IMG/VR virus record: IMGVR_UViG_2617270976_000016 | Location: 1 to 23,498 of that record | Length of the DNA stretch: 23,498 bases | Reading direction: 5' to 3' (one strand) | From: a virus | Taxonomy: Duplodnaviria; Heunggongvirae; Uroviricota; Caudoviricetes | In this document: positions 1 through 23,498 of the stretch, piece after piece | Layout of the letters: every line of letters starts with the position of its first letter | How positions within the stretch are numbered: the first letter of the stretch is position 1 | Notes under the pieces: model-generated | Databases searched by the model: none | What the model was told of the DNA's origin: nothing | Seen by the model: the letters and a program-made list of their open reading frames with translations, nothing else | Translations under genes and position numbers: made by a program

Positions 1-246
1 CTATAGTCCTCCGTTTGGATTGAACAGCTGAAAGGTACGGTTCTCGCCTTCCTGCGTTGATACATCGCGGAATGTTGTCACATACCACTCGATCCATTCG
101 TTGGCCTGCTTCATCGTCCAGTTCCAGTTAACCTTGTTCAGTTCCTGGACAAACCGTTGCGTGGTTACGGTCTTCCGGCCATTTGGTTCCTGATGTATCG
201 AAGCATGCCAGGCTATTTCAATATCGCTGCGTCTTGGCATCATCAC
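1..246 (-). CDS. Hypothetical protein, 5' part only (N-terminus at 246, runs off the left edge)
   Basis: Open frame from Met cluster at 246 with no stop before position 1; divergent from the dinI-like gene across the SOS-box intergenic region; no family recognised. Confidence 0.3.
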   Translation of the reverse strand: MMMPRRSDIEIAWHASIHQEPNGRKTVTTQRFVQELNKVNWNWTMKQANEWIEWYVTTFRDVSTQEGENRTFQLFNPNGGL

Positions 247-254
247 GCCCTCTC

Positions 255-283
255 TTGAATACCGGATAAAAACACAGTATAAA
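255..283 (+). promoter_or_regulatory. Candidate sigma70 promoter of the dinI-like gene (-35 TTGAAT 255-260, 17-bp spacer, -10 TATAAA 278-283)
   Basis: Hexamers and spacing read directly from the sequence; LexA box sits immediately downstream over the predicted start site. Confidence 0.4.
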
Positions 284-303
284 TACTGTATATCTATCCA
301 GTA
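284..303. promoter_or_regulatory. LexA (SOS) box TACTGTATATCTATCCAGTA
   Basis: CTGT-N8-CCAG dyad, one mismatch from CTGT-N8-ACAG and the same CCAG variant as the E. coli dinI box as I recall it; 16 bp upstream of the dinI-like ATG. Confidence 0.6.
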
Positions 304-318
304 AAGGGGTAATGCGCA

Positions 319-561
319 ATGTTCGTGGAACTCGTTTATGACAAAAGGAATTTTGATGGTCTGCCAGATGCAAAAGATATCATTCTGGGCGAATTGACCA
401 AGAGGGTTCGCAGGATTTTACCCAATGCTGATGTTCGGGTTAAACCGATGATGACACTGCCATCGAACAACACTGACGCCAGCAAGCATGAGAAGGAACA
501 GATAAGCCGTGCTGTTCAGGAAATGTTTGAAGAAGCTGATATGTGGCTGGTTTCAGATTAA
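319..561 (+). CDS. dinI: DinI-family protein (DNA-damage-inducible protein I homologue)
   Basis: 80 aa; translation aligns by eye with E. coli DinI (acidic C-terminus ending ...WLVSD); RBS AAAGGGG upstream; LexA box in promoter. Confidence 0.8.
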   Translation: MFVELVYDKRNFDGLPDAKDIILGELTKRVRRILPNADVRVKPMMTLPSNNTDASKHEKEQISRAVQEMFEEADMWLVSD

Positions 562-822
562 ACGCCTTGAACTGTCATATTGCTTAAGTACAGACCGTCG
601 AGACTGGCCATCATTCAATACTTGCACTATTGTAGCGCCCGCCAGTCAGCATACATACTTGATGTTGCATTTATCACCAATCGTATATGCGCTTTTGTGC
701 CCACACGAAGCCTTGCAAACCGATGCCAAGCTTTGTGTGTCCCGTTTTGGTCTCATGCCAAAAATCTACCTTTCCTTGCTTCTGGTGAGGTGACTTCATG
801 TTTCTCCAGCACAATCATAAAA

Positions 823-851
823 TTAGACACAGAGCCATGTTATGTTAATAT
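823..851 (+). promoter_or_regulatory. Candidate sigma70 promoter for the acyltransferase gene (-35 TTAGAC 823-828, 17-bp spacer, -10 TAATAT 846-851)
   Basis: Hexamers and spacing read from the sequence, about 37 bp upstream of the ATG at 888. Confidence 0.35.
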
Positions 852-887
852 ATTCTTCTCAATGATAAATTGTTTTACAGGTAAGTA

Positions 888-2849
888 ATGGGAATTATTA
901 GCTCAACCAATAAAACAAAGTCCGCATTCTATGAGCCATCTGTCGATGGGCTCAGAGCATTAGCGGTTATAATAGTTATTCTTTTTCATGCAGGCTTTAA
1001 ATGGATGCCTGGAGGATACGTTGGCGTAGATGTATTTTTTGTTATCTCTGGTTATCTAATAACAGGTATTTTATACTCAAGTAATTTAAAAAACACATAT
1101 TCGTATAAAACATTTATACTATCAAGAATATCAAGACTATACCCTGCGTTAATATCGACTCTTATTCTAACATTAATTCTTGGCTTTTTGATATTTAGTC
1201 CAAGCGATTTAGAAAGACTCGGCAAAACAATGGTTTATACATTATTGTCCGCGTCAAACTTTTTCTTCATGAATGGTTCCGGGTATTTTGACCAGTCATC
1301 TGAAACAAACCCACTACTTCATACATGGTCTCTTGCTGTTGAGCAACAATTTTATTTCTTGTGGCCTTTAATAATTCTTGCGGGTTTTAAACTAGGAAAA
1401 AACAAGTTAAAATTACTTATATTTTTGATCGGTGTTTTATCCCTAGTCTTATCGCAACTAACAATTAACTCATTCCCTACAGCAAATTATTACATGCCAT
1501 GGTTTAGGGCTTTTGAATTTGCTTTTGGAGGAATAATTTTCTTCATAGAAAAACCAAAAAGGAAAAGTTATTTAAACGATATATTATTTGTAGTTGGAAT
1601 CACCCTCATATTATATAGTGCATTTAGTTTCGGTAAGTCAACTGCGTTCCCTGGATTCAATGCTATGATCCCAGTTATTGGCGCATGTCTTTCTATACGA
1701 TATGGTGAAAAATCAAATATAGGATTTATTCTATCCAATAAATTAATGGTTGGTATAGGTGTAATATCATATTCTGTTTACCTTATTCACTGGCCGTTAA
1801 TGGTGTTTTATAAATATTATGTATTCCGTGATATCTCTACGTATGAAATGGTGTTTATATCCGTAATTCCATTTATTTTAGCTATCCCAAACTATAAATA
1901 TATAGAGAACAAATTCAGGAGAATTAACCTTAAATCTTTAAATAAAATATCATTTTTGTTTTTTGCAATGTCTATTATGACTATGTGCATTTCTGTATCT
2001 TACTTTTACTTTAATGGACTTCCTTTTAGGGTTAATGATTATTTTAAAGAGAAAATTTCTAAATCTGCAGACTTCCATACACAACAGTATGGAGGTGCAG
2101 GTTATAAAGATATAGGTGTCTACGATCTTGGTGATAAGGAAAAGTCGAAATACTCTGCCATATTGATAGGCGATAGCTTTGCTCGTCAATATGCTAGCGC
2201 GATTGACAAAAATCCTTATGGCATGAAATTAATAACATCACTTAAAGATGGTTGTTATTTTTCAATAAGAATGACCGAGTTTAATGGCGGTGCTAGAGAT
2301 GATGATTGCCCAACACATTTGATGACGGCTTTGGACATATCAAGAGATCAAAACCTTCCAGTAATTTTATCTATGCGCTGGTATGGATACAAATATATGA
2401 TTGGCCCTAAAGGTGGTAGCCCAAAAACATTTATTTCTGATAAAGAATATATTGATGAAGTTGTAAGTAATGTAAAGGAAATAGCTAATGCATTTAACGG
2501 AGTCAAGATTGTAGTGATAGGTTCAACGCCAGGAGTTGAAGGGGTTGGAGGTATTGAATCATGCGTTTCTAGACCTGATTACCTTCCTTTAGTATGTGCA
2601 AATAATCTTGTTACTAAGGAAAAGGATAACATTAATAAAAAAATAAATGAATCACTTAAAATAGAGTTATCAAAATCAAAAAACATATTATTCATTGATC
2701 CATATGACTACATGTGCAGTAACGGAGAATGTGCAACCATGTCTCATGATTATAAATATCTTTATTCAGACAACACCCACTTATCTAAAGATGGGGCTTA
2801 TGCGCTATGGTCATCAATTGGTAAAAATATAAGTGAGTATATAAAATAA
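888..2849 (+). CDS. OafA/Oac-like O-antigen acyltransferase (acyltransferase-3 membrane domain fused to SGNH-type C-terminal domain)
   Basis: 653 aa; N-terminal half is polytopic membrane protein with the acyltransferase-3 style N-terminus (…LRALAVIIVILFHAGF…), C-terminal half soluble with GDSF-like motif (ILIGDSFARQ); gene is conspicuously AT-rich and uses AGA Arg codons. Confidence 0.8.
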   Translation: MGIISSTNKTKSAFYEPSVDGLRALAVIIVILFHAGFKWMPGGYVGVDVFFVISGYLITGILYSSNLKNTYSYKTFILSRISRLYPALISTLILTLILGFLIFSPSDLERLGKTMVYTLLSASNFFFMNGSGYFDQSSETNPLLHTWSLAVEQQFYFLWPLIILAGFKLGKNKLKLLIFLIGVLSLVLSQLTINSFPTANYYMPWFRAFEFAFGGIIFFIEKPKRKSYLNDILFVVGITLILYSAFSFGKSTAFPGFNAMIPVIGACLSIRYGEKSNIGFILSNKLMVGIGVISYSVYLIHWPLMVFYKYYVFRDISTYEMVFISVIPFILAIPNYKYIENKFRRINLKSLNKISFLFFAMSIMTMCISVSYFYFNGLPFRVNDYFKEKISKSADFHTQQYGGAGYKDIGVYDLGDKEKSKYSAILIGDSFARQYASAIDKNPYGMKLITSLKDGCYFSIRMTEFNGGARDDDCPTHLMTALDISRDQNLPVILSMRWYGYKYMIGPKGGSPKTFISDKEYIDEVVSNVKEIANAFNGVKIVVIGSTPGVEGVGGIESCVSRPDYLPLVCANNLVTKEKDNINKKINESLKIELSKSKNILFIDPYDYMCSNGECATMSHDYKYLYSDNTHLSKDGAYALWSSIGKNISEYIK

Positions 2850-2864
2850 AAACCACTTTATTGA

Positions 2865-2912
2865 CTGCACCCCAAAAGTTGGACACCCAACTGAGTTGGG
2901 TGCAGTTTTTTA
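2865..2912. terminator. Bidirectional intrinsic terminator between convergent acyltransferase and tailspike genes
   Basis: Stem CACCCAA/TTGGGTG with loop, flanked by A-run on one side and TTTTTT on the other. Confidence 0.5.
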
Positions 2913-4754
2913 TTATGAAGCCAAAGTTCCGGCAACCTTCCACACTCCACCACCTACATGTATCCATTTATATGGATTTCCTGCAGATGGCGAAGCCAGC
3001 TCCCACCTTGCTCCATTGCCATATTGAGTGACACTCGCATCTGGAGGGTTATCACCATAGACATGAGCAATCCCATTTACTAGATAGCCAGTCGCGGTCC
3101 ATAGCTCAGTTCCCCACACGGAGTATTCTCCACCCTCGCTTACATAATTAAATACAGAAAAACTCCCCCCCCATTTAACTCTTGATGCTGGAGGCATATA
3201 GCATGAAATTAAATTAAGAGTTGTACCACCAACTTGGTAGTATTTACTAGTGTGTGAACCTTCAAATTCAGAAAGTGAAGAATTGTTAAATGATACATTT
3301 GACTGCGTTATTATTATAGCCTCAGCGCCACCATCTTTTACACCAACAGCCCTGAATCCATTAGCTACTATAAAAGATTGATTGACCTCAAATATACTAC
3401 CAGTTACATTCTCTACCGCACACCCATTTAATGTAATCCCAGCACATGACAGGAAAACATATGCAGTTCCATTAACCCTCTCAGGAACGCAGCATGTTAA
3501 TGTGCTATATGTTACGTTATTCATTTTTATGGCGTGGCGAGAGCAGTCTCTAACATAGAGATTATTTATATTAAATGATGTTCCTGCGGTTGCAACAACA
3601 TATCCATCCTGAACATCATGCAACATAAAATTAGATACATTCTGCAACCAACTATCACTGGTATAATACCCTGTCATTCCTCTATAACCATATACATCTT
3701 CAATTCGTGTATTGTAACTAATAGCGCTATATATAATATATTCAGACTTTCCTGTTGCAGTGCATTTTAGACTCAACCCAATTATTCTTGTGCTTCTTGT
3801 TTGTGTTCCGCTTAAATCACCAGCAGTGTCACTATCCATGTCTACCGCAGCGATAAAGTCTTTGGAAAAACTGTGCGCCACACCCTGCCACATGCGATCC
3901 GGAACTGTTTTAATATCGTTACCTGTTTTGATTAATCCACAGGAATCCATACCACAGCCCTCCAGCGTGACACGTGGAGGCACGATAGCGCCATACTTAA
4001 TATCGTAAAATCCATTGAGCCTGAGCGTACCTCCTTCATATAGCAGGCATGCAGTCAGCCGTTCAAAAGCATCACTGTTTTGCTCAGCCGTTCTGGAGGT
4101 CATCATTCCACCGTTCTCTACCGGGATATCAATATGGCTTCCCGTTCGCTTCCAGCGTTTTCCTCCTGCCGTTACAAAGATATTTACTCCATCGTCAGCC
4201 TCTGAACTGGAAAAGGCTATAAACGTTCCTCCACCAAGACCTGGTGTATCAGGGTAATATCCGCGAACTGTTATATTTTGATTTGTGAATGAAGGCTCAA
4301 TAGTTCTTAGTGTCGCAATGTCAGGACAGATACCGATATATTTTTCACCATCTAAGCTGAGTAGATCTCCACGCAATGAAGCATCACCCACGCTAACCCA
4401 CGCACCTAATCCAATCCCACCTGTCGTTTCTGGCGTAGAGCCAGCAGGAACGGTTTTAGGTAATACACCATCCCAACGGTAATACTCGCCAGAGGTTTCG
4501 TCGTGCAATGCCTGATTAGTCAAGGTTATCTCTGCGCCAACCTGAAATGATTTTATTAGTATCCAACCCATTTTTGACAATGATTCTTTGTACTTTGACT
4601 CCATACCATGCCAAGTAAGACGTGGATTACCAAAACGATCAGGCCATAACTCATTGGATTGATCATTAGAAAGATGATCGAAGTTCTGGGCGTTATCGTA
4701 CAAATCTTTTGCAGCAGAAGACCCCAGCGGATTGCCAGTATTATAAGTCGTCAT
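2913..4754 (-). CDS. Tailspike / receptor-binding depolymerase (beta-helix type)
   Basis: 613 aa; Gly/Asn/Thr/Ser-rich repetitive middle typical of right-handed beta-helix tailspikes; last gene of tail module; RBS GAGG upstream of ATG at 4754. Confidence 0.55.
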   Translation of the reverse strand: MTTYNTGNPLGSSAAKDLYDNAQNFDHLSNDQSNELWPDRFGNPRLTWHGMESKYKESLSKMGWILIKSFQVGAEITLTNQALHDETSGEYYRWDGVLPKTVPAGSTPETTGGIGLGAWVSVGDASLRGDLLSLDGEKYIGICPDIATLRTIEPSFTNQNITVRGYYPDTPGLGGGTFIAFSSSEADDGVNIFVTAGGKRWKRTGSHIDIPVENGGMMTSRTAEQNSDAFERLTACLLYEGGTLRLNGFYDIKYGAIVPPRVTLEGCGMDSCGLIKTGNDIKTVPDRMWQGVAHSFSKDFIAAVDMDSDTAGDLSGTQTRSTRIIGLSLKCTATGKSEYIIYSAISYNTRIEDVYGYRGMTGYYTSDSWLQNVSNFMLHDVQDGYVVATAGTSFNINNLYVRDCSRHAIKMNNVTYSTLTCCVPERVNGTAYVFLSCAGITLNGCAVENVTGSIFEVNQSFIVANGFRAVGVKDGGAEAIIITQSNVSFNNSSLSEFEGSHTSKYYQVGGTTLNLISCYMPPASRVKWGGSFSVFNYVSEGGEYSVWGTELWTATGYLVNGIAHVYGDNPPDASVTQYGNGARWELASPSAGNPYKWIHVGGGVWKVAGTLAS

Positions 4755-4765
4755 ATTTGCCTCAT

Positions 4766-4790
4766 AAGAGAAAAACCCGCCGTAGCGGGT
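4766..4790 (-). terminator. Short intrinsic terminator between large tail protein and tailspike
   Basis: Minus strand: hairpin ACCCGC-TACG-GCGGGT followed by TTTTT, immediately upstream of the tailspike RBS. Confidence 0.3.
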
Positions 4791-4806
4791 AATATTGATG
4801 TTTGGA

Positions 4807-7524
4807 TTAAGCTACATTGCCGGGGTAGGTAGCGTTATCGTACTGATAGAAAGTGTCGCGATACTCTTTTGCCGTTACCTGACATGTTCCATCAGATTGC
4901 GGTGCTATCTCTGAAATTAATGCGCTATATCCAACACGGGATGACTCGCAGAAAATCAGACGAGGCGATTCAATGGATGGGGCGTTTAGCATGATATTGC
5001 TGAATTTTGCTTGTTCTATTACTGATAGAACATATTCATTTACCCTTGTAGCTGCCAGCAAATCCGAAGCAGAACCATCCTGATAGCGTATCAATGCACG
5101 TGGGTTGTTGAATGTCCAGTCAAGTGGTTCTGATACTGTAATAGTCGTTACGCCATCACTTGTACTCATATCCTCAATCAACGTGCTTATTGTTTTGCTA
5201 CCAGGAATATCATCCGTGAATACTACCCTGTCGCCAACGTTATAACAGAGAGCATCCATTTCCGTTGTTGTGGTATGAGTCAAACGTTGCTGAAGGTACT
5301 TCATCAGACGTCGCATACCTATCTGATAAGCACGGTCCTGGTCAAGAACACCATCAAGCGTATAGTCCTCAATCTTTACCGGAGTTGGGTTATCTGATGT
5401 TCTGCACTGCACCGTCTCTTCAGCCCATGTAGTGCCGTTGATATATGTAACATCCACACCATCATAGTCATCTGCTGACGGAGCAACGAAAGCAGTCTGA
5501 AGCGGATCAGTCATCTCCTGTGGGCTGATTATTCCAGTCCACGTTTTCACACCTTCCCTTGCTACAGATGCCAGACCATCGGTAAGAAGGAAGTAACTTT
5601 TTCCTGCATTTGTCACCTTCTGAAGCATCTCCAGCGCAGAAACAGAATCCGTAGTGGCATAGTCAAAGAATTCACTGCCAGGGGTCCAGTAAGTAGTTTC
5701 TAGTGAGTCAATAGCTTCACGGTCCATCGCTAGCCCCAACTCATTACCTATATGATACAGAGCACCAGAAATGCTCCTTGACACACCAGAATCATAAACT
5801 CGCGTGGCTACAACGTTTACGCGGCGATCTGACTGCGCTGCCAGTTTACCGCCAGTTTCCACAGTAACCGCAATTGTGGGGACGCCAGTATACGATGCTG
5901 GCCGTGACAACAAACGTCCTCGCAATGACTGCCAGTACATGTTATCGCGACTGTTATTCTGTCCCTGCTCGTTCGTGCGGCGAGCTCTCACCTCTACTAG
6001 CGCAGGCGTATCCAGCGTGATTCTTTCGGTAAATCCCAGTCCGTTAATGTTCTGGAGGTAGTACGATCCGGTTTTACTTATCCACCCGACGCCTGAACCA
6101 TATGGCCGGTACTGAATCTCCCACTTTACCTCACGGTATTGTTTGTTCCCTTTTTTGTTATACCCACAAATCCCGTTTGGGAAGAAGAAGTTTACTTCGA
6201 ACATATCAACAACTTCATTTTCTGGGCACGCCAGAAAAGGTCCCATCCAACTATCGTTCTCATTTAAACCGTTGGCTTCAAAATCAAGAACTGTGCGCGG
6301 TGAAAATCCAGGCCATGACGGATCAACGCTGCCATCAATAACCCGCTCCAGAGTTACAGAGCTACCATCTATATCAAGAATCTTATATTCGCTTCCGGAA
6401 TGGGAAACAGATAGCCTGACATAACCTTCAGGAATCCCGGTGAACGGAGTTCCAGTGGCGCTATCGTAAGCGAGGGTTATTGATGCGGTAATCACATCTT
6501 CGCCGACTGGCTCAGAGTGAGGTATAAAATCAGCAATGAATAGTTGGTAATCAATGCTGTTGTACCAGAGAGTTACAGGCATCCCAACATAAGGAGCTAT
6601 TTCCTCCAGCGTGTCACTGGTAATTCTGCTGTAAGCACCATCATTAGTTACCACATAGGAATCAGGAACAATTAACTCAACAATTGCACCAACAGTCCAT
6701 GTATCTGGAAGATCATTTGTTGTTTCATCTCCATCATCCGTGCTCAGCCCATTAAATGTTATTGTTGGTCCGGAAACGGTTAGCGAATTAGCAACAACAT
6801 CTTCCGTGTCCGGCGCGGTTTGCGCCATATCAAGACCAGAACCAGATGCGGTTCCCCCAACCTCTGTGGAATTGAACCAGTTTTCTGATCGTTGATCTCC
6901 ACTAACGCTTTGCCCGGGTTGATACACTGTGTAGTTAAACCCATCACCAAGAGAAGCAATTGGAGTTGACCCTACACGAATATCGCCATCCCCAAATGAA
7001 AAACGCCCTCTCCCCATAACAACAAACATTTCAACTGTCATTACCGTTGGATCATCAACTGAGAATCTTGTTACAGGCTGCACTGCATAGTCAGGATAAA
7101 TACGGCTTCGTCCAAATAACTCACGTATCGGGTCGCCCAATTTTGCGTTATTCGCTTTAGCAGGATTTACATCAAGAGGGTTTCCCGTTCCTGATGAATA
7201 ACCGCCAAGGTCACCAACACCAGGAGCAAAGAAAAGAGCATACGCGACTGATGCAACTGATACAGCAACGGCAATCCAGGCAAGAGCTACAGCGCCATAA
7301 GGGACAGGGTAAATTCTGACATCACTGTCTGATTTGATAGCAAATTCAAACCATGCCTGAGGCGGTATGTTCTCTCCATCAACATCAACGGTGATCGGGT
7401 GCTTCATATCAGGCTTATAGCCCTGAACGTTCTTCGCAAGCCACTGATGGATAGTTACTGCGCCATGTTCATGAGTTTCGAGTGGCTCGCCAGGCAGCCG
7501 TGAAGGATAAATTCTGATAGTCAC
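4807..7524 (-). CDS. Large tail-tip / host-specificity protein (J-like central fibre protein)
   Basis: About 900 aa directly downstream of the NlpC/P60 tail gene; start placed at GTG 7524 overlapping upstream stop as GTGA; alternative ATG at 7407; predicted hydrophobic helix near N-terminus. Confidence 0.5.
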   Translation of the reverse strand: MTIRIYPSRLPGEPLETHEHGAVTIHQWLAKNVQGYKPDMKHPITVDVDGENIPPQAWFEFAIKSDSDVRIYPVPYGAVALAWIAVAVSVASVAYALFFAPGVGDLGGYSSGTGNPLDVNPAKANNAKLGDPIRELFGRSRIYPDYAVQPVTRFSVDDPTVMTVEMFVVMGRGRFSFGDGDIRVGSTPIASLGDGFNYTVYQPGQSVSGDQRSENWFNSTEVGGTASGSGLDMAQTAPDTEDVVANSLTVSGPTITFNGLSTDDGDETTNDLPDTWTVGAIVELIVPDSYVVTNDGAYSRITSDTLEEIAPYVGMPVTLWYNSIDYQLFIADFIPHSEPVGEDVITASITLAYDSATGTPFTGIPEGYVRLSVSHSGSEYKILDIDGSSVTLERVIDGSVDPSWPGFSPRTVLDFEANGLNENDSWMGPFLACPENEVVDMFEVNFFFPNGICGYNKKGNKQYREVKWEIQYRPYGSGVGWISKTGSYYLQNINGLGFTERITLDTPALVEVRARRTNEQGQNNSRDNMYWQSLRGRLLSRPASYTGVPTIAVTVETGGKLAAQSDRRVNVVATRVYDSGVSRSISGALYHIGNELGLAMDREAIDSLETTYWTPGSEFFDYATTDSVSALEMLQKVTNAGKSYFLLTDGLASVAREGVKTWTGIISPQEMTDPLQTAFVAPSADDYDGVDVTYINGTTWAEETVQCRTSDNPTPVKIEDYTLDGVLDQDRAYQIGMRRLMKYLQQRLTHTTTTEMDALCYNVGDRVVFTDDIPGSKTISTLIEDMSTSDGVTTITVSEPLDWTFNNPRALIRYQDGSASDLLAATRVNEYVLSVIEQAKFSNIMLNAPSIESPRLIFCESSRVGYSALISEIAPQSDGTCQVTAKEYRDTFYQYDNATYPGNVA

Positions 7525-7901
7525 TTCCAGAACTCCACTTTGACAAAACGACGTTTGAAACGCGAGACAGGAAGGAAGGTAACGTTCACTCCTGGGTTGC
7601 ACTCTGCGACATGCAATTGGCCGTTAATTTCAACGACTACACCAACATGAGTAACGGTTGACCCGGAATAACAGGCGGCACCGGCACCTATACACGGCGC
7701 GCATTTTTCCAGAGAAAGCATGAGCTTTCTGGCCTCTCGGTTTAAACCTCCGCCGTCTTTTGTTATACCTGAAAAATCTGGCCACAGTGGTAGCCCCAGG
7801 TCTTTTCGTACCTCGTTCACTATGCCGAAGCAGTCAAGTTCAGGATAAGTGCGACCGCCCTTCTGCCATATGACAGAAAGGTATTTATCAGGATTGAACA
7901 T
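7521..7901 (-). CDS. NlpC/P60 (C40) peptidase-domain tail protein
   Basis: 126 aa; Cys motif (ELDCFG) and downstream His (THVGVVV) typical of NlpC/P60 catalytic residues; position in tail-tip module. Confidence 0.5.
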   Translation of the reverse strand: MFNPDKYLSVIWQKGGRTYPELDCFGIVNEVRKDLGLPLWPDFSGITKDGGGLNREARKLMLSLEKCAPCIGAGAACYSGSTVTHVGVVVEINGQLHVAECNPGVNVTFLPVSRFKRRFVKVEFWK

Positions 7902-7910
7902 TGTTGCTCC

Positions 7911-8393
7911 TTAACTCATGTAACGAAGGCCGGGGTAATACGGGAGGGTGTATCGGTGGCGCGGCCATGCGGTATCAAGAACGTTCATATATCCGGCAGT
8001 AATCTGCGCCTGCATGGATGTCCATGACCCGCTTTTAATCGCCAGCGTGTACGGTACAGATGCCGGAGCACTGAGGTCCGTGGAGACATAGTTACGATAT
8101 GTCAGCGATGCCTCTGAAAGGTTATCCAGAGCATTCCGTATGGCGGTGGAAGTAATCCCGTCTATGTTATCAATGGCAAACTGCAAATCTTGTGTACCAT
8201 CGCTGTTTCTTGCTGGAAGGGCAATATCAATAGCCGCAGCCTGAAAGGTTACCACCACGCCACTTTCGGTTGTTGCGGTGATGTCATCGAAGCCTTTACA
8301 AAGATAATAAACACCAGTACCGATGTTTATTTGCAGGGTTTCGATGATCACCTCTTCCCCGGATGAGGCATACAGCCTATTTAGAATCGTCAT
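7911..8393 (-). CDS. Phage minor tail protein
   Basis: 160 aa; sits between distal tail gene and NlpC/P60 gene; ATGA stop-start overlap with the upstream gene at 8390-8393. Confidence 0.4.
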   Translation of the reverse strand: MTILNRLYASSGEEVIIETLQINIGTGVYYLCKGFDDITATTESGVVVTFQAAAIDIALPARNSDGTQDLQFAIDNIDGITSTAIRNALDNLSEASLTYRNYVSTDLSAPASVPYTLAIKSGSWTSMQAQITAGYMNVLDTAWPRHRYTLPYYPGLRYMS

Positions 8394-8863
8394 GGCTCAG
8401 GCCACTCCCTGTTAAGCGCAATATCAATGATGCTGCTGTTGATAATGTAATCAGGAAAATCAGCCCAGCCAGGAGCCAGAACAGGCCTTTCCCACAATTC
8501 CAACGTGGCCGTGTAGCGCCAGTAGTTTCCGCCTTCAATTGTCGGCCCCTCATAGATATCCACGAAACGACAGACATAAACATCAACAACGCCTAACGGA
8601 GATCGAAGAGGCATGTTAAACCAGTCAGCGCCATCCTTAATGGTGTCCCTGAACCATACCTCAAATAGTTGAGCTTCCGGATCCGTAAGCAGCCATGCAA
8701 CCGAGGCCTGAGTTGGCGTTGAAGTATATAATCTCCTCTGCCTCGCCCTGCCGGATGTGAGTTCGGTTCTCAGTAATGGGCTAACTGGCTTTAACCCGAA
8801 CCCTTCCTGCAATGGAACAGGAAGGTAATCATTCGGATAGTTAATGCTGGTCGTTTTAGCCAT
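8390..8863 (-). CDS. Phage tail protein (distal tail protein-like, immediately after tape measure)
   Basis: 157 aa; start overlaps tape-measure stop as TAATG at 8861-8865. Confidence 0.4.
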   Translation of the reverse strand: MAKTTSINYPNDYLPVPLQEGFGLKPVSPLLRTELTSGRARQRRLYTSTPTQASVAWLLTDPEAQLFEVWFRDTIKDGADWFNMPLRSPLGVVDVYVCRFVDIYEGPTIEGGNYWRYTATLELWERPVLAPGWADFPDYIINSSIIDIALNREWPEP

Positions 8864-10189
8864 TAACCAGTTCTCCTGTTAGTGTTCCAGCGCATCATTG
8901 CTTTCGAAATGTCACCTTTCCCACTGGCAAGGTCGCTGGCTGCCTGTTGATATCCAAGTTTTGCCCCCTCTGCCATGGCTTGCTTCATCATGGAGATCTG
9001 AGTATCAGACGGATCACCGTTAACATTCATGTTAATAACGGGAGAGAAGCTTGCTCCGCTGGTTGATTGTTGATTTACTCTGTCCAGTGTTTCATCAAGC
9101 TTTGCTGACGTCTGAGAGGTCACAACTCGCTCACCTTTCTGGAGCAACCATGTTCCTGTTTCCGGGACGCTATCAATACCATCGTGCGCCATACCTGCCA
9201 GGGCAGAAGTACCAACTGCTGCAACAAGTGGTGCAGTTACTGCCGCAGCTGTTGCCATCGCTGCAGGTGCAAGCGCGGGACCAACGATAGGAATTGCCGC
9301 TGTCGATGCGTATGCTGCGATTTGAGCCTGCAAAGATGATGCCTGTGCGTTTGCCAGCATTGATGCCGCTGCGCTTGCCTGAGTGGATTTACCTACCAGC
9401 AATTGCACTGCCTGATATACCAGCCATTGCGCCGCCATATCAGAAAGGGTTTTAATGATTGTTTCACCAAGACCAGAGAAAATATTACTGAAGAAATCAC
9501 CTAAATCTTCTGCACCGTGCACAAGGTCATTAAGGTTGTCAGAAATAACCGAGGTTGCTCCACCAAGAATAGAAGTCATCGCATCTGCAGCAGTCTGGTA
9601 ATAATCAGCTGATTTATCAGCATAATCATTCAACGAGTCCATTATCCCGCTTTGCCAGTCGCCCATCTGAGCATCAGACTTTTTGTAGTAGTCCTCCTGA
9701 ATATCAAGACGGTCATCAAGCGCCTGCTGTAACGCTGCCGTTTCCTGGTCATAAAGCGATTTGCTTATATCACCACTTTGGTACTGTTTCTGTAGATCTT
9801 GCTGCCTGTCGAGAAAACTACGATGGATATCCAGCAATTCCTTCATGCGCTGGCGAGTCTTGTCTCCCATACCTGCGCCGATAAAATCAGAATCATTAGC
9901 TGCCTGGTCATTCTGATTTTGCTTACGTAAATTAGCGGTAAATTCGACAAGTTTCAGATTTTCTTCGTTGGCTTTTTTAAGTGAGTTGAGGCGATCTATC
10001 TCAGTAGCAAGTTGCTCAAGTCGCTCTTTCTGAGCTGCATTAATTCCTGTTAATTTCCCAGATGTAAAATCAAAACGCAGCTTCTCAAGCTCGGTTAGAG
10101 GCCAAACAGATATCGGAATGGAACGCTGGCATAAACCAGCACAACGAAGTACGCCAGCAATGATATAGCGGGGCGATGTCTTGCCCCTT
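8863..10189 (-). pseudogene. Tail tape-measure protein, 3' remnant (N-terminal part deleted)
   Basis: Ala/Gly-rich hydrophobic C-terminal region typical of tape-measure proteins; frame is open with no start codon from 9870 up to a stop near 10190; first ATG only at 9870; no upstream head or tail-tube genes. Confidence 0.5.
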
Positions 10190-10271
10190 CACGCTGGTAG
10201 AACATCAGGACAAGGACAATGACTGCACAAATACCTGCATTCACCATCGCTGACGGATCACTTGTTACCAT
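10095..10271 (-). CDS. Small two-helix membrane protein (possible holin/antiholin-like)
   Basis: About 58 aa from ATG 10271; two hydrophobic segments; start overlaps the end of the upstream holin-like gene. Confidence 0.3.
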   Translation of the reverse strand: MVTSDPSAMVNAGICAVIVLVLMFYQREGARHRPAISLLAYFVVLVYASVPFRYLFGL

Positions 10272-10653
10272 TGCTGGCCCCTCCTCCACGGAATCGCGAA
10301 AGAATACTGAACAGGCTTCCCAAATCCTGACTGTTGAAAAATGTGAGCACTTTGATTGTCATCGCCGCCACTACAACAGCACCAAGTGCGTCTAATGGTC
10401 TGTCACTATACCCGGTAGCCTGTGACAACTTTGAACCAACCAGGCCAGCAGCAAGAACGCCAACAATGAATGACGTCATGAAGTAAGCAATCAATCGTAC
10501 TCGTGTGATATTTGCCGCTGTCGCTACATAAAATACTGCACCAGCGAATGCGCCAAATACCACGCCATAATCAATACCGGTTGCAAGACCAAATACGCTG
10601 GCTCCCATCAGGCCACCAGCCGCAACCGTAGTGCCAGAAACAGGATCGGACAT
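10258..10653 (-). CDS. Holin-like membrane protein
   Basis: 131 aa from ATG 10653 with strong RBS GAGGGGG; Gly/Ala-rich transmembrane segments; first gene after the Q-proximal cassette. Confidence 0.45.
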   Translation of the reverse strand: MSDPVSGTTVAAGGLMGASVFGLATGIDYGVVFGAFAGAVFYVATAANITRVRLIAYFMTSFIVGVLAAGLVGSKLSQATGYSDRPLDALGAVVVAAMTIKVLTFFNSQDLGSLFSILSRFRGGGASNGNK

Positions 10654-10695
10654 TAAGCCCCCTCTTATTGCTGTGAGTCCTCTCAAAACGAGGGG

Positions 10696-10730
10696 ATAAA
10701 AAAAGCCACTTTAATGTGGCTTATGTTTTT
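10696..10730. terminator. Intrinsic terminator downstream of the orphan membrane-protein gene
   Basis: Hairpin AAGCCAC-TTTAAT-GTGGCTT with A-run before and T-run after, so it can act on either strand. Confidence 0.45.
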
Positions 10731-10746
10731 GAATAAATTTTGAAAA

Positions 10747-11352
10747 TTAGTCATTAAGATATTTATTAGCGTCTGATATAAAACCAGAATATCTTCCTGT
10801 CCAGCCCATAGAATTCTCCATAGTGGATATATGTTTCTTTATTATTGTGGAAAGATAAGTGTGAATATCATTTATTGATTTCTTAAAGGCACACCCTTTT
10901 TCGTCTTCAAGTATTGATATCAGCAAACTTACTTTATATTTTTCTAGTTCAAGTAATGCATCCGACATTTTCTTTTCAATATCAGGACGTGTAAAGCTGT
11001 AACCAATGCGGCCTTCTCTAAGCCATTCGGTATGCAACTCATGAACTTTTGTGAGCTGGTAAGCATATTCACTGACATTAATTCTTACATGGGCAGCATA
11101 GTTTCTCTTGTCTTCCCTGCTTTGCTGATATCTAACCGATTCGTTATTTTGGCGTATAACATATAAAGAGATGAGAGCAGGAACCAAACCGCTTATAAAA
11201 GCAGCTATAATAGTTTCCCATGAAAATGAGGAGTCTACTGAAACTGTCGCAATTTTATCAATACTTATCGTGTCTGCTACACGTTCTTTCACATAAAGAA
11301 ATGGTATGCCTAACCACATATTGAGACCTTTATTATTTAAAAAGGCCATCAT
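10747..11352 (-). CDS. Hypothetical membrane-anchored protein (moron; no family recognised)
   Basis: 201 aa from tandem ATG ATG at 11352-11347; one predicted TM helix (WETIIAAFISGLVPALISLYVI) then helical soluble domain; markedly AT-rich; bracketed by terminators. Confidence 0.5.
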   Translation of the reverse strand: MMAFLNNKGLNMWLGIPFLYVKERVADTISIDKIATVSVDSSFSWETIIAAFISGLVPALISLYVIRQNNESVRYQQSREDKRNYAAHVRINVSEYAYQLTKVHELHTEWLREGRIGYSFTRPDIEKKMSDALLELEKYKVSLLISILEDEKGCAFKKSINDIHTYLSTIIKKHISTMENSMGWTGRYSGFISDANKYLND

Positions 11353-11386
11353 AACAAAAACCCGCACAATGGCGGGTTTCTTTTTT
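11353..11386. terminator. tR-prime-like intrinsic terminator immediately downstream of the Q gene
   Basis: Hairpin CCCGC-loop-GCGGG flanked by T-runs on both strands; the minus-strand T-run ends at the ATG of the next gene. Confidence 0.5.
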
Positions 11387-11428
11387 GTTCTGTTGCTCAG
11401 TTCGCTTTAACGTCCCGAGCCTACCACA

Positions 11429-11457
11429 ATTTAAGCACTTTCTTGCTCACCCTGCAA
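11429..11457 (-). promoter_or_regulatory. Candidate late promoter PR-prime (-35 TTGCAG, 17-bp spacer, -10 TTAAAT overlapping the Q stop codon)
   Basis: Hexamers read on minus strand; predicted transcript of roughly 60-70 nt ends at the terminator at 11353-11386. Confidence 0.35.
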
Positions 11458-12009
11458 CTTAAATCTGTCGCTATTTGTGCCGAATGCGTCACAAACTGGA
11501 GCGTACAGGATCGATTCTGCCAGACTTAGCCAAGTGTCAATGCGTCGACGACAGGTAATCAGCGGCCAGTCAGAATGTTTAGCCTGCAATTCATTGGCCA
11601 TCTGCAACTTGCTTTTACGTAGGCGATGGCGATCGACAATCACGCTATAGAGCGATCGGTAGTCATCATTCATCAGTACAGAAGCAATCACACCGTCCAC
11701 TAACAGCCCTTCTTCGTCTGAACAGAACGCCAGGCCGCTTTTATTTTTGCTGTTGAGGATTTCACGCAGGTACACTTCAAGTTCTGGTTTGCTGATACCC
11801 GCTTTCTTCATCCGGCGTAGCGCTTCGTTAATTGCCGTTTTGGTGATTTTCCCGGATGCCAGAAGCTGGTTAAACATGTTCCCACCACTACCACCGCCGA
11901 TATAAGACCAGCGGCCCCACATGCGCAACTTACCCTGTATCCAGATGCTTTCCAGAGTACGAAGACGAACCATTTCACCAGATTTACCAACTTCAGAAGG
12001 ATTAATCAT
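11431..12009 (-). CDS. Late-gene antitermination protein Q-like
   Basis: 192 aa; W-G-R-W motif region (LRMWGRWSY) resembling Q-family antiterminators; sits between nin-like genes and the lysis module; RBS GGAGA. Confidence 0.55.
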   Translation of the reverse strand: MINPSEVGKSGEMVRLRTLESIWIQGKLRMWGRWSYIGGGSGGNMFNQLLASGKITKTAINEALRRMKKAGISKPELEVYLREILNSKNKSGLAFCSDEEGLLVDGVIASVLMNDDYRSLYSVIVDRHRLRKSKLQMANELQAKHSDWPLITCRRRIDTWLSLAESILYAPVCDAFGTNSDRFKLQGEQESA

Positions 12010-12023
12010 TTAGCGTTCTCCAC

Positions 12024-13013
12024 TTACGCCAGTACGCCGATTGCCAGCGCACGATCTATAACCCGAAACACCAGGACCAGCTGGTCACCGTATTTCGCTT
12101 CAAATGCCACAGGATCAGCATGCAACTCGTCGTGATGCTCTCTGCACAGAGGAATCACAAACAGGTCGTGTGCCTTTGTACCCATTCCACCCTGCCCGTG
12201 GCCAATCAGATGGTGGGGGTCGTCAGCTTGCTTGTTACAGCAGACACACGGCTGGGACTTAACCCATCTCGTGTATTTCTCATTTACCCAGCGACGACGC
12301 TTGGGTTTAAGCATGAAGGATTCCGGCGTCTCCGGGTCTACCTTCATTGCCACTATCTTTTTCGCTTTCTCCTGTACCAGTTGTTGAGCGGGTAATGTCG
12401 GAACAATATCGCTTTCACGTGTTACCGACTGGTTAGTCTCTTCCTTCAGACGAAGGGCTTTATAGGCTACGGCTTCAGGTATCTCGTCAGCCAGGTCGTT
12501 CCTTACCATCCACCAGCAAAACTCCGGCAGCGTAAGAACGTGGTCTTCATTGAAGCCTAATTGACCGTTTACGACCTTCAGAAGCCAGGATACCAGGTTT
12601 TGGCGGGCAATACCCGCCAGACCTTCAGTGAACTGCTCACGAATTTTTAAGTCACAGCCCCAGCACGTGCGGATTGAGCCAGGCGCATGTCGGGTGATGG
12701 TGTAGTTGCGATCGTGCCACTCGCTATGTGGGTACTGACATTCCAGTTTTCTTTCGAGCCATGCATCCAATGAATTGAGGCCACCAGCACGATGTATTAC
12801 CTTCTGATTTTCGAAGACATCACGCATTAGCGGATCGTTCTGAAGCTCCTGAGTAGTCTCAGGCAGCATACCAGAAGGTAACTCAGCCATTGACTCTGCC
12901 TGTGGCTCTATAAGGACACGTCCACGTCTGAACAGATGCATCAGTTCACTGCCTGGGCGAAATATCACTACCCCGGTCATGGGTGCCACTTCAGGTGTCA
13001 GTAGTACCCTCAC
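12024..13013 (-). CDS. DUF968-like phage protein with C-terminal Cys/His cluster
   Basis: 329 aa; C-terminal CVCC…HH…H…C…HH pattern; GTG start at 13013 overlaps upstream stop as GTGA (alternative ATG at 12980). Confidence 0.45.
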   Translation of the reverse strand: MRVLLTPEVAPMTGVVIFRPGSELMHLFRRGRVLIEPQAESMAELPSGMLPETTQELQNDPLMRDVFENQKVIHRAGGLNSLDAWLERKLECQYPHSEWHDRNYTITRHAPGSIRTCWGCDLKIREQFTEGLAGIARQNLVSWLLKVVNGQLGFNEDHVLTLPEFCWWMVRNDLADEIPEAVAYKALRLKEETNQSVTRESDIVPTLPAQQLVQEKAKKIVAMKVDPETPESFMLKPKRRRWVNEKYTRWVKSQPCVCCNKQADDPHHLIGHGQGGMGTKAHDLFVIPLCREHHDELHADPVAFEAKYGDQLVLVFRVIDRALAIGVLA

Positions 13014-13735
13014 GCTATCTGCCCCTTAGCAATATGCTCTGCCCACAGGCCACCAATCCAGCGAACACCCTTGGCGGTGAAGCGGGACTGATTGAATGCG
13101 TAATTTGTCTGGTTTGTCGTGCCCGTCTTCACCTCGAAGCGCCCTGCTTCGATATGTTTGCTCTTTGGTGTGAGAACACGGTTAAGCCGGTACATGATGC
13201 CGTTCTCAATCAGGAACATCGCAAACTCTGGCTCTTTGGCATTAAGCAGCTTTGCAACCTGTCGGAATGTCATTGAACCAGTCGCCGTCACATAACGATC
13301 GACGAACTCAGCTTTCGGCGCGGCTACTGCCAGTTCTTCACTCAGGCGCTGTTTCTGTTCTGCCAGATCAGCAGCAAGGCGCAGGGCCTCGGGAAGTGAC
13401 CGGGGGACAATCATTCCACCGTTGCTCTCCAGTTCCTGCCAGCGGTCAACAAGTCGGGCGGTAAACTCCGGCGATAACTGGGCAACGATCACATAGCTGT
13501 CTCGTTTGTTCACTTCGTAGTGATGGTAGGTCTGCCCGTTCTGGGGATGGGTGTACTGCAATGCAGCATACCCTCCAATCACACCGGAATTCATAAGGCG
13601 CTCTATCGTTACGCAGACATTGCTATGCCGGGAATCAACCAGTTTCGCAATCTCACGGCTGGACATAGTGATCTGCTGCCCTACCGTTGCTGCATGATGG
13701 GTCGGACACGTTACTGTTATGCTCATCTGTTGCAT
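13010..13735 (-). CDS. Phage regulatory protein Rha / KilAC-domain antirepressor-like
   Basis: N-terminal Rha-like motif (MSSREIAKLVDSRHSNV) and C-terminal KilAC-like segment; start set at ATG 13735 with RBS GGAGA, downstream of the rusA stop. Confidence 0.55.
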   Translation of the reverse strand: MQQMSITVTCPTHHAATVGQQITMSSREIAKLVDSRHSNVCVTIERLMNSGVIGGYAALQYTHPQNGQTYHHYEVNKRDSYVIVAQLSPEFTARLVDRWQELESNGGMIVPRSLPEALRLAADLAEQKQRLSEELAVAAPKAEFVDRYVTATGSMTFRQVAKLLNAKEPEFAMFLIENGIMYRLNRVLTPKSKHIEAGRFEVKTGTTNQTNYAFNQSRFTAKGVRWIGGLWAEHIAKGQIA

Positions 13736-13751
13736 GCTCTGTCTCCACTTA

Positions 13752-14141
13752 TCAGGCGGCTGCACCCGCCACGGTTTCAAATCGGCTGATCGTTATCTCT
13801 ACCCTTCCAGGCTTTACTACAGGCCCCCATTCGATTGCCATCCGTTTAACCTGACTGTCGTCTTCCCAGACTCTGGCATTCGTCAGTGCGTCGAACAGCG
13901 CTTTGTTGTAATTGTCCAGATCCCGCCGTCTGTTATCTGGCGGGAAAAGAACTATGTTTACCTCAACGTTGACGTTAACTGGTTTAGGTATACCGCCGTA
14001 CTGCTCAACAACAGATGCGTAAACGTTCTTCTTGAATTTCCTACCCATCTCACTGATCAGATGCTTACCCTTTAACGCTCCACGGTCAGGTGACCGGTAA
14101 TAGGTGTTAACTGTTGGCGGGAATGGCAGCGTTAATTTCAT
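13752..14141 (-). CDS. rusA: RusA-family Holliday-junction resolvase
   Basis: 129 aa from ATG 14141; motifs LTLPFPPTVNTYY and RRRDLDNYNKALFDALT match RusA; ATGA overlap with upstream ORF. Confidence 0.8.
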   Translation of the reverse strand: MKLTLPFPPTVNTYYRSPDRGALKGKHLISEMGRKFKKNVYASVVEQYGGIPKPVNVNVEVNIVLFPPDNRRRDLDNYNKALFDALTNARVWEDDSQVKRMAIEWGPVVKPGRVEITISRFETVAGAAA

Positions 14142-14428
14142 TGCTGAACACCCCTCGCTTCCAGCCATGACAAGGCGCGTTCTCTTGAATCACTCTCACC
14201 GTTAATGAGTGACTTGATGATCGATATCGCGTCTGCCTCATCATTTCCTGAAATAACGGTGATCCCCCTGGAAACTCCAGGTGCTACTGAGATATATCCC
14301 TTCTTCGCTATATAACCCGTTGAGTTTCTGGCTCCCACCGGATAACCCTGACTGGGACGCCGTAGCTGTCTTTGAACCGTCTGTTGAGTGCTCGCATTCG
14401 ACCTTCTCCACCTGGCCGTTGAAATCAC
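14138..14428 (-). CDS. Hypothetical nin-region protein (possibly 3' part of a frameshifted gene)
   Basis: 96-aa frame whose stop overlaps the rusA start as ATGA; only its C-terminal half looks protein-like. Confidence 0.3.
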   Translation of the reverse strand: MISTARWRRSNASTQQTVQRQLRRPSQGYPVGARNSTGYIAKKGYISVAPGVSRGITVISGNDEADAISIIKSLINGESDSRERALSWLEARGVQQ

Positions 14429-14576
14429 CTACAACCCAATCGGCAAACTGGTAGCAGACAGGCTCAAAGCATCCGGATACCATTACCCCATACACGAACT
14501 GCGCCGGACCTTTTCCACCCGGCATAGGTCGAGCAATAAGTTGCGACCTGCGGTACTGTGTTGTTACACTGTTCAT
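14241..14576 (-). CDS. Hypothetical nin-region protein (possibly 5' part of a frameshifted gene)
   Basis: 111-aa ORF with RBS GGAGA; overlaps the next ORF by about 190 nt in a different frame. Confidence 0.3.
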   Translation of the reverse strand: MNSVTTQYRRSQLIARPMPGGKGPAQFVYGVMVSGCFEPVCYQFADWVVGDFNGQVEKVECEHSTDGSKTATASQSGLSGGSQKLNGLYSEEGIYLSSTWSFQGDHRYFRK

Positions 14577-14637
14577 GCGTTAGTTTCTCCACTGAATACG
14601 ACACGCCACGACGCCAGGAGCTGCACACTCGCTGGCG

Positions 14638-15102
14638 TCACTTCTTTTGACGGCGGCTGAATAAGGCCACAATCGCGCGGATCTCTTCTTCACGTGCTGC
14701 CAAATGACGGCGGTGATGTTCCTGAATCTCTTCGGCTTCATGCTTTTCAATCACTCCATCCTCAAGCGCCTTCTGGATAATCTGATCAACCTGACCTCTT
14801 GCAGCTGCTGTACGCATTGCTCGACTGAACAAGTCAACACGGTCAAGATCTTCCAGGCTTGGTACATCCACCAGCAGCGCACCGCGACGCTTAGCAAAGT
14901 AGTCAGCAACGAATGACGTGTTGGAAATGTCTTCCATCGCTTCCAACTCGGTGACTTCAAAGAAACGACAACCGTTTTTCTCGTAAAGGTTGTTGTTGAA
15001 TTGGGTTTCTGACATGCCCAACGCACCAGCCATAGCTTGACGGCCTCCTGGGTACGCCTTACACATCGCTTTCACTACTTCTTTCAAAGTTTGCTCTACC
15101 AT
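14638..15102 (-). CDS. CII-like / YdaT-like phage regulatory protein
   Basis: 154 aa from ATG 15102 with RBS AAGGA; immediately downstream of cro-like gene, the usual position of cII; charged helical C-terminus. Confidence 0.4.
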   Translation of the reverse strand: MVEQTLKEVVKAMCKAYPGGRQAMAGALGMSETQFNNNLYEKNGCRFFEVTELEAMEDISNTSFVADYFAKRRGALLVDVPSLEDLDRVDLFSRAMRTAAARGQVDQIIQKALEDGVIEKHEAEEIQEHHRRHLAAREEEIRAIVALFSRRQKK

Positions 15103-15127
15103 CTTGTTTTTCCTTTGGTAGTTATGT

Positions 15128-15325
15128 TTAAGCTGCTGTGTCTGTAGACTTTTGGTAAAGGCTGGCATCGTATTTAAGCTTGCCTTTAGTGATACGTTCG
15201 ATAACAAAAGCTTGCTTCTGAGGGATCACATCACCCCATCTGCACACTGCAGGATGGGAAATTCCCAAAACACTCGCGGTTTTTGATACCCCTCCGAAGT
15301 GTTCTATGACGTCAGTTTTAAGCAT
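15128..15325 (-). CDS. Cro-like (YdaS-like) HTH repressor
   Basis: 65 aa; HTH segment (SKTASVLGISHPAVCRW); divergent from cI across an operator-rich intergenic region; RBS GGAGG. Confidence 0.7.
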   Translation of the reverse strand: MLKTDVIEHFGGVSKTASVLGISHPAVCRWGDVIPQKQAFVIERITKGKLKYDASLYQKSTDTAA

Positions 15326-15417
15326 GGTTCCTCCTGGTTAACTCACGCCTTAAAGGTAACAAAAGGTACATTAAATAGCAAACAACAGTTACAAGGAATC
15401 AATGTAACATTGGTTAC
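15326..15417. promoter_or_regulatory. OR-like operator/promoter region between cro and cI
   Basis: Contains 21-bp motif AAGGTAACAAAAGGTACATTA (15353-15373), perfect palindrome TGTAACATTGGTTACA (15403-15418) and further GTAAC/GTTAC half-sites; cI ATG has no SD. Confidence 0.55.
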
Positions 15418-16077
15418 ATGAAAACAGAGATGAAAGACCGAATAAGATCCCGGCGAGTCCAGCTCGATATAACTCAGCAGACCCTGGCTAAACGCCTTGG
15501 GGTGAGTAGAGTGTCCGTTACCAAATGGGAGAACGGTACAACTAAGCCTGACGGAGAAAACCTTCACCAACTAGCGATGGCTTTACAGACCACTCCTGAA
15601 TGGATTCTTTACGGCAAGGGTGATGAGACTCAAGATGACACCAAAGTTATCCCATACCTGAAGCCACCTACCGCCGTTCCTATTATCTCTGCTGTTCAGG
15701 CCGGGGTATGGACTGATACCTATGCATGCTCAAGGCTTACTGATGTGATTTCATGGACTCAAACCACAGCAAACGTTTCTGATGAAGTTTTCGGATTGGT
15801 GGTTCGTGGTGAGTCAATGACTAACCCACATGGACTTCCATCAATTCCGGAGGGCTCAATCGTTATTGTTGAGCCACATTACGGACAACTTGATGACCTG
15901 TATGGGAAAATTGTCGTAGCAATACTTGATGGTTCAGCAGAAGCGACTGTGAAGAAACTTGTTTGGGATAGCCCTTACTCATATCTCATGCCGCTTAATC
16001 CCGCCTTTAAGCCGATCCCCATTGATGGCAATTGCCGCATTGTAGGAAAAGTTGTTCAGATAACGCAGAACATCTAA
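15418..16077 (+). CDS. CI-type prophage repressor (N-terminal HTH, C-terminal LexA-like S24 peptidase domain)
   Basis: 219 aa; HTH (QQTLAKRLGVSRVSVTKWENG) and S24-like C-terminus (GESM…, VVKK…) read from translation. Confidence 0.85.
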   Translation: MKTEMKDRIRSRRVQLDITQQTLAKRLGVSRVSVTKWENGTTKPDGENLHQLAMALQTTPEWILYGKGDETQDDTKVIPYLKPPTAVPIISAVQAGVWTDTYACSRLTDVISWTQTTANVSDEVFGLVVRGESMTNPHGLPSIPEGSIVIVEPHYGQLDDLYGKIVVAILDGSAEATVKKLVWDSPYSYLMPLNPAFKPIPIDGNCRIVGKVVQITQNI

Positions 16078-16090
16078 GTAACTCATTTCT

Positions 16091-16120
16091 AATGCCAGAT
16101 ATCATTCTGGCATTTTTTTC
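16091..16120 (+). terminator. Intrinsic terminator after cI
   Basis: Stem AATGCCAGA/TCTGGCATT with 6-nt loop followed by TTTTTTT. Confidence 0.5.
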
Positions 16121-16126
16121 GCCTTC

Positions 16127-16184
16127 AAGGTAACAAAAAGTACATTAACTTACTTGACCGTCATGGTAACTAAAGGTACATTTA
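16127..16184. promoter_or_regulatory. OL-like operator region with candidate rightward early promoter (-35 TTGACC 16154-16159, -10 TACATT 16177-16182)
   Basis: Two copies of the OR operator motif (16127-16147 matches 20 of 21; 16163-16184 GGTAACTAAAGGTACATTT) overlapping the hexamers. Confidence 0.5.
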
Positions 16185-16243
16185 AAACACACCAGACGAA
16201 CCCATAGTTACATTCATCTGGTGATGCCTCGGTATCCTGTAAT

Positions 16244-16281
16244 GGCTGTCACTCCCCGCACTTTGTGGCAGCCATCTTTTT
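16244..16281 (+). terminator. Promoter-proximal intrinsic terminator downstream of the candidate early promoter
   Basis: 9-bp stem GGCTGTCAC/GTGGCAGCC (one G-U pair), 12-nt loop, then ATCTTTTT. Confidence 0.4.
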
Positions 16282-16709
16282 AGGGAGCATAAGGCGGTCG
16301 CGGTAAGCATCTCGCAGGGTTCTTACCGGGACTGGAAGAGTTACCACTTGGAGACGGTCCTTTTAAATGTCCTGGACAGTGGCGCTTTGGTCGCGATAAC
16401 AACCACTCCAGTTGATCCTGGGAGTTATCAGGTCAGTGAGATGCCAGCACTCTCGACGGCAGTGACAGCCGGAAGTAGACGGCGCAGCCCAGACGATATC
16501 TGAGTGGCTATAAAAACAGATGGACGTCGGTGGAATCCCGACAAATGGGTTTCATGTACCGAATGAACACATGATGACGCGGGGAAAGAACCGTGACAGG
16601 AGGGAAGTAGACCCCGCGAACACAACAGGTAAGAGCATTTGTATGTTGGCTGTGATTGTTAAGTCTATCGCAACGCCAAGATTGAAAATAATGCAGTGCT
16701 CTTACCGTT

Positions 16710-16786
16710 GTGGCATTAGCTCAGTTGGATAGAGCAACGGCCTTCTAAGCCGTGGGGCGCAGGTTCGAATCCTGCATGCTGCACCA
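16710..16786 (+). tRNA. Phage-borne tRNA-Arg, anticodon UCU
   Basis: Cloverleaf traced by hand: D-stem GCTC/GAGC, anticodon stem ACGGC/GCCGT with loop CTTCTAA, T-stem GCAGG/CCTGC with TTCGAAT loop, 3' ACCA; acceptor stem has two G-U pairs. Confidence 0.8.
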
Positions 16787-16840
16787 GAATCACGTAGCCA
16801 GTGTGGTACCAGGAAGTAAGAAAGCTGTGTGGAGTCTTGG

Positions 16841-16884
16841 CGGTACCAGTACCAACCTTTGAAGTCCCTGGTACCGCCCTTTTT
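16841..16884 (+). terminator. Hairpin plus T-run downstream of tRNA-Arg (probable terminator)
   Basis: 9-bp stem GGCGGTACC/GGTACCGCC followed by CTTTTT; palindromic GGTACC occurs three times in 16805-16875. Confidence 0.35.
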
Positions 16885-16885
16885 A

Positions 16886-16968
16886 CTCAACTGAAAGCGC
16901 GTTCTGTCCCTTGTCATTAAGTGCCAGGTCGTTAAATCCAAAACCAGCGGAACGCGCTTTCAATTGAG
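16886..16968. repeat. 19-bp imperfect inverted repeat around a 45-bp spacer
   Basis: CTCAACTGAAAGCGCGTTC (16886-16904) pairs with GAACGCGCTTTCAATTGAG (16950-16968), one mismatch. Confidence 0.6.
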
Positions 16969-17116
16969 TGGAGAAACTAACCGGCGATTGCAGTCGCCCG
17001 TTTCACTAAGTGCCTCTTCATGGGGCATTTACTGAAACGAAACCAAAACTTTTATTCGCCTTTTGGCGAGGGATTCGTGCAACCAAAATTCAGCGGATTT
17101 TTCCACTGGAGGACTA

Positions 17117-17272
17117 ATGAACCACCTCGAATTTATTGAGAAGAACGTAAGGGAAATCCTTATTAAACAAGGTTTTTCCTCTTCAGTGGCTCAGGGGGGG
17201 CATGGCAAGCACTTGATTTATATAAGCGAATGTCACAAGCCAGTAAAAAAGGCGCGATTTTTGACGATGTGA
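17117..17272 (+). CDS. Small hypothetical protein (51 aa)
   Basis: ATG at 17117 preceded by GGAGG (short 4-nt spacing); no family recognised. Confidence 0.25.
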   Translation: MNHLEFIEKNVREILIKQGFSSSVAQGGHGKHLIYISECHKPVKKARFLTM

Positions 17273-17429
17273 TGAGGCATGCAAAAGCCTGGGCAGATAA
17301 GCAGGTTTCAAAGTCCGAAGTCACAAAAAGAAAACGTGCCCAACCTAAAGACCAAGGTGGCCTCTTTTAAGTATCAAGGCCAAAGAATTCAGCGCCGTGC
17401 AGGGCGCATAAAACACGGAGAAACTAACC

Positions 17430-17912
17430 ATGACGACCACACAGAATGTCACTGAGTTACAACCACGTATGACCAGAGAGCAACTGATCGATGCAGCGCG
17501 TAAAGCCGCCCCTCTCCTTCCGGTTGCTTACCGCGGGATCATGACCGAACTGGCTAACCGTCTTGATATCGTCAGCGTGGCGCTTTGCGAGTCAATGGAA
17601 CAGCGTAAAGCACTGGCCATCGAGAACACCGTTTTACGAGACGATGTTAATTGTTGGGCCAAAGAGTGCGACCGCATCGTTGAACGTCATACCAAATCGC
17701 CGACCAATATGCACATGCTGGAGGCGCAGAGAGAATTACGCGAGCTAACTCCAGTAACCGATCAGGTTATTCGCGATATCCAGGCCACTGGCGTGGAAAA
17801 GTACGCAAACGTCACTATTGCCATAGGGAAAGAAGAGCAAGAAGAAAGCATTGTTTACGCTGGTAATCAGGCTCTGTTATTCGCTAACCAACTTCGTGAA
17901 GGTACTGCGTAA
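17430..17912 (+). CDS. Hypothetical early protein (first gene of early operon)
   Basis: 160 aa; RBS GGAGA; stop overlaps next start as TAATG. Confidence 0.4.
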   Translation: MTTTQNVTELQPRMTREQLIDAARKAAPLLPVAYRGIMTELANRLDIVSVALCESMEQRKALAIENTVLRDDVNCWAKECDRIVERHTKSPTNMHMLEAQRELRELTPVTDQVIRDIQATGVEKYANVTIAIGKEEQEESIVYAGNQALLFANQLREGTA

Positions 17913-18952
17913 TGGCCGCCAACTCATTCAAACAGATGTCCCGTGACGGGACCATCAAGCGCACCGATACCGGGATGTTTATTAGCCTTGAACATATCCA
18001 CGTGCGTGAAGGTTTCAACAAGCGTGAAGACGACGAACGCACACGCCAGGCAGATGACGAACTGTTTAACTATCTGATGAACGGCGGTACCGTTCCTCCA
18101 CTGGAGGTTATCGCACGCGATGAAGGCGGTGTGTGGGTTGTTGAGGGTCACCGCCGTCGCCGTTGCTATGCGCGTTGTGCTGAAGCAGGTAAGCCAGTAG
18201 ACCGCATTCATATCATGCCTTTCAACGGTAACGATGTGCAGCGTCTGGCTCGCATCATGACCAGTAATAACCAACTCCCCCTTTCCGATATTGAACAGGC
18301 TGCTGTTATTCAGGAGCTTCATAATGCTTTCAACCAGACCACCAGCGAGATTGCAAAGCTGGTCAATAAGTCTGTAGCGACCGTTGAGAAGTTGCTCACT
18401 CTGAGCACCGCTAATTATGACGTTCAGCAGGAAGTTAAATCTGGTGCCGTATCTGTTGATGTTGCTGTTGACCGCGTTCGCGAGTTTGGCGAACAAGCTG
18501 GTGAGGTTCTCCAGCACGATAAAGCCGTAGCCGCCGCCCAGGGAAAAACAAAGGTTACGCGCAGTTCTATCGCGCCTGAACTCAACATTAAAAGTGCTCG
18601 CCGTTTTGTGGAGTTAATGGCCATGGCGACGATTAGCGATGAAGGCGTGTTCACTTTGCAAGGCACGGCACTGGCTGAAGCTCTGGCGATCATCGACGAA
18701 CATAAAACCATTGCTGAAGCTCGCGAAACCTATCGCCTTTCACAGCCAATCCCTACTACAGAAATTATCGGGAAGGTGCTGTATGTGAAGCTGGACGGTA
18801 AGGAAATCGGCTCGGCAATAATTTATCGCGGTAAGAACGTCACGCTCGACCTAGGTGATAGAAAAATAATCGCCAGCCAGTCAAAAGCAGTGGCCCACTT
18901 CGTTAAACAACACAAACTTCAGCAGGTACATACCAATGCAAACGATCAATAA
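17912..18952 (+). CDS. ParB/Srx-like nuclease-domain protein
   Basis: 346 aa; N-terminal ParB-like motif region (VVEGHRRRRCYA); translationally coupled to neighbours. Confidence 0.5.
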   Translation: MAANSFKQMSRDGTIKRTDTGMFISLEHIHVREGFNKREDDERTRQADDELFNYLMNGGTVPPLEVIARDEGGVWVVEGHRRRRCYARCAEAGKPVDRIHIMPFNGNDVQRLARIMTSNNQLPLSDIEQAAVIQELHNAFNQTTSEIAKLVNKSVATVEKLLTLSTANYDVQQEVKSGAVSVDVAVDRVREFGEQAGEVLQHDKAVAAAQGKTKVTRSSIAPELNIKSARRFVELMAMATISDEGVFTLQGTALAEALAIIDEHKTIAEARETYRLSQPIPTTEIIGKVLYVKLDGKEIGSAIIYRGKNVTLDLGDRKIIASQSKAVAHFVKQHKLQQVHTNANDQ

Positions 18953-19508
18953 CCGTATGACAGAAACTCAAATTGCTGATCTCTTCAGCCTGGCGGTTCA
19001 GTTGCAGGTTAAAGCTGAAGAATCAGATGATCGTGATACTGCAATTTTGGCCTACTCAATTCAAAACGCCTGCTCAAATTTAACGGAATCCCAGCGCGAG
19101 TTCCGTGCAGCAGACGCGACTATTCACAATCTGGAACTGAAAATCACAGAGATGGCAGTACAGCTAGCTAACGCCGATAGCAAGTGCAGGGAGCTGGCGG
19201 GGGTAGTTGCTGAGAACGCTGATTTAAAATCTCTGATTGAACAACATGCAGCCTCTATCGCTGTATGTCCTAACTGCTCACACGAAGAGCCAAGCGAAAC
19301 TGACGACATCGTTGCGCTTTATCGCTCAATGGAAACCCCAGCCACCGACGCTTTCCTGGCTGAAGTGCGGACGCAGGGTGTGGAAGGATTCTTGAAGTTT
19401 TGCGGTGAGGAAAATTCCGTATTTGTCGAGGCTAAAGCTTACTACCGGTCGCTATCGGATGCGGTTGATGAGTTCGCCGCCCGACTTCGCAAAGGAGCCG
19501 CTCTATGA
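18936..19508 (+). CDS. Hypothetical coiled-coil protein (Ea22-like by context)
   Basis: 190 aa, or slightly shorter from ATG 18957; central heptad-like helical region; CPNC motif. Confidence 0.35.
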   Translation: MQTINNRMTETQIADLFSLAVQLQVKAEESDDRDTAILAYSIQNACSNLTESQREFRAADATIHNLELKITEMAVQLANADSKCRELAGVVAENADLKSLIEQHAASIAVCPNCSHEEPSETDDIVALYRSMETPATDAFLAEVRTQGVEGFLKFCGEENSVFVEAKAYYRSLSDAVDEFAARLRKGAAL

Positions 19509-20158
19509 GCAACCGATTCTACATGCTGTGTACACGAGAAACTGTCGGGAACAACGCGTCATTCCACTGCCACAACGGAAACGGGTATAGCTCAAACATC
19601 GACCGCGCTCACGTGTATACCCGCGAAGAGGCACAACACAGCTGGGATTTAGGCAGAGAGATTGATCAGCCAGTTTGCGCAGCCAGCGTTGATTCCTTGG
19701 CTACCTGGCATGTCGACTGCCAGTACATTCCTGCTGAAAGTGTTATTGAGCCCGGATGCGAGGCCTACGTGGCCTACAAAAAAGGAAGCTGGAACGGCAA
19801 CGATGTGTACTGGCTGCAACATGGCGGACTTCCAACAGATGACTTCAGTAAGGCATTCATTTTTGTTTCCGCTAACACAGCGGAGCCTGGAATTGTCTGG
19901 ATTCCTTTTTCCTTGGCTGACAAGGCTAAGCGCCGCACATTCAGCATCAATGAATTTAATCGCCGCACCATGGTACAGGCGGCAGGGCTGGTTATGCCTG
20001 AATGGTTGAAAAAACAAAACCGCAGGAAAAAGGCACGAAGTGGCAAGGTCCGCTGGAATTGTCCGCACTGCGGAAAAATCAGTTGGCAGTACAACCCATA
20101 TGATTTTGATGGTTGCCGCGACTACTCATGCGAAGGATGGAGGCCAAATGACAACTAA
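19505..20158 (+). CDS. Hypothetical protein with C-terminal Zn-ribbon-like Cys cluster
   Basis: 217 aa; C-terminal CPHCG…C…C; ATGA overlap with upstream gene. Confidence 0.4.
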   Translation: MSNRFYMLCTRETVGNNASFHCHNGNGYSSNIDRAHVYTREEAQHSWDLGREIDQPVCAASVDSLATWHVDCQYIPAESVIEPGCEAYVAYKKGSWNGNDVYWLQHGGLPTDDFSKAFIFVSANTAEPGIVWIPFSLADKAKRRTFSINEFNRRTMVQAAGLVMPEWLKKQNRRKKARSGKVRWNCPHCGKISWQYNPYDFDGCRDYSCEGWRPNDN

Positions 20159-20741
20159 CAACCACCCGGCGAACGGTCCTGTATCACTCGATCGCCTGCA
20201 CCAGATACGCGAAATACTCAGCAAAGCAGCAGCACAAAGCGATGGCGGTAATCTCGGCTACGCAATGGCTGATGCTGTGAAGGTGATTGATGGGATGATT
20301 TCTCGCGAACTGGTACGCCGTGAACATGCAGCATGGTCACTGGCTACTTTCGGCGATGTCGGTCCAGTTGGTCCGCTAAAGCACCTTTCCAAAGAAGCGC
20401 TCGAGGCTGCTGCTGAACCCGGCGACCTTAGCGAATGGGCTGACATGCAATTCCTGTTATGGGATGCGCAACGTCGTGCCGGTATCAGTGACGAGCAGCT
20501 TACCCAGGCGATGGTGGAAAAGTTGGCGGTTAACAAACAGCGCGAATGGCCTGAGCCGAAAGACGGTGAGCCAAGGCTACATATCAAGGAATCCGACAAC
20601 TCGTTTGTGGCTCCGGAGGGGACGGCCTGCAAATACTGCGGCGGTACAGGTTATTTCCGTTGGAAAAAATCCGCAAATACCTTCCCGTGTCCATGTATGG
20701 GATGCGATTTGCCAGCAGCACCTCTGCAGGAGGTGAAGTGA
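20148..20741 (+). CDS. DUF550-type (MazG-like dATP/dGTP pyrophosphohydrolase-domain) protein with C-terminal Zn-ribbon
   Basis: 197 aa from ATG 20148 (RBS GGAGG); N-terminus MTTNNHPANGPVSLDRLHQIRE matches my recollection of DUF550 prophage proteins; C-terminal CKYCGG…CPC. Confidence 0.5.
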   Translation: MTTNNHPANGPVSLDRLHQIREILSKAAAQSDGGNLGYAMADAVKVIDGMISRELVRREHAAWSLATFGDVGPVGPLKHLSKEALEAAAEPGDLSEWADMQFLLWDAQRRAGISDEQLTQAMVEKLAVNKQREWPEPKDGEPRLHIKESDNSFVAPEGTACKYCGGTGYFRWKKSANTFPCPCMGCDLPAAPLQEVK

Positions 20742-20827
20742 TGCCGCCAGTTAAAGTGGTTGTTATTACCGTGGTGATGCTAGCGATCTGCCAGTTAGTT
20801 TCTATGACGGGATATGGCATATGGTGA
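20741..20827 (+). CDS. Possible 28-aa hydrophobic peptide (MPPVKVVVITVVMLAICQLVSMTGYGIW)
   Basis: ATG overlaps upstream stop (TGATG) and its own stop overlaps the next ATG; single TM-like segment; not in the ORF track because it is too short. Confidence 0.25.
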   Translation: MPPVKVVVITVVMLAICQLVSMTGYGIW

Positions 20828-21099
20828 GCAAGCTAAAACAGCGTCGCATACGCCGACTGAAAGCCGATGTAGCATGGTGGAAATCTGAAGCTGAGTACTG
20901 TAAGGCGCGAGTGTTCGAACAGGCAAACGAAATTGCTGAACTAAGAAGCATGGTGATTCGTGTACCAATGCCGGTAATGGTGCCAGTAGAGATACTTCAT
21001 CAGCTAAATGGGAAGGGATCGAAAGAATATCCATTATGTCGCAATTGCAACGATGGAACCCGTCACGGGTGTTCATCGTGTGCTTACAGAATGAAGTAA
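20821..21099 (+). CDS. Hypothetical small protein with coiled-coil N-terminus and C-terminal 4-Cys cluster
   Basis: 92 aa; CRNC…GCSSC pattern. Confidence 0.4.
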   Translation: MVSKLKQRRIRRLKADVAWWKSEAEYCKARVFEQANEIAELRSMVIRVPMPVMVPVEILHQLNGKGSKEYPLCRNCNDGTRHGCSSCAYRMK

Positions 21100-21132
21100 C
21101 CGGGTGCAGCCGGTTTAAGTGGAGAACTAACT

Positions 21133-21360
21133 ATGAGCGGACAAATCCAACGTTTTCTTACTCCAGATGACCTCTATCAATTAACTGGTTATCGTCGCCC
21201 TTCCCTACAGTGTAAAGCTCTGAGGGATAGTGGGGTATTTTTTATCCCACGCAAGGACGGAAGGCCAGGAACAACATGGGATCATGTATCAAACCCTGTT
21301 GGACTTAAGTTAATAGTGAGCAATCCAGAGGAAGAAGAACCAAACTTTAAGGATATGTAA
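21133..21360 (+). CDS. DUF4224-like protein, putative excisionase / recombination directionality factor
   Basis: 75 aa; motif LTPDDLYQLTGY; stop overlaps integrase start as TAATG. Confidence 0.5.
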   Translation: MSGQIQRFLTPDDLYQLTGYRRPSLQCKALRDSGVFFIPRKDGRPGTTWDHVSNPVGLKLIVSNPEEEEPNFKDM

Positions 21361-22370
21361 TGTCTAGAGCTCGCAAAAACCCTGAGGATAACTGGATGCC
21401 TCCTCGCGTTCGACGGGGAAAATCTGCTTATGAGTTTCGTACAACAGATGGTCGTACCGTCAGGTTGTGCAATCCTGATCTAACAAAATCGCAGGTATGG
21501 GCAGCTTACGAAAACTTCATAAACGATTTAAAGGTTGGTACGAACTTCAACGCACTTTGTGAAGAATTCTTTAATTCCGGTGATTTCCACGAGTTAGCAA
21601 CTGAAACACGTAAAGACTACAGAAAATACGGTTCAAAGGTAAATGTTGTCTTCGGGAAAATGAAGCCGGATAACATCAAGCCAGAGCACATCAGAAAATA
21701 TATGGATAAACGAGGTGTTAAGAGCAGGGTTCAGGCAAACCGCGAGAAAGCATTTATGTCCAGGGTGTTTCGGTGGGCATACGAACGAGGAAAGGTGAAG
21801 ATGAATCCTTGCCAGGGCGTAAAGCAATTTAAAGAGCAGGCTCGGACCCGTTATATTAGCGATAGGGAATATGATGCACTTTATAGCGTTGCTTCTATTC
21901 CCGTAAAAGTTGCAATGGAGTTGGCATATCTATGTTGCGCCCGCCAGGGAGACATTCTTGACCTCAAAAAGAGTCAATTATTGAGCGAAGGAATTTTAAT
22001 TCAGCAGAGTAAAACCGCAGTTAGCCAGATCAAGGCCTGGACAAAACGTCTGGAGGATGCCGTTAATCTTGCTGACAGCATTCCTCTTAACAGCGGGATG
22101 GTAAGTATTTTTGTCATCCACCAGCCATCAGGTCTGCGATACACACGCGATGCTTTTAATGCGCAATGGATGAAGACTAAAAAACTTGCTGCTGAAAAAT
22201 ATCCAGACCTTGATTTCCAGTTCACTTTTCATGATCTAAAAGCCAAAGGAATTTCTGATCTTGAAGGTACGTTAAGTGAGAAGCAGGAAATTTCAGGTCA
22301 TAAAAACGCCTCGCAAACAGCGAGATATAATCGAAGAATTTCAGTTGTTCCGGTCGTCGGGGGGCAGTAA
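21360..22370 (+). CDS. int: Tyrosine-type phage integrase
   Basis: 336 aa; C-terminal catalytic region with HDLK and H…ARY motifs; adjacent to a tRNA gene. Confidence 0.9.
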   Translation: MSRARKNPEDNWMPPRVRRGKSAYEFRTTDGRTVRLCNPDLTKSQVWAAYENFINDLKVGTNFNALCEEFFNSGDFHELATETRKDYRKYGSKVNVVFGKMKPDNIKPEHIRKYMDKRGVKSRVQANREKAFMSRVFRWAYERGKVKMNPCQGVKQFKEQARTRYISDREYDALYSVASIPVKVAMELAYLCCARQGDILDLKKSQLLSEGILIQQSKTAVSQIKAWTKRLEDAVNLADSIPLNSGMVSIFVIHQPSGLRYTRDAFNAQWMKTKKLAAEKYPDLDFQFTFHDLKAKGISDLEGTLSEKQEISGHKNASQTARYNRRISVVPVVGGQ

Positions 22371-22419
22371 TGCCCTCTTTTTATGGCGAAGCTGAATGGC
22401 GAAACAATGGTGAACATGG

Positions 22420-22455
22420 AGTACAAAAACAAAAAAACCACCCGTAGGTGGTTTC
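22420..22455 (-). terminator. Intrinsic terminator downstream of leuZ (end of the tRNA operon)
   Basis: Minus strand: hairpin AACCACC-TACG-GGTGGTT followed by TTTTTTTGTTTTTG. Confidence 0.55.
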
Positions 22456-22495
22456 ACGACACTGCTTATTGCTTTGATTATTCTGTTCTTTCCCA

Positions 22496-22582
22496 TGGTA
22501 CCCGGAGTGGGACTTGAACCCACACAGCGCGAACGCCGAGGGATTTTAAATCCCTTGTGTCTACCGATTCCACCATCCGGGC
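22496..22582 (-). tRNA. leuZ: tRNA-Leu, anticodon UAA
   Basis: 87-nt minus-strand sequence matches my recollection of E. coli leuZ, long variable arm, 3' CCA encoded. Confidence 0.95.
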
Positions 22583-22594
22583 TCGGGAAGAAAG

Positions 22595-22668
22595 TGGAGG
22601 CGCGTTCCGGAGTCGAACCGGACTAGACGGATTTGCAATCCGCTACATAACCGCTTTGTTAACGCGCC
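22595..22668 (-). tRNA. cysT: tRNA-Cys, anticodon GCA
   Basis: 74-nt minus-strand sequence matching E. coli cysT as recalled. Confidence 0.95.
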
Positions 22669-22722
22669 AAATTCTTCAGGCCTTTCAGCCAGACATCCGC
22701 TTGAGGCCGATGTCTTTTAAAC

Positions 22723-22798
<76 letters not shown>

Positions 22799-22949
22799 AT
22801 TCATCAAGCAATCAGTTAATCACTTGATTTTATTATCGTCTGGCAATCAGTGCCGCCGTTCGATGCGTTGCATTCTACTTACCTGGCGCGATGAGTCAAC
22901 GATATTTTTCACCACTTTTGATCGTTTGCTGAAAATTGCACCGAAACGA

Positions 22950-23498
22950 TCACTGATCAAGCAAATCTGCACGCGCAGCGCTCAAATATTGCAACATTGA
23001 CCACAGAGTCAGTACCGCAGCCACAAAGAAAAGTGCAATACCGGCGTACTCAACCCAAATGTTCGGACGCCACAGCAGCCAGGCCAACGCCACCATCTGG
23101 GCCGTAGTTTTCACTTTCCCAATCCAGGAGACAGCCACGCTACTGCGTTTACCCAACTCCGCCATCCATTCGCGTAGCGCAGAAATAATAATTTCACGGG
23201 CGATCATCGTTGCCGCCGGTAAGGTCACCCACCAGCTGTGATAATGCTCGGTTACCAGCACCATGGCGATAGCCACGAGAACTTTATCTGCGACAGGGTC
23301 AAGGAAAGCACCAAACCGGGTACTCTGGTTCCAGCGGCGTGCCAGAAAACCATCGAACCAGTCAGTCACCGCCGCGACGCAGAAAATGAGCGCGGCGGCA
23401 AACGGCGACCAGGTGACAGGCAGATAAAAGACCAATACAAAGAATGGGATAAGGATGACACGGAACAGTGTAAGCAACGTAGGGATATTAAATTGCAT
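22950..23498 (-). CDS. pgsA: CDP-diacylglycerol--glycerol-3-phosphate 3-phosphatidyltransferase
   Basis: 182-aa translation matches E. coli PgsA as I recall it; conserved pgsA-glyW-cysT-leuZ synteny. Confidence 0.95.

Follow-up and report, generated by a model that had tools for sequence, protein, structure and literature searches.

We asked whether an AT-rich acyltransferase gene, located next to a phage tailspike gene, modifies the surface sugar to which this tailspike binds, and whether the two genes belong together as a unit. The window, i.e. the whole stretch of 23,498 nt that was analyzed, is a 23-kb prophage remnant at leuZ in E. coli, a siphovirus-type lambdoid element. Its head genes and most of its tail genes are lost, and what is left of the tape-measure gene ends at about 10095, where it is fused next to a holin fragment. 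With a probability of roughly 0.75, the gene encodes an inner-membrane AT3-SGNH O-acyltransferase which acts on the O-antigen recognised by the tailspike and forms an exchangeable cassette with the receptor-binding module. The features of the locus are listed below; loci used for comparison carry L numbers.

708..756, + strand: conserved boundary element of ~45 bp (AAGCCTTGCAAACCGATGCCAAGCTTTGTGTGTCCC...), the last shared sequence before the variable cassette
757..879, + strand: AT-rich, lineage-specific upstream region holding the candidate promoter (GC 0.34 over 757-887)
823..851, + strand: candidate sigma-70 promoter (TTAGAC at 823-828, 17-nt spacer, TAATAT at 846-851)
879..882, + strand: Shine-Dalgarno sequence AGGT (AGG 6 nt 5' of the acyltransferase ATG)
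888..2849, + strand: AT3-SGNH acyltransferase gene (ATG start, 653 aa; protein identical to NCBI WP_032207781.1 / KDY19396.1)
939..1883, + strand: AT3 transmembrane domain (aa 18-332), holding R23-X10-H34, G42GYVGVD48, F50FVISG55, R80xxR83 and S123N124, with E340 just past its end
1944..2009, + strand: predicted 11th transmembrane helix (aa 353-374; AlphaFold2 helix and hydropathy peak at 354-372), followed by a linker
2115..2807, + strand: SGNH domain (aa 410-640), located by Pfam, motifs and fold and predicted to be periplasmic
2175-2177, 2769-2771 and 2778-2780, + strand: codons of the SGNH triad S430 (in GDS), D628 and H631
2863..2911, + strand: intrinsic terminator common to both convergent genes (hairpin 2863-2907, T6 at 2906-2911)
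2913..4262, - strand: receptor-binding part of the tailspike (beta-helix and C-terminal), inherited along with the acyltransferase
4363..4754, - strand: N-terminal virion-attachment part of the tailspike (Tail_spike_N), phage backbone, outside the cassette

The acyltransferase and its relatives

The sequence-only reading had described a 653-aa fused acyltransferase-3/SGNH protein of the OafA type, and both parts of this description were confirmed. The ORF is real and its two Pfam domains score well above their gathering cut-offs: Acyl_transf_3 (PF01757) covers aa 18-332 with 110.7 bits (cut-off 31) and SGNH-fused-to-AT3 (PF19040) covers aa 410-640 with 102.4 bits (cut-off 27). Using the AT3-SGNH motif definitions of PMC7448272, we found all catalytic and AT3-SGNH-specific motifs of OafA and OafB. 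The R/K-X10-H motif of TMH1 is present as R23-X10-H34, the GG-F/Y-XGV-D loop motif as G42-G-Y-V-G-V-D48 and the FFXISG motif as F50-F-V-I-S-G55. Among 36 homologues R23 and H34, D48, the RXXR motif (R80-I-S-R83), N124, E340 and the SGNH blocks I (G428-D-S430) and V (D628-N-T-H631, the DxxH block) are invariant, and S123, directly beside N124, is kept in at least 90%. In the AlphaFold2 model of the protein (mean pLDDT 89.6) the helix 353-374 is followed by short helices and then by the first SGNH strand. The SGNH domain contains three conserved Cys pairs (456/474, 559/570 and 610/615), which would fit the oxidising compartment in which the 11th helix is predicted to place it. The top PDB match is 6SE1, the periplasmic domain of OafB, which is also the closest solved structure (Foldseek E = 1.9e-5, profile E = 5e-5); phmmer of the protein against the PDB gave no match, and 6SE1 was reached only with a family profile. 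In the Foldseek ranking the PatB peptidoglycan O-acetyltransferases come after the OafB domain. An assignment as OatA-type peptidoglycan O-acetyltransferase appears less likely, as the phage and tailspike context argues against it; OatA-type enzymes act on MurNAc of peptidoglycan and are typically found in Gram-positive bacteria. The PADLOC defence models matched neither the acyltransferase nor the six unannotated prophage ORFs that were tested.

For comparison with characterised enzymes we used the GtrC protein of phage BTP1 (OafB family, Salmonella Typhimurium D23580), which is likewise a fused AT3-SGNH protein (640 versus 653 aa). Both proteins align end to end with 31% identity (E = 9e-72) and share the same motifs and triad, including RXXR, S123 and E340. 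BTP1 GtrC is an experimentally tested enzyme. The acyltransferase of the window is only about 31% identical to any characterised enzyme. OafB itself (S. Paratyphi A, PDB 6SE1) acetylates rhamnose. The same AT3-SGNH architecture is found in OafA of Salmonella Typhimurium, the abequose 2-O-acetyltransferase responsible for the O:5 factor, whose gene is chromosomal and not known to be paired with a tailspike. Residues R14/H25, D39, R69/R72, S112, E325 and S412/D587/H590 of OafA would correspond to R23/H34, D48, R80/R83, S123, E340 and S430/D628/H631 in our protein, a correspondence drawn from motif patterns and the BTP1 GtrC alignment. Mutation of these OafA residues abolishes or strongly reduces activity (PMC7448272). 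As far as domains, motifs and fold can tell, the evidence supports an AT3-SGNH membrane acyltransferase of the kind used by temperate phages for host O-antigen acetylation. It adds one more case to a familiar class of genes, represented by BTP1 GtrC/OafB, Sf6 Oac and PhiV10, and leaves the known paradigm unchanged.

The adjoining tailspike and the probable acceptor

The gene convergent to the acyltransferase was expected to be a tailspike, and the 613-aa product of 2913-4754 (- strand) indeed carries a Tail_spike_N domain (Pfam, 2.5e-20); the two genes lie tail-to-tail with their stop codons 63 nt apart. The genes of BTP1 GtrC and OafB are likewise convergent with a tailspike at a distance of 40-64 nt. 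PDB matches of the tailspike are confined to its N-terminal domain. For the C-terminal 548 aa, the nearest phage match is a Kuttervirus tail spike with 61% identity. This Kuttervirus protein is uncharacterised and the identity lies below the 75% rule of thumb (PMC8432352), which is too little to derive the O-serogroup from tailspike similarity. A partial 86% nt match to APEC-O117H42 was set aside as well, since it belongs to a gtrABC-linked tailspike of a different prophage.

Next, we compared the same genomic slot in related prophages. In L100, which is 95% identical to the window on the nucleotide level over 4363-10095, the slot holds gtrA-gtrB-gtrC. The same three genes occupy it in L101, which has the same tail genes, whereas in L001, again with the same tail genes, it holds an AT3-only acyltransferase. 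Each of these three prophages has its own differing tailspike C-terminus. Among the four same-backbone prophages examined no empty slot was found; the modification system differs each time, and their tailspikes agree over no more than the first 130-175 aa. Sequence identity resumes within the N-terminal part of the tailspike, from 4363 in L100 (95% nt) and from 4375 in L001. An AT3-only gene is also present in the slot of L019, and neither L001 nor L019 gave a BLASTP match to the window acyltransferase at E <= 1e-10. The same alternatives occur between int and the tailspike in argW prophages.

Two further known groups of systems are comparable to the locus. The gtrABC operons share with it the position between prophage-end genes and the convergent tailspike (L100/L101) and the same boundary element upstream, but they consist of three genes, act by glucosylation via Und-P-glucose and are in many cases phase-variable by Dam/OxyR. 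The Oac proteins of Shigella phage Sf6 and E. coli O157 phage PhiV10 are phage-borne O-antigen acetylases too, but are AT3-only and do not have the 11th helix and SGNH domain of the window protein. Both alter the serotype of the host and, as they impede the tailspike of the phage that carries them, prevent its re-infection (PMC9558356). Similarly, Lederberg- and Uetakeviruses carry an acetylase gene behind the receptor-binding protein (PMC10408124), and BTP1 GtrC protects against BTP1 and the BTP1 tailspike (PMC4413052). BTP1 is P22-like, in contrast to the siphovirus-type lambdoid remnant of the window, where moreover no gtrA remnant lies upstream of the acyltransferase gene.

By analogy with OafA and OafB, the ten helices of the AT3 domain would carry an acyl group across the inner membrane, in all likelihood an acetyl group supplied by acetyl-CoA of the cytoplasm; the 11th helix would set the SGNH domain in the periplasm, where the Ser430-Asp628-His631 triad would pass the acyl group to a sugar of a surface polysaccharide. 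The most likely acceptor would be the O-antigen repeat unit recognised by the receptor-binding domain of the adjoining tailspike. Lysogens modified in this way would be poor substrates for tailspikes of that specificity, resulting in superinfection exclusion at the level of the receptor, and the modification would also alter the O-serotype epitope. The exclusion phenotype and expression in the lysogen are inferred; so are the O-antigen as acceptor and acetyl-CoA as donor, which are supported by context, namely the equivalence of the slot with gtrABC and the linkage to the tailspike. Since the prophage is defective and cannot make virions, any exclusion would act on other phages using the same receptor.

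The same chemistry could be directed at another acceptor recognised by the tailspike, namely a capsular K antigen, an O-antigen capsule, ECA or an exopolysaccharide. AT3 and AT3-SGNH proteins have a broad range of glycan substrates, among them capsule, ECA and peptidoglycan (PMC9558356), and some convergent neighbours in our survey (see below) bear endosialidase-type, capsule-specific domains. However, the slot of same-backbone prophages is filled by gtrABC, which acts on the O-antigen, the closest non-prophage tailspike is the TSP of a Salmonella Kuttervirus, with characterised members of its class mostly binding O-antigens, and the best-annotated phage homologues of the acyltransferase are all O-antigen acetylases. 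We regard a different acceptor as unlikely, though it is the strongest competitor of the O-antigen.

Composition, expression and selection

The acyltransferase had been described as far more AT-rich than its surroundings. This was clearly the case: the GC content is 0.327 over 823-2912 (0.325 for the ORF alone), compared to a mean of 0.482 (sd 0.023, minimum 0.423) in 2090-nt windows outside the cassette, and the lowest-GC window of the whole sequence begins at 761. GC3 amounts to 0.26 in the acyltransferase and to 0.39-0.47 in neighbouring genes. A terminator of its own, also proposed before, was found as a strong hairpin followed by T6, with -25.8 kcal/mol for 2863-2907 and z = -5.45 versus shuffled sequences; read on the - strand, no T run stands behind this hairpin. 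The label of a moron was borne out only in part. The deviant composition and the terminator fit it, but we observed no insertion that is absent from relatives: as the slot is filled in all four same-backbone prophages examined and is swapped together with the tailspike C-terminus, the status of a moron in the strict sense is not supported.

The candidate promoter TTAGAC-17-TAATAT is present where it had been placed, and a TG at 843-844 makes it an extended -10 promoter, whose hexamer ends 36 nt before the ATG. A TGn-extended -10 was found 36-50 nt before the ATG in four of the five scanned AT3-SGNH loci (the window, L005, L013 and L007). However, promoter-like matches are not enriched in the AT-rich stretch, with 8 observed versus 13.4 +/- 3.5 in shuffles, and as this count is below expectation the motif alone is no evidence of a promoter. 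A multiple alignment of upstream regions, made for promoter conservation, was uninformative for L005, and the region 757-879 shows no homology to L001, L005, L100 or L101. Going by position and motif, a promoter belonging to the acyltransferase gene itself is plausible. No terminator was detected that would separate the acyltransferase gene from the LexA-controlled dinI gene, so that read-through from dinI would be possible. A 102-aa ORF with TTG start (580-888) runs across the promoter region; no assembly annotates it as a gene, and it was treated as spurious. Rfam gave nothing at E <= 1 on 240-3000 and only four tRNAs at the gathering threshold across the whole window. As GATC is absent from 95-1426, a gtr-like Dam/OxyR phase switch was ruled out for the regulatory region; in this respect the gene resembles BTP1 gtrC, which also shows no sign of Dam/OxyR phase variation (PMC4413052).

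We then analyzed the distribution of the gene and the selection acting on it. Searched with megablast, the region 600-3100 matched none of 50,697 phage records. No full-length nucleotide match of the acyltransferase gene was detected in any of 5,426 complete E. coli genomes; high-identity matches covered the flanks only, and a distant search mode gave partial gene matches with 64-77% identity. An identical protein is nevertheless encoded in at least three independent assemblies, and a near-identical 653-aa variant occurs on 92 contigs. The acyltransferase subtype is rare among finished genomes; it does recur in draft assemblies. Between the window and L005, dN was about equal in both genes, with 0.189 for the acyltransferase and 0.198 for the receptor-binding part of the tailspike, with synonymous sites being saturated. 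The L003 gene differs from that of the window by only two changes, both synonymous, and the orphan acyltransferase of L007, where the tailspike is lost, has a dN/dS of 0.07 versus L013. These substitution patterns demonstrate purifying selection on the acyltransferase. As the prophage is decayed, the acyltransferase, if expressed, would by now have the role of a host gene rather than that of a component of a functional phage.

These data also bear on the possibility that the gene is a silent relic, intact by chance, unexpressed (for example silenced as AT-rich DNA) and with no present function. Xenogeneically silenced DNA typically has a GC content like the 0.33 found here, the prophage is defective with its tape-measure gene truncated and its head genes absent, and the promoter motif is no better than chance. 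Against this stand an intact ORF of 653 codons with all catalytic residues kept, the recurrence of the identical protein in at least three assemblies and of its variant on 92 contigs, the purely synonymous differences of L003, and the strong constraint on the tailspike-less L007 homologue (dN/dS 0.07 versus L013). We consider such a relic improbable, even more so than a different acceptor.

Co-inheritance of acyltransferase and receptor-binding module

The acyltransferase was found to travel with the receptor-binding part of the tailspike in pairs of prophages with unrelated backbones. Positions 880-4262 of the window align with 7993-11340 of L005 with 69.8% nt identity. L005 is a podovirus-type prophage at another chromosomal site, and its backbone is unrelated to that of the window. 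The acyltransferases are 74% and the receptor-binding domains (aa 130-613 of the tailspike) 73% identical, whereas the N-terminal parts of the two tailspikes show no relationship; homology to L005 starts at 880. In a second such pair, L011 is a P22-like prophage from a Salmonella assembly, and L013 is of siphovirus type and comes from Citrobacter sedlakii; here the identity is 77% for the acyltransferases and likewise for the receptor-binding domains.

For a broader view we surveyed 38 loci (34 from IMG/VR) and compared the C-terminal 400 aa of the convergent neighbours, which bear tailspike or tail-fibre domains. With an acyltransferase identity of at least 70%, this part of the neighbour was alignable in 21 of 23 pairs, compared to 0 of 646 pairs with an acyltransferase identity below 45%; the correlation partly reflects whole-phage relatedness, and linkage at the level of the cassette follows only from the pairs with unrelated backbones. 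An exception is L031 versus L032/L033, where the acyltransferases are 75% identical and the neighbours unrelated. It is very improbable that the position beside the tailspike is functionally meaningless and merely reflects a cargo-rich prophage end, with whole-phage relatedness causing the co-variation: many homologues are indeed located only a few kb from the end of a contig or prophage, and several high-identity survey pairs also share the tailspike N-terminus and hence the phage lineage, but in window/L005 and L011/L013 the homology runs from 8-12 nt before the ATG to the tailspike domain junction with the remaining phage being unrelated, L100 has 95% identical tail genes yet a different modification system and receptor-binding domain, and L074 and L087 share 92% identity in the acyltransferase and 99.75% in the tailspike C-terminus but 51% in its N-terminal part.

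Judged from these alignments, it is well supported that acyltransferase and receptor-binding module move as one cassette, which would extend in the window from about 757/880 to 4262/4375. Its left limit would be formed by a short conserved element and a gene-specific upstream region, its right limit by the point within the tailspike where the N-terminal part meets the receptor-binding part. The earlier suggestion of lysogenic conversion linked to the tailspike gains support both from the equivalence of the slot in related prophages and from the co-inheritance across unrelated backbones. We also lean, if only slightly, towards the broader idea of a portable 'receptor specificity' cassette that would recombine between unrelated siphovirus-type, P22-like and other podovirus-type temperate phages of E. 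coli, Salmonella and Citrobacter, using 708-756 and the tailspike domain junction as anchors.

If this is true, each acyltransferase subtype would be matched to one glycan receptor, so that the target O-antigen could be predicted from the tailspike and the receptor of the tailspike from the acyltransferase. Prophage O-antigen acetylases alter serotype, vaccine epitopes and phage susceptibility. With matched pairs, hidden O-antigen modifications that escape gene-based serotyping could be recognised from genome data, and resistance to given tailspike-bearing phages or tailocins would become predictable for each strain.

Regarding the left anchor, homology of the window to L001 stops at 756. Positions 708-755 are 85% identical to L013 and 708-762 are 91% identical to L101, where the element lies just upstream of gtrA. 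Of 101 loci, 12 carry its 13-mer core, in every case oriented alike and located upstream of a modification gene, and IMG/VR contains 57 true copies of the element.

The acyltransferase gene, its product and its possible expression

Around the acyltransferase gene we located the following features:

284–303: near-consensus LexA (SOS) box, TACTGTATATCTATCCAGTA, with 2 mismatches (0 matches expected in shuffles)
823–828 and 846–851, + strand: candidate promoter, TTAGAC and TAATAT separated by 17 nt, with TG at 843–844 giving an extended −10
6 nt 5′ of the acyltransferase ATG, + strand: Shine–Dalgarno sequence AGG
888–2849, + strand: acyltransferase ORF with ATG start, 653 aa
2863–2907, + strand: hairpin between the acyltransferase and tailspike stop codons, −25.8 kcal/mol, z = −5.45, followed by T6
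2913–4754, − strand: tailspike gene, 613 aa, with Tail_spike_N domain, convergent to the acyltransferase gene

In agreement with the sequence-only reading, which had described an AT-rich gene for a 653-aa fused AT3/SGNH protein convergent to the tailspike, the GC content over 823–2912 is 0.327 compared to a mean of 0.482 ± 0.023 in equal-sized windows beyond the putative cassette of this gene and the receptor-binding part of the tailspike. The lowest-GC window of the entire sequence begins at 761, and the GC3 of the gene is 0.26. Both Pfam domains exceed their cut-offs (Acyl_transf_3, aa 18–332, 110.7 bits versus 31; SGNH of the AT3-fused type, aa 410–640, 102.4 bits versus 27), and the two stop codons are separated by 63 nt. 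The protein is deposited as WP_032207781.1 / KDY19396.1 and annotated merely as ‘acyltransferase family protein’.

The features of AT3–SGNH O-antigen acetyltransferases were defined, and the essential residues of OafA shown, by Pearson et al. 2020 (PMC7448272). Counterparts of all these residues are present (R23-X10-H34, G42GYVGVD48, F50FVISG55, R80xxR83, S123-N124, E340, G428-D-S430 and D628-x-x-H631) together with three conserved Cys pairs. Across 36 aligned homologues, the most distant of them 34% identical, the residues that matter for function do not vary, save for S123, which is retained in at least 90% of the sequences. BTP1 GtrC, an experimentally studied OafB-family member from a Salmonella Typhimurium D23580 prophage, aligns end to end with 31% identity (E = 9e-72). 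The AlphaFold2 model (pLDDT 89.6) contains a helical bundle as expected, plus an eleventh helix (aa 353–374) and an alpha/beta domain. Among PDB entries the model is closest to 6SE1, which is S. Paratyphi A OafB's periplasmic domain; the family-profile search likewise had 6SE1 as its sole match (E = 5e-5, at blocks I and V). At the sequence level we found every feature of the fused AT3–SGNH carbohydrate O-acyltransferase family, and the earlier assignment to the OafA type is upheld. The acyltransferase itself is uncharacterised and belongs to a well-known kind of gene; only the cassette-level linkage and the putative boundary element described below go a little past textbook knowledge.

The terminator proposed earlier was recovered as the 2863–2907 hairpin: no shuffle folded equally well, and a T run follows it on the + strand, while none follows on the − strand. 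The proposed promoter has its motif in place but stays an unproven candidate, as promoter-like matches are not enriched in the AT-rich stretch (8 found versus 13.4 ± 3.5 in shuffles). The region 757–879 is unique to the window's lineage. TGn-extended −10 elements lie 36–50 nt 5′ of the ATG in the window, in a podovirus-type prophage (L005), in a siphovirus-type prophage of Citrobacter sedlakii (L013) and at an E. coli argW locus (L007), the upstream regions of which do not align; this recurrence lends weak support to a promoter. The LexA box sits between the divergent genes for a HumD-like S24 peptidase (1–246, − strand) and dinI (319–561, + strand), and the stretch from dinI to the acyltransferase gene yielded no terminator; SOS-driven read-through is therefore conceivable as a second expression route. 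A gtr-type Dam/OxyR phase switch was ruled out because 95–1426 contains no GATC site; BTP1 gtrC is likewise reported to be without this switch (PMC4413052).

The genomic slot and a possible boundary element

We compared three complete E. coli genomes with prophages carrying the window's tail genes, which are 95% (L100) and 86% (L101 and L001) identical to window 4363–10095. The slot, which has prophage-end genes (HumD/DinI) on one side and the convergent tailspike on the other, is occupied by gtrA-gtrB-gtrC in L100 and L101 and by an AT3-only acyltransferase in L001, and the four tailspikes have only their first 130–175 residues in common. Equivalent alternatives are found between int and tailspike in the argW prophages. 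Since the slot holds gtrABC or acyltransferases, it corresponds to the locus at which serotype-converting phages classically carry O-antigen modification genes, and this equivalence is the best available argument for the O-antigen, over another glycan, as acceptor. We consider a capsule or other glycan an unlikely acceptor.

About 45 bp of conserved sequence, AAAGCCTTGCAA(A/T)CC(G/A)(A/G)TGCAAAGCTTTGTGT..., with the 10-bp palindrome CAAAGCTTTG inside it, form an element that was observed at the following sites:

708–756, window
about 6465–6510, L001
about 1668–1720, L101
4078–4125, L013
about 6890–6925, a P22-like prophage in a Salmonella assembly (L011)
about 6825–6850, L007
further copies in 57 IMG/VR loci

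Identities to the long consensus fall into two modes, so that true copies can be told from chance matches. The orientation of the element is always that of the downstream gene. In most cases an IntS-type integrase gene immediately precedes it and gtrA or an acyltransferase gene follows after 93–96 nt, or else it stands just before HumD/DinI cargo. Its role may be that of a mosaic boundary (recombination anchor), or of a binding site for a regulator or an integrase arm.

A defective prophage with a probably maintained gene

Window 1–12849 is 100% identical to contig JNQT01000015.1 of E. coli assembly GCA_000704325.1, where the prophage is integrated at leuZ, flanked by yecA and pgsA. Its ends and its deletion are defined by the following features:

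about 9870–10271: deletion junction; homology to the relatives' 842-aa tape-measure gene stops at 10095
21360–22370: integrase gene, adjoining tRNA-Leu
22429–22552 and locus L002 8410–8535: att direct repeat of 126 bp, 94% identity, covering the 3′ part of tRNA-Leu(taa)
22496–22582: tRNA-Leu(taa), next to the integrase

The repeat marks attL and attR of a prophage of about 23 kb, which also encodes a CI-type repressor, a CII-like protein, RusA, an antirepressor, a Q-like antiterminator and a holin. At 10095 a truncated holin fragment (58 aa, Phage_holin_3_7) takes over from the tape-measure homology, and no endolysin/lysis-enzyme, terminase, head or tail-tube genes were found in the prophage. 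The break and the missing genes show the prophage to be a remnant incapable of virion production, in which the tail-tip genes, tailspike and acyltransferase are kept intact. As a consequence of the deletion, the Q-dependent late operon now passes from the holin to the tail-tip genes and tailspike with hardly anything in between. Inside the prophage, a tRNA-Arg(tct) gene (16710–16786) separates the repressor region from the replication/ParB-like genes, and a 35-nt piece of this tRNA marks the prophage end in L013 (3965–3999). Within the early region, 17430–20741 holds consecutive + strand ORFs mostly without Pfam or PADLOC match (160, 190, 217 aa), beside a ParB-HTH protein (17912–18952) and a dATP/dGTP pyrophosphohydrolase (20040–20741).

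The acyltransferase ORF is intact in this remnant, differs only synonymously in L003, and its protein recurs in several assemblies. At the argW locus of E. coli (L007/L008, 5650–9700) an orphan acyltransferase gene, whose product shares 54% identity with that of the window, lies directly 3′ of intS; it has no tailspike beside it, and IS scraps come next. The gene seems to outlive its phage. The L007 orphan is under strong purifying selection (dN/dS 0.07 versus L013). Together these observations argue for a maintained function, and that the gene is a silent relic appears improbable. Among the database members listed for the cluster of the window protein, many are fragments of 54–394 aa on contigs of 0.5–3.5 kb (one of 21.6 kb), and the three contigs examined (L015–L017) each start inside the AT-rich gene and end inside the tailspike gene. 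The fragments probably reflect assembly breakage and not gene disruption, with IS insertion as another conceivable cause.

Linkage to the tailspike receptor-binding module

The nearest full-length homologue (P0001, 74% identity) is encoded in L005, at a different chromosomal site and in a different backbone, the ejection and structural proteins of which are about 45% identical to those of the Pseudomonas podophage Ab31. It is likewise convergent with a tailspike, whose residues 216–699 are 73% identical to residues 130–613 of the window tailspike, while the N-termini are unrelated. DNA homology extends only from 880 (ribosome-binding site) to 4262 (inside the tailspike gene), and the dN is the same for acyltransferase (0.189) and tailspike (0.198), with synonymous sites saturated. 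L011 (int, acyltransferase, tailspike with P22 head-binding domain) and L013 form a second, independent pair with this pattern: they show 75% nt identity from 12 nt 5′ of the ATG through to the tailspike domain junction, and both acyltransferases and receptor-binding domains are 77% identical. Between the pairs the acyltransferases are 51–53% identical and the receptor-binding domains unrelated.

We extended this to 84 loci (79 from IMG/VR plus the window, L005, L011, L013 and BTP1). Downstream neighbours were convergent with the acyltransferase in 65 of 75 cases, and in 38 loci an ORF of 450 aa or more lay convergent within 320 nt. After dropping near-identical copies, 34 of these 38 were scanned; the commonest Pfam matches were domains of tailspikes and tail fibres, namely Tail_spike_N, Beta_helix, P22 Head_binding, pectate-lyase-like, Peptidase_S74 and endosialidase. 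The C-terminal 400 aa of the neighbours aligned in 21 of 23 pairs with acyltransferase identity of 70% or more, in 3 of 34 at 45–70% and in 0 of 646 below 45%. For some pairs, divergence is far greater in the N-terminal part of the tailspike than at its C-terminus (L074 and L087: acyltransferase 92%, C-terminus 99.75%, N-terminal part 51% identical), and one exception (L031 versus L032/33) demonstrates that the linkage can break. The correlation is in part plain phage relatedness; it is the pairs with unrelated backbones that show linkage at the level of the cassette. On these comparisons, the acyltransferase gene and the receptor-binding module appear to be one cassette. The earlier description of a moron next to the tailspike holds for deviant composition and adjacency but not as a simple insertion, the gene being instead a swapped partner of the tailspike C-terminus. 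That the adjacency is functionally meaningless is hardly to be expected.

By analogy to OafA/OafB (PMC7448272, PMC9558356), the AT3 domain would carry acetyl from cytoplasmic acetyl-CoA across the inner membrane and the periplasmic SGNH domain would transfer it via Ser430, Asp628 and His631 onto an O-antigen sugar. Once modified, the O-antigen would be protected from being bound or cleaved by tailspikes whose receptor-binding domain matches; in the remnant, it would be the host that benefits. Experimental precedents are BTP1 GtrC (PMC4413052) as well as Sf6 Oac and PhiV10 Oac (PMC9558356), and in Lederberg- and Uetakeviruses such genes are placed behind the receptor-binding protein (PMC10408124). 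OatA-like peptidoglycan O-acetylation is very unlikely, as the genomic context speaks against it. The reading of lysogenic conversion proposed from the sequence is right in substance, with the amendments that the prophage is defective, the promoter unproven and the cassette swapped.

Two of the 34 large convergent neighbours (alignment A3) carry GDSL/SGNH lipase-esterase domains and probably serve as tail fibres or spikes of a deacetylase type; such a pairing with an acyltransferase would not fit a simple logic in which acetylation blocks the tailspike.

Follow-up and report, generated by a model that had tools for sequence, protein, structure and literature searches.

Phages D3 and Sf11 already provide known examples of tail-tip modules of the type analysed here, and RefSeq annotates the same gene models. 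In the case of the Shigella siphophage Sf11 (PDB 9OCC), the distal tail protein and hub protein 1 come after the tape measure, followed by one intervening gene (gp15), hub protein 2 and the tailspike (PMC12724387). In phage lambda, the H-M-L-K-I-J genes show the same functional order as the locus described below, namely tape measure, gpM distal tail protein, gpL hub, gpK peptidase-fold assembly protein, ubiquitin-like gpI and gpJ, with M overlapping H by 4 nt and L overlapping M by 1 nt. Additionally, Iyer, Burroughs and Aravind (2006) described prophages in which a ubiquitin-like TAPI is fused to TAPJ beside an NlpC/P60 protein without the JAB domain (PMC1779556).

The window, that is the whole stretch of 23,498 nt that was analysed, carries an ordinary, tightly packed four-gene phage tail-tip set, left in a defective E. 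coli prophage. We consider it about 90% probable that this is the baseplate hub, or tail-tip, module of a temperate siphophage of the D3/Sf11 type, which is integrated into E. coli at the tRNA locus leuZ; the same best explanation, with equal confidence, covers the packing by overlaps, a deletion of ~15.9 kb and the start of the large TipJ protein at GTG 7524. Encoded on the minus strand throughout, the genes run from the tape-measure remnant through the distal tail protein, hub protein 1 (DUF1833), the NlpC/P60-fold protein without JAB domain and TipJ (hub protein 2, or central fibre) to the tailspike, which matches the order of Sf11. As the initial annotation had it, four genes follow the tape measure: four consecutive ORFs fill positions 4807-8863, directly downstream of the tape-measure ORF (Table 1).

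Table 1. Features of the tail-tip region, with positions in the window and the basis of each assignment.
Feature	Position	Strand	Basis or remark
Tailspike gene, 613 aa	2913..4754	-	Pfam Tail_spike_N 2.5e-20; many tailspike PHROGs
Terminator-like GC hairpin, then T-run	4775..4790	-	Between TipJ stop and tailspike start; consensus scan only
TipJ-family central tail-tip / host-specificity protein, 905 aa from GTG 7524	4807..7524	-	NF040662, phrog_469, Pfam
Hydrophobic stretch, TipJ residues 78-104	7213-7293	-	Directly after Gly77
Putative ubiquitin-like (beta-grasp, gpI-like) N-terminal domain, TipJ residues 1-77, ending Gly77	7294..7524	-	Weak ThiS match
GTGA junction	7521..7524	-	Stop of the 126-aa (NlpC/P60-like) gene overlaps GTG start of TipJ
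NlpC/P60-fold (papain-like) protein, 126 aa	7521..7901	-	AF2 and Foldseek; conserved residues
9-nt spacer TAAGGAGCAACAATG, TAA-GGAGCAACA-ATG	7902..7910	-	DUF1833 stop 7911-7913; ATG of 126-aa gene 7901-7899
DUF1833 minor tail protein, 160 aa	7911..8393	-	Pfam DUF1833 134.7 bits; phrog_396
ATGA junction, 4-nt stop-start overlap	8390..8393	-	Stop of 157-aa gene over ATG of DUF1833 gene
Distal tail protein, 157 aa	8390..8863	-	phrog_384; AF2 and Foldseek
TAATG junction	8861..8865	-	Stop TAA 8863-8865 shares 1 base with ATG 8863-8861 of distal tail protein
Tail tape-measure gene, C-terminal remnant	8863..10097	-	phrog_2854, Pfam Tape_meas_lam_C, comparison with intact genes
Truncated 3TM holin gene	10095..10289	-	Ends at deletion junction 10096/10097, joined to mid-tape-measure; Pfam Phage_holin_3_7

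Proteins of the tail-tip block

Profile searches for tail-protein families, which had been suggested with the initial annotation, matched phrog_384, phrog_396, DUF1833, NF040662 and phrog_469. In the case of the 157-aa protein, a Pfam search gave no match. Its family profile matches Sf11 gp17 (9occ_C) with an E-value of 6.5e-4, and with Foldseek its AF2 model (pLDDT 72) finds the same distal tail protein (9occ_C/D, E 6e-9, TM 0.59), superposing on gp17 residues 3-165. The next Foldseek matches were the T1 tip and lambda gpM, whose fold is similar (8iyk_E, TM 0.48/0.66). The original naming as distal tail protein thus stands, and the protein corresponds to the ring domain capping the tail tube.

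The second protein had been named a minor tail protein, in line with its Pfam DUF1833 and phrog_396 matches, and is likely baseplate hub protein 1. A search of the PDB with the DUF1833 family profile gave as best match Sf11 gp16, baseplate hub 1 (156 aa, compared to 160 aa here), which is collinear, although the link is weak at the sequence level (E 0.014). The position of the gene equals that of hub 1 in the gene order of Sf11 (PMC12724387).

The label of NlpC/P60 peptidase for the 126-aa protein holds at the level of the fold. NlpC/P60 domains were the best Foldseek matches in the PDB (8ev4, TM 0.60/0.65; 6b8c; MepS) of its AF2 model (pLDDT 91), with a best E-value of 2e-3, and Cys24, His85 and Glu100 are invariant across 29 homologues; Pfam returned only a sub-threshold CHAP match (17.2 bits, cutoff 26). 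The protein has no JAB/MPN domain and is the counterpart of lambda gpK.

The large protein had been described as J-like, and indeed NF040662 assigns it to the TipJ family with 427.8 bits (cutoff 140). Residues 1-903 align to positions 2-902 of the 903 in phrog_469, and the Pfam matches comprise Phage-tail_3 and FNIII-A_GpJ, the latter a likeness to lambda gpJ; searching PDB sequences with the TipJ profile found no match. The PGAP annotation of five E. coli prophage relatives has this gene with the same length of 2718 nt, encoding 905 aa, and with the 4-nt overlap seen in the window. Residues 1-77 may form a ubiquitin-like, gpI-like domain fused to J, as suggested by a ThiS match at residues 16-77 that lies below threshold (E 0.075). 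For hub protein 2 of Sf11, residues 81-827 alone were modelled (PMC12724387), a range which would fit a flexible or removed N-terminal domain of ~80 residues. The tailspike gene, downstream of the four-gene block, is part of the same tail-tip apparatus.

Gene junctions and the start of TipJ

Stop-start overlaps had been claimed throughout the block. Three of the four junctions (TAATG, ATGA and GTGA) could be read directly from the sequence as such overlaps; the fourth is not an overlap but a 9-nt spacer. Packing of this kind is usual for phage late operons, and translational coupling by termination-reinitiation at the overlaps is plausible. A tentative though serious alternative is that the overlaps are a mere by-product of compaction, with each gene initiated independently and without functional coupling. 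All four genes indeed have their own GGAG-type Shine-Dalgarno sites (-5.9 to -8.4 kcal/mol), and 7 of 15 late-operon junctions overlap in an intact relative, so that the block in the window is not special. The junction between the 157-aa and DUF1833 genes is flexible among relatives, being -4 in 44 loci, -14 in 19 and +180 in 16; in some of these relatives the DUF1833 gene begins with GTG rather than ATG. Between the DUF1833 and 126-aa genes there is always a spacer, which in the window includes the GGAG. Of 80 related loci, 77 have a gap of 9-12 nt at this junction and the other three carry insertions of 742-1223 nt; IS1203 lies at this spacer in one related locus (L007). The spacer, where IS and gene insertions are tolerated, forms a seam within the module. 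What speaks against compaction alone is that the positions of the two remaining overlaps are invariant across wide divergence: TAATG keeps its -1 geometry in 37/37 assessable related loci and [A/G]TGA recurs in 54/54 junction variants. Moreover, GTG is a weak initiator, which gains from ribosomes delivered by the upstream cistron. Coupling has probably been lost at TAATG in the window copy because the tape-measure remnant has no credible initiation site. The first in-frame ATG of the remnant, at 9870, would give 335 aa, and there is no convincing ribosome-binding site (Shine-Dalgarno duplex of just -4.0 kcal/mol, no spacing).

In the case of TipJ, comparison across related loci strongly supports initiation at GTG 7524 within GTGA rather than at ATG 7407 or GTG 7602, in agreement with the start first proposed. 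The accompanying statement that the ATG-based track over-extends the protein is inverted: ATG 7407 shortens it by 39 codons, and it is the longest-ORF start, GTG 7602, that over-extends it, by 26 codons. The evidence comes mainly from a survey of 80 IMG/VR loci, which gave 54 distinct junction sequence variants. The start position is ATG in 33 and GTG in 21 of these, always within [A/G]TGA. By itself GTGA has little meaning, since A or G is expected before a TGA stop about half the time; the non-random part is that [A/G]TGA is kept in 78 of the 80 loci (tblastn extrapolation). Nor does conservation of the GGAG that precedes GTG 7524 count as independent evidence, since the coding sequence of the 126-aa protein (VEFW) also constrains it. 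The sequence GTGGAGTTCTGGAAGTGA is unchanged in the five E. coli prophage relatives. At the homologous codon, the D3 homologue starts with GTG and that of PS-1 with ATG, the latter with a stop three codons upstream. The phrog_469 alignment, beginning at residue 1, also supports GTG 7524, whose anti-Shine-Dalgarno duplex reaches -5.9 kcal/mol.

If TipJ were translated from ATG 7407 (Met40), GTGA would be a chance overlap and codons 1-39 an untranslated leader. This we hold to be highly improbable, even though ATG is generally the more frequent start codon and the homologous gene is annotated with a downstream start in the GenBank record of Klebsiella phage 5 LV-2017. Residue 40 is Met in only 17/54 variants, Asp in 27 and Glu, Ile, Arg, Tyr or Val in the others, and it is Leu in one of the five E. 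coli relatives (L009), whereas the position of GTG 7524 is itself ATG in most variants. As protein, residues 1-39 are conserved as far as D3 and PS-1, both Pseudomonas phages: 8 columns are invariant, and I3, Y6, S8, P14, E16, H18 and W28 do not vary even where overall identity falls to 33%. The Shine-Dalgarno duplex of ATG 7407 is just -3.1 kcal/mol. With a start at GTG 7602, the protein would have 931 aa and its gene would overlap the NlpC/P60-like gene by 82 nt. The frame is open back to this codon in the window and its closest relatives, but in 48/54 variants stop codons close it 5-10 codons before the conserved start, in-frame stops precede GTG 7524 in 4/5 E. coli relatives, the duplex falls to -1.5 kcal/mol, and both the PHROG and NCBIfam profiles stop short of the extension; we give this start practically no weight.

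Deletion and state of the remaining genes

The tape measure reported upstream of the block is present as an ORF, but only as a C-terminal remnant of ~410/841 codons. Its phrog_2854 alignment covers profile positions 523-853 of 855, and similarity to intact 2526-nt tape-measure genes ends at 10095-10097. Mapping of the breakpoints against intact relatives revealed that ~15.9 kb were deleted, from the second holin through the middle of the tape-measure gene, taking the endolysin, terminase, portal, capsid, connectors, tube and chaperones. In the truncated holin, the N-terminal part of Phage_holin_3_7 alone is matched. As the tube, the chaperones and the full tape measure are gone, the block cannot build a tail.

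The four genes themselves are intact, as had been stated: they are full length and free of internal stops, their lengths match those of relatives, and family dN/dS is 0.01-0.09. A relative with the whole tape-measure gene is 99.92% identical, differing in 4/5074 bases, all four differences being nonsynonymous. The deletion is therefore very recent, and intactness says nothing on maintenance. The block is still located on the strand that carries a Q-like antiterminator and a holin, downstream of both, and judging by this layout it is plausibly still expressible. Transcription from a Q-dependent late promoter would still reach it; a hexamer of the distal tail protein would cap the tube, trimers of hub 1 and TipJ would close it, and the peptidase-fold protein would act during assembly. 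Retention of the block and tailspike by selection for a host benefit, e.g. as a reservoir for recombination of host-range genes or as an expressed receptor-binding or depolymerase complex, would be in keeping with the intact genes and their location behind antiterminator and holin. It is nevertheless very unlikely: so few differences leave no time for decay or visible selection, their nonsynonymous nature is expected without purifying selection, and the exact deletion junction was not found among 185,579 species-representative genomes, nor among 5,426 complete genomes of E. coli.

Comparison with known tail tips

Prophages of E. coli, Klebsiella and Citrobacter (e.g. NZ_CP154406.1, Klebsiella phage 5 LV-2017 and IMG/VR UViG_2675903650_000003) carry the same module with 80-99.9% nucleotide identity and the same gene lengths and junctions. 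They are complete, having the head genes and a tape measure of 841 aa, in contrast to the deleted copy in the window. In phages D3 (Detrevirus, orf19-orf27) and PS-1 (gp71-77), all five proteins are homologous to those of the window, with identities of 31-33% for full-length TipJ, 38-39% for DUF1833 and 38% for the 126-aa protein. Similarly, the module is followed in both by a tail fibre or spike and an O-antigen acyltransferase. However, the overlap of the K-like gene with the start of TipJ is 29 nt in D3 and 47 nt in PS-1, compared to 4 nt here, and in D3, unlike the window, the DUF1833 gene is separated from the K-like gene by two extra small ORFs (orf23, orf24) and a terminator.

Sequence identity to Sf11 is ~21% or undetectable. 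With its large C-terminal appendage, gp17 of Sf11 reaches 457 aa, compared to 157 aa for the window protein, and Sf11 is a virulent phage whereas the window holds a defective prophage. In the case of lambda, hhalign comparison with M, L, K and I gave no significant sequence similarity. Unlike lambda, the window has a K counterpart without JAB/MPN domain and lacks I as a gene of its own; an I-like domain instead appears to be fused to J at the N-terminal end. With the ubiquitin-like fold taken here from the sub-threshold ThiS match only, the locus would thus have the same arrangement, a TAPI-TAPJ fusion with a JAB-less NlpC protein, as the described prophages (PMC1779556).

Protein families of the tail-tip block and the start of TipJ

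The value of this analysis lies mainly in annotation: the start of the large tail-tip protein (TipJ) was set at GTG 7524 (905 aa), and the longest-ORF and ATG-only calls are both wrong here. The initial annotation had labelled the four genes behind the tape-measure gene as distal tail protein, minor tail protein, NlpC/P60 peptidase and J-like protein, and profile and structure-model searches for tail-protein families showed these labels to be right. Single-sequence PDB searches gave no significant match for any of the four proteins.

Features of the window discussed in the text
Feature	Position	Strand	Remarks
DinI-like gene	319-561		left window edge
AT3-SGNH O-antigen-type acyltransferase	888-2849	plus	beside the tailspike gene
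Tailspike	2913-4754	minus	613 aa, next after TipJ
Large ORF (TipJ)	end 4807	minus	start candidates GTG 7602 (931 aa), GTG 7524 (905 aa), ATG 7407 (866 aa)
GTGA junction	7521-7524	minus	4-nt overlap, direct sequence reading
NlpC/P60-fold protein	7521-7901	minus	126 aa
Spacer TAA-GGAGCAACA-ATG	7902-7910	minus	9 nt, direct sequence reading
DUF1833 protein	7911-8393	minus	160 aa
ATGA junction	8390-8393	minus	4-nt overlap, direct sequence reading
Distal tail protein	8390-8863	minus	157 aa
TAATG junction	8861-8865	minus	1-nt overlap, direct sequence reading
Tape-measure ORF	8863-9870	minus	335 aa counted from first ATG
Truncated 3TM holin gene	10095-10289		fused at 10095-10097 to mid tape-measure gene (8863-10097); holin stop at junction
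Holin	10258-10686	as block	upstream of block
Terminator-like hairpin	10703-10722		after 206-aa ORF
206-aa ORF	10747-11367	minus	phrog_18859, between Q-like antiterminator and holin
Q-like antiterminator	11431-12009	as block	upstream of block
tRNA-Arg(TCT)	16710-16786		prophage early region

In the case of TipJ, the NCBIfam model of TipJ-family host specificity proteins (NF040662) matched over positions 1-477 of 477 with 427.8 bits (cutoff 140), phrog_469 matched over its full length (E 8e-263), and the Pfam families FNIII-A_GpJ and Phage-tail_3 were also found. A TipJ profile gave no PDB match either. The 160-aa protein matched DUF1833 (PF08875) at positions 2-150 of 150 with 134.7 bits, against a gathering threshold of 21, and is a full-length phrog_396 minor tail protein. 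The top PDB match of its profile was collinear, namely gp16 of the Shigella siphophage Sf11, the 156-aa baseplate hub protein 1 (E 0.014).

The 157-aa protein matched no family in Pfam. A profile built from its homologues retrieved gp17, the distal tail protein of Sf11 (9occ_C, E 6.5e-4), and Foldseek with its AlphaFold2 model, of moderate confidence (pLDDT 72), returned 9occ_C/D (E 6e-9, TM 0.59), followed by the T1 tip, lambda gpM and tail-tube proteins. As its gene abuts the tape-measure stop, the protein combines a predicted tail-tube-like fold with a position after the tape measure, the features of a distal tail protein (Dit/DTP).

For the 126-aa protein, Pfam gave only a CHAP match of 17.2 bits, below the cutoff of 26, and NLPC_P60 was unreported even at E up to 10. 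Its AlphaFold2 model (pLDDT 91) had as best Foldseek matches only NlpC/P60 proteins, SagA among them (8ev4, 8xup (MepS), 6b8c). In the model, helix 24-34 begins with Cys24 and His85 lies in strand 82-92; Cys24, His85 and Glu100 are invariant among 29 homologues. The modelled fold is thus the papain-like one of the NlpC/P60 superfamily, and a peptidase or amidase activity is putative. In NCBI records, homologues of this protein are widely named "nitrite transporter", and several Klebsiella and Escherichia phage records carry both "nitrite transporter" and "kinase" features under the match; the latter is presumably the TipJ homologue, whose gene overlaps. Both names look like propagated misannotations and are flagged here.

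The tape-measure ORF is not of full length, with about 410 of 841 codons remaining. Only the C-terminal part of phrog_2854 was aligned (523-853 of 855), and the C-terminal domain matched Tape_meas_lam_C (PF09718) with 38.4 bits versus 23; TIGR01541 scored 93.1, under its cutoff of 104.75.

Regarding the start of TipJ, the GTG at 7524 had been proposed from the overlap with the 126-aa gene, and comparative sequence evidence is decisive in its favor. In 5/5 E. coli relatives, the PGAP gene model measures 2718 nt and overlaps its neighbor by 4 nt. At 80-96% nucleotide identity, all five carry GTGGAGTTCTGGAAGTGA without change, whereas the synonymous sites around it vary. Stops in the TipJ frame just upstream, present in four of the five, eliminate a start of the 7602 type, and a Leu in place of Met40 in one of them eliminates a start of the 7407 type. 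The GTGA recurs in Klebsiella phage 5 LV-2017, and the homologous start is a GTG in the Pseudomonas phage D3 (VIEIYPS...) and an ATG in PS-1 (MPIEIYAS...), where a stop lies three codons upstream.

A survey of 80 related IMG/VR loci, which yielded 54 distinct junction variants, gave a similar picture. The start codon lies within [A/G]TGA at the same position in all 54 (ATG in 33, GTG in 21); in 48, a stop closes the upstream TipJ frame within 5-10 codons and leaves no other start, and a Met at residue 40 is found in only 17. An apparent -7 junction in two loci turned out to be GTGA plus a one-residue N-terminal deletion. Residues I3, Y6, S8, P14, E16, H18 and W28 do not vary, even where overall identity falls to 33%, and the phrog_469 alignment begins at residue 1. 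The anti-Shine-Dalgarno duplex is also strongest at GTG 7524 (-5.9 kcal/mol, against -3.1 at ATG 7407 and -1.5 at GTG 7602). The accompanying remark that an ATG-based track over-extends the gene has to be inverted: ATG 7407 truncates it by 39 codons, and it is the longest ORF, from GTG 7602, that over-extends it.

In the GenBank record of the Klebsiella phage, the TipJ homologue is annotated from 4795. The conserved GTGA start lies at 4501, and about 98 residues are thus probably missing from the N-terminus of the deposited protein; compared with the window protein, the homologue also contains an insertion of some 100 residues.

Junctions and translational coupling

The block had been described as having stop-start overlaps throughout. 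The coordinates and three of the overlaps were confirmed; the description fails at the fourth junction, between the DUF1833 and 126-aa genes, which is a spacer. Stop-start overlap or abutment, as in a coupled operon, is therefore found at three of the four window junctions, and this is conserved in relatives. The tape-measure/distal tail protein junction is -1 in 37/37 assessable loci and the 126-aa/TipJ junction is -4 in all variants. Between the 157-aa and DUF1833 genes, values of -4 (44), -14 (19) and +180 (16) occur. The DUF1833/126-aa junction never overlaps, its spacer measuring 9-12 nt in 77/80 loci.

This spacer, the one place in the block where adjoining genes do not overlap, is a hotspot for insertions. 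IS1203 sits there in one E. coli relative (L007, 3704-5027), three IMG/VR loci have inserts of 742-1223 nt, and D3 has two small ORFs and a terminator (L005, 3398-4119).

Seven of the 15 late-operon junctions from capsid to TipJ overlap in an intact relative, and the block is therefore not unusual. Each block gene moreover has its own GGAG site. Judged from sequence, termination-reinitiation coupling is plausible, above all for the weak GTG start, and the earlier wording that the overlaps indicate coupling was overstated. In the window copy, coupling at TAATG has probably been lost, because the upstream tape-measure remnant is unlikely to be translated: it has no credible initiation site, as an AGG directly abuts ATG 9870 (duplex -4.0 kcal/mol).

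The deletion and its surroundings

A 100% identical pgsA identifies the host as E. coli, and the prophage occupies the leuZ-cysT-glyW tRNA cluster. That the head genes are gone was borne out by mapping against intact relatives. Homology of the tape-measure gene ends at window 10095-10097 and restarts inside the second holin gene, with about 15.9 kb missing (NZ_CP030768.1 coordinates). This removed the holin end, endolysin, terminase, portal, capsid, connectors, tube, chaperones and the first ~430 tape-measure codons, and the window prophage cannot make tails. An exact search for the deletion junction CAAGCTCGGTTAGAGGCCAAACAGATAT in species-representative genomes gave no match.

The block itself is intact, as initially stated: its four genes match those of relatives in length and contain no internal stops, and across the family their dN/dS is 0.01-0.09. 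Compared with an IMG/VR contig whose tape-measure gene runs uninterrupted across the breakpoint, the window differs at only 4/5074 bases, all four changes being nonsynonymous; the deletion is therefore very recent. With a deletion this recent, intactness is no evidence of maintenance. Relaxed selection was also considered from dN/dS values of 0.3-0.6 (three genes, against the closest E. coli relative), which are uninterpretable as they rest on only 6-8 substitutions per gene. Because the block lies downstream of a Q-like antiterminator and a holin gene on the same strand, late transcription could reach it. Promoter-like sites showed no excess in the block in a promoter/terminator scan (11 versus 17 expected), and an Rfam search returned tRNAs only.

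The block is mosaic. Against the closest complete E. coli relative, TipJ (4807-7524) has 94.3% identity and its neighbors (7521-9870) 98-99%; among more distant relatives, identity is lowest in the DUF1833 and 126-aa genes (77-80%).

Outside the block, the 206-aa ORF gave no PADLOC match and is a possible moron gene; at its place a relative (L003) has only ~500 nt of intergenic DNA. The same relative shares the tRNA-Arg. The DinI-like gene is ~90% identical to DinI family genes of other E. coli prophage regions. Megablast of the acyltransferase and tailspike region (646-4600) against 5,426 complete E. coli genomes gave no match, and relatives carry gtrABC-type genes in its place. It appears to be a different serotype-conversion and receptor-binding cassette, analogous to D3, which has an O-antigen acetylase downstream of its tail fibre.

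A putative N-terminal domain of TipJ and related phage modules

The N-terminal region of TipJ (window 7213-7524) gave a sub-threshold ThiS (beta-grasp) match at residues 16-77 (14.0 bits, cutoff 22.5), which ends at Gly77 and is followed by a hydrophobic stretch. Gly77 is kept in 6/7 aligned homologues. A tentative and, in our judgement, rather unlikely reading is that residues 1-77 form a ubiquitin-like domain that would be cleaved or otherwise handled after Gly77 by the 126-aa protein during tail-tip assembly, with the invariant 4-nt [A/G]TGA overlap coupling the synthesis of enzyme and substrate. Thirty-nine of these residues depend on the GTG start, and a start at Met40 would delete half of the putative domain. 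If true, TipJ and the 126-aa protein would be a working prokaryotic ubiquitin-like processing step; to our knowledge, it has never been demonstrated. Prophages with the ubiquitin-like tail assembly protein I fused to J, beside an NlpC/P60 protein without JAB, were described by Iyer et al. 2006 (PMC1779556), who predicted that the peptidase processes the ubiquitin-like domain. The arrangement here is the same, a putative lambda gpI-like module fused to J. Also compatible with processing at Gly77 is that hub protein 2 of Sf11 was modelled from residue 81 only (PMC12724387).

Overall, the module is of a known type and its genes are packed in the ordinary way; the prophage that carries it was crippled recently. 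None of the results challenges the present view of phage tail genes or of gene overlaps; what is documented is the very recent deletion by which a D3/Sf11-type prophage became a defective remnant.

In the case of lambda, gpM resembles the 157-aa model in fold, and sequence comparison with M, L, K and I gave nothing significant: hhalign probabilities were below 1% in all four comparisons, so family membership was rejected, and Phage_tail_L and Lambda_tail_I of Pfam had no matches. The module would work like that of lambda but lies outside the lambda protein families. Megablast with the block as query gave no match among 50,697 phage records, and phage homologues had to be sought at the protein level. 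There, full-length homologues of the whole module are present in D3 (orf19-orf27) and PS-1, in many P. aeruginosa temperate phages, and in Klebsiella and Escherichia temperate phages. For Sf11, the cryo-EM report assigns gp18 as tape measure, gp17 as distal tail protein (6 copies), gp16 as hub 1 (3 copies), gp14 as hub 2 (3 copies) and gp13 as tailspike (PMC12724387), and its gene order is the same as in the window, with the tailspike last.

Follow-up and report, generated by a model that had tools for sequence, protein, structure and literature searches.

The prophage and its retained genes

The window, by which we mean the whole stretch of 23,498 nucleotides that was analysed, is most of a lambdoid prophage of the class with an HK97-type head module and a lambda-type tail tip, now defective. 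The prophage occupies a tRNA-Leu site between pgsA and yecA in E. coli 2-316-03_S4_C2, the strain in which the products KDY19402.1 (335 aa) and KDY19403.1 (58 aa) are annotated. Its right flank carries tRNA-Leu(taa), tRNA-Cys, tRNA-Gly, and pgsA, with 99% identity to E. coli. An attachment-site repeat that includes tRNA-Leu(taa) (22429-22582, minus strand) extends from the anticodon loop of tRNA-Leu to past the end of the tRNA, and the host tRNA-Cys, tRNA-Gly, and pgsA genes come next. At the left end, the ORF at 1-246 has no Pfam match, and a neighbouring gene there is annotated in E. coli relatives as an S24 peptidase.

Several functions by which a lambdoid prophage is recognized are present. 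Besides the tRNA attachment site, they include a DUF4224 excisionase-like gene with a tyrosine integrase (21133-22370, plus strand) and a cI-like repressor harboring an HTH and a peptidase S24 domain (15418-16077, plus strand). A DUF1133/antiterminator-Q-like late regulator (11431-12009, minus strand) lies upstream of the remnant of the lysis region, and a RusA Holliday-junction resolvase gene is found at 13752-14141 (minus strand). The distal tail genes (4807-8863, minus strand) are each equal in length to their counterpart in the intact E. coli TST3 prophage described below: a 157-aa structural protein (8390-8863), a DUF1833 protein (7911-8393), a 126-aa NlpC/CHAP-like minor tail protein (7521-7901), and TipJ (905 aa; 4807-7524), all on the minus strand. 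Also kept are a ParB-like gene, a dATP/dGTP pyrophosphohydrolase, tRNA-Arg(tct), Cro-like and CII-like genes, a KilAC/Rha antirepressor, DUF968, an ORF of 206 aa without known function, a tailspike, DinI, and a moron encoding an AT3+SGNH acyltransferase (O-antigen acyltransferase). The claim of an earlier, sequence-only reading of this DNA that immunity, integration, tail-tip, and moron genes were retained is borne out by this inventory.

Genes for terminase, portal, major capsid, tail tube, and endolysin were searched for across the window and are absent, as is a replication initiator module. The same reading had noted that none of the endolysin, terminase, portal, capsid, and tube genes lies between the holins and what is left of the tape-measure gene, and profile searches agree.

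The junction between holin-2 and the tape-measure gene

A single minus-strand frame, identified by ORF listing and translation, is open from 10188 down to a stop codon at 8863-8865, that is, over 441 codons. No in-frame ATG, GTG, or TTG occurs between 10188 and 9870 (106 codons). The first in-frame ATG (9868-9870, minus strand) is an internal methionine of the full-length protein; it is preceded by just a weak AGG 2-4 nt away, and it would yield the 335-aa product annotated as KDY19402.1. Only part of this frame is tape measure. The 3' remnant of the tape-measure gene spans 8863-10095 (minus strand), begins exactly on a codon boundary, and consists of 1233 nt (411 codons including the stop), 99.4% identical to TST3; its 410 sense codons correspond to residues 432-841 of an 841-aa protein. 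It matches the Pfam family PF09718 (Tape_meas_lam_C, E 1.8e-9) and aligns to positions 448-853 of 855 of the tail length tape measure family PHROG 2854 (E 7e-143). The C-terminal lambda-type domain is therefore present, and the N-terminal half is missing from a protein whose full length sets tail length. The gene has no start codon of its own following chaperone genes, and the chaperone genes themselves, TAC (G/GT-like) and T, are absent. As a remnant with no start codon of its own, it is a pseudogene.

The remainder of the frame, 10096-10188 on the minus strand, is holin-2 DNA read in the tape-measure frame, and it is because these 31 codons are open by chance that the frame appears open to about 10190. 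The sequence-only reading was thus right that a frame without a start codon extends from 9870 to about 10190 and that the tape-measure gene is 5'-truncated, with only the C-terminal half of the family left; its assignment of that open stretch to the tape measure holds for 9871-10095 and fails for 10096-10188, which is holin-2 out of frame.

On the other side of the junction, holin-1 (Phage_holin_8, 131 aa; 10258-10653, minus strand) is intact. Holin-2 (10095-10271, minus strand; KDY19403.1) retains 58 of 93 codons, and its TAA stop codon (10097-10095) is formed across the junction. The 58-aa product covers positions 1-48 of 80 of Phage_holin_3_7 and positions 3-56 of 92 of PHROG 217, so that it falls short of a complete holin, which has about 93 aa and spans the whole profile. 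Holin-2 is a pseudogene. In scans anchored on holin-2, the native 3' continuation was found in all 37 IMG/VR viral contigs and all 10 metagenome contigs; these 47 unselected contigs define a baseline, as distinct from an unbiased count of truncations. The truncation is a rare strain-level event and neither a natural variant nor an artefact. The holin-like genes that had been reported to abut the tape measure are therefore one intact gene and one that is itself cut.

Two intact relatives, found at the same pgsA-tRNA locus, place the breakpoint as the earlier reading had proposed an alignment would: E. coli TST3 (NZ_CP154406.1; a prophage of about 43.3 kb between pgsA-tRNA-Leu and yecA) and E. 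coli GDSC2BY4G (NZ_CP136025.1). Both encode an 841-aa tape measure, and in both the genes for head, tail, and lysis form a full block that separates holin-2 from the tape-measure gene. They share with the window the integration site, the integrase, the excisionase-like gene, and the gene order DUF968, DUF1133, holin-1, and holin-2, followed at a distance by the tape measure, the 157-aa protein, DUF1833, the NlpC-like protein, and TipJ; identity in the late genes is 95-99%. GDSC2BY4G has the same order as TST3 with a different head module. The window differs from these relatives in lacking 15.2-15.7 kb and a 2.5-kb replication module, in having another immunity region and another tailspike, in carrying the acyltransferase moron where TST3 has gtrABC, and in the absence of an IS5-like insertion.

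Window positions 7900-11400 were compared by megablast with 5,426 complete E. coli genomes. Tail-side matches stop at query position 2196 and holin-side matches start at 2197. In BLAST alignments with TST3 (L001), window 4363-10095 corresponds to 16454-22196 (95.2% identity) and window 10096-10696 to 37852-38452 (98.5% identity), and this switch in homology puts the junction at 10095/10096. The deletion is thus real, and its position lies five bases below the range of 10.1-10.2 kb proposed from sequence inspection. The junction sequence of the window is GGCCTCTAACCGAG. On the minus strand, the junction (10094-10098) reads GGCCTC-TA-ACCGAG, where TA (10096-10097) could come from either parent. 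Native holin-2 reads GGCCTCTA/CCAGGAG and the native tape measure CAGGTN/ACCGAG, the slash marking the breakpoint, with GTA in 7 of 12 relatives. Microhomology at the junction therefore amounts to 0-2 nt (at most TA), and filler is absent. The fusion joins codon 58 of the 93 in holin-2 to codon 432 of the 841-codon tape-measure gene.

The missing block measures 15,655 bp relative to TST3 and 15,218 bp relative to GDSC2BY4G, and contains 21 whole genes. These figures come without a direct intact ancestor (TST3 is 95% identical in the tail region and 98.5% in the holins), so that the precise extent of the loss and the genes it took are estimates from the closest relatives. The corresponding gap in TST3 comprises the last 35 holin-2 codons, a GH19 endolysin, seven small or accessory genes, an HNH endonuclease, the small and large terminase subunits, the portal, the major capsid protein, and five genes for head completion and connectors. 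On the tail side, it also takes in the tube gene, both chaperone genes (TAC and T), and codons 1-431 of the 841-codon tape-measure gene. The cos site, expected next to HNH/terS and so within the deletion, would have been lost as well.

A second deletion lies elsewhere in the window, at 14309-14311, with a TAT microhomology. In the comparison with TST3, window 11402-14311 corresponds to L003 16001-13092 and window 14309-15159 to L003 10623-9773. The loss of about 2.47 kb took with it the gene for the Phg_2220_C replication protein, an MT-A70 methylase gene, and two hypothetical genes (147 and 72 aa), and it reached into DUF4222, most of which is gone, and into a LexA-family gene, whose 5' part is missing. 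The fusion left a 96-aa ORF (14138-14428) whose match to the repressor family PHROG 362 is confined to the second half of the profile (positions 50-105 of 106). The prophage is multiply defective. The proposal of one internal deletion consequently stands in that the head and proximal tail region is gone at a single junction, and has to be amended by this second deletion. We are highly confident that the prophage is defective through a deletion that fused holin-2 to the tape-measure gene, and that a second deletion took its replication initiator.

Related remnants and reused breakpoints

Internal deletions are well known from the cryptic lambdoid prophages Rac, DLP12, and Qin of E. coli K-12, which kept an integrase, regulators, part of the lysis cassette, tail-fibre-proximal genes, and morons. 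Rac presumably carries a tape-measure pseudogene as well. These remnants are old and heavily decayed. In the window, by contrast, the retained genes have kept their full length and 95-99% identity to their counterparts in intact phages; the event must for that reason be recent, and its junction can still be read at single-nucleotide resolution.

Further remnants of the phage family to which the window belongs were found in E. coli Z142-3 (L016), in the Logan assembly of run ERR12370701 (L007), in Citrobacter freundii JAOCII01 (L017), and in C. portucalensis CP043009 (L020). Like the window, all of them keep the 3' part of the tape-measure gene and the distal tail genes, and they differ from it and from one another in the partner breakpoints and in the extent of the loss. 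L007 keeps about 177 tape-measure codons (165 aa in the called ORF), L017 has its tape measure fused to the early gene DUF551, and L020 has lost even the integrase. Z142-3 retains capsid genes and shows two separate deletions within the same block.

The holin-2 breakpoint of the window is common to two further junctions, those of L007 and L018, and the tape-measure breakpoint to one further, that of L017. L007, found by exact look-up of the 58-aa holin fragment, is 92-98% identical to the window by region and has further deletions of its own; its holin-2 end is the same and its tape measure is joined 700 bp further in, with the junction GGCCTC-TA-GGTAAATCC. L018, from the 90%-identity cluster of the holin fragment, is a lambda-like prophage that has only the lysis cassette in common with the window. 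It lacks 728 bp, from the same holin-2 position to the end of the endolysin gene, with a CTA microhomology. In L017, from the tape-measure cluster, DUF551 meets the tape measure at the very nucleotide used in the window (...GACCAT-TA-ACCGAG). This locus can hardly descend from the form seen in the window, as it comes from another genus and the element is unpackageable.

Exact and cluster look-ups favour identical products. Look-up bias alone would nevertheless need hundreds of independent deletions ending in the 280-nt holin-2 gene, and no such holin-2 deletion is present in the 47 unselected contigs or in 24 E. coli genomes with the gene. Several C. freundii contigs (L008, L009) end exactly at the holin-2 breakpoint, which is compatible with a branch of the assembly graph at this position. 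A scan for the exact junction in one genome per species, a collection sparse for strain-level events, gave no match, and an anchor on the tape-measure end gave a single locus only in the one-genome-per-species collection. Two kinds of candidate were set aside. A JGI contig with a 335-aa tape measure (P0013) is not a deletion, since the gene is split within an otherwise complete tail module; one-base holin-2 frameshifts at the same CCAGG in three Logan contigs (P0017, P0019, P0021) were left uncounted, as they may be basecalling errors at a Dcm site.

These remnants bear directly on how the 15-kb block was lost. Loss in two or more nested steps, with later events erasing earlier junctions, would be in line with the serial decay of related remnants, of which Z142-3 has two deletions in the block and L007 combines the holin-2 end of the window with a tape measure shorter by 700 bp, and with the second deletion elsewhere in the window itself. 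Against it, there is a single junction with no filler and no leftover fragments, and we regard a stepwise loss as rather unlikely. Loss in one event is unprovable, yet it is the most economical reading of the single clean junction that was left. According to this reading, one illegitimate, homology-independent recombination, using at most the dinucleotide TA, would have fused holin-2 codon 58 to tape-measure codon 432 and would have discarded about 15.2-15.7 kb, from the 3' end of holin-2 through the 5' half of the tape-measure gene.

A selected functional element, either a helper-dependent satellite or a tailocin-like particle, is suggested by five independent remnants (the window, L007, L017, L020, and Z142-3) that have all kept the 3' end of the tape-measure gene along with distal tail genes, tailspike, and moron, and by the full length of the retained tail genes. 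Such retention is equally explained by deletions that spread from lethal lysis or replication genes and stop before a selected moron. Moreover, genes for the tube, the chaperones, the terminase, and the head are all missing, and the tape-measure fragment has no start codon. A tailocin, headless by nature, would need a tube (a sheath being optional), a full tape measure, and genes for lysis, a combination that the window does not have. A phage satellite of the P4 or PICI type would carry a signal by which a helper phage packages it, and genes that exploit the helper; no satellite marker genes were seen in the window, and the cos region (next to HNH/terS) would by analogy with HK97-like phages lie inside the deletion. 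A functional element is accordingly very improbable.

An assembly artefact, such as a chimeric join or a collapsed repeat, would be conceivable for a source that is a short-read draft assembly, and is scarcely credible here: the junction is 100% identical in the NCBI contig JNQT01000015.1 and in the Logan assembly of SRR1186598, two assemblers thus agreeing on one run; it recurs, again 100% identical, in a 1.9-kb contig of the separate run ERR11525607; and it lies inside a contig of 110 kb with no flanking repeat. Finally, a natural short tape measure next to holins in a functional mosaic phage has next to no probability, since, for all the mosaicism of lambdoid phages and the replacement by which the immunity region, tailspike, and moron of the window differ from TST3, the remnant starts mid-domain behind 106 codons with no start codon, holin-2 is cut at codon 58 of 93, nowhere in the window is there a gene for head, terminase, tube, or endolysin, both genes run on in every intact relative (the tape-measure frame continues upstream of the breakpoint in 12 relatives), and an intact relative with a short tape measure, which the earlier reading had named as a refuting case, was looked for and not found. 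The preferred account thus remains a deletion, and the deletion of the window is in itself ordinary. The reuse of its breakpoints is unexpected.

The TA^CC step and prophage decay

The mapped breakpoints share a short sequence when each is written with the retained side first (retained^deleted). The holin-2 site is CTCTA^CCAGGAG, the tape-measure site at codon 431/432 is, on the other strand, GGTTA^CCTGCTG, and the tape-measure site used in L007 is ACCTA^CCAGCAA. To these can be added the right side of the second deletion of the window, TATA^CCTGCGC, and one side of a Z142-3 deletion, GTTTA^CCTGCG. With both strands counted, the 43.3-kb TST3 prophage contains the hexamer TACCWG 76 times, that is, at 0.088% of oriented positions, and 5 of 14 mapped sites are in register with it (binomial P about 1e-9, calculated post hoc). 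Fresh breakpoints mapped afterwards served as a test set of 7 sites. They comprise the DUF551 side of L017, CATTA^CCGGAA, and the sites of three deletions that a P22-like remnant in E. coli PSJ-29 shows against phages Sf101 and Bas106: three of these sites read AATTA^CCGGCG, CTTTAA^CCTGAA, and AATTA^CCATTC, and the other three are without the motif. TA^CC was found in 3 of the 7 test sites (P about 5e-4 to 1e-3) and in 8 of all 24 sites (P about 1e-7). The microhomology is always located at the extreme 3' terminus of the ...TA side; where two ends are involved, each retained end terminates in TA-3', the two being on opposite strands, and TA is self-complementary.

We tentatively suggest, as a possibility that we still hold to be doubtful, that deletion breakpoints in enterobacterial lambdoid and P22-like remnants are non-random and fall at a TA^CC step, often TA^CCWG, with the ...TA-3' side in most cases kept exactly to its last nucleotide, which would point to a sequence-specific cut with RusA or another nuclease as the candidate. 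RusA is encoded by both the window and L018. The RusA resolvase prefers to cut 5' of a CC dinucleotide at the crossover of a junction (PMC1636454). Branched DNA arising in an abortive induction might thus be cut 5' of CC, by RusA or possibly by another nuclease; the resulting ...TA-3' ends could then be joined via their self-complementary TA, and the survivors would be those cells in which lysis or replication genes had been lost. A CC preference alone predicts a much weaker enrichment than the one found, as CC adjoins about 10% of positions, and RusA is a circumstantial candidate for the source of the breaks. Candidate RusA fork and four-way substrate sequences are CTCTACCAGG and GGTTACCTGC.

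Other sources of the breaks were considered. IS-mediated deletion was rejected, since no IS or IS end is present at any junction, and so was TTAC^ cleavage of the IS608 type, in which case C would be retained, as it never is. Integrase activity at secondary sites was likewise rejected, the att repeat being unlike the breakpoint motif. EcoRII or Dcm/Vsr gives a partial fit: the full CCWGG is found only at the holin-2 site and one other, and a Vsr nick retains one C. Neither the E. coli topoisomerase I motif TCNTT^A (PMC9352719) nor gyrase cleavage before G (PMC6379681) fits. A literature search for illegitimate recombination linked to CCWGG retrieved nothing relevant, and one for the assembly and run accessions retrieved nothing.

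As judged from its genes, the element would be unable to replicate, package DNA, build tails, or lyse its host, in keeping with the loss of particle formation predicted by the sequence-only reading. It would still repress and express its O-antigen acyltransferase, and it probably excises. Deletions of this kind may survive because the functions they remove kill the host upon induction. Taken alone, the deletion of the window is a textbook step of prophage domestication, in which killing and particle functions are discarded while immunity, integration, and a surface-modifying gene are kept. It is useful chiefly for accurate annotation, where the tape-measure gene and holin-2 should be entered as pseudogenes and the prophage as one that is not inducible to particles. 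The reused breakpoints and the TA^CC step, which rest on about two dozen junctions, are the sole part that would surprise a specialist. If the signature holds, prophage decay would be partly programmed by sequence, perhaps by an enzyme of the phage itself, and would follow a defined route of prophage disarming.

Internal deletions in the window and in other remnants

Comparison with the intact related prophage of E. coli TST3 revealed a second internal deletion in the window (14138-14576, junction at 14309-14311), where about 2.47 kb is missing, comprising the genes for a replication protein (Phg_2220_C) and an MT-A70 methylase together with their neighbours. At this junction, which carries the microhomology TAT, the first ~29 codons of a DUF4222 gene have been fused with the latter half of a LexA-family gene.

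E. coli Z142-3 (L016, NZ_CP159694.1, 5406-11805) harbors an independent remnant from the window's phage family, with two deletions of its own. The first has brought HK97-gp10 and the tape measure together, leaving 554 aa; the second links a GH19 endolysin with the portal across a filler of 7 nt. A P22-like remnant at the argW site of E. coli PSJ-29 (L081, 6500-12200) has at least three, located between DUF551 and the portal, inside the coat gene, and between gp4 and an ejection protein.

The 335-aa tape-measure ORF called in the window does not by itself indicate the deletion, because in a locus whose tail module is otherwise complete (JGI 3300039817, 3596-6144) the tape measure is broken into two ORFs of 471 aa and 335 aa, and the second begins at the same internal methionine as the ORF called in the window.

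Recurrent breakpoints and the TA^CC signature

The holin-2 breakpoint is common to three different junctions, found in the window (10095-10097), in a remnant from Logan ERR12370701 (L007, 5265/5266), and in a lambda-like prophage (L018, 8174-8176). The tape-measure breakpoint is common to two, that of the window (10095-10097) and one from Citrobacter freundii (L017, 9984-9986).

Among 24 mapped breakpoints, drawn from the window, L007, L016, L017, L018, L081, and the C. portucalensis locus L020, 8 fall exactly at TA^CC (the caret separating retained from deleted sequence), 5 of them at TA^CCWG. In a small, previously unexamined test set, 3 of 7 sites fitted TA^CC (P about 1e-3). The window prophage encodes RusA, a nuclease with known cleavage 5' of CC (PMC1636454).

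Two further C. freundii contigs, 158 kb and 41 kb in length (L008, GCA_054191025.1; L009, GCA_054190985.1), end exactly at the holin-2 breakpoint (...GGCCTCT), which suggests a branch of the assembly graph there; this branch could reflect another junction, or a deleted copy beside an intact one. Three Logan contigs (P0017, P0019, and P0021) have holins frameshifted by one-base deletions in the CCAGG lying 3' of this breakpoint. Given that Dcm recognises CCAGG, miscalled bases may account for these deletions instead of true mutations.

Other genes of the window prophage

Within the prophage, a tRNA-Arg(tct) gene (16710-16786) separates the repressor from the early-left genes. A 206-aa ORF (10747-11367, PHROG 18859), without a match in Pfam, has the Q-like gene on one side and the holins on the other, which is the classic moron position; at this spot TST3 instead carries an IS5-like ISKpn26 and other ORFs. 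The relatives' version of the 126-aa NlpC/CHAP-like minor tail protein (window 7521-7901; 19622-20002 in the TST3 locus L001) is labelled 'nitrite transporter' in RefSeq, which looks like a propagated misannotation. Finally, at the position taken in TST3 by gtrA, gtrB, and a glucosyltransferase, the window has a gene (888-2849) for a 653-aa protein that combines an AT3 acyltransferase with an SGNH domain, adjoined by a tailspike that is also unlike that of TST3. This protein is probably an O-antigen acetylase.

Follow-up and report, generated by a model that had tools for sequence, protein, structure and literature searches.

Small inner-membrane proteins encoded behind Q in lambda-like phages: a catalogued, unstudied family with a conserved translational leader

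The gene that lies between the Q-like antiterminator gene and the holin genes of the viral DNA analysed here (a stretch of 23,498 nt, hereafter the window) encodes a member of a family of small inner-membrane proteins, catalogued yet unstudied, whose genes come first after Q in lambda-like phages. It is late cargo of the Q slot, set apart by how strictly its position is kept and by its conserved translational leader. On the basis of sequence comparison, we give about an even chance to the reading that it specifies an accessory late membrane protein whose production would depend on Q and be tightly damped, and which would be the product of the first late-operon gene of enterobacterial lambdoid phages. 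The Q-to-lysis interval hosts Shiga toxin and other medically important cargo, and the presence of one membrane family in first position behind four Q types, and before unrelated holins, points to a selected, unstudied late membrane function that could bear on lysis timing, phage competition or the killing of induced cells. This is directly testable, as a family member is found in the isolated phage LLS, which grows on E. coli K-12, and also in inducible intact prophages.

A single intact gene between Q and the holin

The interval between positions 10696 and 11386 contains a single open reading frame (ORF), intact and on the minus strand, which spans 10747-11367 according to ORF calling and translation (Table 1). 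It is preceded on that strand by a DUF968 gene and the Q-like gene (Pfam DUF1133, E 3e-90; Phage_antitermQ, E 1.7e-7, 31.6 bits), the latter assigned to PHROG 753, “anti-termination protein Q-like”, and the Phage_holin_8 gene lies downstream, ahead of a truncated Phage_holin_3_7 gene. An earlier note on this DNA, made from the sequence alone, had described an AT-rich gene in the Q-to-lysis slot, and both parts of that description hold: the ORF sits between the Q-like (DUF1133) and Phage_holin_8 genes, and its GC content is 35.4%, as against 48-52% in the flanking genes (Q 48.0%, holin 49.4%, DUF968 51.7%). Low GC (30-40%) is however found throughout the family and in every context, and is thus not evidence of recent import. 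The ORF is under purifying selection, with a dN/dS of 0.11 when compared to an 80%-identical relative. The leader of the neighboring holin gene, which is kept in all loci compared (the window plus E. coli prophages of the same type), contains a possible hairpin that would sequester its Shine-Dalgarno (SD) sequence (CCCCUC...GAGGGG, 10654-10696), with a fold of −15.3 kcal/mol and a z of only −1.2.

Table 1 Features of the Q-to-holin region, in window coordinates.
Feature	Position	Strand	Basis
Holin leader and Phage_holin_8 gene (10258-10653; ATG at 10653)	10258..10695	-	Pfam and PHROG
T2, intrinsic terminator after the gene, AAGCCAC-loop-GUGGCUUUUUUU, bidirectional in form	10696..10722	-	Fold
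Family-member CDS, 190 aa, PHROG 18859	10747..11319	-	ORF, homologue starts, PHROG match
Leader hairpin	11322..11351	-	Fold and comparative pairing in relatives
T1, intrinsic terminator, AAACCCGCC-loop-GCGGGUUUUU, bidirectional in form	11353..11381	-	Fold, kept in relatives
Conserved initial transcribed region	11382-11428	-	Conservation across loci
Putative late promoter PR': TTGCAG (11457-11452), 17 nt, TGcTTAAAT (11437-11429)	11429..11457	-	Read from sequence
Q-like antiterminator gene (DUF1133, distantly Q21-type)	11431..12009	-	Pfam and PHROG

A family seen in the Q-to-lysis slot in 65 loci

The gene had previously been described as an orphan with no recognizable family. The latter part stands for Pfam, NCBIfam and PADLOC, but not for PHROG, where the protein matches PHROG 18859 (function not assigned) over its full length, with an E-value of 3.2e-59 and residues 12-200 of the 201-aa form aligned to profile positions 2-194 of 198. 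The orphan label itself has to be dropped, given this membership, at least 67 cluster representatives and 65 loci between Q and lysis genes. Distant relatives match the same PHROG, at 5e-91 for the type found in the E. coli prophage L002 and at 1e-12 to 1e-42 for others. A word-indexed search retrieved 24 clusters, all from Enterobacteriaceae, and a profile search against 1.84 billion representatives retrieved 67 clusters at E ≤ 1e-3 (28 at E ≤ 1e-10), with members of about 190-280 aa; the clusters were formed at 50% identity, and the family has at least 67 such representatives. Our literature searches returned no paper on the PHROG 18859 family.

Genomic context was assessed for 45 loci from IMG/VR, for phage LLS, for E. 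coli genomes and for nine of the distant members. A scripted tally of 65 loci found Q directly upstream in 62 of them, a methylase in between in one, and a contig end cutting the remaining two, and the stx-like layout (Q, late promoter, early terminator, family gene and lysis genes on one strand) was likewise present in 62 of the 65. The gap from the Q stop codon to the start of the family gene had a median of 106 nt (range 62-210) over the 57 loci whose Q matched our reference panel. Four unrelated Q families are found upstream (DUF1133, PF06530, PF06323 and PF03589), and the downstream neighbors are either holins, of at least four families and with a P21-type pinholin among them, or a DNA methylase that precedes a holin. 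Even within one subfamily (70-75% identity), members occur behind differing Q types and with differing holin types. None of the 65 loci placed the family in another hotspot, outside the Q-lysis slot of lambdoid phages.

The family is rare in complete E. coli genomes, with window-type copies in 5 of 5,426 and L006-type copies in 32. When 50,697 phage records were searched by tblastn, neither the window protein nor the L002 type had a match, and distant family members matched phage LLS only. The identical 190-aa protein is present in three intact prophages (L036, L037 and L039).

The contents of the slot vary among related prophages

The Q-to-holin interval of the window was lined up with the corresponding stretches of L001-L006, which are all E. 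coli prophages of the same type. At the position of the gene, L001 carries a homologue that is 66% identical at the protein level, L002 and L006 carry a 24%-identical homologue, and L003 has an unrelated gene of 111 aa. L004 has about 500 nt with no gene (for this 495-nt non-coding insert, Rfam and a tRNA scan gave nothing), and L005 is empty, which makes the slot dispensable. One and the same holin (WP_008323296) accompanies the 24%-identical homologue, the unrelated gene, non-coding DNA or nothing. The slot is exchangeable: the comparison with related prophages that had been proposed as a check returned a classical Q-to-lysis cargo position whose contents are swapped among E. coli relatives.

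The tandem ATG forms part of a leader hairpin

The protein had initially been read as 201 aa from a tandem ATG ATG start, a reading that the homologues contradict. Of the 22 aligned, 21 start at the third methionine of the 201-aa form, i.e., the ATG at 11319, which has AAGG 8 nt upstream and gives a protein of 190 aa; the conserved N-terminus of the homologues is M-W-x-G-x-P-F. The ATGATG site of the window reads GTTATCAT or GTTATGATAAG in relatives and is not kept as a start. Judging from folds and alignment, the tandem ATG ATG (in a GYTATGAT motif) instead makes up the 5' arm of a hairpin, which is conserved and would hide the ribosome-binding site (RBS). The 5' arm UGA.GGCCUUU, which contains the “ATG ATG”, pairs with the SD region AAAGGUC.UCA, and the 3' arm takes in the start codon as well in most relatives, whereas the AUG is left free in the window copy.

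The leader folds that we relied on are fixed-window folds. In the window the hairpin is modest (minimum free energy −8.8 kcal/mol, z −1.7), and the support for it is therefore comparative. In an alignment of 12 distinct leaders, compensatory changes were observed in four of the seven pairs, 88.9% of cells pair as opposed to 76.9% in column shuffles (a level reached by 0 of 500), and the pairing register is best at zero slide. In the distant L002 type, CCUUU/AAAGG is replaced by CCUCC/GGAGG, and the GYTATGAT...SD...CATG hairpin recurs behind three other Q families.

The same hairpin-arm ATG is called as the start in the NCBI entry for the window protein (201 aa), and a 29-codon “gene 49” has been annotated from it in phage LLS, where the proper start is the ATG at record position 38669 (protein MWQGIPF...). 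The start at 11319 thus corrects a recurring annotation error, in GenBank entries as well as in phage LLS.

The terminators and the putative late promoter belong to the phage backbone

Both structures that flank the gene are GC-rich hairpins followed by a U-run, with −14.3 kcal/mol and a z of −3.4 for T1 (hairpin at 11356-11381), and −10.1 kcal/mol and a z of −4.5 for T2 (hairpin at 10703-10722). T1 was found in all DUF1133 loci irrespective of their cargo, including the empty slot of L005, and a terminator occupies the T2 position in every slot variant, again including the empty one. Megablast conservation with E. coli prophages of other cargo begins at 11348 and includes T1. Because L005 keeps both terminators, back to back, and because the conservation from 11348 takes in T1, the comparison assigns T1 and T2 to the phage backbone and not to the cassette. 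The earlier note was thus right in seeing terminators on both sides of the gene, but not in attributing them to the cassette.

T1 is part of the Q module and likely the tR' of the late promoter. The putative PR' overlaps the Q stop codon; it is missed by a consensus scan, its candidate −10 (TTAAAT) having no A at position 2, yet its geometry and the ~45 nt downstream are kept in more than 20 loci, forming a block shared by every DUF1133 locus, while the 3' coding sequence of Q varies. The conserved initial transcribed region (Table 1) is probably a Q-loading and pause segment. For a separate promoter of the gene, no sigma-70-like site was found in the ~35 nt from T1 to the start, which leave no space for one, and promoter-like matches across the region were at chance level (4 found, 3.6 expected). 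The gene-specific part of the cassette starts directly after the U-run of T1 with the GYTATGAT leader, and the order of terminator, hairpin and gene recurs in PF06323, PF06530 and PF03589 contexts, where the flanks are non-homologous. With terminators that belong to the backbone, no promoter of its own found, and a tandem ATG that forms an anti-start hairpin arm, the self-contained acquired architecture that had been read into the gene is not supported.

Rfam searches of the region returned sub-gathering scores only (29 bits for STnc350, whose threshold is 60, and 21.7 for isrJ, whose threshold is 37), and membership in these families at T1 and T2 was rejected since the scores were below gathering and mostly driven by the terminators.

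A single membrane helix that leads into a four-helix bundle

The AlphaFold2 model (pLDDT 88, from a 52-sequence alignment) consists of an unstructured N-tail (residues 1-33), a long helix (34-103) and three more helices, which together make up an up-down four-helix bundle. The first part of the long helix (about residues 34-56) is the sole hydrophobic segment and forms the transmembrane (TM) helix. Hydrophobicity and model thereby agree with the N-terminal TM helix and helical soluble domain previously proposed, although for a protein of 190 rather than 201 aa. One face of the TM helix, A-x3-G-x3-A with an adjacent proline, is invariant in the homologue alignment (A51/G55/P58/A59, in the numbering of the 201-aa form) and recurs in the family consensus. 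Small-residue faces of this kind mediate tight helix packing, as described in the literature on transmembrane glycine zippers. Among the 22 homologues, 45 columns are invariant, and conservation is highest in the N-terminal 75-100 residues (N-tail and TM helix), with the C-terminal helices diverging to about 20% identity. High C-terminal divergence and exchangeability of the slot are equally typical of arms-race genes, i.e., those of defence or counter-defence.

The N-tail (~33 aa) is net acidic, and lysine and arginine residues beside the TM helix average 3.1 on its C-flank and 1.1 on its N-flank, with C exceeding N in 48 of 52 members. Taken together, these biases predict, by the positive-inside rule, an N-out/C-in topology with a cytoplasmic bundle. 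In Foldseek, no structure fell below E 1e-3 for the model; the best structural neighbors were periplasmic sensor bundles, which would fit the opposite orientation. In the sensor domains of chemoreceptors and histidine kinases (4HB_MCP, NarQ and TorS) the bundle also grows straight out of a TM helix, but sequence identity is 6-9%, the protein described here lacks both a second TM helix and an output domain, and its bundle is predicted to be cytoplasmic. With no Pfam 4HB_MCP match and a single hydrophobic segment, the likeness is at the level of the fold only, and the four-helix-bundle fold is generic. Comparison of the family profile with PDB chain sequences produced coiled-coil or compositional matches only, none below E 1e-3.

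No significant match was obtained for the window protein in Pfam or NCBIfam, nor any match in PADLOC-DB v2 at E-values up to 10, and searches of these libraries with 52 relatives gave scattered weak matches, none of which was counted as significant. Two of these, a CBASS “2TM effector” (2e-3) and a C-terminal PtuB/HNH segment (6e-5, the best PADLOC score in the relatives), were rejected as local or compositional matches in a different subfamily, which bears a NAQVLSxNRQxWINxLRD motif that the window protein lacks. As for holin families, there was no Pfam match for the window protein, whose PHROG matches are solely to function-unknown families, and none among the 52 relatives.

Comparison with known phage cargo and membrane proteins

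Shiga-toxin (stx) genes and other cargo occupy the Q-to-S interval of lambdoid phages, in the order PR'-tR'-cargo-lysis. The same arrangement is found here, with Q, a putative late promoter and an early terminator preceding the gene and the lysis cassette following it on the same strand, and Q-antitermination-dependent expression would be expected for it as for stx, with a lysogen RNA of ~70 nt as the predicted counterpart. Unlike stx cargo, the product is an inner-membrane protein and not a secreted toxin, and the family is found behind four Q families with its own conserved, RBS-occluding leader. In the Q-to-S interval of Stx phages, PR'-tR' termination gives rise to the short RNA StxS (PMC7547250).

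A second comparison is offered by the antQ-isrK-orf45-anrP-isrJ region of the Salmonella prophage Gifsy-1, where a promoter and a terminator (IsrK) come after a Q-like gene, and where read-through of that terminator gives a translationally inactive mRNA for cargo that precedes the lysis genes (PMC4825925). Here too, a terminator is followed by a cargo gene with a sequestered RBS, but the Gifsy-1 cargo is an anti-repressor that is activated by the short RNA in trans. Inspection by eye revealed no complementarity between the predicted short PR'-T1 RNA and the leader, and an IsrK-like trans-activation of the leader by that RNA was set aside for this reason. StxS and Gifsy-1 IsrK nonetheless are precedents, in the same slot, for a short PR'-tR' RNA and a silent read-through transcript.

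A moron, in the sense of Juhala and Hendrix, consists of a promoter, a gene and a terminator inserted between phage genes. The gene described here resembles one in being a single extra gene between backbone genes, of deviating composition, with a terminator after it, and present or absent among close relatives. It differs in that no promoter of its own was found upstream (no promoter-like site in the ~35 nt from the T1 U-run), in that the downstream terminator position (T2) is filled even in the empty slot, and in that its low GC is a stable trait of the family and not a sign of recent import.

Translation of the lambda S holin is tightly controlled, and TMD2 of the pinholin S21 is a glycine zipper. 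With one-TM holins and antiholins (T4 T and RI; S21), the protein shares its small size, a predicted late membrane character, a zipper-like TM face and predicted translational control. In contrast to them, it has no Pfam or PHROG holin match, the phage already has two holin genes, and the slot is dispensable; moreover, class III (T4 T-like) holins are N-in/C-out and have a large periplasmic domain, whereas the charge bias predicts the opposite topology in 48 of the 52 members.

P22 SieA, T4 Imm, HK97 gp15 and AbiZ have promoters of their own, which drive their expression in the lysogen or the uninfected cell. They have in common with the present protein that they are prophage-borne, single-gene inner-membrane products, but no sequence or profile similarity to them was found, and the present gene lies behind tR'. 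Lactococcal AbiZ in particular, as cited in PMC11364771, acts by speeding up the lysis clock.

A proposed mechanism and its alternatives

In the reading that we prefer, a constitutive late promoter overlapping the Q stop codon would drive transcription, as the anatomy of the region suggests. In the lysogen, transcription would end ~70 nt downstream at T1 (tR'), leaving a terminated RNA of that length. Only Q-modified RNA polymerase would pass T1, the gene and T2 and proceed into the holin genes, and the gene would be switched on together with lysis, in the manner of the stx genes. The leader hairpin, for which covariation speaks, would block the SD sequence (and in most relatives the AUG too), giving low output and a tight off-state, the latter being suited to a product that is harmful to the uninduced cell. 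The protein would be bitopic in the inner membrane, with the N-tail predicted in the periplasm and the rapidly diverging bundle in the cytoplasm, and the invariant small-residue face of its TM helix would be suited to tight helix-helix packing or oligomerization. Its production is probably limited to the time after the switch to lytic growth. As to function, our best guess, held with low certainty, is an action on the cytoplasmic membrane in the late lytic phase, independent of the type of holin or Q. The leading candidate is a tuning of membrane state and hence of lysis timing, a tentative proposal drawn from position and expected co-expression, and a block to secondary DNA entry in the late period is an alternative that we hold with similarly little certainty.

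It is unlikely that the gene acts in superinfection exclusion or abortive infection in the lysogen, with basal read-through of T1 from the late promoter supplying a protein that blocks infection at the inner membrane. The exchangeable cargo position with its unrelated alternatives, the AT-rich gene in a family of 30-40% GC, the combination of a hypervariable C-terminal domain with a conserved membrane module (as in arms-race proteins) and the retention of an intact gene in a defective prophage would all fit such a role. However, the gene has no promoter of its own that we could find, it lies behind a strong terminator with its RBS sequestered, neither the protein nor its 52 relatives have a significant PADLOC or Pfam match to defence or exclusion genes, and the family is confined to the Q-lysis slot of lambdoid phages in 65 loci. 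Since tR' and a sequestered RBS predict late lytic expression, unlike that of a classical lysogen-expressed exclusion gene, we do not think that this is a lysogen-expressed immunity gene. A dedicated partner of the adjoining holin, i.e., an antiholin or accessory that would set the lysis clock by binding to it in the membrane, is a very unlikely reading, in spite of the location directly upstream of the holin genes (where co-transcription is expected), the single TM helix with its packing face, and a holin leader that also looks RBS-sequestered. The conserved N-tail/TM module occurs behind four Q families and with at least four unrelated holin families, the pinholin among them, and an identical Phage_holin_8 protein is combined with very different cargo or none, which together give no hint that the gene co-evolved with any one holin and make a holin-specific partner unlikely. 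More plausibly, the module binds to itself or to some conserved membrane component of the host.

Two further readings concern killing of the host cell. There is a slim chance that the gene encodes a holin-independent, Q-gated membrane effector, common to lambdoid phages of four Q types, whose oligomerizing TM helix would depolarize or otherwise disable the inner membrane and which, in lysogens and even in defective remnants, could double as a “Q sensor” that kills the cell once a related superinfecting phage supplies Q; if so, it would represent a hitherto undescribed kind of defence trigger. We give little credence to a Q-triggered suicide module, in which Q from a related superinfecting phage, or prophage Q induced by SOS, would cause read-through of T1 in a lysogen (a defective one included), and the membrane protein together with the holin, expressed too early, would kill the cell ahead of the invader's maturation. 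The tight off-state design of terminator plus hairpin agrees with such a module, as does the retention of Q, the gene and the first holin in a prophage that has lost its endolysin, head and most tail genes, and plasmid-expressed Gifsy-1 AntQ alone was sufficient to arrest growth and kill cells (PMC4825925). The case is nevertheless wholly inferential, the same gene is found in intact prophages, where it would simply be a late gene, and its retention in the remnant may only reflect the endpoints of the deletion.

That the ORF arose by chance or is a decaying, functionless remnant can be virtually discounted. It is located in a defective prophage, and a relative (L022) carries a truncated copy, but the reading is already contradicted by the conservation data, namely the dN/dS of 0.11, the 45 invariant columns across 22 homologues and the 67 cluster representatives retrieved by profile, and the fold is confidently modeled. 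The window is a prophage deletion derivative, in which only 64 aa of the second holin are left, fused to the C-terminal third of a tape-measure gene, and from this junction it follows that the genes for endolysin, spanin, terminase, head and tail shaft have been lost. A further copy of the same deletion was found in L038, which encodes the identical 190-aa protein.

Cargo of the Q-to-holin interval and a second accessory slot

The interval between the Q-like gene and the holin, which in the window holds the membrane gene (PHROG 18859), is differently occupied among related loci (see table). In one E. coli prophage (L004) no annotated gene, convincing ORF, tRNA or Rfam family was found in it, and in another (L003) it carries a protein with no relation to the membrane family. 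In several phages the membrane gene shares the interval with a DNA methyltransferase gene (MT-A70 or N6_N4_Mtase), placed either before or after it. In two relatives (L008 and L034), a gene resembling anti-CBASS/Thoeris sponges closely follows the lysis cassette, so that these phages have a second accessory slot there.

Features of the window and of related loci
Feature	Locus	Position	Strand	Remarks
AT3-SGNH acyltransferase gene	window	888-2849	+	very AT-rich, GC about 31%
Tailspike gene (Tail_spike_N)	window	2913-4754		adjoins acyltransferase gene
Deletion junction region	window	9871-10289	-	
Holin leader, CCCCUCG...GAGAGG...AAGAGGGGG	window	10654-10696	-	possible fold pairs holin Shine-Dalgarno sequence
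Alternative slot cargo	L003 (E. coli GDSC2BY4G)	1643-1978		111-aa acidic soluble protein
Gene-free slot	L004 (E. coli 2017C-4173W12)	1588-2048		about 500 nt
DNA methyltransferase gene	L016	5833-6423		Q-to-holin interval
DNA methyltransferase gene	L018	4270-5322		Q-to-holin interval
DNA methyltransferase gene	L033	4888-5916		Q-to-holin interval
DNA methyltransferase gene	L034	2882-3934		Q-to-holin interval
Acb2/Tad1-hairpin gene	L008	3182-3475		
Acb2/Tad1-hairpin gene	L034	6472-6708		
Membrane-family member	L018 (isolated Escherichia phage LLS)	3469-4103		annotated in two pieces, genes 49 and 50

Variation within the membrane-protein family

The conserved start (MWQGIPF) of the phage LLS member lies at locus position 3499, whilst the annotated "gene 49" starts at an ATG within the GTTATGAT arm of the leader hairpin and "gene 50" at an internal ATG of the same member. 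Among the distant members (P0044-P0089) there is a longer subfamily of 230-280 aa, in which the N-terminal and TM module is retained and the C-terminal region differs, with the motifs NAQVLSxNRQxWINxLRD and EWxRVKxG; its PADLOC matches are weak and local, with a best E of 6e-5, and fall in the C-terminal portion of the PtuB/HNH models. The homologue in IMG/VR contig 3300011226_000034 (L022) is only 372 nt long owing to a premature stop, and therefore suggests that the membrane gene decays occasionally.

Leader and terminator RNAs of the late region

The holin leader is kept in every related locus, and its fold with the Shine-Dalgarno sequence paired reaches -15.3 kcal/mol, with a z of only -1.2. 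Since the Shine-Dalgarno sequence of the unrelated cargo gene of L003 is paired as well, sequestration of the ribosome-binding site may be a general feature of late-region genes. Two further stretches resemble Salmonella prophage sRNAs, both below the Rfam gathering scores: STnc350 at 10668-10734 (+; 29 bits, gathering 60), antisense to the holin leader and the downstream terminator T2, and isrJ at 11356-11434 (-; 21.7 bits, gathering 37), spanning the predicted short transcript from the putative late promoter PR' to the upstream terminator T1. These resemblances may point to backbone elements with homologues in Gifsy-type prophages; alternatively, they may be terminator look-alikes.

Prophage integrity and end genes

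The window's prophage has undergone an internal deletion. Its second holin (Phage_holin_3_7) is cut down to 64 aa, compared with 93 aa in relatives, and the truncated gene passes into sequence that goes on to encode the C-terminal portion of a tape-measure protein of lambda type (8863-9870), a junction also found in metagenome contig L038. This prophage lacks genes for endolysin, spanins, terminase, head and tail tube. At the prophage end, the acyltransferase gene looks like an O-antigen-modifying lysogenic-conversion gene.

Follow-up and report, generated by a model that had tools for sequence, protein, structure and literature searches.

A probable P22-type immunity region with predicted 18-bp operators in a lambdoid prophage

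Does a short sequence repeated on both sides of a cI gene mark the operators of a phage immunity switch, and is that switch built as in lambda? For the locus studied here, a first-pass annotation had proposed that a 21-bp motif forms an OR/OL pair and so defines the immunity specificity of the prophage, and that cI is read from a leaderless maintenance transcript as in lambda. The stretch of DNA analyzed, hereafter the window, covers the 23,498 nucleotides of IMG/VR record IMGVR_UViG_2617270976_000016, in which the prophage adjoins a host tRNA-Gly/Cys/Leu cluster and pgsA (Escherichia). We find that the locus is very probably an immunity region of the immC type in a lambdoid prophage, working like the c2-cro switch of P22 (Table 1).

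Judged by the homology of CI and Cro, the switch belongs to the P22 immC family. The gene assignments made earlier are confirmed by Pfam: CI matches HTH_3 (3e-16) and Peptidase_S24 (1.6e-22), and Cro matches P22_Cro (PF14549, 1.3e-22, 79.8 bits, with the cut-off at 30.2) as well as PDB entry 1rzs ("Regulatory protein cro," 1.1e-12). CI shares 45% identity with P22 C2; Ala95-Gly96, Ser133, and Lys179/180 are invariant in the alignment, and the structure matches of CI include lambda cI (3bdn, 1.5e-22), in an alignment that spans the cleavage and catalytic regions, and the N-terminal domain of P22 C2 (1adr/2r1j, about 1e-13). The cro and cI genes diverge from a 92-bp spacer (80 bp in P22). The cII-like protein matches PF06892 (2.6e-14) and phrog_101 "CII-like transcriptional activator" (3e-45), and its homologue in RefSeq is a YmfL family putative regulatory protein.

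Table 1. Genes and predicted regulatory features of the immunity region (window coordinates).
Feature	Coordinates	Strand	Sequence	Remarks
cII-like activator gene (YmfL/Phage_CP76 family)	14638-15102	-		Second gene of the PR operon
cro (65 aa, P22_Cro family)	15128-15325	-		SD GGAGG, 15330-15334
PR (proposed)	15353-15381	-		-35 TTGCTA, 15381-15376; 17-bp spacer; -10 TACCTT, 15358-15353
ORa (predicted; OR1 position)	15354-15371		AGGTAACAAAAGGTACAT	Core of 21-mer; spans PR spacer and -10
ORb (predicted; OR2 position)	15377-15394		AGCAAACAACAGTTACAA	Right arm good; left arm degenerate, shared with PR -35
PRM (proposed)	15382-15410	+		Weak -35 ACAACA, 15382-15387; 17-bp spacer; -10 TAACAT, 15405-15410
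ORc (predicted; OR3 position)	15402-15419		ATGTAACATTGGTTACAT	Perfect 7-bp arms; overlaps PRM -10 and first two bases of cI ATG
cI repressor gene (219 aa)	15418-16077	+		HTH_3 and Peptidase_S24; in-frame second ATG at 15430
cI intrinsic terminator	16091-16119	+		9-bp stem and T run
OL2 (predicted)	16128-16145		AGGTAACAAAAAGTACAT	Upstream of PL -35; 20/21 copy of 21-mer
PL (predicted)	16154-16182	+		TTGACC-17-TACATT; predicted start A16189
OL1 (predicted)	16164-16181		TGGTAACTAAAGGTACAT	Spans PL spacer and -10; 15/18 positions invariant
PL transcript 5'-terminal hairpin (predicted)	16190-16223	+		CACCAGA...TCTGGTG; loop holds operator-like site 16196-16213

The motif does occur between cro and cI and again downstream of cI, as had been claimed. 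Specifically, AAGGTAACAAAAGGTACATTA is found exactly at 15353-15373, with one mismatch at 16127-16147, and with three mismatches at 16163-16183; these three copies are all the matches with up to three mismatches in the 23.5 kb, and 100 shuffles gave none. With up to two mismatches, the 16-bp core GGTAAC-N4-GGTACA has six matches against 1.2 expected—i.e. the 21-mer sites, the repeat at 15403-15418, and one stray at 5845. The GTAAC/GTTAC half-sites reported for the cro-cI spacer are likewise overrepresented (4 against about 0.19 expected). The "perfect palindrome" TGTAACATTGGTTACA (15403-15418) stands only in part: its reverse complement is TGTAACCAATGTTACA, and what is perfect is the inversion of two 7-bp arms, ATGTAAC and GTTACAT, at 15402-15419, around a nonpalindromic 4-bp center, ATTG. 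The repeat is thus real, but the functional unit is a predicted 18-bp operator of the P22 format, with 7-bp inverted arms (consensus ATGTAAC) and a 4-bp center, and not the 21-mer.

These predicted operators stand out in a phylogenetic footprint of 87 related loci (68–76 distinct relatives), which were found by a CI search and all encode a CI at least 93% identical to that of the window. In mean conservation across the 87 loci, the operators score 0.998 (ORa), 0.983 (ORb), 0.998 (ORc), 0.966 (OL2), and 0.942 (OL1), and the PL -35 scores 0.996. In ORa, all 18 positions are invariant in 68 distinct relatives while base 15372, just outside, is variable; 16 of the 18 positions of ORb are invariant, as are all 18 of ORc, where GGTTACATGA is the same in all 41 upstream variants. 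The recognition helix of CI, SRVSVTKWE, is identical in all relatives with the same operators, and it differs where the half-site differs, in a comparison of three specificities: the window, P22 (SNVAISQWE), and Escherichia phage vB_EcoM-720R4 (NRVTVTGWE). This covariation is indirect support for the predicted binding of CI and Cro to these operators. The OR/OL reading is supported by a motif that flanks a LexA-type cI divergent from a P22-type cro, by its 94–100% conservation in the distinct relatives against the divergence of linkers and third codon positions, and by a format, spacing, and placement relative to PL and the cI start that match the operators of the P22 GenBank record.

Could the conservation have another source, or the motif another reader? 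Recent common descent of the whole module, rather than selection on binding sites, would be a most improbable explanation: CI is indeed 93–100% identical to that of the window in many of the 87 loci, but in the same sequence set the third codon positions of cro and cI have fallen to 0.60–0.72, the OL linkers to 0.441, and the sequence past the PL leader (16224-16330) to 0.316, and the boundaries of the 18-bp sites against this background are sharp. It is also very unlikely that the motif is a direct repeat, GGTA-N6-GGTA, read by another regulator (e.g. the cII-like activator or a host factor) instead of CI and Cro. GGTAAC-AAAA-GGTACA can be read as a 10-bp-phased repeat, lambda CII recognizes direct repeats of the form TTGC-N6-TTGC, and ORa, OL1, and OL2 have in common an asymmetric sequence that includes an A-rich center. 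However, the arms of ORc, built from the same half-site, are perfectly symmetric, and the sites lie over the PL spacer and -10 and over the cI start, places from which an activator is not expected to work. Their format and positions are those of the annotated C2 repressor sites of the P22 record, and changes in the half-site track the CI recognition helix across the three specificities.

Within OR, the center of ORb lies 23 bp from that of ORa and 25 bp from that of ORc. The order of site affinities does not follow from the sequence, because the arm-symmetric site is ORc and not ORa. PR is proposed from geometry, as its candidate hexamers (7 of 12 consensus positions, below the threshold of the promoter scan, both invariant in the relatives) repeat the PL layout of -35, 4–5 bp, operator, and -10, which is also the layout of PR and PL in vB_EcoM-720R4, the CI of which is 51% identical to that of the window. 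The transcript is predicted to start near 15346, and TTTAAT at 15375-15370 is an alternative candidate -10. The TACATT of ORa was rejected as part of a rightward promoter, since the place of a -35 is taken by CACGCC. One addition to the first-pass annotation is a weak third OR site, ORb; another, outside the interval it described, is a possible third OL site.

The claim that the cI ATG has no Shine–Dalgarno sequence holds: the best anti-SD pairing is -2.7 kcal/mol at both candidate ATGs (15418 and 15430), a value among the weakest of the starts tested in the window, compared with -10.3 kcal/mol for cro. The candidate PRM, like PR, agrees with the consensus at 7 of 12 positions and falls below the scan threshold. 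Its TAACAT is invariant, ends 7 nt before A15418, and occupies the place of the annotated P22 PRM -10 (TAAGAT, operator positions 4–9 of OR3); vB_EcoM-720R4 has TAGGAT at the equivalent place. On this analysis, the 5' end of the PRM transcript is predicted at A15416 or A15418, which would give a leader of 0–2 nt. A leaderless or near-leaderless cI mRNA is plausible, since an SD is lacking and a -10-like TAACAT sits where the PRM -10 is annotated in P22. A lambda-like geometry for PRM (OR3 centered at -19 and OR2 at -42) was discarded, as it would place the start near 15430, for which there is no usable -10.

Two parts of this layout are weighed here against alternatives, each rather unlikely in our view. 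OR may hold only two functional operators, ORa and ORc, with 15373-15392 conserved for the -35 hexamers of PR and PRM and not for a repressor dimer. ORb matches TGTAAC-N4-GTTACA only with three mismatches, a level at which 16 matches are found against 9.4 expected, its left arm (AGCAAAC) departs from ATGTAAC at 3 of 7 positions, and it contains TAGCAA, the reverse of TTGCTA; its conservation could stem from the two -35 hexamers alone. Against this, the half-site formed by its right arm, GTTACAA, is nearly perfect, the 23- and 25-bp spacing corresponds to that of OR1-OR2-OR3 in P22, and the site at the OR2 position of vB_EcoM-720R4 shows the same architecture, with one good arm and the -35 in the other. 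In lambda, moreover, OR2 is as a rule weak and filled cooperatively. A tripartite OR thus remains our preferred reading; ORb, if occupied, would cover the proposed PRM -35, which differs from the class-II activation geometry of lambda and is also the layout of the P22 record.

With a similarly modest probability, the operators could stand while cI is not leaderless, either because translation begins at the second ATG (15430) or because a longer transcript begins elsewhere—for example at an establishment promoter, dependent on cII, within cro or past it—and the absence of an SD is tolerated. The ATG at 15430 is in frame and invariant, and it aligns with Met6 of P22 C2 and with the annotated start in Klebsiella phage ST13-OXA48phi12.2. 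The weakness of the proposed PRM, which the promoter scan missed, favors this alternative too, and the presence of a cII-like activator leads one to expect a long-leader establishment transcript in any case. Yet the ATG at 15430 is no better served by an SD. In addition, residue 6 of the solved chain of the P22 C2 N-terminal domain aligns with Met5 of the window, and its five N-terminal residues are those translated from the first ATG of the P22 record (MNTQL-), which argues that P22 uses the ATG abutting OR3. The first ATG lies 0–2 nt from the end of ORc in each of the three specificities, and TAnnAT occupies operator positions 4–9; in the P22 record, the PRM 5' end is placed 4 nt upstream of the first ATG. 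We therefore retain the first ATG, with a short or absent leader, as the more plausible start of cI.

On the left side, the rightward promoter that had been reported to overlap a motif copy, PL, matches the consensus at 9 of 12 positions and is the only promoter-like match of the scan in 15000-17500. OL1 begins 4 bp past its -35, and the centers of OL1 and OL2 are 36 bp apart. The predicted transcript would open with a hairpin whose loop carries an operator-like site, ACGAACCCATAGTTACAT (16196-16213), with a degenerate left arm in the window, one arm having 3 mismatches; in relatives this site reads GGGTACTGACAGTTACCT or GAGTACCGGTAGTTACAT. In single-sequence folds of segments that start one base before the predicted PL start, at least 6 pairs form in 54 of 56 distinct relatives, and in 52 of the 56 pairing begins within 6 nt of the segment start. 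Stems vary between lineages while GTAC...GTTAC is kept, and the operator-like core is matched in 33 of 56. RNAalifold returned no consensus structure for this 5' hairpin, which we attribute to the differing lengths of stems and loops between lineages. The site at 16196-16213 is a possible DNA operator or RNA element.

Farther along the PL leader, at 16486-16543, lies a conserved 57-nt element of two hairpins with covarying stems, present in at least 120 viral contigs that include unrelated virulent phages (N4-like Gamaleyavirus and 9NA). It has no Rfam family, and a full-text literature search gave no relevant mention. A role as the start of a small gene was rejected, as the ORFs range from 9 to 155 codons and their products are alike only over about the first 10 residues, and so was a tRNA-linked signal, with a tRNA within 1.5 kb of only 16 of the 120 copies. 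This element is a more unusual by-product of the analysis than the switch itself. Scanned with Rfam under gathering as well as E-value thresholds, the window and 17 relatives yielded nothing but tRNAs and one subthreshold match, to AgvB/AsxR (RF02702). We reject membership in that family: the match reaches 30.9 bits where the gathering score is 56, covers and essentially equals the cI terminator hairpin, lacks the CA-rich seed positions CAACACAAC (anti-GcvB), which are deleted in the alignment, and appears in only one of the 17 scanned loci (L008), the CI of which is identical to that of the window. The family is described 3' of PR', not beside cI (PMC4104026).

The N/nut part of the lambda and P22 circuits is absent or different here. 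Downstream of PL and PR, boxA-like matches occur at chance level with none suitably placed, and neither Pfam nor PHROG links any of the small ORFs beyond PL to N. The first family-matching ORF 3' of PL with further genes after it begins at 17430, with moderate anti-SD pairing (-6.6 kcal/mol). N and nut are accessory to the operons and not part of the operator switch itself.

Taken together, the features suggest the following mechanism. In the lysogen, CI dimers would fill ORa and ORb and thereby occlude PR, which has its -10 in the cro-proximal end of ORa and its -35 in ORb, while CI on OL1 and OL2 would occlude PL. cI would be transcribed from a weak promoter with its -10, TAACAT, inside ORc; because the -10 lies there, the mRNA would start 0–2 nt before the AUG and be translated independently of an SD. 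Filling of ORc by excess CI or by Cro would shut the cI promoter. SOS-activated RecA would trigger self-cleavage of CI at Ala95-Gly96 and so release PR and PL, after which Cro would occupy the same sites and lock in lytic growth.

Two features of this arrangement could mark a switch wired unlike those of lambda and P22: the arm-symmetric, presumably tightest, site (ORc) sits on the cI start, and a third left operator may lie within the transcribed 5'-terminal hairpin of the PL RNA. We think it unlikely that the region holds both such a switch and an undescribed structured RNA in the PL leader. With such wiring, 16196-16213 might be a DNA roadblock or operator and an RNA stability element at once.

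More than 200 IMG/VR stretches carry the immunity group, as do several deposited phages. Klebsiella phages ST101-KPC2phi6.3 and ST13-OXA48phi12.2, Escherichia phages vB_EcoS-733R5/716R3, and many IMG/VR prophage contigs have identical operators, PL -35, and CI recognition helix, with a CI 88–100% identical to that of the window. All of these are presumably homoimmune with the prophage of the window. Their flanking modules differ, and the PL-proximal region is highly mosaic, with sieB, RdgC, a tRNA gene, and small-RNA-like segments present in some and missing from others. The deposited phage records examined name the genes as CI/Cro-type or hypothetical and annotate no operators or promoters. 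The present work annotates operators, promoters, and likely transcript starts at base level for this group, which is common among prophages of Escherichia and Klebsiella; it defines which prophages are expected to be homoimmune, and for clinical lysogens of Klebsiella and E. coli it can aid the prediction of superinfection exclusion and of behavior on induction.

Intermediate specificities are rare, with only 7 of 685 records in the phage collection having a CI at least 60% identical. The more distant vB_EcoM-720R4 repeats the plan with another half-site, ATGTAGG/ATGTTGG: its three OR sites have centers 22 and 25 bp apart, its ORc overlaps the ATG by 2 bp, and its two OL sites are 35 bp apart. 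Its PR and PL are both TTGACA-18-TACATT, near consensus and with an operator between -35 and -10, whereas the candidate PR of the window is weak.

With lambda the window shares the logic of divergent cI and cro, a tripartite OR, operators repeated at PL, and an S24 self-cleaving repressor, and also a cI without an SD; in lambda, the PRM mRNA starts at the AUG. Beyond this logic the analogy drawn in the first-pass annotation is less apt, and P22 is the better analogue. Lambda operators are 17 bp long with an unrelated sequence, and the OR3 center lies about 19 bp upstream of the PRM start; unlike this, the site at the OR3 position here reaches the start codon, as in P22. Lambda Cro is of a different fold family, and both rexAB and N are absent from the window.

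The likeness to P22, by contrast, extends to the format of the sites. Both have 18-bp operators with 7-bp arms and a 4-bp center, and the half-sites, ATTTAAG in P22 and ATGTAAC here, are the same at 5 of 7 positions. In the P22 record, a 66-bp OR block comprises three 18-bp sites with 6-bp linkers and ends at the c2 ATG, its centers being 23 and 24 bp apart; OR3 thus ends at the repressor ATG, where ORc overlaps it by 2 bp. P22 PL is TTGACC-17-TAAATT, with the same -35, spacer, and 4-bp offset of OL1, and its OL1 and OL2 centers are 35 bp apart. Other details differ. P22 PR (TTGACT-16-GATAAT) lies between OR1 and OR3, while the best candidate -10 here is at the cro-proximal end of ORa; P22 OL3 is upstream of OL2, while the candidate third site here is downstream of the PL start; P22 has gene 24 (the N analogue) and nutL/nutR, neither of which was found here; and the P22 C1 type differs from the CP76/YmfL type of the cII-like protein. 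Phage 21 has an immunity nearly identical to that of P22.

Because both half-site and recognition helix differ between P22 and the window, heteroimmunity is expected. On the sequences compared, ATGTAAC would define an immunity specificity distinct from those of P22/21 (ATTTAAG) and vB_EcoM-720R4 (ATGTAGG), and the pair of ATGTAAC and SRVSVTKWE adds a third natural specificity to the P22-format repressor–operator series, of use for recognition-code studies. The general understanding of such switches is unchanged by this region. The arrangement is a textbook one and the system of a known kind, and the operator strings had no relevant match in a full-text search of the searchable papers; the locus is therefore a new example of the well-known system of which P22 is the closest described counterpart.

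The window is a lambdoid prophage whose right side adjoins host tRNA-Gly/Cys/Leu genes and pgsA, and these host genes show ≤99% identity to Escherichia coli chromosomes. At its immunity region (15326-16184) lie genes for a CI with HTH_3 (3e-16) and Peptidase_S24 (1.6e-22) domains and a Cro matching Pfam P22_Cro (1.3e-22) and a solved Cro structure (1rzs, 1.1e-12), while the neighboring cII-like product matches Phage_CP76, a CII family. To the right come the integrase and the early-left genes, among them one for a ParB-like protein. Downstream of cII, the rightward early operon carries a gene for an antirepressor-type protein (Phage_pRha and KilAC/ANT domains), which could provide a second induction route independent of CI cleavage; motif scans of the window find no operator motif copies near this gene.

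The first-pass annotation had proposed that a 21-bp motif flanks cI and that it overlaps a rightward promoter just downstream of cI. Both claims hold: AAGGTAACAAAAGGTACATTA occurs exactly at 15353-73, with 1 mismatch at 16127-47 and with 3 at 16163-83, where TTGACC-17-TACATT overlaps it. No other copy is found in the window, and shuffled sequences yield 0 matches. The multiple half-sites are equally real, with 4 GTAAC/GTTAC in the 92-bp cro-cI spacer vs. ~0.19 expected. For TGTAACATTGGTTACA, described as a perfect palindrome, the 7-bp arms ATGTAAC...GTTACAT do form a perfect inverted repeat (15402-19), but the centre ATTG is asymmetric. Read in the 18-bp P22 format (i.e. 7-bp arm, 4-bp centre, and 7-bp arm), the motif resolves into ORa, ORb, and ORc in the spacer (OR1, OR2, and OR3 positions) and OL1 and OL2 at PL, with OL1 starting 4 bp past TTGACC and lying 36 bp from OL2. 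Judged from sequence, the OR/OL assignment of these predicted sites is very probable.

Features of the immunity region and its surroundings, with mean identity to the window in the footprint set
Feature	Position	Strand	Sequence or detail	Mean identity
Antirepressor-type gene	13010-13780	minus		
cII-like gene	14638-15102	minus		
cro	15128-15325	minus	SD GGAGG at 15330-34	0.60 (third codon positions)
ORa	15354-71		AGGTAAC-AAAA-GGTACAT	0.998
ORb	15377-94		AGCAAAC-AACA-GTTACAA	0.983
ORc	15402-19		ATGTAAC-ATTG-GTTACAT	0.998
PR, best candidate	15381-76, 15358-53		TTGCTA, 17-bp spacer, TACCTT	
PR, alternative -10	15375-70		TTTAAT	
PRM -10 candidate	15405-10		TAACAT	
cI	15418-16077	plus		0.72 (third codon positions)
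AgvB-like match	16066-16118	plus		
Intrinsic terminator	16091-16119		downstream of cI	
OL2	16128-45		AGGTAAC-AAAA-AGTACAT	0.966
OL1	16164-81		TGGTAAC-TAAA-GGTACAT	0.942
PL	16154-16182		TTGACC-17-TACATT	0.996 (-35)
OL linkers				0.441
PL 5' hairpin	16190-16223	plus	CACCAGA...TCTGGTG	
Stretch past the PL 5' hairpin	16224-16330			0.316
PL leader modules	16298-16401, 16463-16543, tRNA, 16824-17095			
57-nt element	16486-16543	plus	AGCCCAGACGATATCTGAGTGGCTATAAAAACAGATGGACGTCGGTGGAATCCCGAC	
tRNA-Arg	16710-16786	plus	anticodon TCT	
PHROG 4439 gene	17063-17269, 17230-17367		two frames	
Terminator-like hairpins	17091-17108, 17392-17407	minus		
Unaligned segment	17096-17385		~290 bp	
Integrase	21360-22370			

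Conservation was scored across 6 annotated relatives (cro-cI region ~76–97% identical in DNA) and 80 IMG/VR loci with CI 93–100% identical, which provide 68 distinct sequences for the OR region and 76 for the OL region. Operators and the PL -35 stand well above the OL linkers, third codon positions, and the stretch 16224-16330. The site edges are also sharp—e.g. base 15372, directly past ORa, varies T/C/A among relatives—and this, together with the conservation contrast, is incompatible with simple hitch-hiking and favours selection acting on precisely these sites.

PL is clear, being the only promoter-like site that a scan of 15000-17500 returns. The best PR candidate fits just 7 of 12 consensus positions and is laid out like PL, with a -35, 4–5 bp, and an operator whose distal end holds the -10. 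The same scan of Escherichia phage vB_EcoM-720R4 (720R4) gives identical TTGACA-18-TACATT promoters at PR and PL in exactly this operator layout. In both phages the PR -35 would occupy an ORb arm, which would explain the degeneracy of that arm. TTTAAT stands as an alternative PR -10 closer to the PR position of P22. The PRM -10 candidate covers ORc positions 4-9, where P22 has its annotated -10 TAAGAT and 720R4 has TAGGAT; a -10 at this place would also account for the AT with which the ORc centre starts in all three.

cI indeed lacks a Shine-Dalgarno sequence, as had been claimed, since its in-frame ATGs at 15418 and 15430 both score -2.7 kcal/mol against the anti-SD, vs. -10.3 for cro. That this repressor family starts at the first ATG is supported by the solved P22 C2 N-terminal-domain chain, residue 6 of which aligns to Met5 of the window CI, its five-residue N-terminal extension being MNTQL- in the translated P22 record. 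Taking the annotated P22 PRM transcript 5' nucleotide (4 nt before the c2 ATG) as a guide, we predict a cI transcript start at A15416 or A15418, which would leave a leader of 0–2 nt, and a leaderless or near-leaderless cI is a well-motivated prediction that we consider reasonably likely. The gene identities, the format and placement of the sites, their conservation, and the missing Shine-Dalgarno sequence are established from sequence. Beyond these, we infer a P22-type bistable switch, in which CI and Cro would bind these sites in some order, PR, PRM, and the transcript starts would be as predicted above, and CI may activate from ORb.

Directly past the predicted PL start (A16189) comes a hairpin with an operator-like loop (GTAC-N6-GTTAC); the window reads ACGAACC-CATA-GTTACAT there (16196-213), and most relatives have a better site (e.g. 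GGGTACT-GACA-GTTACCT or GAGTACC-GGTA-GTTACAT). The flanking stem differs in sequence by lineage and keeps its pairing, 54 of 56 distinct sequences folding with ≥6 pairs; in 52 of the 56, pairing starts within 6 nt of the first base folded, which lies one base ahead of the predicted PL start. The element may be a third left operator, a 5' stabilising mRNA hairpin, or both. Across the cI stop codon and terminator, we observe a sub-threshold Rfam match to AgvB, an anti-GcvB sRNA (30.9 bits vs. a gathering score of 56). It covers the conserved 3' scaffold without the CA-rich seed and recurs, among 17 relatives scanned, only at the locus with an identical CI. This is probably mere terminator similarity, an sRNA derived from the cI 3' end being possible.

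No boxA/nut site or N-like protein is found downstream of PL or PR. For ~1.2 kb past PL (16224-17430) there is no convincing ORF, the first family-matching one with further genes after it being at 17430. This leader is pieced together from noncoding modules, common in varied combinations to phages with unrelated repressors (e.g. mEp390, KpF5, and PAT1). Relatives carry sieB, RdgC, and sub-threshold RprA-like and DicF-like matches in the slot, and 720R4 an above-threshold STnc100 match. A prophage tRNA-Arg in the PL-transcribed stretch, which reads the rare AGA codon, separates the noncoding modules from the first family-matching early-left ORF, and is also present in some relatives and Salmonella SPN1S-type phages. 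A further segment does not align to most related loci compared; a small gene there, assigned to PHROG family 4439 of unknown function, is split over two frames, which suggests a frameshifted pseudogene.

Within the leader, the 57-nt noncoding element folds into two hairpins whose stems change in a compensatory way (e.g. AGCC/GGCT to AGTC/GACT; GTCGG/CCGAC to CCAGG/CCTGG or GTAGG/CCTAC), and the sequence between and within them is near-invariant. It is found in at least 120 IMG/VR viral contigs (76 distinct versions) and, intergenically, in unrelated virulent phages, including N4-like Gamaleyavirus PhAPEC5, Salmonella 9NA, and several Klebsiella phages; the annotated records that we examined have it oriented as the neighboring genes. 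It belongs to no Rfam family, its string is found in no searchable paper, and no U-run follows it. A conserved ORF and a tRNA-linked signal were rejected.

The best-studied CI relatives by tblastn are P22 C2 (44%) and phage 21 cI (43%); full-length alignment gives 45% identity to C2, the solved N-terminal domain of which matches at ~1e-13. In its GenBank record, P22 has OR1-OR3 marked as one 66-bp block that runs up to the c2 ATG, which we parse into three 18-bp sites with 6-bp linkers. PL is annotated there as a 29-bp interval (TTGACC-17-TAAATT), and our parse puts OL1 4 bp past the -35, with OL2 on its upstream side at a distance of 35 bp. OR centres are spaced 23 + 25 bp in the window vs. 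23 + 24 in P22, and P22 OL3 lies upstream of OL2, whereas the possible third left operator here is downstream of the PL start. The annotated P22 PRM -35 falls in the OR2 centre, itself ~30 bp ahead of the annotated start (P22 record 1444-1485), and window 15377-15419 has the same layout. Lambda differs, with OR2 centred at about -42; the route by which an OR2-bound repressor could stimulate PRM in the P22-type family is not obvious from the layout.

The operator strings are present in no searchable paper, and deposited phages with the same operators have only genes annotated (CI/Cro-type or hypothetical), without operators or promoters, which points to a new immunity specificity in a thoroughly understood family; the operator annotation is correct and useful, and of low surprise. 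The consensus arm ATGTAAC differs from ATTTAAG of P22 at 2 of 7 positions, while 720R4 (CI 51% identical) combines the same layout, including an ORc overlapping the ATG by 2 bp, with a third specificity (arms ATGTAGG/ATGTTGG). Every relative with the window's operators has SRVSVTKWE as its CI recognition helix, compared with SNVAISQWE in P22 and NRVTVTGWE in 720R4.

Follow-up and report, generated by a model that had tools for sequence, protein, structure and literature searches.

A tRNA-Arg(UCU) gene with a G3·U70 pair lies in a hairpin-flanked module near the immunity region of a defective lambdoid prophage

The window (the whole stretch of 23,498 nucleotides that was analysed) carries a lambdoid prophage integrated beside the host tRNA-Leu, tRNA-Cys and tRNA-Gly genes and pgsA (Table 1); the host flank matches E. 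coli at 99% identity. The prophage has lost its terminase and capsid genes and most of its tail genes, and it also lacks the replication genes found in a related E. coli prophage (L001); the element is therefore a defective (deleted) prophage. ARAGORN reported four tRNA genes in the whole window. One of these, a tRNA-Arg(UCU) gene, lies on its own inside the 1.35-kb gap between the CI-type repressor gene and the early-left genes, a placement in the early region that had been singled out as unusual and that the gene map confirms. The interval from the Q-like gene to the holin gene, searched with ARAGORN and the Pfam map, contains no tRNA.

Table 1. Features of the window, with positions counted from its first nucleotide
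Feature	Position	Strand	Evidence
DinI	319-561	+	Pfam
AT3-SGNH acyltransferase, GC about 0.30-0.35	888-2849	+	Pfam
Tailspike	2913-4754	-	Pfam
J-like tail protein	4807-7602	-	Pfam
Small tail genes and C-terminal tape-measure fragment (fragment 8863-9870)	to 9870	-	Pfam
Holin, adjoining the tail fragment	10258-10686	-	Pfam
Q-like antiterminator	11431-12009	-	Pfam
DUF968	12024-13013	-	Pfam
Rha/ANT	13010-13780	-	Pfam
RusA	13752-14168	-	Pfam
CII-like	14638-15207	-	Pfam
Cro	15128-15325	-	Pfam
CI-type repressor, HTH and Peptidase_S24	15418-16077	+	Pfam
1.35-kb gap with the tRNA inside	16078-17429		
cI terminator, 9-bp stem (16091-16114) then T7	16091-16121	+	Consensus scan, sequence
Putative oL operators, two copies of the oR repeat CGCCTTAAAGGTAACAAAAGGTACATTAA, overlapping pL	16120-16184	+	Direct repeats
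Predicted early-left promoter pL, TTGACC-17-TACATT	16154-16182	+	Consensus scan
5' leader hairpin, arms AAC-A-GGTAAGAGCA (16624-16637) and TGCTCTTACC-GTT (16697-16709)	16624-16709	+	RNAfold
tRNA-Arg(UCU) gene, 77 nt, CCA encoded	16710-16786	+	ARAGORN, anticodon tct
Small 3' hairpin ATCACG...TGTGGT, beginning 3 nt past CCA	16789-16807	+	RNAfold
Intrinsic terminator of the tRNA module, GGCGGTACCAG / CTGGTACCGCC then CTTTTTAC	16839-16885	+	Inverted repeat I23, RNAfold
Two further hairpins before the first early-left ORF: 20-bp stem 16885-16969, 16-bp stem 16999-17039	16885-17039	+	Inverted repeats I1, I8
Early-left genes: ParB-like, dATP/dGTP pyrophosphohydrolase, DUF4224	17430-21360	+	Pfam
First ORF of the early-left operon, 160 aa	17430-17912	+	ORF list
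Integrase (int)	21360-22370	+	Pfam
Host tRNA-Leu, tRNA-Cys, tRNA-Gly	22496-22798	-	
pgsA	22950-23498	-	Pfam

The gene is a real, intact tRNA-Arg. Rfam family RF00005 matches at 16710-16783 with 68.9 bits against a gathering score of 29 (E = 2.4e-13), and the model is covered in full (positions 1-71 of 71). The sequence is GUGGCAUUAGCUCAGUUGGAUAGAGCAACGGCCUUCUAAGCCGUGGGGCGCAGGUUCGAAUCCUGCAUGCUGCACCA. As read from it, the acceptor strands 5'-GUGGCAU and AUGCUGC-3' form the pairs G1-C72, U2·G71, G3·U70, G4-C69, C5-G68, A6-U67 and U7-A66, followed by A73 and the CCA; G3·U70 joins the G at 16712 to the U at 16780. The original prediction of a complete tRNA with anticodon UCU and two G·U pairs in its acceptor stem is thus upheld on both counts. 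The fold was further assessed in a cloverleaf alignment of 20 sequences, comprising 16 variants of the family described below (the window copy and 15 more), two types of host argU and two genes from jumbo phages. In this alignment 99.8% of 420 cells are paired and 9 cloverleaf pairs are altered on both sides, the mark of compensatory change; 0 of 500 shuffles match the observed values, and slid controls are only 25-47% paired. All stems of the window copy pair, and its single private substitution (G47) falls in the variable loop.

Compared with E. coli argU (dnaY), the tRNA is identical at 67 of 77 aligned positions (87%). The 10 differences agree with its earlier description as related to yet distinct from argU. 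Anticodon, D-arm, anticodon loop and T-arm are all the same in the two tRNAs, whereas four of the seven acceptor pairs are changed (C2-G71 to U·G, G3-C70 to G·U, C4-G69 to G-C and C6-G67 to A-U), one anticodon-stem pair differs in a compensated manner, one variable-loop base differs, and the discriminator is G73 in argU and A73 in the window tRNA. Genuine E. coli argU was itself recovered in two of the loci (L098 and L101). A TTGACT/TATAAT promoter of its own lies about 40 nt upstream of it, its leader is short, and it lacks the flanking hairpins of the phage tRNA. The bacterial arginine identity set consists of A20, C35, U/G36 and A/G73 (Giegé and Eriani 2023, PMC9976931). Since the D-arm (with the D-loop AGUUGGAUA, which includes A20), the anticodon loop and the T-arm are those of host argU, A20, C35 and U36 are present together with A73, and the ArgRS identity set is complete in the window tRNA.

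The tRNA belongs to a conserved mobile non-coding module, in which it is preceded by a leader hairpin and followed by a short hairpin and a terminator. The leader hairpin reaches tRNA position -1 with its 3' arm, leaving 0 nt before G1 in 20 of the 23 distinct arm variants listed. Its arms covary across lineages (GGTAAGAGCA/TGCTCTTACC, GATGAGAGCA/TGCTCTCTTC, GAAAGCGCACTCC/GGAGTGCGCTTCC and GAGAA/TTCTC), and its loop of about 50-60 nt is variable among them. On the other side of the tRNA, the small hairpin is kept as a stem of 6-8 bp in different sequences, such as ATCACGCC...CGTGAT and TATCACG...CGTGGTA (RNAfold, 38 distinct downstream flanks). The terminator consists of an 11-bp stem at 16839-16878 followed by CTTTTTAC; this stem also covaries (GGCGGTGGCAG/CTGACCACCGCC and GGCGGTCGG/CCGACCGCC), and the consensus scan missed it because of its 18-nt loop. 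The two further hairpins that precede the first early-left ORF are conserved together with the tRNA in lambdoid relatives. The structured leader ahead of the tRNA measures about 520 nt in the window, as against about 330 nt in a Klebsiella phage. A search of leader and trailer in the window and the Klebsiella phage for known RNA families returned the tRNA only (Rfam, E < 0.05). The hairpins may process or protect the RNA ends that would be left by RNase P and 3' cleavage.

An exact-pattern scan of IMG/VR for the 5' half of the tRNA gave 55 viral contigs, which with three database loci and the window make a family of 59 copies in 18 sequence variants. BLAST of the flanks placed these copies in two unrelated genome contexts: (i) about 20 lambdoid prophage loci that share window positions 16692-17095, most of them over the whole stretch and often with 17386-17584 as well, and (ii) about 35 epsilon15-like genomes in which the tRNA sits between the terminase and portal genes, on the opposite strand and with an upstream region of its own. 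Identity over 16692-17095 is 77-97% for most lambdoid loci and 94-97% for the closest, and the stretch is also common to E. coli prophages. One of these loci, the prophage of E. coli 2017C-4173W12, also has its genes in the order seen in the window (repressor, tRNA, ParB-like gene, int). The epsilon15-like group includes the Salmonella phages SPN1S, SPN9TCW and SPC32H (Uetakevirus) and the Klebsiella phage ST512-KPC3phi13.3, which carry the same tRNA family at 91-93% identity over tRNA and flanks and share with the window the GUGGCAU 5' acceptor strand, the leader hairpin, the 3' hairpin and the terminator. Between the two contexts only about 105 nt (16689-16794) can be aligned, and still the module architecture is common to both: all of the roughly 59 phage copies have covarying hairpins abutting both ends of the tRNA and a dedicated terminator.

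The surroundings of the module differ from carrier to carrier. Directly 3' of it in the Klebsiella epsilon15-like phage, and on the same strand, lies a Tad2-like anti-Thoeris gene (PF11195, E = 4e-26), and the equivalent slot beside the repressor in another E. coli prophage is filled by a BRCT-domain gene. Because these genes are found there, we conclude that the module occupies a variable accessory region in both phage types. The family is rare: among 5,426 complete E. coli genomes, four (H1-H4) have an alignment that spans the tRNA. In the GTDB representative genomes the first pattern gave 0 matches and a pattern for the 3' half gave one, in Citrobacter portucalensis; given this single match, the family is rare in representative genomes. 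The Citrobacter copy carries a U8G change. An att-site remnant or hybrid host tRNA was ruled out as the source of the gene, which is full-length and lies 4.6 kb from int, while the prophage end adjoins tRNA-Leu; the presence of the same tRNA inside packaged phage genomes also counts against such an origin. Neither membership of a mobile module nor the alanine character of G3·U70, which is discussed below, was mentioned in the original prediction.

A phage-encoded tRNA-Arg(UCU) is an already known kind of gene. Genes for argU-like tRNA-Arg are annotated in dozens of phage records, and the annotation tRNA-Arg is also given to members of the present family in SPN9TCW, ST512-KPC3phi13.3 and E. coli RefSeq genomes. 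Shiga-toxin phages and other lambdoid phages carry ileZ-argN-argO between Q and the stx or lysis genes; these include rare-codon Arg tRNAs and are thought to aid translation of AGA/AGG-rich phage genes. What the two have in common is a prophage-borne rare-codon Arg tRNA. They differ in that ileZ-argN-argO is a set in the late operon, downstream of Q and pR', whereas the window tRNA is a single gene with its own terminator that lies by the immunity region, in the predicted early-left (pL) leader. With rare-Arg-codon phage tRNAs so well known, the gene by itself adds little. Out of the ordinary here are its position in the pL leader rather than in a late operon, the hairpin-flanked mobile module around it, and the conserved G3·U70.

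The assignment of the tRNA to a pL leader follows from operator-like repeats. The 29-nt oR sequence at 15346-15374 recurs after cI at 16120-16148 (93% identical) and at 16156-16184 (76%; direct repeat family D1). Within these repeats lies the only promoter-like site that the consensus scan reported in 15200-17600 on either strand, and we read the two together as putative oL and pL. The tRNA is about 520 nt downstream of this predicted pL, on the same strand and past the cI terminator, and the same scan of 15200-17600 found no promoter of its own. By eye, an AATAAT is seen at 16687-16692, without a usable -35 element. Because the tRNA sits downstream of a CI-controlled pL, after the cI terminator and without its own promoter, it should be made on induction as the first early-left product and be repressed in the lysogen. 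Co-transcription with cI in the lysogen, in the manner of rexAB, was ruled out by the strong terminator after cI and by the oL/pL repeats that lie between the two genes.

The position just downstream of pL and upstream of terminators is like that of the lambda nut and rrn boxA antitermination signals and of the HK022 put RNA. The boxA of rrn operons is TGCTCTTTAACAA and that of lambda nutR is CGCTCTTAC. In the leader hairpin, the 3' arm has the boxA-like sequence TGCTCTTAC, but this string is base-paired in a covarying stem. The interval 16078-17455 was searched for an N-like antiterminator and has short ORFs only, with no Pfam matches; the window phage is without a recognisable N gene, and no boxB/N pair was identified. 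With the boxA-like string paired and no N-like ORF in this interval, a lambda-type nut site was rejected. Homology of the leader to putL was rejected at the level of sequence, since blastn-short against the HK022 cI-pL-nun region gave chance-level matches only.

We then consider what such a tRNA would do. In the ORFs of the window prophage, AGA occurs at 9.3 per 1000 codons versus 2.9 in host genes (odds ratio 3.2, p = 2e-8) and AGG at 7.0 versus 0.7 (odds ratio 10, p = 3e-14), the host set being 48 E. coli genes annotated in this same part of the chromosome in a related strain. The enrichment of AGA and AGG in phage over host genes, on which the original prediction depended, is therefore present, at 3-fold and 10-fold. 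Lambdoid loci with the tRNA have 6.6 AGA and 5.9 AGG per 1000 codons. Because both codons are enriched in the prophage ORFs, the reading that we favour, with moderate confidence, is that of a functional phage tRNA-Arg(UCU), derived from argU, which would act as a rare-codon supplement that reads AGA and, less well, AGG. Transcription from the CI-repressed pL would reach the module before anything else. After induction, RNase P and 3' processing would release the tRNA from the pL transcript, and the supply of the host's rarest Arg tRNA would rise before the AGA/AGG-rich phage genes are translated. Expression from pL, processing, charging with arginine and a fitness benefit are inferred. In the lysogen of the window prophage, the tRNA is probably a silent passenger.

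Several observations sit uneasily with codon supply. The defective prophage leaves the tRNA without a lytic cycle to serve. In epsilon15-like loci with the tRNA, AGA and AGG stand at 3.0 and 4.1 per 1000 codons, so that enrichment in these carriers is modest. AGG is more enriched than AGA, though a UCU anticodon reads AGG poorly. Plain codon supply also leaves unaccounted for the G3·U70 pair, the tight flanking hairpins, and the changes in the acceptor and anticodon stems relative to argU.

The original prediction had named the AT-rich acyltransferase gene as the cargo that the tRNA would serve. This gene does use AGA, as had been noted for its first arginines; 9 of its 17 Arg codons are AGA. 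One of these encodes R23 in an R-X10-H stretch, a motif that we take to be conserved in AT3 acyltransferases; AGA is therefore used where arginine is expected. Judging from its AT3-SGNH domains, its low GC and its position at the prophage end, the acyltransferase looks like a lysogenic-conversion gene that would be expressed in the lysogen. The proposed link to this cargo is not supported, since the tRNA lies behind the CI-controlled pL and 14 kb from the acyltransferase, and would be expected on induction while the acyltransferase would be expected in the lysogen.

An alternative to the rare-codon supplement, and one that we regard as somewhat unlikely, is that the gene is an inert relic: a silent leftover of a decaying prophage that has no current function in the window genome. 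The loss of terminase, capsid, most tail genes and L001-type replication genes, with the holin gene now adjoining a C-terminal tape-measure fragment, is what would be expected of such decay. A pL that should be CI-repressed points the same way, as does the U8G change already present in the Citrobacter portucalensis copy. The window copy, however, is intact, with its one private substitution confined to the variable loop and all stems paired, and this reading covers only the present copy and not the nature of the element.

A different question is raised by the G3·U70 pair, which is the major identity determinant of AlaRS. The bacterial alanine identity set consists of A73, G2-C71, G3·U70, G4-C69 and G20 (PMC9976931). 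The window tRNA has three of these five elements (G3·U70, G4-C69 and A73) and in its acceptor helix shares G1-C72 as well with tRNA-Ala and with G3·U70 mutants; it differs from tRNA-Ala in its Arg anticodon and its full set of ArgRS determinants. Because U2·G71 and A20 replace G2-C71 and G20, we do not file it as a tRNA-Ala, and on the sequence cross-charging would be only a possibility.

U70 is kept in 54 of the 59 family copies, in at least 16 sequence variants and in both genome contexts, including the Klebsiella phage ST512-KPC3phi13.3. The other five copies have C70 with no other change and form an SPN1S-like Salmonella group, so that this lineage has G3-C70. Position 73 is G in 12 of the 59 copies. 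Of the tRNAs that ARAGORN finds in the fetched viral loci, all four tRNA-Ala genes have G3·U70. Among 269 distinct non-Ala viral tRNAs, a set that was selected for argU-like genes and thus gives a biased background, G3·U70 is confined to this family, two jumbo-phage tRNA-Arg(UCU) genes whose acceptor stems are different (L095 and L116) and one doubtful call.

This pattern could mean that some of the tRNA pool receives alanine from the host AlaRS, so that AGA would be partly read as Ala during phage growth, either as a tolerated side effect or as a selected perturbation of host or phage proteins. We consider this dual identity unlikely. In its favour are the alanine-like acceptor helix, the retention of U70 across variants and contexts and the near absence of G3·U70 from other non-Ala viral tRNAs. 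There is also a precedent in yeast, where one substitution, C70U, is enough for tRNA-Pro(UGG) to cause Pro-to-Ala mistranslation in vivo with the anticodon intact (PMC5389508); such tRNAs are laboratory or spontaneous mutants, whereas the phage G3·U70 tRNA is natural and conserved. In E. coli AlaRS, moreover, Asp400 touches G3 at its 2-amino group, and nucleotide 71 at the ribose rather than the base (PMC6055181). Our search of the literature on the effect of a U2·G71 neighbour on AlaRS found nothing decisive.

A large effect of cross-charging is nevertheless argued against by (i) the missing G2-C71 and G20, (ii) the tandem U·G/G·U, which may alter helix geometry, and (iii) the complete ArgRS determinants, from which strong competition by ArgRS would be expected; at most, cross-charging is conceivable from the sequence. 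AGA at R23 of the acyltransferase, where arginine is expected to matter, speaks against alanine insertion, and the Salmonella SPN1S lineage, with G3-C70 and no other change, indicates that U70 is dispensable. Two explanations for the long retention of G3·U70 may be offered, both with low confidence: charging by ArgRS and AlaRS alike, or a tandem U2·G71/G3·U70 that acts as a natural anti-determinant blocking AlaRS.

Either outcome would be informative, since G3·U70 is here stable in a natural non-alanine tRNA, in the organism where the G3·U70 rule was defined. The tRNA would be a virus-encoded ambiguous decoder, or else its sequence context (tandem U·G/G·U, A20 and ArgRS competition) would cancel the strongest known determinant. 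If dual charging were true, induction would bring a regulated Arg-to-Ala ambiguity at AGA codons, and the gene would represent a naturally occurring case, in Enterobacteriaceae, of a mistranslating tRNA encoded by a virus. If the tandem wobble were an anti-determinant, it would provide new information on the alanine identity rule.

Less probable still than dual identity is a role in counter-defence, in which the phage copy would replace host tRNA-Arg(UCU) that had been depleted or cleaved by a nuclease of the host or of a competitor, its altered acceptor and anticodon stems escaping recognition. Phage T5 tRNAs reportedly rescue infection from a tRNA-cleaving defence. The four acceptor pairs and one anticodon-stem pair that are unlike argU would suit such an escape, and the module does lie directly upstream of the Tad2-like gene in Klebsiella epsilon15-like phages and, in lambdoid prophages, in the variable slot next to the repressor where the BRCT-domain gene was found. 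These neighbours are circumstantial, however, and the anticodon loop is the same as in host argU, so that a loop-specific nuclease would cut both tRNAs. Colicin D cuts all Arg isoacceptors, and none of the defence nucleases known to us is specific for tRNA-Arg(UCU).

It is similarly improbable that the tRNA is chiefly a site of RNA punctuation, at which RNase P and RNase E would free a hairpin-capped leader and a hairpin-protected downstream RNA. Analogues are tRNA punctuation in mitochondria and the 3'-end formation of MALAT1 by mascRNA. The precise abutment of the covarying 5' hairpin on the tRNA, the second hairpin just past the CCA and the long structured leaders in both contexts are all consistent with such a role, and the host argU gene, with its short leader, has no such hairpins. 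Placed in the pL leader of phages without a recognisable N gene, the module offers a testable case of tRNA-directed processing of an early transcript. Against punctuation as the main role, the leader sequence is not conserved between contexts outside the hairpin arms and has no known function, with nothing in it recognised by Rfam. The tRNA itself has kept its identity set and anticodon strictly, which punctuation alone would not require.

The G3·U70 pair and A73 of the prophage tRNA-Arg(UCU) are also present in the argU-like tRNA-Arg(UCU) genes of two jumbo-phage contigs of 174 and 144 kb (L095 and L116, respectively). The acceptor stems of these two tRNAs differ (CGGGGCA/UGUCUCG in L095 and CCGCGCA/UGCGUGG in L116). 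Since both nevertheless have G3·U70, this pair may be recurring specifically in phage tRNA-Arg(UCU). Acceptor-stem wobble pairs in argU as such are not restricted to phage copies, because the argU of some other hosts (L060, L070 and similar loci, beside prophage ends) has G1·U72 (GCGCCCU/AGGGCGU). Among the GTDB representative genomes, we observed the tRNA family in only one, Citrobacter portucalensis A60. In this copy, the near-universal U8 is replaced by G, and it is therefore probably decaying.

In a related prophage of E. coli TST3, the place of the tRNA between the repressor gene and the ParB-like early operon is filled by a BRCT-domain gene of opposite orientation. This slot is a variable accessory site. 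In Klebsiella phage ST512-KPC3phi13.3 (L002), the tRNA module is followed by a second terminator and then by a Tad2-like gene (Thoeris anti-defence 2, PF11195), all on one strand, and the block from the tRNA module to this gene is an insertion between the terminase and portal genes, on the opposite strand.

The leader in L002 has a second hairpin copy of the ACACAAC...GGAGTGCGCTTCCAGGT type, the one that, in certain lambdoid prophages (L010-type), directly adjoins the tRNA. This copy closely follows a promoter-like site, TTGACC, and is separated from the downstream tRNA by ~240 nt. The pL leader in the window has internal repeats of its own: the arm sequence of the tRNA-abutting hairpin recurs in a short hairpin, GGTAAG...CTTACCG, and GGAAGTAGAC occurs in two copies at a spacing of 132 nt. 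A related sequence, GGAAGAGAC, forms a hairpin loop upstream of the tRNA in epsilon15-like phages. The conserved hairpins are followed, ahead of the first early ORF, by a 290-nt segment that is present in only a few tRNA-carrying relatives (observed in L008, L010 and L041); it contains short ORFs for basic products of 46 and 58 aa, which have no family match.

The prophage in the window is deleted: its holin gene adjoins a C-terminal fragment of the tape-measure gene, and it has no terminase, portal, capsid, endolysin or replication (O/P-like) genes. The acyltransferase gene at the prophage end has a GC content of ~0.30-0.35, versus ~0.49 for the rest, and the codon for R23, in the R-X10-H stretch of the protein, is AGA.

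Coordinates of the features described in the text
Feature	Locus	Position	Remark
AT3-SGNH (OafA/OafB-like) acyltransferase gene	window	888-2849	prophage end
Holin/tape-measure junction	window	8863-10686	
Internal repeats within pL leader	window	16301-16328; 16471-16485/16603-16617	
290-nt segment	window	17096-17385	
Second hairpin copy	L002	4709-4780	
GGAAGAGAC hairpin loop	L002	4925-4941	
Tad2-like gene	L002	5305-5826	same strand as tRNA module
argU-like tRNA-Arg(UCU)	L095	1843-1919	
argU-like tRNA-Arg(UCU)	L116	234-310	
C. portucalensis A60 tRNA	L165	960-1036	
TST3 BRCT-domain gene	L166	1439-2320

Follow-up and report, generated by a model that had tools for sequence, protein, structure and literature searches.

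Directly ahead of the first gene in the distal part of an early-left phage operon lie two short elements that a first-pass annotation had read, speculatively, as a boxA/boxB pair resembling a lambda nut site, and the question raised by this locus is whether such a site is present or whether the elements are of another kind. The window, by which we mean the whole stretch of 23,498 nucleotides analysed here, is a defective lambdoid prophage in which the + strand runs in the "leftward" (PL) direction; its close relatives are prophages of E. coli and other Enterobacteriaceae, together with phage mEp390. Both strings were found where they had been reported, the boxA-like CCTCTTTTAAG at 17361-17371 and the hairpin (hereafter hairpin 1) at 17392-17407, separated by a measured 20 nt instead of the claimed gap of about 25 nt, and the placement immediately ahead of the distal early-left operon's first gene was likewise confirmed.

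The surroundings of the element were mapped from the repressor gene to the integrase. A LexA-type cI gene (15418-16077) is followed by its own terminator and then by a putative PL promoter (TTGACC-17-TACATT, 16154-16182, + strand), which is set among operator copies (GGTAAC-N4/5-(G)GTACA) in common with the OR or cI-cro interval (about 15350-15415). Approximately 500 nt of + strand beyond PL contained no convincing gene, and a terminator-like hairpin follows PL at ~16242-16282. A tRNA-Arg(UCU) gene (16710-16786, +) separates this gene-poor stretch from a conserved, highly structured non-coding leader of 300 nt (16787-17086, +; MFE z = -6.97), which is about 99% identical to that of E. coli PCP07014 by alignment and which about 20 E. 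coli genomes carry at 93% identity in e14-like prophages. On its + strand the leader carries another terminator-like hairpin with a T5 tract (16839-16878, to about 16884), a 20-bp inverted repeat (16885-16904 / 16950-16969) and a covarying hairpin A (17057-17068), after which comes GGGAUUCGUGCAACCAAAAUUCA. The + strand then continues with a small gene, a 160-aa gene of unknown function (phrog_14171, 17430-17912) served by hairpin 1, a ParB-like gene (17912-18952), accessory genes, a gene for a 92-aa protein, xis (21133) and int (21360), which adjoin host tRNA genes. No intrinsic terminators were found between hairpin 1 and the end of int. On the minus strand lie cro, a YmfL/CII-like gene, RusA, Ant/KilAC, DUF968/HNH, Q and holin, past which tail genes are present as fragments only. 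A weak match of the DUF968/HNH protein to a RecA-dependent nuclease family was also observed.

The boxA-like string is the 3' end of a small accessory gene and no boxA. CCTCTTTTAAG supplies Leu-Phe-stop codons (Gly-Leu-Phe-TAA with the preceding GG) and overlaps the TAA stop (17368-17370) of an ORF at 17230-17370. Reading the G7 run (17194-17200) as G8 fuses this ORF with the one starting from the ATG at 17117 to give an 84-aa protein, the product of a phrog_4439 gene (17117-17370, +) that is out of frame in the window. The repaired protein matched phrog_4439 over positions 1-74 of 74 (E = 3.4e-32), and among 14 loci carrying the gene the run was G7 in six, G8 (intact) in six and G9 in two. 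The joining of the ORFs, the phrog_4439 match and the variation of the G run together therefore assign Gly-Leu-Phe-stop to CCTCTTTTAAG. In one relative (L075) the same residues are encoded by the synonymous CTC TTC TAA, which breaks the T run of the boxA-like string. Gene and string both lie within a 299-bp indel (17087-17385, +) flanked by AAATTCAGCG and GAATTCAGCG, bracketed by AAWTCAGCG, and missing from E. coli PCP07014 and most other relatives (alignment; 86 loci); the string itself was found in just 13 of the 86 related loci, all of which have the insert. Its best alignment to the boxA consensus YGCTCTTTA leaves three mismatches, and it is not among the matches with at most one mismatch in the window, of which there are 13 versus 10.7 expected. 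In folds, its first bases (CCU) pair, together with the GG just before them, as the 5' side of a local GGCCU/AGGCC stem. The proposed site thus loses its boxA half, which is refuted, since the string is coding, lies in an indel and matches the consensus poorly, near-matches in the window being at chance frequency.

The hairpin half fared differently. Hairpin 1 (GCGCC-GUGCAG-GGCGC, + strand) consists of GCGCC at 17392-17396, GTGCAG at 17397-17402 and GGCGC at 17403-17407, and lies 9 nt from GGAG (17417-17420) and 22 nt from the ATG at 17430. Folded alone it has a free energy of -9.5 kcal/mol; its 79-nt context is no more stable than shuffled sequence (z = +0.36), and the + strand of the window contains 28 hairpins in which a 5-bp stem with at least three G-C pairs closes a hexaloop. 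Taken alone, hairpin 1 is unremarkable, and it is the comparative data that make it significant. In 85 of 86 loci gathered purely by homology to the downstream 160-aa protein, the hairpin was kept at the same place, with an invariant loop; in the remaining locus (L011) it lies ~570 nt upstream, ahead of another gene. Conservation among related loci, which had been proposed as the check on the element as a whole, accordingly held for the hairpin (85/86) and not for the boxA-like string (13/86).

Three stem variants were seen at this site (GCGCC/GGCGC, GCGCU/AGCGC and GCGUC/GACGC), the changes from C-G to U-A at two stem positions being compensatory, and the intermediates GCGUC/GGCGC and GCGCU/GGCGC form U.G pairs on the sense strand. 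RNAalifold recovered the hairpin, with double changes at three pairs. Upstream of the conserved GGGAUUCGUGCAACCAAAAUUCA, the 86 loci have at least three unrelated sequence types plus the insert type, so that hairpin 1 is part of what stays constant. In E. coli ECONIH4, an e14-like prophage has another first gene, an HD hydrolase gene, and here the same leader ends in GUGCG-GUGCAG-CGCAC; all five stem pairs differ from those of hairpin 1 and the loop is the same. The claim of a boxB-sized RNA stem-loop is thereby upheld, near-complete conservation, compensatory stem changes and loop invariance pointing to a functional hairpin of that size. An anti-SD helix (UUCGUG/CACGGA) enclosing hairpin 1, predicted by RNAalifold, was rejected: it is invariant, has no covariation and is missing in other classes, and its absence from the window is due to the 299-bp insert. 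An intrinsic terminator was also dismissed, as the + strand continues with AUAAAACACGG and no U run; the antisense strand alone gives a weak T-rich tail.

A search of the window with a stem-specific pattern (GCGYYGTGCAGRRCGC) gave only hairpin 1, which was misleading, as the stem differs from copy to copy; two more came to light once GTGCAG flanked by any 5-bp stem was sought. Hairpin 2 (ACCGG-GUGCAG-CCGGU, 21099-21114, + strand), which begins on the final base of the upstream 92-aa gene's stop codon, lies 6 nt from GGAG (21121-21124) and 18 nt from the excisionase ATG (21133). Hairpin 3 (GGCGG-GUGCAG-CCGCC, 13755-13770, - strand) sits within the last RusA codons, 8 nt from GGAG and 19 nt from the ATG (13735) of the Ant/KilAC antirepressor. 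The window contains, in all, three perfect GUGCAG hairpins followed by a Shine-Dalgarno sequence and ATG, with a common loop, unrelated stems, operon-sense orientation and GGAGA 6-9 nt downstream. GTGCAG occurs 23 times in the window, both strands counted, and of these ~0.17 would be expected to have five flanking pairs (an estimate, 23 x (6/16)^5, about 0.007 each). When a cassette was defined as a 5-bp stem with the loop (G/U)UGCAG, 3-9 nt, GGAG, 5-9 nt and a start codon, in early-operon sense, the full set of features was present at 17392-17432, 21099-21135 and 13770-13733(-). In MFE folds, the Shine-Dalgarno sequence and start codon of hairpin 1 are unpaired; at hairpin 3 the GGAG is free and the start codon paired, and at hairpin 2 the GGAG is partly paired, being free in the centroid. 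A related hairpin in the leader (GGCGA-UUGCAG-UCGCC, 16983-16998, + strand) has GGAGAAACUAACC before it, not after it; this is the same 13-mer as the RBS of the 160-aa gene (17417-17429). Pairing of the loop with the 3' end (CUGCAC) of the phage tRNA-Arg was considered and rejected, that strand being paired inside the tRNA and most hairpin-bearing phages having no such tRNA.

The motif was found to recur well beyond this site. It was present in all 80 loci collected by Xis homology, which have at least eight unrelated upstream flanks and in which homology starts at the first stem base, and in all 80 loci collected by homology to the 92-aa protein, where at least six different genes lie downstream. 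Within 606 kb of loci that had not been chosen for the hairpin, GTGCAG was the loop in 37 of the 44 distinct contexts consisting of a 5-bp hexaloop hairpin, GGAG and ATG; conversely, 37 of the 39 GTGCAG hairpins there were followed by a Shine-Dalgarno sequence and ATG. A scan of IMG/VR with the loop-free pattern CCGG-N6-CCGG-N2-6-TGGAGA gave GTGCAG in about 35 of the 120 stretches returned and every other loop at most four times, and an ATG followed in 72 of 73 GTGCAG cases versus 14 of 85 others. Spacing varied little (3-9 nt from hairpin to GGAG and a further 5-9 nt to the start), hairpins were always oriented in operon sense, and loop variants (UUGCAG and AUGCAG) were rare.

Counted across mEp390, ST64B and many IMG/VR contigs, the motif precedes at least 15 different genes, with hundreds of copies in related phages. 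Phage mEp390, which can be cultured and carries hairpins 1 and 2, has two copies plus one long-stem variant; in ST64B one copy is perfect and two have a 4-bp stem, one of these (CGCG/CGCG) preceding the HD-type gene sb35, and a 4-of-5-bp version in this phage follows RusA. A further locus (L001) shows the same RusA/antirepressor arrangement as hairpin 3. In lambda, used as a negative control, 41 occurrences of GTGCAG included no such hairpin. The e14 element of K-12 has one copy (GTGGAGAAACTAAC-CGACC-GTGCAG-GGTCG), and in e14 and in the leader the related hairpin comes after GGAGAAACUAAC and not ahead of a Shine-Dalgarno sequence, a placement that the operator model proposed below does not explain. 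A count over 18 stem types gave double changes in all five pairs; it is descriptive, its rows having been selected for pairing, which makes it circular as a measure of percent paired, and the counts overstate independent events because many of the sequences are close relatives. Rfam searches at the hairpins, with 3.5-kb and 100-120-nt sequences, gave no match up to E = 10, and the literature returned only miRNA noise for GUGCAG loops and only context for boxB and hexaloops. Judged by these comparisons, the data show that the hairpin has been selected as an RNA on the sense strand, with a strongly constrained loop, a fixed distance to the RBS and portability between genes.

The region is not a boxA/boxB nut site. 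A window scan for YGCTCTTTA with at most one mismatch found no boxA near any of the three hairpins, and none of the early-region ORFs matched an N family in Pfam, PHROGs or NCBIfam, in agreement with the first-pass annotation, which had seen no evident N gene. Hairpin 1 lies ~1.2 kb from PL, downstream of both terminator-like hairpins; two copies are in the PL operon, and the PR copy comes after RusA. The hairpins occupy intercistronic junctions, 3-9 nt before a Shine-Dalgarno sequence, whereas nut sites are promoter-proximal and occur once per early operon. The only early protein bearing an arginine-rich motif (ARM; 20821-21099) is encoded just before xis and not by the first PL gene. Most of the features that define a lambda-type nut site are therefore lacking. 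The interval between cI and the leader was considered as the location of an N analogue and discarded, as mEp390_036 and the ORFs at 16348-16732 have no ARM or family matches and the region is not conserved as protein; Q proteins were set aside as common ARM carriers, the three Q proteins being unrelated.

Several known systems share part of this design. Like lambdoid boxB, the element has a 5-bp G+C-rich stem and a small loop that is conserved rather than the stem, and it lies in early transcripts of both early operons; the P22 boxB stem, GCGCU/AGCGC, is identical to one stem variant found here. The loops differ: those of boxB are pentaloops in lambda (GAAAA/GAAGA) and P22 (GACAA) and the hexaloop CUAACC in phi21, whereas the loop here is GUGCAG and not GNRA-like or purine-rich. 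Set against the boxB fold, the element has the 5-bp stem, covariation and an invariant hexaloop that does not fit GNRNA. Unlike lambdoid boxB, it has no accompanying boxA or N gene, lies past the leader terminators and occurs in more than one copy per operon. In phi21, a non-canonical pair closes the boxB hexaloop (PMC12550061). The collection to which mEp390 belongs is described as Nus-dependent, and mEp021, of its non-lambdoid immunity-I group, uses three nut sites (PMC11893012).

HK022 is alike in being a lambdoid phage without N, with similar operators and cI, and in having a structured cis-acting RNA, put, just after PL. That element comprises ~70 nt in two long irregular stems and is promoter-proximal, with one copy per operon (PMC9378689); the hairpin here is 16 nt long and 1.2 kb from PL. 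Antitermination by put needs no protein, and its copies follow PL immediately and PR after about 270 nt. A put-like RNA at PL itself was also considered, using a putL sequence reconstructed from HK022 and checked against the residues named in PMC9378689, and was rejected: the likeness to putL was limited to 8 nt (AGACGAAC), with no two-stem architecture. On the other side, only about 25 nt separate cro from the cII-like gene, too little to hold a putR. PeSLs, the mobile regulatory cassettes of T4-type phages, and the "linker" sequences at lambdoid mosaic joints are short stem-loop units found before many genes, at recombination joints. A PeSL has an early promoter of its own, and it is the sequence that is conserved; at the hairpins described here no promoter was seen, the stems covary and the loop is fixed. 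The coat-protein hairpins of MS2 and PP7, the thrS operator and the T4 gene 43 operator resemble the element in being small hairpins with a sequence-specific loop by the RBS, where a bound factor would overlap the 30S binding region. Unlike these operators, the hairpin here contains neither the Shine-Dalgarno sequence nor the AUG, and one operator would serve many unrelated genes.

The reading that we tentatively favour, with appreciable doubt, makes the hairpin, which is no nut element, one copy of a modular, RBS-proximal 5'-UTR cassette whose loop would be recognised by a trans-acting factor, so that it would serve as a translational operator. The cassette comprises a 5-bp G+C-rich stem, an invariant GUGCAG hexaloop, 3-9 mostly A/U nucleotides, (U/C)GGAGA, 5-9 nt and AUG, and precedes selected early genes in both early operons of e14-, mEp390- and ST64B-type lambdoid prophages; the genes concerned in the window are the first distal PL gene, xis and the antirepressor. 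The loop would be the recognition determinant for the factor, which may come from the phage, the arginine-rich 92-aa protein being one candidate, or from the host. Binding 20-40 nt ahead of the AUG would place the factor inside the 30S footprint, where it could set translation initiation, local mRNA processing of the adjacent cistron, or both.

A candidate for the hairpin-binding factor is the 92-aa protein ("ARM92", phrog_14816; 20821-21099, + strand), which is hypothetical in every source. Even in versions whose C-terminal domain has been swapped, the N-terminus stays SKLKxRRxRRxxxDxxWW, and we take it to resemble the arginine-rich motif of lambda N together with its tryptophan (RRxRR-x6-W, as in lambda N RRERRAEKQAQW). 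AlphaFold (AF2) predicted one long helix over residues 4-44 (pLDDT > 90). The gene's stop codon shares its last base with the start of a GUGCAG hairpin in every locus found by homology to the protein (80/80). It is unlikely, but conceivable, that the GUGCAG hairpin and this arginine-rich helix form a new peptide-RNA pair, an analogue of N-boxB in N-less lambdoid prophages of Enterobacteriaceae. Such a pair would control translation or read-through of xis, the antirepressor and early-left genes at several intercistronic sites. L001 and ST64B carry hairpins without the 92-aa protein, which therefore cannot be the only reader of the loop; phages of this kind would use another factor, possibly one from the host. 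As a universal partner the protein was accordingly rejected, being linked to the xis-type hairpin in 80/80 loci and missing from L001 and ST64B. YmfL, RusA and DUF968 were likewise rejected as partners, their co-occurrence tracking phage lineage only, in loci too short for a real test. As a separate observation, UUGCAG replaces the usual loop in a single one of these loci (L226), and there the arginine motif is altered too (n=1).

Four other explanations were weighed, the most serious of which is passive structure, followed by N-like antitermination and then by an element acting at the DNA level. Passive stabilisation or insulation would suit a hairpin that does not cover the Shine-Dalgarno sequence just as well: with no specific partner, the structure would stabilise or insulate the downstream cistron from its 5' side, or protect the 3' end of the upstream one, keeping the RBS clear of upstream coding sequence and blocking exonucleases or 5'-end-dependent RNase E. 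The position of the hairpin exactly at the mosaic junction between upstream stop codon and downstream Shine-Dalgarno sequence fits this, as do the A/U-rich spacer, the Shine-Dalgarno sequence left unpaired in folds (hairpin 2, partly paired in the MFE fold, apart) and the failure to find a universal phage partner. Passive structure needs no particular loop, however, and the loop is identical over stems that differ at all five pairs, GTGCAG making up about 30% of matches to the loop-free pattern against 1 in 4096 expected; we regard it as unlikely. A hairpin arising by chance and having no function would agree with its unremarkable thermodynamics in a single sequence (z = +0.36) and with how common hairpins of such size are, but it is effectively refuted by conservation, covariation, recurrence and context specificity, and its probability is negligible.

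A true N-utilisation-type site, in which a boxB analogue and an arginine-rich phage protein (the 92-aa protein or an N analogue) would render polymerase termination-resistant, draws on the boxB-like geometry of a 5-bp G+C stem with a small conserved loop, on copies in both early operons and on the RRxRR-x6-W of the 92-aa protein, as in lambda N. The two terminator-like hairpins after PL mean that some read-through mechanism is needed. The phi21 hexaloop is a precedent for the loop size (PMC12550061), and mEp390, from the collection described as Nus-dependent (PMC11893012), shares both leader and hairpin. Against this stand the lack of a boxA at any copy, the proposed one being coding, and of an N family match in Pfam, NCBIfam or PHROGs; moreover, hairpin 1 lies past both leader terminators with no intrinsic terminator from there to the int end, the copies lie 3-9 nt from Shine-Dalgarno sequences and are not promoter-proximal, and the 92-aa gene, which L001 and ST64B lack, comes last but two in the order of the operon, well away from PL. 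We consider a site of this type very unlikely. Slightly less probable still is a DNA-level element, a 16-bp near-palindrome with a TGCA core serving as a protein site (for a ParB-like HTH or a dimer of the 92-aa basic-helix/coiled-coil protein) or as a recombination linker. It is palindromic at 14 of 16 positions, homology among mosaic relatives begins exactly at the hairpin, and the AAWTCAGCG bracketing the 299-bp indel includes the first stem bases; the operon contains a ParB-like gene, a DUF968/HNH protein with its weak match to a RecA-dependent nuclease family is present, and the 92-aa protein is predicted to be one long basic helix, bZIP-like. A protein binding duplex DNA reads the sequence of the arms, yet the arms vary freely with only complementarity kept. 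In addition, neither the central G...G asymmetry nor the sense orientation ever varies, most intermediates at homologous sites form U.G pairs on the sense strand, the fixed distance to the Shine-Dalgarno sequence and ATG is left unexplained, and phages that lack the ParB-like protein or the 92-aa protein also have hairpins.

Whether or not the translational operator that we tentatively prefer proves correct, the hairpin is a compact recurrent RNA motif that is absent from Rfam and not annotated in the phage records examined, and across a large group of enterobacterial prophages, those of the e14, ST64B and mEp390 types, it fronts the RBSs of early-left genes and of the genes for excisionase and antirepressor. 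To our knowledge, early gene control in such prophages, which have no recognisable N protein, is essentially unstudied. An operator common to xis and ant would bear on the timing of both excision and induction. A 16-nt hairpin with a fixed loop is an easy test object and, if a specific binder exists, hairpin and binder would constitute a new small RNA-protein module.

In RNAalifold modelling of an alignment of L013 and its relatives (alignment A5), UUCGUG, which belongs to the conserved GGGAUUCGUGCAACC, paired with CACGGA in the region of the Shine-Dalgarno sequence (columns 46-55 and 94-105), so that hairpin 1, the GUGCAG-loop hairpin that precedes the 160-aa gene, was enclosed by the resulting helix. 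The predicted helix, every pair of which is invariant within this alignment, would be a candidate for sequestering the Shine-Dalgarno sequence. In the window, the equivalents of the two strands (17072-17079 and 17414-17419) are split apart by the 299-bp insert.

The ribosome-binding site of the 160-aa gene coincides with the 13-mer GGAGAAACTAACC (17417-17429), which occurs a second time at 16970-16982, directly 5' of a UUGCAG hairpin in the non-coding leader downstream of tRNA-Arg. Similarly, in the E. coli K-12 e14 prophage (L301, about 6094-6114 on the minus strand), an RBS-like string is followed by a GUGCAG hairpin, 45 nt before xisE. The order of string and hairpin in both the leader and e14 is the reverse of the hairpin-then-RBS order. 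On the 3' side of the leader UUGCAG hairpin lies the octamer CGTTTCAC (16999-17006). The same octamer was found in an unrelated high-GC viral contig, L167, where each of four tandem 42-nt repeats (11435-11600) carries GCCGG-GTGCAG-CCGG followed by CGTTTCAC; this may reflect coincidence or an iteron-like array.

The leader itself (300 nt, 16787-17116) has extreme predicted structure (MFE z = -6.97), with a terminator-like hairpin (16839-16878) followed by T5, a perfect 20-bp inverted repeat (16885-16904 and 16950-16969) and further hairpins. Over 214 nt it shares 93% identity with e14-like prophages of ~20 complete E. coli genomes, in which the matching DNA is unannotated. Immediately downstream, the small phrog_4439 gene (17117-17370) contains a poly-G tract (17194-17200) that is G7 in the window, placing the gene out of frame, G8 being the intact form. 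Across 14 related loci, divergent copies among them, the tract was G7 in six, G8 in six and G9 in two. This variation could be due to phase-variation-like slippage, to transcriptional or translational slippage, or to homopolymer sequencing error.

A further feature is the 92-aa protein encoded at 20821-21099 (phrog_14816), which is labelled hypothetical in every source. Its N-terminus forms a never-varying arginine-rich helix, SKLKxRRxRRxxxDxxWW, resembling the ARMs of N and Nun; a 40-residue helix is predicted, and the C-terminal end carries CxxC-x7-CxxC. In 80/80 loci the stop codon of this gene overlaps a GUGCAG hairpin.

The prophage is defective: its tape-measure gene is reduced to the C-terminal third (8863-9870), directly 3' of the lysis region, and there are no replication genes between the cII/YmfL-like gene and RusA (13752-15102). 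Just 5' of tRNA-Arg, TGCTCTTAC (16697-16705) matches boxA more closely than the string at 17361-17371 proposed in the first-pass annotation; it is not conserved in the E. coli relative PCP07014, which has TGCGCTTCC.

At 16066-16118, across the cI stop codon and terminator, Rfam gave a weak match to AgvB, the anti-GcvB sRNA found in EHEC prophages; the match scored 30.9 bits (E = 0.004), short of the gathering score, 56. Two short non-coding segments 3' of PL are 85-97% conserved in otherwise unrelated phages, and they are possible small RNAs or remnants of tRNAs: 16298-16400 is shared with temperate phages of Klebsiella and Salmonella and also lies within the annotated 'mEp390_036'; 16485-16545, which includes a T-arm-like GUCGG-UGGAAUC-CCGAC, is present in Bp4/ECBP1-type and SopranoGao-type phages. 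The PL leader (16186-16290) begins with a hairpin (16190-16223). Within it are TACATT, which resembles a -10 element, and the octamer AGACGAAC, the latter also found at the start of putL in HK022, a phage whose operators resemble those of the window. A terminator-like hairpin with UCUUUUU follows (about 16242-16282), and the PL leader may constitute a putative put-like or other read-through device.

Follow-up and report, generated by a model that had tools for sequence, protein, structure and literature searches.

A non-canonical ParB relative in the early-left operon of a defective lambda-like prophage

On mobile elements, orphan ParB clamps serve as regulators; examples are KorB of plasmid RK2, BisD of ICEclc, and HerB/YfjB of the F plasmid. 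KorB is a CTP-dependent sliding clamp and repressor that works with a small partner protein, KorA or TrbA, and that also partitions DNA with IncC/ParA. BisD, which acts with BisC and needs a small partner, and HerB, encoded in the leading region of the F plasmid, are orphan ParB-fold proteins with a helix-turn-helix (HTH) domain that reprogram transcription early in the active phase of their element, and both have a lineage-specific extra C-terminal domain. It was recently shown that KorB, BisD, and HerB are CTP-switch DNA clamps exerting long-range control of transcription. To our knowledge, no integrating-phage member of this group has been characterised. The N-domain fold and the HTH are also common to chromosomal ParB/Spo0J and Noc. 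Phage ParB-like genes are mentioned in the literature merely as genes of unknown role (PMC12315714, PMC8508860), and our literature search found neither a tested function for the phage family nor a link to escape from defence systems.

The window analysed here, by which we mean the whole 23,498-nucleotide stretch of a Caudoviricetes record (IMGVR_UViG_2617270976_000016), holds a defective, decayed lambda-like prophage of the Rec-module-less, Chi-rich lambdoid class. One of its genes (17912-18952, + strand) encodes a 346-aa protein that is a genuine, non-canonical ParB relative with no ParA partner. The protein falls within PHROG_1033 (E 2.2e-83, residues 2-296 on profile positions 14-326 of 334), a widespread and already catalogued family with 1,913 representatives at 50% identity (E ≤1e-3). 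It shows no substantive difference from gp34 of mEp390, the PHROG_1033 'ParB-like partition protein' of temperate siphophages, with which it shares 87% identity, the upstream partner (gp35), and the early-left position. As in KorB, the ParB N-domain is joined to an HTH on a mobile element; however, identity to KorB is only about 20%, the C-terminal domain is different, and neither a KorB operator-like palindrome nor a ParA was found. As in BisD and HerB, there is an extra C-terminal domain particular to the lineage and a predicted expression early in the active phase of the element, which here is a phage. The likeness to BisD is drawn from its description, and that to HerB holds at the superfamily level only, with an hhalign probability of 96.6 over the N-domain and HTH and nothing by BLASTP.

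Fold, domains, and motif pattern of the ParB-like protein

Modelling of the ParB-like protein with AF2 yielded a structure with a pLDDT of 93.5 and a pTM of 0.80, in which pLDDT was 94-98 across about residues 1-123. When this model was searched with Foldseek, we obtained matches at probability 1.0 to Myxococcus xanthus ParB-CTPγS (7bnr), the KorB-KorA complex (8qa9, with a target-normalised TM of 0.68, among the best structural matches), Noc (7nfu), Caulobacter crescentus ParB (6t1f), and PadC as well. A family profile searched against the PDB matched Thermus thermophilus Spo0J/ParB at E 2e-16 and KorB at E 2e-8. The sequence-only reading had named absence of the ParB fold from a predicted structure as grounds for giving up its assignment; both the high-confidence model and the profile search recovered the fold.

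We divided the protein into four parts, all encoded on the + strand. Residues 1-123 (18280 is the last nucleotide of the segment 17912..18280) form a ParB/Srx N-domain with putative nucleotide binding, as seen by AF2, Foldseek, and the PDB profile search. Residues 124-222 (18281..18577) form a ParB-type HTH DNA-binding domain, found both by fold match and by a match of residues 124-182 to HTH_ParB (PF17762; E 1.2e-6, 29.1 bits against a cut-off of 22.6), and this domain aligns with its counterparts in ParB and KorB. The central HTH thus indicates a DNA-binding architecture like that of ParB, KorB, and Noc. Residues 223-277 (18578..18742), which consist of a helix, a short hairpin, and a long helix and occur in 275-aa short forms too, are a candidate dimerisation region. 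Lastly, residues 278-346 (18743..18949) make up a five-strand beta unit with a terminal helix that is found in the long forms only. For residues 222-346, Pfam gave no match and Foldseek against BFVD returned nothing at E<1e-3; the C-terminal dimerisation domain of ParB is not present, and the region is unrelated to that of ParB/Spo0J and Noc. The previous description of the C-terminal domain as unassigned hence stands for residues ~223-346, whereas residues ~124-222 are accounted for by the HTH. Comparison with relatives at a dS of about 1 gave dN/dS values of 0.03-0.06 for residues 1-222, 0.03-0.11 for residues 223-277, and 0.13-0.27 for residues 278-346, consistent with purifying selection.

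The N-terminal ParB-like motif that had been noticed from the letters of the gene is box II, G79-H80-R81-R82, at 18146-18157. In the family it reads (D/E)-G-H-R-R, with G79 found in 75 and R82 in all 76 of 76 diverse relatives, and the Gly and Arg are those kept from chromosomal ParB/Spo0J and Noc. His80 (73/76 relatives) stands where canonical GERR has Glu. Box I reads FN36-K-R38, and the position aligned with the Gln of box I QPR is variable (E39), in a loop whose alignment is uncertain. Box III is replaced by T117-S118 (56/76 and 72/76 relatives, respectively) in place of the canonical E-N. The canonical CTP-hydrolysis residues, which are the QPR Gln, the GERR Glu, and the Glu-Asn of ENLQR, are therefore not conserved, and in GHRR and T-S the protein differs from KorB as well as from ParB/Spo0J/Noc. 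This replacement leads us to expect that hydrolysis would be slow or proceed by another route, possibly with a nucleotide other than CTP. In Bacillus subtilis ParB, an Asn-to-Ser change at the box III position reportedly abolishes CTP binding. Mutation of the box II Arg abolishes NTP binding across the ParB fold (PMC12704722), as does R95A in BisD (PMC12409273). In the same survey of the fold, no in vitro NTP binding was seen for 17 of the 28 proteins that had been purified, and NTP specificity was not predictable from sequence or AlphaFold3 (PMC12704722).

The protein had also been called a nuclease-domain protein and a plausible counter-defence factor. 'Nuclease' is merely Pfam's historical name for the fold; Pfam, NCBIfam, and fold searches detected no nuclease domain or motif, NCBIfam gave no name beyond ParB, and PADLOC returned no defence family at E ≤0.1. 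A protein that cuts DNA or neutralises host defence through its ParB/Srx domain would suit a gene that is carried by a phage and predicted to be expressed early, and some ParB/Srx-fold proteins do have reported nuclease or ATPase activity. The ParB fold is moreover common on mobile elements, where its methyltransferase fusions have been proposed to serve anti-defence (PMC12704722). The architecture found here is, however, the site-specific DNA-binding one of ParB, KorB, and Noc, and the core dN/dS of 0.03-0.06 reflects strong purifying selection, unlike that of fast-changing arms-race genes. Among relatives we saw no defence or anti-defence genes as consistent neighbours; those of distant homologues are replication and recombination genes. 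Nothing in our analysis supports a nuclease or anti-defence role, and we consider either one quite improbable.

Similarly, the ParB-like protein is not a partition ParB, since every partition hallmark that we tested was absent. Its TIGR00180 score of 41.4 bits is below the cut-off of 58.45. Pfam matches of the larger ORFs in the window included no ParA, and none was found adjoining the ParB-like gene in 82 related loci or in annotated related phages. The ParA-binding motif (L/F/I)G(K/R)G(L/F/I), LG(K/R)GL in the chromosomal proteins, is absent from the protein and from its aligned relatives (0/76). A search of the window for parS TGTTNCACGTGAAACA gave a single match with three mismatches, distant at 7761, where 1.16 are expected by chance. 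The names given by NCBI ('chromosome partitioning protein ParB') and PHROGs would nevertheless suit maintenance or partition of an extrachromosomal plasmid prophage, possibly through attachment of phage DNA to the nucleoid, and one relative, pJBIWA002_3 (complete, 39.5 kb, ParB-like protein 84% identical), was deposited as a circular plasmid. It has cI, cro, cII, and the g1-ParB pair but no annotated integrase, in a PLSDB gene table that is incomplete. However, this one element lacking int may be a phage, induced or defective, that was caught by assembly, and the prophage in the window, like most relatives, is integrated next to tRNA-Leu and carries xis-int. Together with the missing hallmarks, this makes a partition role very unlikely.

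The early-left operon and its structured leader

The ORFs previously listed at 17430-17912, 17912-18952 (346 aa), and 18936-19508 were all recovered, and the PHROG_1033 match and the dN/dS values show that these 160-, 346-, and 190-aa ORFs are real genes. They belong to an early-left operon ending in xis-int, as expected from the earlier placement in the early region. The first gene, g1 (17430..17912, +, 160 aa; PHROG match E 4e-61), encodes, in residues 1-~110, a conserved partner to the ParB-like gene (phrog_14171; dN/dS 0.04-0.23 for this N-terminal part) and an Ea22-like C-terminal part (phrog_492). Downstream of the ParB-like gene is g3 (18936..19508, +, 190 aa), an ead/Ea22-like coiled-coil protein (phrog_492, E 7e-23) that is a variable neighbour, being diverged or swapped out across related loci. 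It is followed by g4 (19505..20158, +, 217 aa; phrog_2457, E 1.6e-108), which has a Cys-rich C-terminus and is found in few related loci only, and by g5 (20148..20741, +, 197 aa), a member of the dATP/dGTP pyrophosphohydrolase family (PF04447, E 2e-41). We placed the start of g5 at the ATG at 20148 and not at the GTG at 20040; the PHROG match to the GTG-started ORF begins only at residue 37. Next come a 28-codon hydrophobic small ORF (20741..20827, +), which is intact with conservative substitutions in related loci, and g6 (20821..21099, +, 92 aa; phrog_14816). The operon ends with the excisionase gene xis (21133-21360, +) and the tyrosine integrase gene int (21360-22370, +), both assigned by Pfam and PHROG matches. 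The tRNA-Leu(taa) attachment site lies 3' of int at 22496-22582, and the same xis-int-tRNA-Leu order is found in E. coli TST3, adjoining pgsA; no attL copy of the tRNA-Leu end was found in the window. Neither g1 nor g4 matched any solved structure in the PDB, and g1 also had no Pfam match.

We read the junctions directly from the sequence. The g1/ParB-like junction is TAATG (1-nt overlap), the ParB-like/g3 overlap is 17 nt (a 4-nt gap instead if g3 starts at the ATG at 18957), g3/g4 overlap by 4 nt at ATGA, and g4/g5 overlap by 11 nt. An apparent 79-nt gap between g5 and g6 is occupied by the 28-codon ORF, with overlaps of 1 nt on the g5 side and 7 nt on the g6 side; xis/int again share TAATG with a 1-nt overlap. 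The sole real spacer of the operon is the 33 nt between g6 and xis, which contains an intercistronic hairpin, ACCGG-GUGCAG-CCGGU (21099..21114, +), followed by GGAGAACTAACT-ATG of xis. Since all other junctions overlap, the claim that stop-start overlaps join the genes up to the integrase is right except for this one spacer. The 28-codon ORF, the HTH domain, the pairing with g1, and the structured leader with its hairpin had been missed in the sequence-only reading.

Expression of the operon immediately on induction had also been proposed. The sole promoter-like site with repressor operators is 1.25 kb upstream (16120-16184), and between it and g1 lie a terminator-like hairpin and a strongly structured leader, an arrangement that does not bear the proposal out. 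Downstream of a cI-like repressor gene (15418-16077), whose terminator lies at 16091-16114, is a region (16120..16184, +) that, by analogy with lambda OL/pL, we take as left operators and a pL-like promoter. The putative operator CGCCTTxAAGGTAACAAAAGGTACATTAA is present in three copies, at 15346, 16120, and 16156, and the promoter-like site reads TTGACC-17-TACATT at 16154-16182. Within the long early-left leader is a tRNA-Arg(tct) gene (16710..16786, +) found by ARAGORN and matching the Rfam tRNA model at 68.9 bits. The intrinsic-terminator-like hairpin (16837..16884, +), an 11-bp stem followed by CUUUUUA, opens the conserved module; it was absent from the list of a simple terminator scan and was seen by folding. 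Its stem sequence varies among relatives while pairing is kept (GGCGGTACCAG/CTGGTACCGCC vs GGCGGTCG/CGACCGCC).

The first part of the conserved leader (16837..17095, +) shows 72-98% nucleotide identity across loci that differ in the immunity region and has an MFE of -108 kcal/mol (z -7.6), and the leader carries compensatory changes at nine base pairs in 28 sequences. In most relatives this part runs straight into the last part (17386..17429, +), which contains the hairpin GCGCC-GUGCAG-GGCGC (17392-17407) and then the ribosome-binding cassette GGAGAAACTAACC. Here the two are separated by a 290-bp insertion (17096..17385, +) with AATTCAGCG at both ends and a small ORF inside that is apparently frameshifted at a G run; it is missing in most related loci, where 17095 joins 17386. 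The whole leader of ~290 nt is co-conserved with g1 and the ParB-like gene in Enterobacteriaceae.

Gene neighbours, Chi bias, and the search for a target site

Of the 82 related loci that we compared, 79 carry g1 (residues 1-~110) immediately 5' of the ParB-like gene. Two of the remaining three are interrupted by the end of their contig, and the third has a ParB gene truncated at its 5' end; the pairing stays while immunity and downstream genes vary. However, g1 accompanies the gene only in relatives whose identity is at least about 84%; among distant homologues different genes lie upstream, and no g1 homologue was found beside them. This implies that g1 cannot be essential to the core function of the family. 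The early-operon position was found in every case considered, namely mEp390, LESphi3, MD8, BZS1, Eta, Gungnir39, and Klebsiella phi5.2.

The neighbours of distant relatives (RecE-like exonuclease, RecT, SSB, RusA, helicase, and O/P) mean that a role in DNA replication or recombination fits no less well than a transcriptional one. Working with g1, the protein may bind replicating phage DNA and aid its replication or recombination rather than regulate transcription. In this phage class, such a role may be linked to reliance on host RecBCD/Chi in place of an own Rec module; the protein might, for instance, govern RecBCD access or help arrange concatemers. The homologue in Gungnir39 sits between a RecE-like exonuclease and RecT, that in Eta between SSB and RusA/helicase, and that in Klebsiella phi5.2 directly before O/P; a Pantoea homologue follows a Gp157-family gene, and that of FoX3 is near a Holliday-junction resolvase and a primase. 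In the window, all seven Chi sites are on one strand (0.74 expected), in eighty related loci there are 407 against 20, and Pseudomonas Chi is biased 8:1 in LESphi3 and 11:0 in MD8. None of RecT, Bet, Erf, YqaJ, or Gam was found among 52 early-left ORF clusters. MD8 has been classed as Rec-less and Chi-rich, with ParB-like genes weighed as early-left DNA-transaction candidates; the same work found them in early-right operons too, unlike true Rec genes (PMC12315714). The association is also loose, as Gungnir39 and Klebsiella phi5.2 have both the homologue and Rec genes, Chi co-occurrence may be mere shared phage ancestry, and such a role is known for no ParB-fold protein. Weighing these points, we regard a DNA-transaction role as rather unlikely.

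DNA methyltransferases are encoded in early operons of relatives, and activation of a cognate 5mYOX enzyme by a phage ParB homologue has been described (PMC13229309), so the protein might instead activate or recruit a DNA-modifying enzyme, like the ParB partners of phage thymine dioxygenases. Activators of the 5mYOX type, however, are without a DNA-binding domain, which the ParB-like protein has, and no gene for a modifying enzyme adjoins its own or is linked to it with any consistency; the constant neighbour is g1 alone, which has no enzyme signature. The chance of this role appears slight indeed.

Searches for repeats, palindromes, synonymous constraint, and cross-phage conservation gave no convincing loading site for the ParB-like protein. 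A palindrome inventory of the window and of the regions upstream of distant homologues contained no common candidate, and palindromes common to the window, mEp390, and pJBIWA002_3 were in homologous DNA only. A synonymous-site scan of 67 distinct ParB-like coding sequences, with a lowest window of 0.22 against a mean of 0.69, gave no clear signal of an embedded site. We rejected TGCA-centred palindromes as a binding site: their arms differ in sequence and covary and their loops have a strand orientation, as expected of RNA and not of a DNA site.

Proposed role and significance

From the fold, the domain architecture, and the comparison with KorB, BisD, and HerB, we tentatively favour the reading that this is an orphan DNA-binding protein of the ParB-CTPase fold that may act as an NTP-gated clamp or regulator. 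The protein would dimerise through its C-terminal part, and its HTH domain would find a specific DNA site. NTP in the GxxR pocket of the N-domain would then switch it between an open and a closed, DNA-entrapping form, and the clamp would regulate or organise phage (or host) DNA early after infection or induction. KorB, BisD, and HerB operate in this manner. In Enterobacteriaceae, the product of the coupled upstream gene g1 probably co-acts with it in a KorA- or BisC-like role, and g1 may thus be the analogue of the small KorB partner.

A bolder version of this proposal, which we think improbable, is that the leader, g1, and the ParB-like gene form a self-contained system in which a hydrolysis-altered (GHRR, T-S) clamp is tied to the Rec-module-less, Chi-rich lambdoid lifestyle, for instance by gating RecBCD/Chi recombination or organising replicating genomes. 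If true, this would be a role new for any ParB-fold protein.

Beyond adding a member to PHROG_1033, the window brings no new principle. That family is large, strongly constrained, and predicted to be expressed early, its catalytic site has a distinctive pattern, and a tractable model for it is available in the isolated coliphage mEp390 (gp34/gp35). Solving PHROG_1033 would show how a temperate phage uses the ParB switch.

[quoted passage not shown]

The three ORFs that a sequence-only reading had placed between 17430 and 19508 were confirmed on the + strand: g1 (17430-17912, 160 aa), the ParB-like gene (17912-18952, 346 aa), and g3 (18936-19508). The operon genes are real, and the ParB-like core has a dN/dS of 0.03-0.06 with synonymous sites close to saturation. 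The protein is already included in a catalogued but uncharacterised phage family, PHROG_1033 (E 2e-83). Single-sequence searches tied residues 42-188 to ParB and gave a TIGR00180 match at 1e-10, under its cut-off, a match to H. pylori Spo0J at 1e-4, and a Pfam HTH_ParB match over its cut-off. An exhaustive search returned 1,913 family representatives at E ≤1e-3, and the family profile matched Spo0J at 2e-16 and KorB at 2e-8. An AlphaFold2 model derived from a 76-sequence alignment had a pLDDT of 93.5, and its best Foldseek matches, each with a probability of 1.0, were ParB-CTPγS, KorB-KorA, Noc, and C. crescentus ParB. The expected ParB fold is thus present in both the predicted structure and the profile searches. 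Taken together, these results define a ParB nucleotide-binding N-domain (residues 1-~123), a ParB-type HTH DNA-binding domain (residues ~124-222), and a variable C-terminal part that begins near residue 222, where the conserved core of the family stops. The 275-aa short forms share the helix, hairpin, and long helix of residues 223-277, and only the long forms have the five short strands and helix of residues 278-346. Pfam matched nothing in the C-terminal 125 residues, and structural comparison yielded no meaningful neighbour.

The nucleotide pocket keeps an invariant Gly and Arg in its P-motif, but 73 of 76 sequences have His in place of the GERR Glu, and Thr117-Ser118 align with the Glu-Asn of ENLQR. 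The box I Gln position is unconserved, and an F-N-x-R motif is conserved instead. In a recent survey, orphan ParB folds frequently diverged in box III, and which nucleotide (CTP, ATP, or GTP) a divergent ParB fold prefers was not predictable (PMC12704722). The "nuclease domain" of the sequence-only reading is merely the fold's old Pfam name; we detected nothing nuclease-like in the protein, and a nuclease or counter-defence role appears improbable. A plasmid-type maintenance role is decidedly improbable: ParA was absent from the Pfam matches of the window's larger ORFs, none lay beside the ParB-like gene in 82 related loci or in annotated phages, the ParA-binding motif was found in 0 of 76 relatives, and a search of the window found no parS. 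We conclude that the 346-aa protein is a genuine ParB-fold DNA-binding protein, though not a canonical one.

The g1-ParB block and its structured leader

The sequence coding for g1 residues 1-~110 immediately precedes the ParB-like gene in 79 of the 82 related loci; two exceptions are cut at contig edges and one has a 5'-truncated gene. The repressor, cro, and downstream genes differ from locus to locus in this set, and the isolated coliphage mEp390 carries an equivalent pair, gp35-gp34. The block includes a ~290-nt non-coding leader (16837-17095 and 17386-17429) that is conserved in front of g1 and folds much more stably than shuffled controls (z -7.6), with compensatory changes at nine base pairs. 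Its 5' terminator-like hairpin varies in stem sequence among relatives while the pairing is kept. GGAGAAACTAACC occurs twice in the leader, at 16970 and at 17417, where it is the g1 ribosome-binding site. The leader is interrupted by a 290-bp insertion (17096-17385) with AATTCAGCG at both borders, containing a small ORF apparently split by a frameshift at a G run (17193-17200); other relatives carry a different insertion of ~440 bp at another point of this leader. A long complementary leader likewise precedes the ParB-like gene of the Pseudomonas phages LESphi3 and MD8.

Four 16-bp elements with 5-bp GC-rich arms around N-TGCA-N lie at 13755-13770 (- strand sense), 16983-16998, 17392-17407, and 21099-21114, where chance predicts 0.13; the count stayed below four in all 300 shuffles. 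Each reads, on the transcribed strand, as a hairpin whose loop is (G/U)UGCAG. Three are found at gene junctions immediately 5' of a GGAGA-type ribosome-binding site; the one at 16983 follows a copy of the ribosome-binding cassette inside the leader. Across 74 related loci, 12 distinct stem sequences were seen with a constant loop, the stems covary, and, by our reading of operon directions, all hairpins are sense-oriented. They have no Rfam match and look like an RNA-level signal, such as a protein-binding, processing, or boxB-like site.

Downstream of the leader, reading frames overlap by 1 nt (g1/ParB), 17 nt (ParB/g3), 4 nt (g3/g4, the latter 19505-20158), 11 nt (g4/g5, the latter 20148-20741), 1 nt (g5/small ORF), 7 nt (small ORF/g6, the latter 20821-21099), and 1 nt (xis, 21133-21360/int, 21360-22370). 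The hydrophobic small ORF (20741-20827, 28 codons, MPPVKVVVITVVMLAICQLVSMTGYGIW), overlooked previously, overlaps the g5 stop and g6 start, stays intact in related loci, and likely encodes a small membrane peptide. The proposal of a translationally coupled operon therefore holds as near-continuous, with overlaps at all junctions read except for a 33-nt spacer between g6 and xis.

Prophage setting, early-left region, and Chi sites

The window holds a lambda-like prophage at tRNA-Leu(taa), beside tRNA-Cys, tRNA-Gly, and pgsA; the proteins closest to its own come from Citrobacter freundii. Its regulatory genes encode a cI-like S24 repressor (15418-16077, +), a cro-like protein (15128-15325, -), and a cII/CP76-like protein (14638-15207, -). 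A 29-nt operator-like repeat occurs at 15346, between cI and cro, and at 16120 and 16156, downstream of cI, where the second copy overlaps a promoter-like TTGACC-17-TACATT. We interpret this downstream pair and promoter-like site as the putative counterpart of lambda OL/pL, which would make the + strand genes from there to the integrase the early-left operon. Immediate expression on induction, as had been proposed, is not established: the leader opens with the terminator-like hairpin, so pL transcription must pass a terminator-like structure before g1. A phage-borne tRNA-Arg(tct) (16710-16786) sits in the early-left leader between the promoter-like site and this hairpin. Just past the promoter-like site, 16298-16400 is 89% identical to a region annotated as gp36 in mEp390, despite repressors that are only ~51% identical; the matching frame in the window lacks a start codon. 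This segment is a leftover gene fragment or, alternatively, a conserved RNA/DNA element, in the latter case possibly with a role in antitermination. At 16066-16118, Rfam gives a hit to the prophage sRNA AgvB that falls short of the gathering score (30.9 versus 56 bits, E 0.01); it overlaps the terminator that follows cI and is probably only that terminator's hairpin.

The prophage is defective. A short gap separates Q and a holin gene (10258-10686) from the truncated tape-measure gene that follows (8863-9870), which encodes a 335-aa C-terminal fragment; lysis-completion, terminase, head, and tail-tube genes are absent from the window, and the stretch 13752-15207 has no O/P-type replication genes between cII and a small LexA-family-like gene plus rusA. 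A gene of low GC (31-35%) that encodes an AT3 acyltransferase with SGNH domain (888-2849) adjoins the tail-spike gene and looks like an O-antigen-modifying moron. Overlapping CTGT/ACAG palindromes at 272-303, LexA-box-like by reading of the sequence, precede a DinI-family gene (319-561).

Seven Chi sites (GCTGGTGG) occur in the window against 0.74 expected, all on the - strand (10613, 12510, 12781, 14868, 18339, 22118, and 23229); one is inside the ParB-like gene and the last is in host pgsA. By our mapping of the gene order, this strand corresponds to the one that is "top" and putatively active on the lambda map. The same bias was seen in 80 related IMG/VR loci (407 versus 20 by orientation), in pJBIWA002_3 (19 versus 0), and, for Pseudomonas Chi sites, around the ParB-like genes of LESphi3 (8:1) and MD8 (11:0). 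None of 52 non-redundant early-left ORF clusters screened with Pfam contained RecT, Bet, Erf, YqaJ, or Gam, which places these phages in the lambdoid class that PMC12315714 describes as "no Rec module, many Chi". Because distant homologues also occur in Rec-positive phages, this link may reflect phylogeny only.

Distant homologues and a possible role

Distant homologues (30-65% identity) lack g1 yet lie in early operons: between a RecE-like exonuclease and RecT in Erwinia phage Gungnir39, between SSB and RusA/helicase in Serratia phage Eta, between cII and O/P in Klebsiella phi5.2, first in the early-left operon of Pseudomonas LESphi3 and MD8, and after a Gp157-family gene in a Pantoea plasmid-borne prophage. 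A replication or recombination accessory role for the 346-aa protein is conceivable, albeit unlikely. A complete relative, pJBIWA002_3 (NZ_CP074176.1, 39,563 bp), carries cI, cro, cII, g1-ParB, and full virion genes without an annotated integrase or excisionase. The deposited record lists it as a circular Enterobacter asburiae plasmid, and it may represent a prophage of the plasmid type or an induced phage that the assembly captured.

[quoted passage not shown] Characterised mobile-element orphans of the fold include KorB, BisD, and HerB, nucleotide-dependent DNA clamps that regulate transcription; the kinship of HerB with the phage family is at superfamily level only. HTH-less ParB activators of phage thymine dioxygenases are another example, and an enzyme-activator role for the HTH-containing protein described here is most improbable. 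Site searches, parS included, identified no binding site for it. The likeliest mechanism, which we favor tentatively by analogy with these clamps, is that the protein would close on DNA as a nucleotide-gated clamp and thereby regulate or organise DNA early in the phage cycle, and that in the enterobacterial subgroup the g1 product would work together with it.

Follow-up and report, generated by a model that had tools for sequence, protein, structure and literature searches.

Genes and features of the early-left block

The window analyzed here is a stretch of 23,498 nucleotides of phage DNA, whose large open reading frames (ORFs) include those for an acyltransferase, a tail spike, a tail tip, a tape-measure fragment, an HNH protein, an integrase and similar products. 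Positions 17430–22370 form a tightly packed gene block with overlapping start and stop codons, which spans from the repressor region to xis-int and has a terminator 3' of int. We focused on two adjacent plus-strand genes of this block, gene 1 (19505–20158) and gene 2 (20148–20741), both of which are present as ORFs. Within the block, the only promoter-like site was a weak 9-of-12 match at 18739 and the only plus-strand terminator a weak match of three GC pairs at 20743; an Rfam scan returned tRNAs only. The two genes would thus be co-transcribed with the neighbouring genes, and their description as early genes in an earlier note on this DNA was reasonable, given a packed block that runs from the repressor region to xis-int. 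In our reading, gene 1 and gene 2 are accessory genes of a lambda/P22-type prophage that belong to its early-left ("ea") region and lie just upstream of xis-int. Two reverse-strand ORFs at 19649–20068 and 20258–20632 were regarded as spurious, and conservation of the plus strand is strong.

The start of gene 2 required correction. The mechanically assigned start, a GTG at 20040, lies inside gene 1 and was rejected, whereas the homologues all start with MTTNN at the equivalent of the ATG at 20148, which has a GGAGG some 7 nt before it. Gene 2 therefore spans 20148–20741 and encodes a three-module, EaA-like protein of 197 aa. It shares 11 nt with the end of gene 1, and its nearest named relative is a "DUF550 domain-containing protein [Citrobacter freundii]" of 197 aa with 90% identity. 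A 126-aa "HNH endonuclease" that represents the 90% cluster of gene 2 has no sequence resemblance to it and was dismissed as a clustering artefact.

Directly downstream, a hydrophobic ORF of 28 codons (MPPVKVVVITVVMLAICQLVSMTGYGIW; 20741–20827, plus strand) was read directly from the sequence; its start overlaps the stop of gene 2, its stop overlaps the next start, and it is a candidate small membrane peptide. The next gene (20821–21099, plus strand) encodes a 92-aa protein that matches phrog_14816 (E 9.7e-36) and no Pfam or NCBIfam family, and an identical copy was found on 110 contigs, mostly of Salmonella. This protein carries a C-terminal Cys cluster, CRNC...CSSC (C73, C76, C84, C87), so that three consecutive products of the same operon, those of gene 1, gene 2 and the 92-aa gene, have a Cys-cluster C-terminus. 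The Cys-rich tails that had been pointed out in two adjacent genes are therefore real, but they are not confined to that pair.

Gene 1 and its relationship to gene 2

Gene 1 encodes a protein of 217 aa that matches the profile of phrog_2457 over its full length (E 1.6e-108; residues 1–214 on profile positions 1–220 of 222). This family, which has no annotation, is widespread in phages and comprises 853 representative clusters; a Pfam profile scan assigned gene 1 to no family, and a literature search on phrog_2457 returned nothing informative. The N-terminal alpha/beta domain of the protein spans approximately 160 residues and is followed by a basic helix and, at the C-terminus, a predicted zinc ribbon. 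Its structure was predicted with confidence (pLDDT 92.8), and a fold search with the model recovered no neighbour among solved structures; judging from this model, the family may have a fold not seen among them. A weak hint of an internal duplication in the domain was obtained with hhalign (E 0.001, probability 21%).

The zinc ribbon occupies residues 186–209 (20060–20131, plus strand) and reads N-C-P-x-C-G-K-I-x-W-Q ... G-C-x4-C. Across 42 relatives, down to 46% identity, Cys186, Cys189 and Cys204 never vary and Cys209 shows at least 90% conservation, and more distant relatives keep the CxxC...CxxC pattern. Because of this conservation, we consider the C4 tail to be a probable zinc ribbon, presumably zinc-binding, and not a chance cluster; short strands were predicted at 182–185 and 192–195 with pLDDT of about 85–89. 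The claim that both proteins end in Cys clusters was thus borne out, by this conserved C4 in gene 1 and by a five-Cys tail in gene 2. The YnfU zinc-binding family (NF038384) was tried for the tail of gene 1 and rejected, since it scored 14.1 bits (E 0.026) against a cut-off of 36 and its match was confined to 22 residues at the first CxxC. No Pfam domain was found fused in the longer relatives of gene 1, and one homologue stands alone in the virulent phage Av-05. If anything, we would guess that the gene 1 product is not an enzyme but a small protein that binds nucleic acid or a protein of the host.

A functional link between the two genes is conceivable, in which gene 1 would supply a zinc-ribbon sensor or adaptor and gene 2 a nucleotide hydrolase effector of a two-component system. 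The genes are adjacent, their 11-nt overlap suggests translational coupling, both proteins bear Cys-rich tails, and at least one IMG/VR locus (L017) has the same pair. However, a DUF550 core lies within 3 kb of gene 1 in only five of 80 IMG/VR phage loci, and a DUF550-bearing ORF begins at the end of gene 1 in only two of these (L017 and L027). In the nin region of E. coli PCP06021, the gene 1 homologue is followed by a DUF551 protein that takes the place of gene 2, and the neighbours of distant gene 1 relatives are unrelated small prophage ORFs. Moreover, stop and start codons overlap as a rule throughout the operon at 17430–22370. We therefore consider a two-component system very improbable; the rarity of a nearby DUF550 core in gene 1 loci indicates that gene 1 and gene 2 are independent and do not constitute a system.

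The DUF550 core of gene 2

MazG-type enzymes cleave the alpha-beta phosphoanhydride of nucleoside triphosphates, and the central part of gene 2 belongs to this group. An HMM search, which the earlier note had proposed as a check, detected PF04447 with E 1.5e-41 (141 bits against a cut-off of 23), residues 57–151 (20316–20600, plus strand) covering profile positions 2–96 of 97. This MazG/MazZ-type all-alpha NTP pyrophosphohydrolase family, formerly DUF550, is now named dATP/dGTP pyrophosphohydrolase. The domain named in the note was thus correctly recognized, but it is central rather than N-terminal, being preceded by a module of approximately 50 residues.

With phmmer, the same residues matched the MazZ protein of cyanophage S-2L (7ODY; E 0.002), a (d)GTP-specific MazG-like diphosphohydrolase that is alignable with gene 2 over the whole domain. 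Residues E83, E86, E96, D99, R132 and D106 of gene 2 align with E35, E38, E50, residue 53, R83 and D60 of MazZ, for which the metal ligands, R83 and the guanine-contacting D60 have been named (PMC8342488). Gene 2 thus contains the signature of the all-alpha NTP pyrophosphohydrolases, E83-x2-E86 ... E96-x2-D99 plus R132, and shares with MazZ the four acidic metal ligands, the catalytic arginine and the guanine-contacting aspartate; the two proteins probably have the same chemistry. Two other positions differ: I56 of MazZ corresponds to F102 and E34 to K82 in gene 2, the latter position not being strictly conserved in MazZ either. Because the four acidic ligands and the catalytic arginine are kept in the alignment with MazZ, gene 2 very probably encodes an active MazG-type (d)NTP pyrophosphohydrolase. 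Pyrophosphohydrolase activity has been measured for family relatives with dGTP and dATP (PMC12884076) or with (d)GTP (PMC8342488), these being distant relatives in Z-genome phages; for lambdoid or P22 EaA-type proteins, the literature searched contained no measured activity. The AF2 model of gene 2 was poor (overall pLDDT 53.8) and usable for secondary structure only; it shows helices only in the core (H35-68, 82-88, 95-110 and 115-131).

The affinity to MazZ raises the question of whether gene 2 could serve a Z-genome, supplying dGMP to the PurZ pathway and removing dATP, as MazZ and DUF550 enzymes do in phages with 2-aminoadenine DNA. The Pfam family is the same, and the catalytic and guanine-contacting residues are kept. 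MazZ, however, is a bare chain of 111 residues encoded in a datZ-mazZ-purZ cluster for the synthesis of 2-aminoadenine DNA, and this cluster is absent from the window, in whose larger ORFs Pfam and PHROG scans detected no PurZ or DatZ candidate (adenylosuccinate-synthetase-like or HD-type dATPase). The DNA of P22 and lambdoid phages is ordinary, A-containing DNA. The DUF550 proteins of Z-phages, moreover, form a monophyletic group of their own (PMC12884076). We thus regard a Z-genome role as virtually excluded. The Pfam name of the family derives from an enzyme of Acinetobacter phage SH-Ab 15497, which we compared with gene 2 by family (PF04447) only. That enzyme acts in a Z-genome pathway and is a DUF5664-DUF550 fusion, and as the DUF5664 part is a dNTP pyrophosphohydrolase in its own right (PMC12884076), the activity cannot be cleanly ascribed to DUF550.

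Could the core instead be catalytically idle, a dimerisation scaffold presenting variable N- and C-terminal modules? Very variable tails occur on the same core, MazG-type domains are obligate oligomers, with MazZ a tetramer (PMC8342488), and E86 is replaced by Q in one close homologue. On the other hand, 119 of the 120 nearest homologues have all four acidic ligands, and about half of the 120 have no tail to present. An idle scaffold is consequently improbable in our judgment, and an active pyrophosphohydrolase remains the preferred reading of the core.

Module shuffling, kinship with EaA and possible roles

The modules that flank the core have histories of their own. The N-terminal module (residues 1–50; 20148–20297, plus strand) is predicted to be helical, and the poor gene 2 model is at its best in the helices at 14–30 and from 35 (block means 77–88). 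The module is common to proteins with other domains, also heading the DUF551 protein of E. coli PCP06021, and in P22-type EaA an unrelated N-terminus of 80 residues stands in its place. At the other end, a Cys5 tail, a putative zinc knuckle (residues 161–186; 20628–20705, plus strand; CKYCGGTGY...CPCMGC), lies between the linker NSFVAPEG and the sequence AAPLQEVK, with all five cysteines (161, 164, 181, 183 and 186) within the last 37 residues. The tail has low model confidence and belongs to no Pfam family, DUF5351 matching at E 0.1 only, and a tblastn search with the tail alone found no match in 50,697 phage records. Weak profile matches to DUF7836 (E 0.28), DUF5351 (E 0.1) and DruE (E 0.007, 12 bits) were all below the cut-off and were discarded.

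The idea that the Cys tail is intrinsic to the enzyme finds no support in the homologues. About half of the 120 nearest are tail-less, and the rest carry a dozen different tails, in which DUF551, Lar or another Cys module replaces the zinc knuckle; the Cys5 tail of gene 2 itself was found in 13 of the 109 homologues with a delimitable tail. The joins recur at linkers of the "AGNSPVTPDG" type, the proteins end in "AAPQQEVK", and interchangeable C-terminal modules occur on the same core in Citrobacter, Salmonella and E. coli prophages. From these comparisons, the N-terminal 50 residues and the Cys5 tail are separate modules and not parts of the enzyme, and they would have been attached to the core at the recurring linkers through the mosaic recombination that characterises this region. 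Because about half of the homologues are tail-less, the DUF550 core must itself be under selection.

Among named systems, gene 2 is closest to EaA of P22-type phages, with 76% identity over 108 residues of the DUF550 core. P22 eaA occupies the same position, in the early-left operon between the erf/abc recombination genes and xis-int, and the order of eaA and xis-int in UAB_Phi20/P22 is that of gene 2 and xis-int in the window. P22-type EaA differs in its length of 317 aa, its N-terminus and its C-terminal DUF551, where gene 2 has another N-module and the five-Cys zinc knuckle. Judged by position and sequence, gene 2 is a homologue of P22 eaA. P22 EaA and the "EaA protein" of Klebsiella T1-like phages are, like gene 2, without assigned function, and our search of the literature on MazG-like proteins in lambdoid prophages and on the function of P22 EaA returned nothing informative.

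The enzyme would most likely bind a divalent metal through E83, E86, E96 and D99 and, early in lytic growth, would convert a purine (d)NTP to the (d)NMP and pyrophosphate, an activity through which the nucleotide pool may be trimmed or cleaned; the reshaping of nucleotide pools that the earlier note raised is plausible. Against such a role, dGTP or dATP hydrolysis has no obvious purpose in a phage whose DNA is ordinary.

A counter-defence role would offer a different target: the core would remove a triphosphate-bearing stress or immune nucleotide instead of bulk dNTPs and thereby blunt abortive infection. (p)ppGpp and a triphosphate messenger such as the dITP of the Kongming system are low-probability candidates. 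The precedent, and the only MazG-like anti-defence enzyme of a phage on record, is Atd1 of Pectobacterium phage PcCB7V, an accessory-gene product with a small MazG-type catalytic domain, which we liken to gene 2 by description and not by sequence; it hydrolyses ppGpp, confers protection from TIR-STING and retron-TIR, and has no effect on cyclic di-GMP or rNTPs (10.1101/2022.06.09.495361). dITP is a genuine messenger of immunity, and the Kongming study (10.1101/2024.12.20.629578) reported no phage enzyme that destroys it. Furthermore, Lar restriction-alleviation domains are fused to some DUF550 homologues, and anti-RecBCD genes lie nearby in the P22-type ea region. Against this, we obtained no PADLOC or anti-defence profile match, and the fusions resemble generic mosaic joins and not functional pairings. 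The degradation of cyclic oligonucleotide signals, which the earlier note had raised, is unsupported: MazG-type enzymes cut triphosphates, cyclic oligonucleotides are not expected substrates, and Atd1 leaves cyclic di-GMP uncleaved (10.1101/2022.06.09.495361). A counter-defence function of gene 2 is therefore unlikely, although it is the least unlikely of the alternatives weighed here. Its extension to the EaA-like DUF550 enzymes of temperate enterobacterial phages in general, with the zinc knuckles, DUF551 and Lar as co-delivered anti-defence or targeting modules, is slightly more doubtful still.

Taken together, the results probably describe two independent accessory genes of the ea region, gene 2 encoding an EaA-like pyrophosphohydrolase of the MazG/MazZ type with shuffled modules and gene 1 a protein of an uncharacterised family that may have a binding role. 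Gene 2 itself is ordinary, a routine relative of P22 EaA with a domain already in Pfam under its present name and with near-identical proteins known from annotation in prophages of Citrobacter, Salmonella and E. coli. As gene 2 is also the counterpart of P22 eaA, a long-ignored "ea" gene, the finding matters little as it stands. At least 483 sequenced phages carry the DUF550 domain, yet in the literature searched no EaA-type member from a phage with ordinary DNA had a demonstrated substrate or phenotype. The gene 1 family, with its very confident model and no recognisable fold relative among solved structures, is a reasonable target for structural genomics.

Domain identity and relatives of gene 2

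The earlier note had described two adjacent early genes, and this tandem was confirmed with corrected coordinates: gene 1 occupies 19505-20158 (+; 217 aa) and is followed by gene 2. A mechanical ORF list opened gene 2 at the GTG at 20040 (20040-20741). We rejected this start because it falls inside gene 1, all homologues start with MTTNN, and a GGAGG lies ~7 nt upstream of the ATG at 20148; thus, gene 2 spans 20148-20741 (+; 197 aa). In the Pfam search, it matched PF04447, which now bears the name dATP/dGTP pyrophosphohydrolase and of which DUF550 is the older name (residues 57-151; E 1.5e-41; 141 bits, gathering score 23), and so the DUF550/MazG family proposed in the earlier note stood, although its domain sits in the middle of the protein and not at the N-terminus. 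The 126-aa "HNH endonuclease" that represents the 90%-identity cluster of gene 2 (20148-20738) was dismissed as unrelated, a clustering artefact, although its label could mislead automated annotation.

Among solved structures, phmmer matched MazZ of cyanophage S-2L (7ODY) across these 95 residues (E 0.002). In MazZ, the catalytic metals are held by E35, E38, E50, and position 53, R83 is the transition-state arginine, and I56 and D60 contact guanine (PMC8342488). Using the printed alignment and the six-residue offset of the deposited chain, which was verified by I16, N20, I56, and D60 landing on the correct letters, these positions corresponded in that order to E83, E86, E96, D99, R132, F102, and D106 of gene 2. 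MazZ E34, which is not strictly conserved (PMC8342488), is replaced by K82. All four acidic residues were kept in 119 of the 120 nearest database homologues, which, because these are close relatives, indicates no more than an absence of decay at the site. The AF2 model was poor (pLDDT 53.8), with helices through the core, and was not counted as confirmation of the fold. From its sequence, gene 2 probably encodes a metal-dependent (d)NTP pyrophosphohydrolase.

The activities of the DUF550 family have been measured only in phages in which 2-aminoadenine replaces adenine: a DUF5664-DUF550 fusion in Acinetobacter phage SH-Ab 15497 produces the monophosphates from dGTP and dATP, and S-2L MazZ turns (d)GTP into (d)GMP, which feeds PurZ (PMC12884076, PMC8342488). 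No PurZ or DatZ candidate was found in the window, and a role of gene 2 in this pathway was thus excluded within it; the other large ORFs encode an AT3-SGNH acyltransferase, a tail spike, a tail-tip protein, a tape-measure fragment, an HNH protein, Ant, RusA, Q, a holin, and an integrase. By tblastn, the DUF550 core was detected in 483 phage records, among them those of P22 and related phages (as the core of eaA) and of many Klebsiella T1-like phages (annotated as "EaA protein"). The eaA gene of the P22-like phage UAB_Phi20 maps between erf/abc and xis-int and so corresponds in relative position to gene 2, and the two cores share 76% identity over 108 residues; P22-type EaA differs from gene 2, however, at its N-terminus and in ending with DUF551. 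The literature searched yielded no paper that assigns EaA a function. Gene 2 is an ordinary representative of a prophage gene family that is already known and abundant.

Exchangeable modules around the core

The 120 nearest homologues diverged past a conserved "...GEPRLHIK", and about half of them ended at most 8-11 residues beyond it. Automatic delimitation of the tail succeeded in 109 of the 120, and the tail of gene 2 itself, CKYCGGTGYFRW...CPCMGC, recurred in 13 of these. Other tails comprised DUF551, a Lar restriction-alleviation domain, a "FINCPECFGDDDCETCDGSGRIEI" finger, "ECDICGH...HYCC", and Cys-free segments, and some homologues carried two tail modules in series. A dozen different tails were joined to the core at recurrent "AGNSPVTPDG" or "QPAPVVP" linkers, and "AAPQQEVK" was a common C-terminal ending; these short linker peptides and the shared ending have the look of junctions at which modules are exchanged by recombination. 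The N-terminal 50 residues of gene 2 are shared with a DUF551 protein of E. coli PCP06021 and are replaced in P22 EaA. Mosaic module exchange is familiar from the lambdoid ea and nin regions, and the pattern observed here is read as being of this type, an interpretation based on the general mosaicism of lambdoid phages. Since the tail is swappable, it does not define the enzyme. This tail contains all five cysteines of gene 2, its CxxCxGxG appears similar to DnaJ-type zinc motifs, and zinc binding by it is likely.

Gene 1 and the early-left operon

The Cys-cluster tails that the earlier note had seen on both products were borne out. In the alignment of its relatives, gene 1 ends in a nearly invariant NCPxCGK-x3-WQ...GC-x4-C preceded by a basic stretch, and CxxC...CxxC is retained in distant relatives. 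It matched phrog_2457 end to end (E 1.6e-108), with nothing above threshold in Pfam, NCBIfam, or PADLOC. A profile search recovered 853 representative clusters (E<=1e-3), nearly all stand-alone at ~210 aa, and the few longer relatives had no known added domain. Homologues occurred in Enterobacterales, Yersinia, Acinetobacter, and Methyloprofundus, those named being all "hypothetical". The AF2 model was confident (pLDDT 92.8), combining beta-hairpins and short helices with one long basic helix (166-178). It had no fold relative in the libraries searched, retrieving nothing below E 0.9 from the PDB with Foldseek, and only family fragments and uncharacterised proteins from a viral structure library. 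There was a weak sign of internal duplication (hhalign E 0.001, probability 21%). From its basic helix and putative zinc ribbon, the product may be a binding protein; gene 1 is a common but uncharacterised phage gene. A homologue with 77% nucleotide identity lies at 5965-6621 of the virulent Vequintavirinae phage Av-05 (L083; 121 kb), and the family is therefore not confined to temperate phages.

No link between the two genes was supported, and they are not a pair. Among 80 IMG/VR gene 1 loci, a DUF550 core lay within 3 kb in five, and a DUF550-bearing ORF started at the gene 1 end only in two (L017 and L027); an ead/Ea22-like neighbour was present in 44. Gene 1 follows ren in the nin region of E. 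coli PCP06021 and precedes a DUF551 protein there, stands among unrelated small genes in Av-05, and has unrelated neighbours in distant relatives (Acinetobacter, Methyloprofundus, and a metagenomic genome).

Here, the + strand block comprises genes for a 160-aa protein (17430-17912), a ParB-like protein (17912-18952; phrog_1033, ParB HTH domain) upstream of the ead/Ea22-like gene (18936-19508), gene 1, gene 2 (11-nt overlap), a 28-codon ORF (20741-20827), a 92-aa protein (20821-21099), an excisionase (21133-21360), and an integrase (21360-22370). Few-base overlaps run throughout, excepting the 33-nt gap before the excisionase. Scans of 17430-22370 gave no convincing internal promoter (best, a weak 9-of-12 promoter-like match at 18739) or + strand terminator (only a weak stem at 20743), and a terminator-like hairpin lies immediately 3' of int. 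Together with the LexA-type repressor gene (15418-16077) and the divergent Cro-like and CII-like genes on the opposite strand, these features identify the block as the early-left operon of a lambda/P22-type prophage.

The 28-codon ORF (+), MPPVKVVVITVVMLAICQLVSMTGYGIW, shares bases with the gene 2 stop and the start of the 92-aa gene; it is strongly hydrophobic and may encode a small membrane peptide. The 92-aa protein (phrog_14816), which has no family annotation, is the third product in a row with a terminal Cys cluster (CRNC...CSSC), and its identical sequence occurred on 110 contigs, Salmonella predominating.

In the stretch 22359-22798, the int hairpin is followed by tRNA-Leu(taa), tRNA-Cys, and tRNA-Gly, all on the minus strand, and then by pgsA; the prophage is integrated beside this tRNA Gly-Cys-Leu cluster and pgsA, probably with its attachment site in or adjoining tRNA-Leu. 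The prophage also contains a tRNA-Arg gene (anticodon tct; 16710-16786, +) in the interval from the repressor gene to the early-left operon, an unusual position for a phage tRNA. The prophage looks defective (7500-11400, -). The holin gene (10258-10686) is followed by a ~390-bp gap, a 335-aa protein whose sole Pfam match is to a lambda-type tape-measure C-terminal domain, and tail-tip genes; the stretch from the holin to the tail-tip genes lacks genes for an endolysin, terminase, portal, head, or tail tube, nor were O/P-type replication genes detected from cII to rusA. At the prophage end (888-4754), an OafA-like AT3-SGNH acyltransferase gene, likely an O-antigen-modifying conversion gene, adjoins the tail-spike gene.

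Host messengers as possible substrates

The earlier note had also raised degradation of immune second messengers. MazG-type enzymes attack a nucleotide triphosphate, and cyclic oligonucleotides carry none. The sole phage MazG-like anti-defence enzyme found in the literature searched, Atd1, hydrolysed ppGpp, left rNTPs and cyclic di-GMP unaffected, and protected against TIR-STING and retron-TIR toxicity (10.1101/2022.06.09.495361); degradation of cyclic messengers was thus not supported. The Kongming messenger is dITP, and the known phage countermeasure removes its dAMP precursor rather than degrading dITP (10.1101/2024.12.20.629578). By analogy, a purine-dNTP pyrophosphohydrolase might conceivably act on molecules of the ppGpp or dITP type, the most novel of the readings considered but an unlikely one. 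The finding is that of a member of a known, abundant prophage family beside a common, uncharacterised phage gene.
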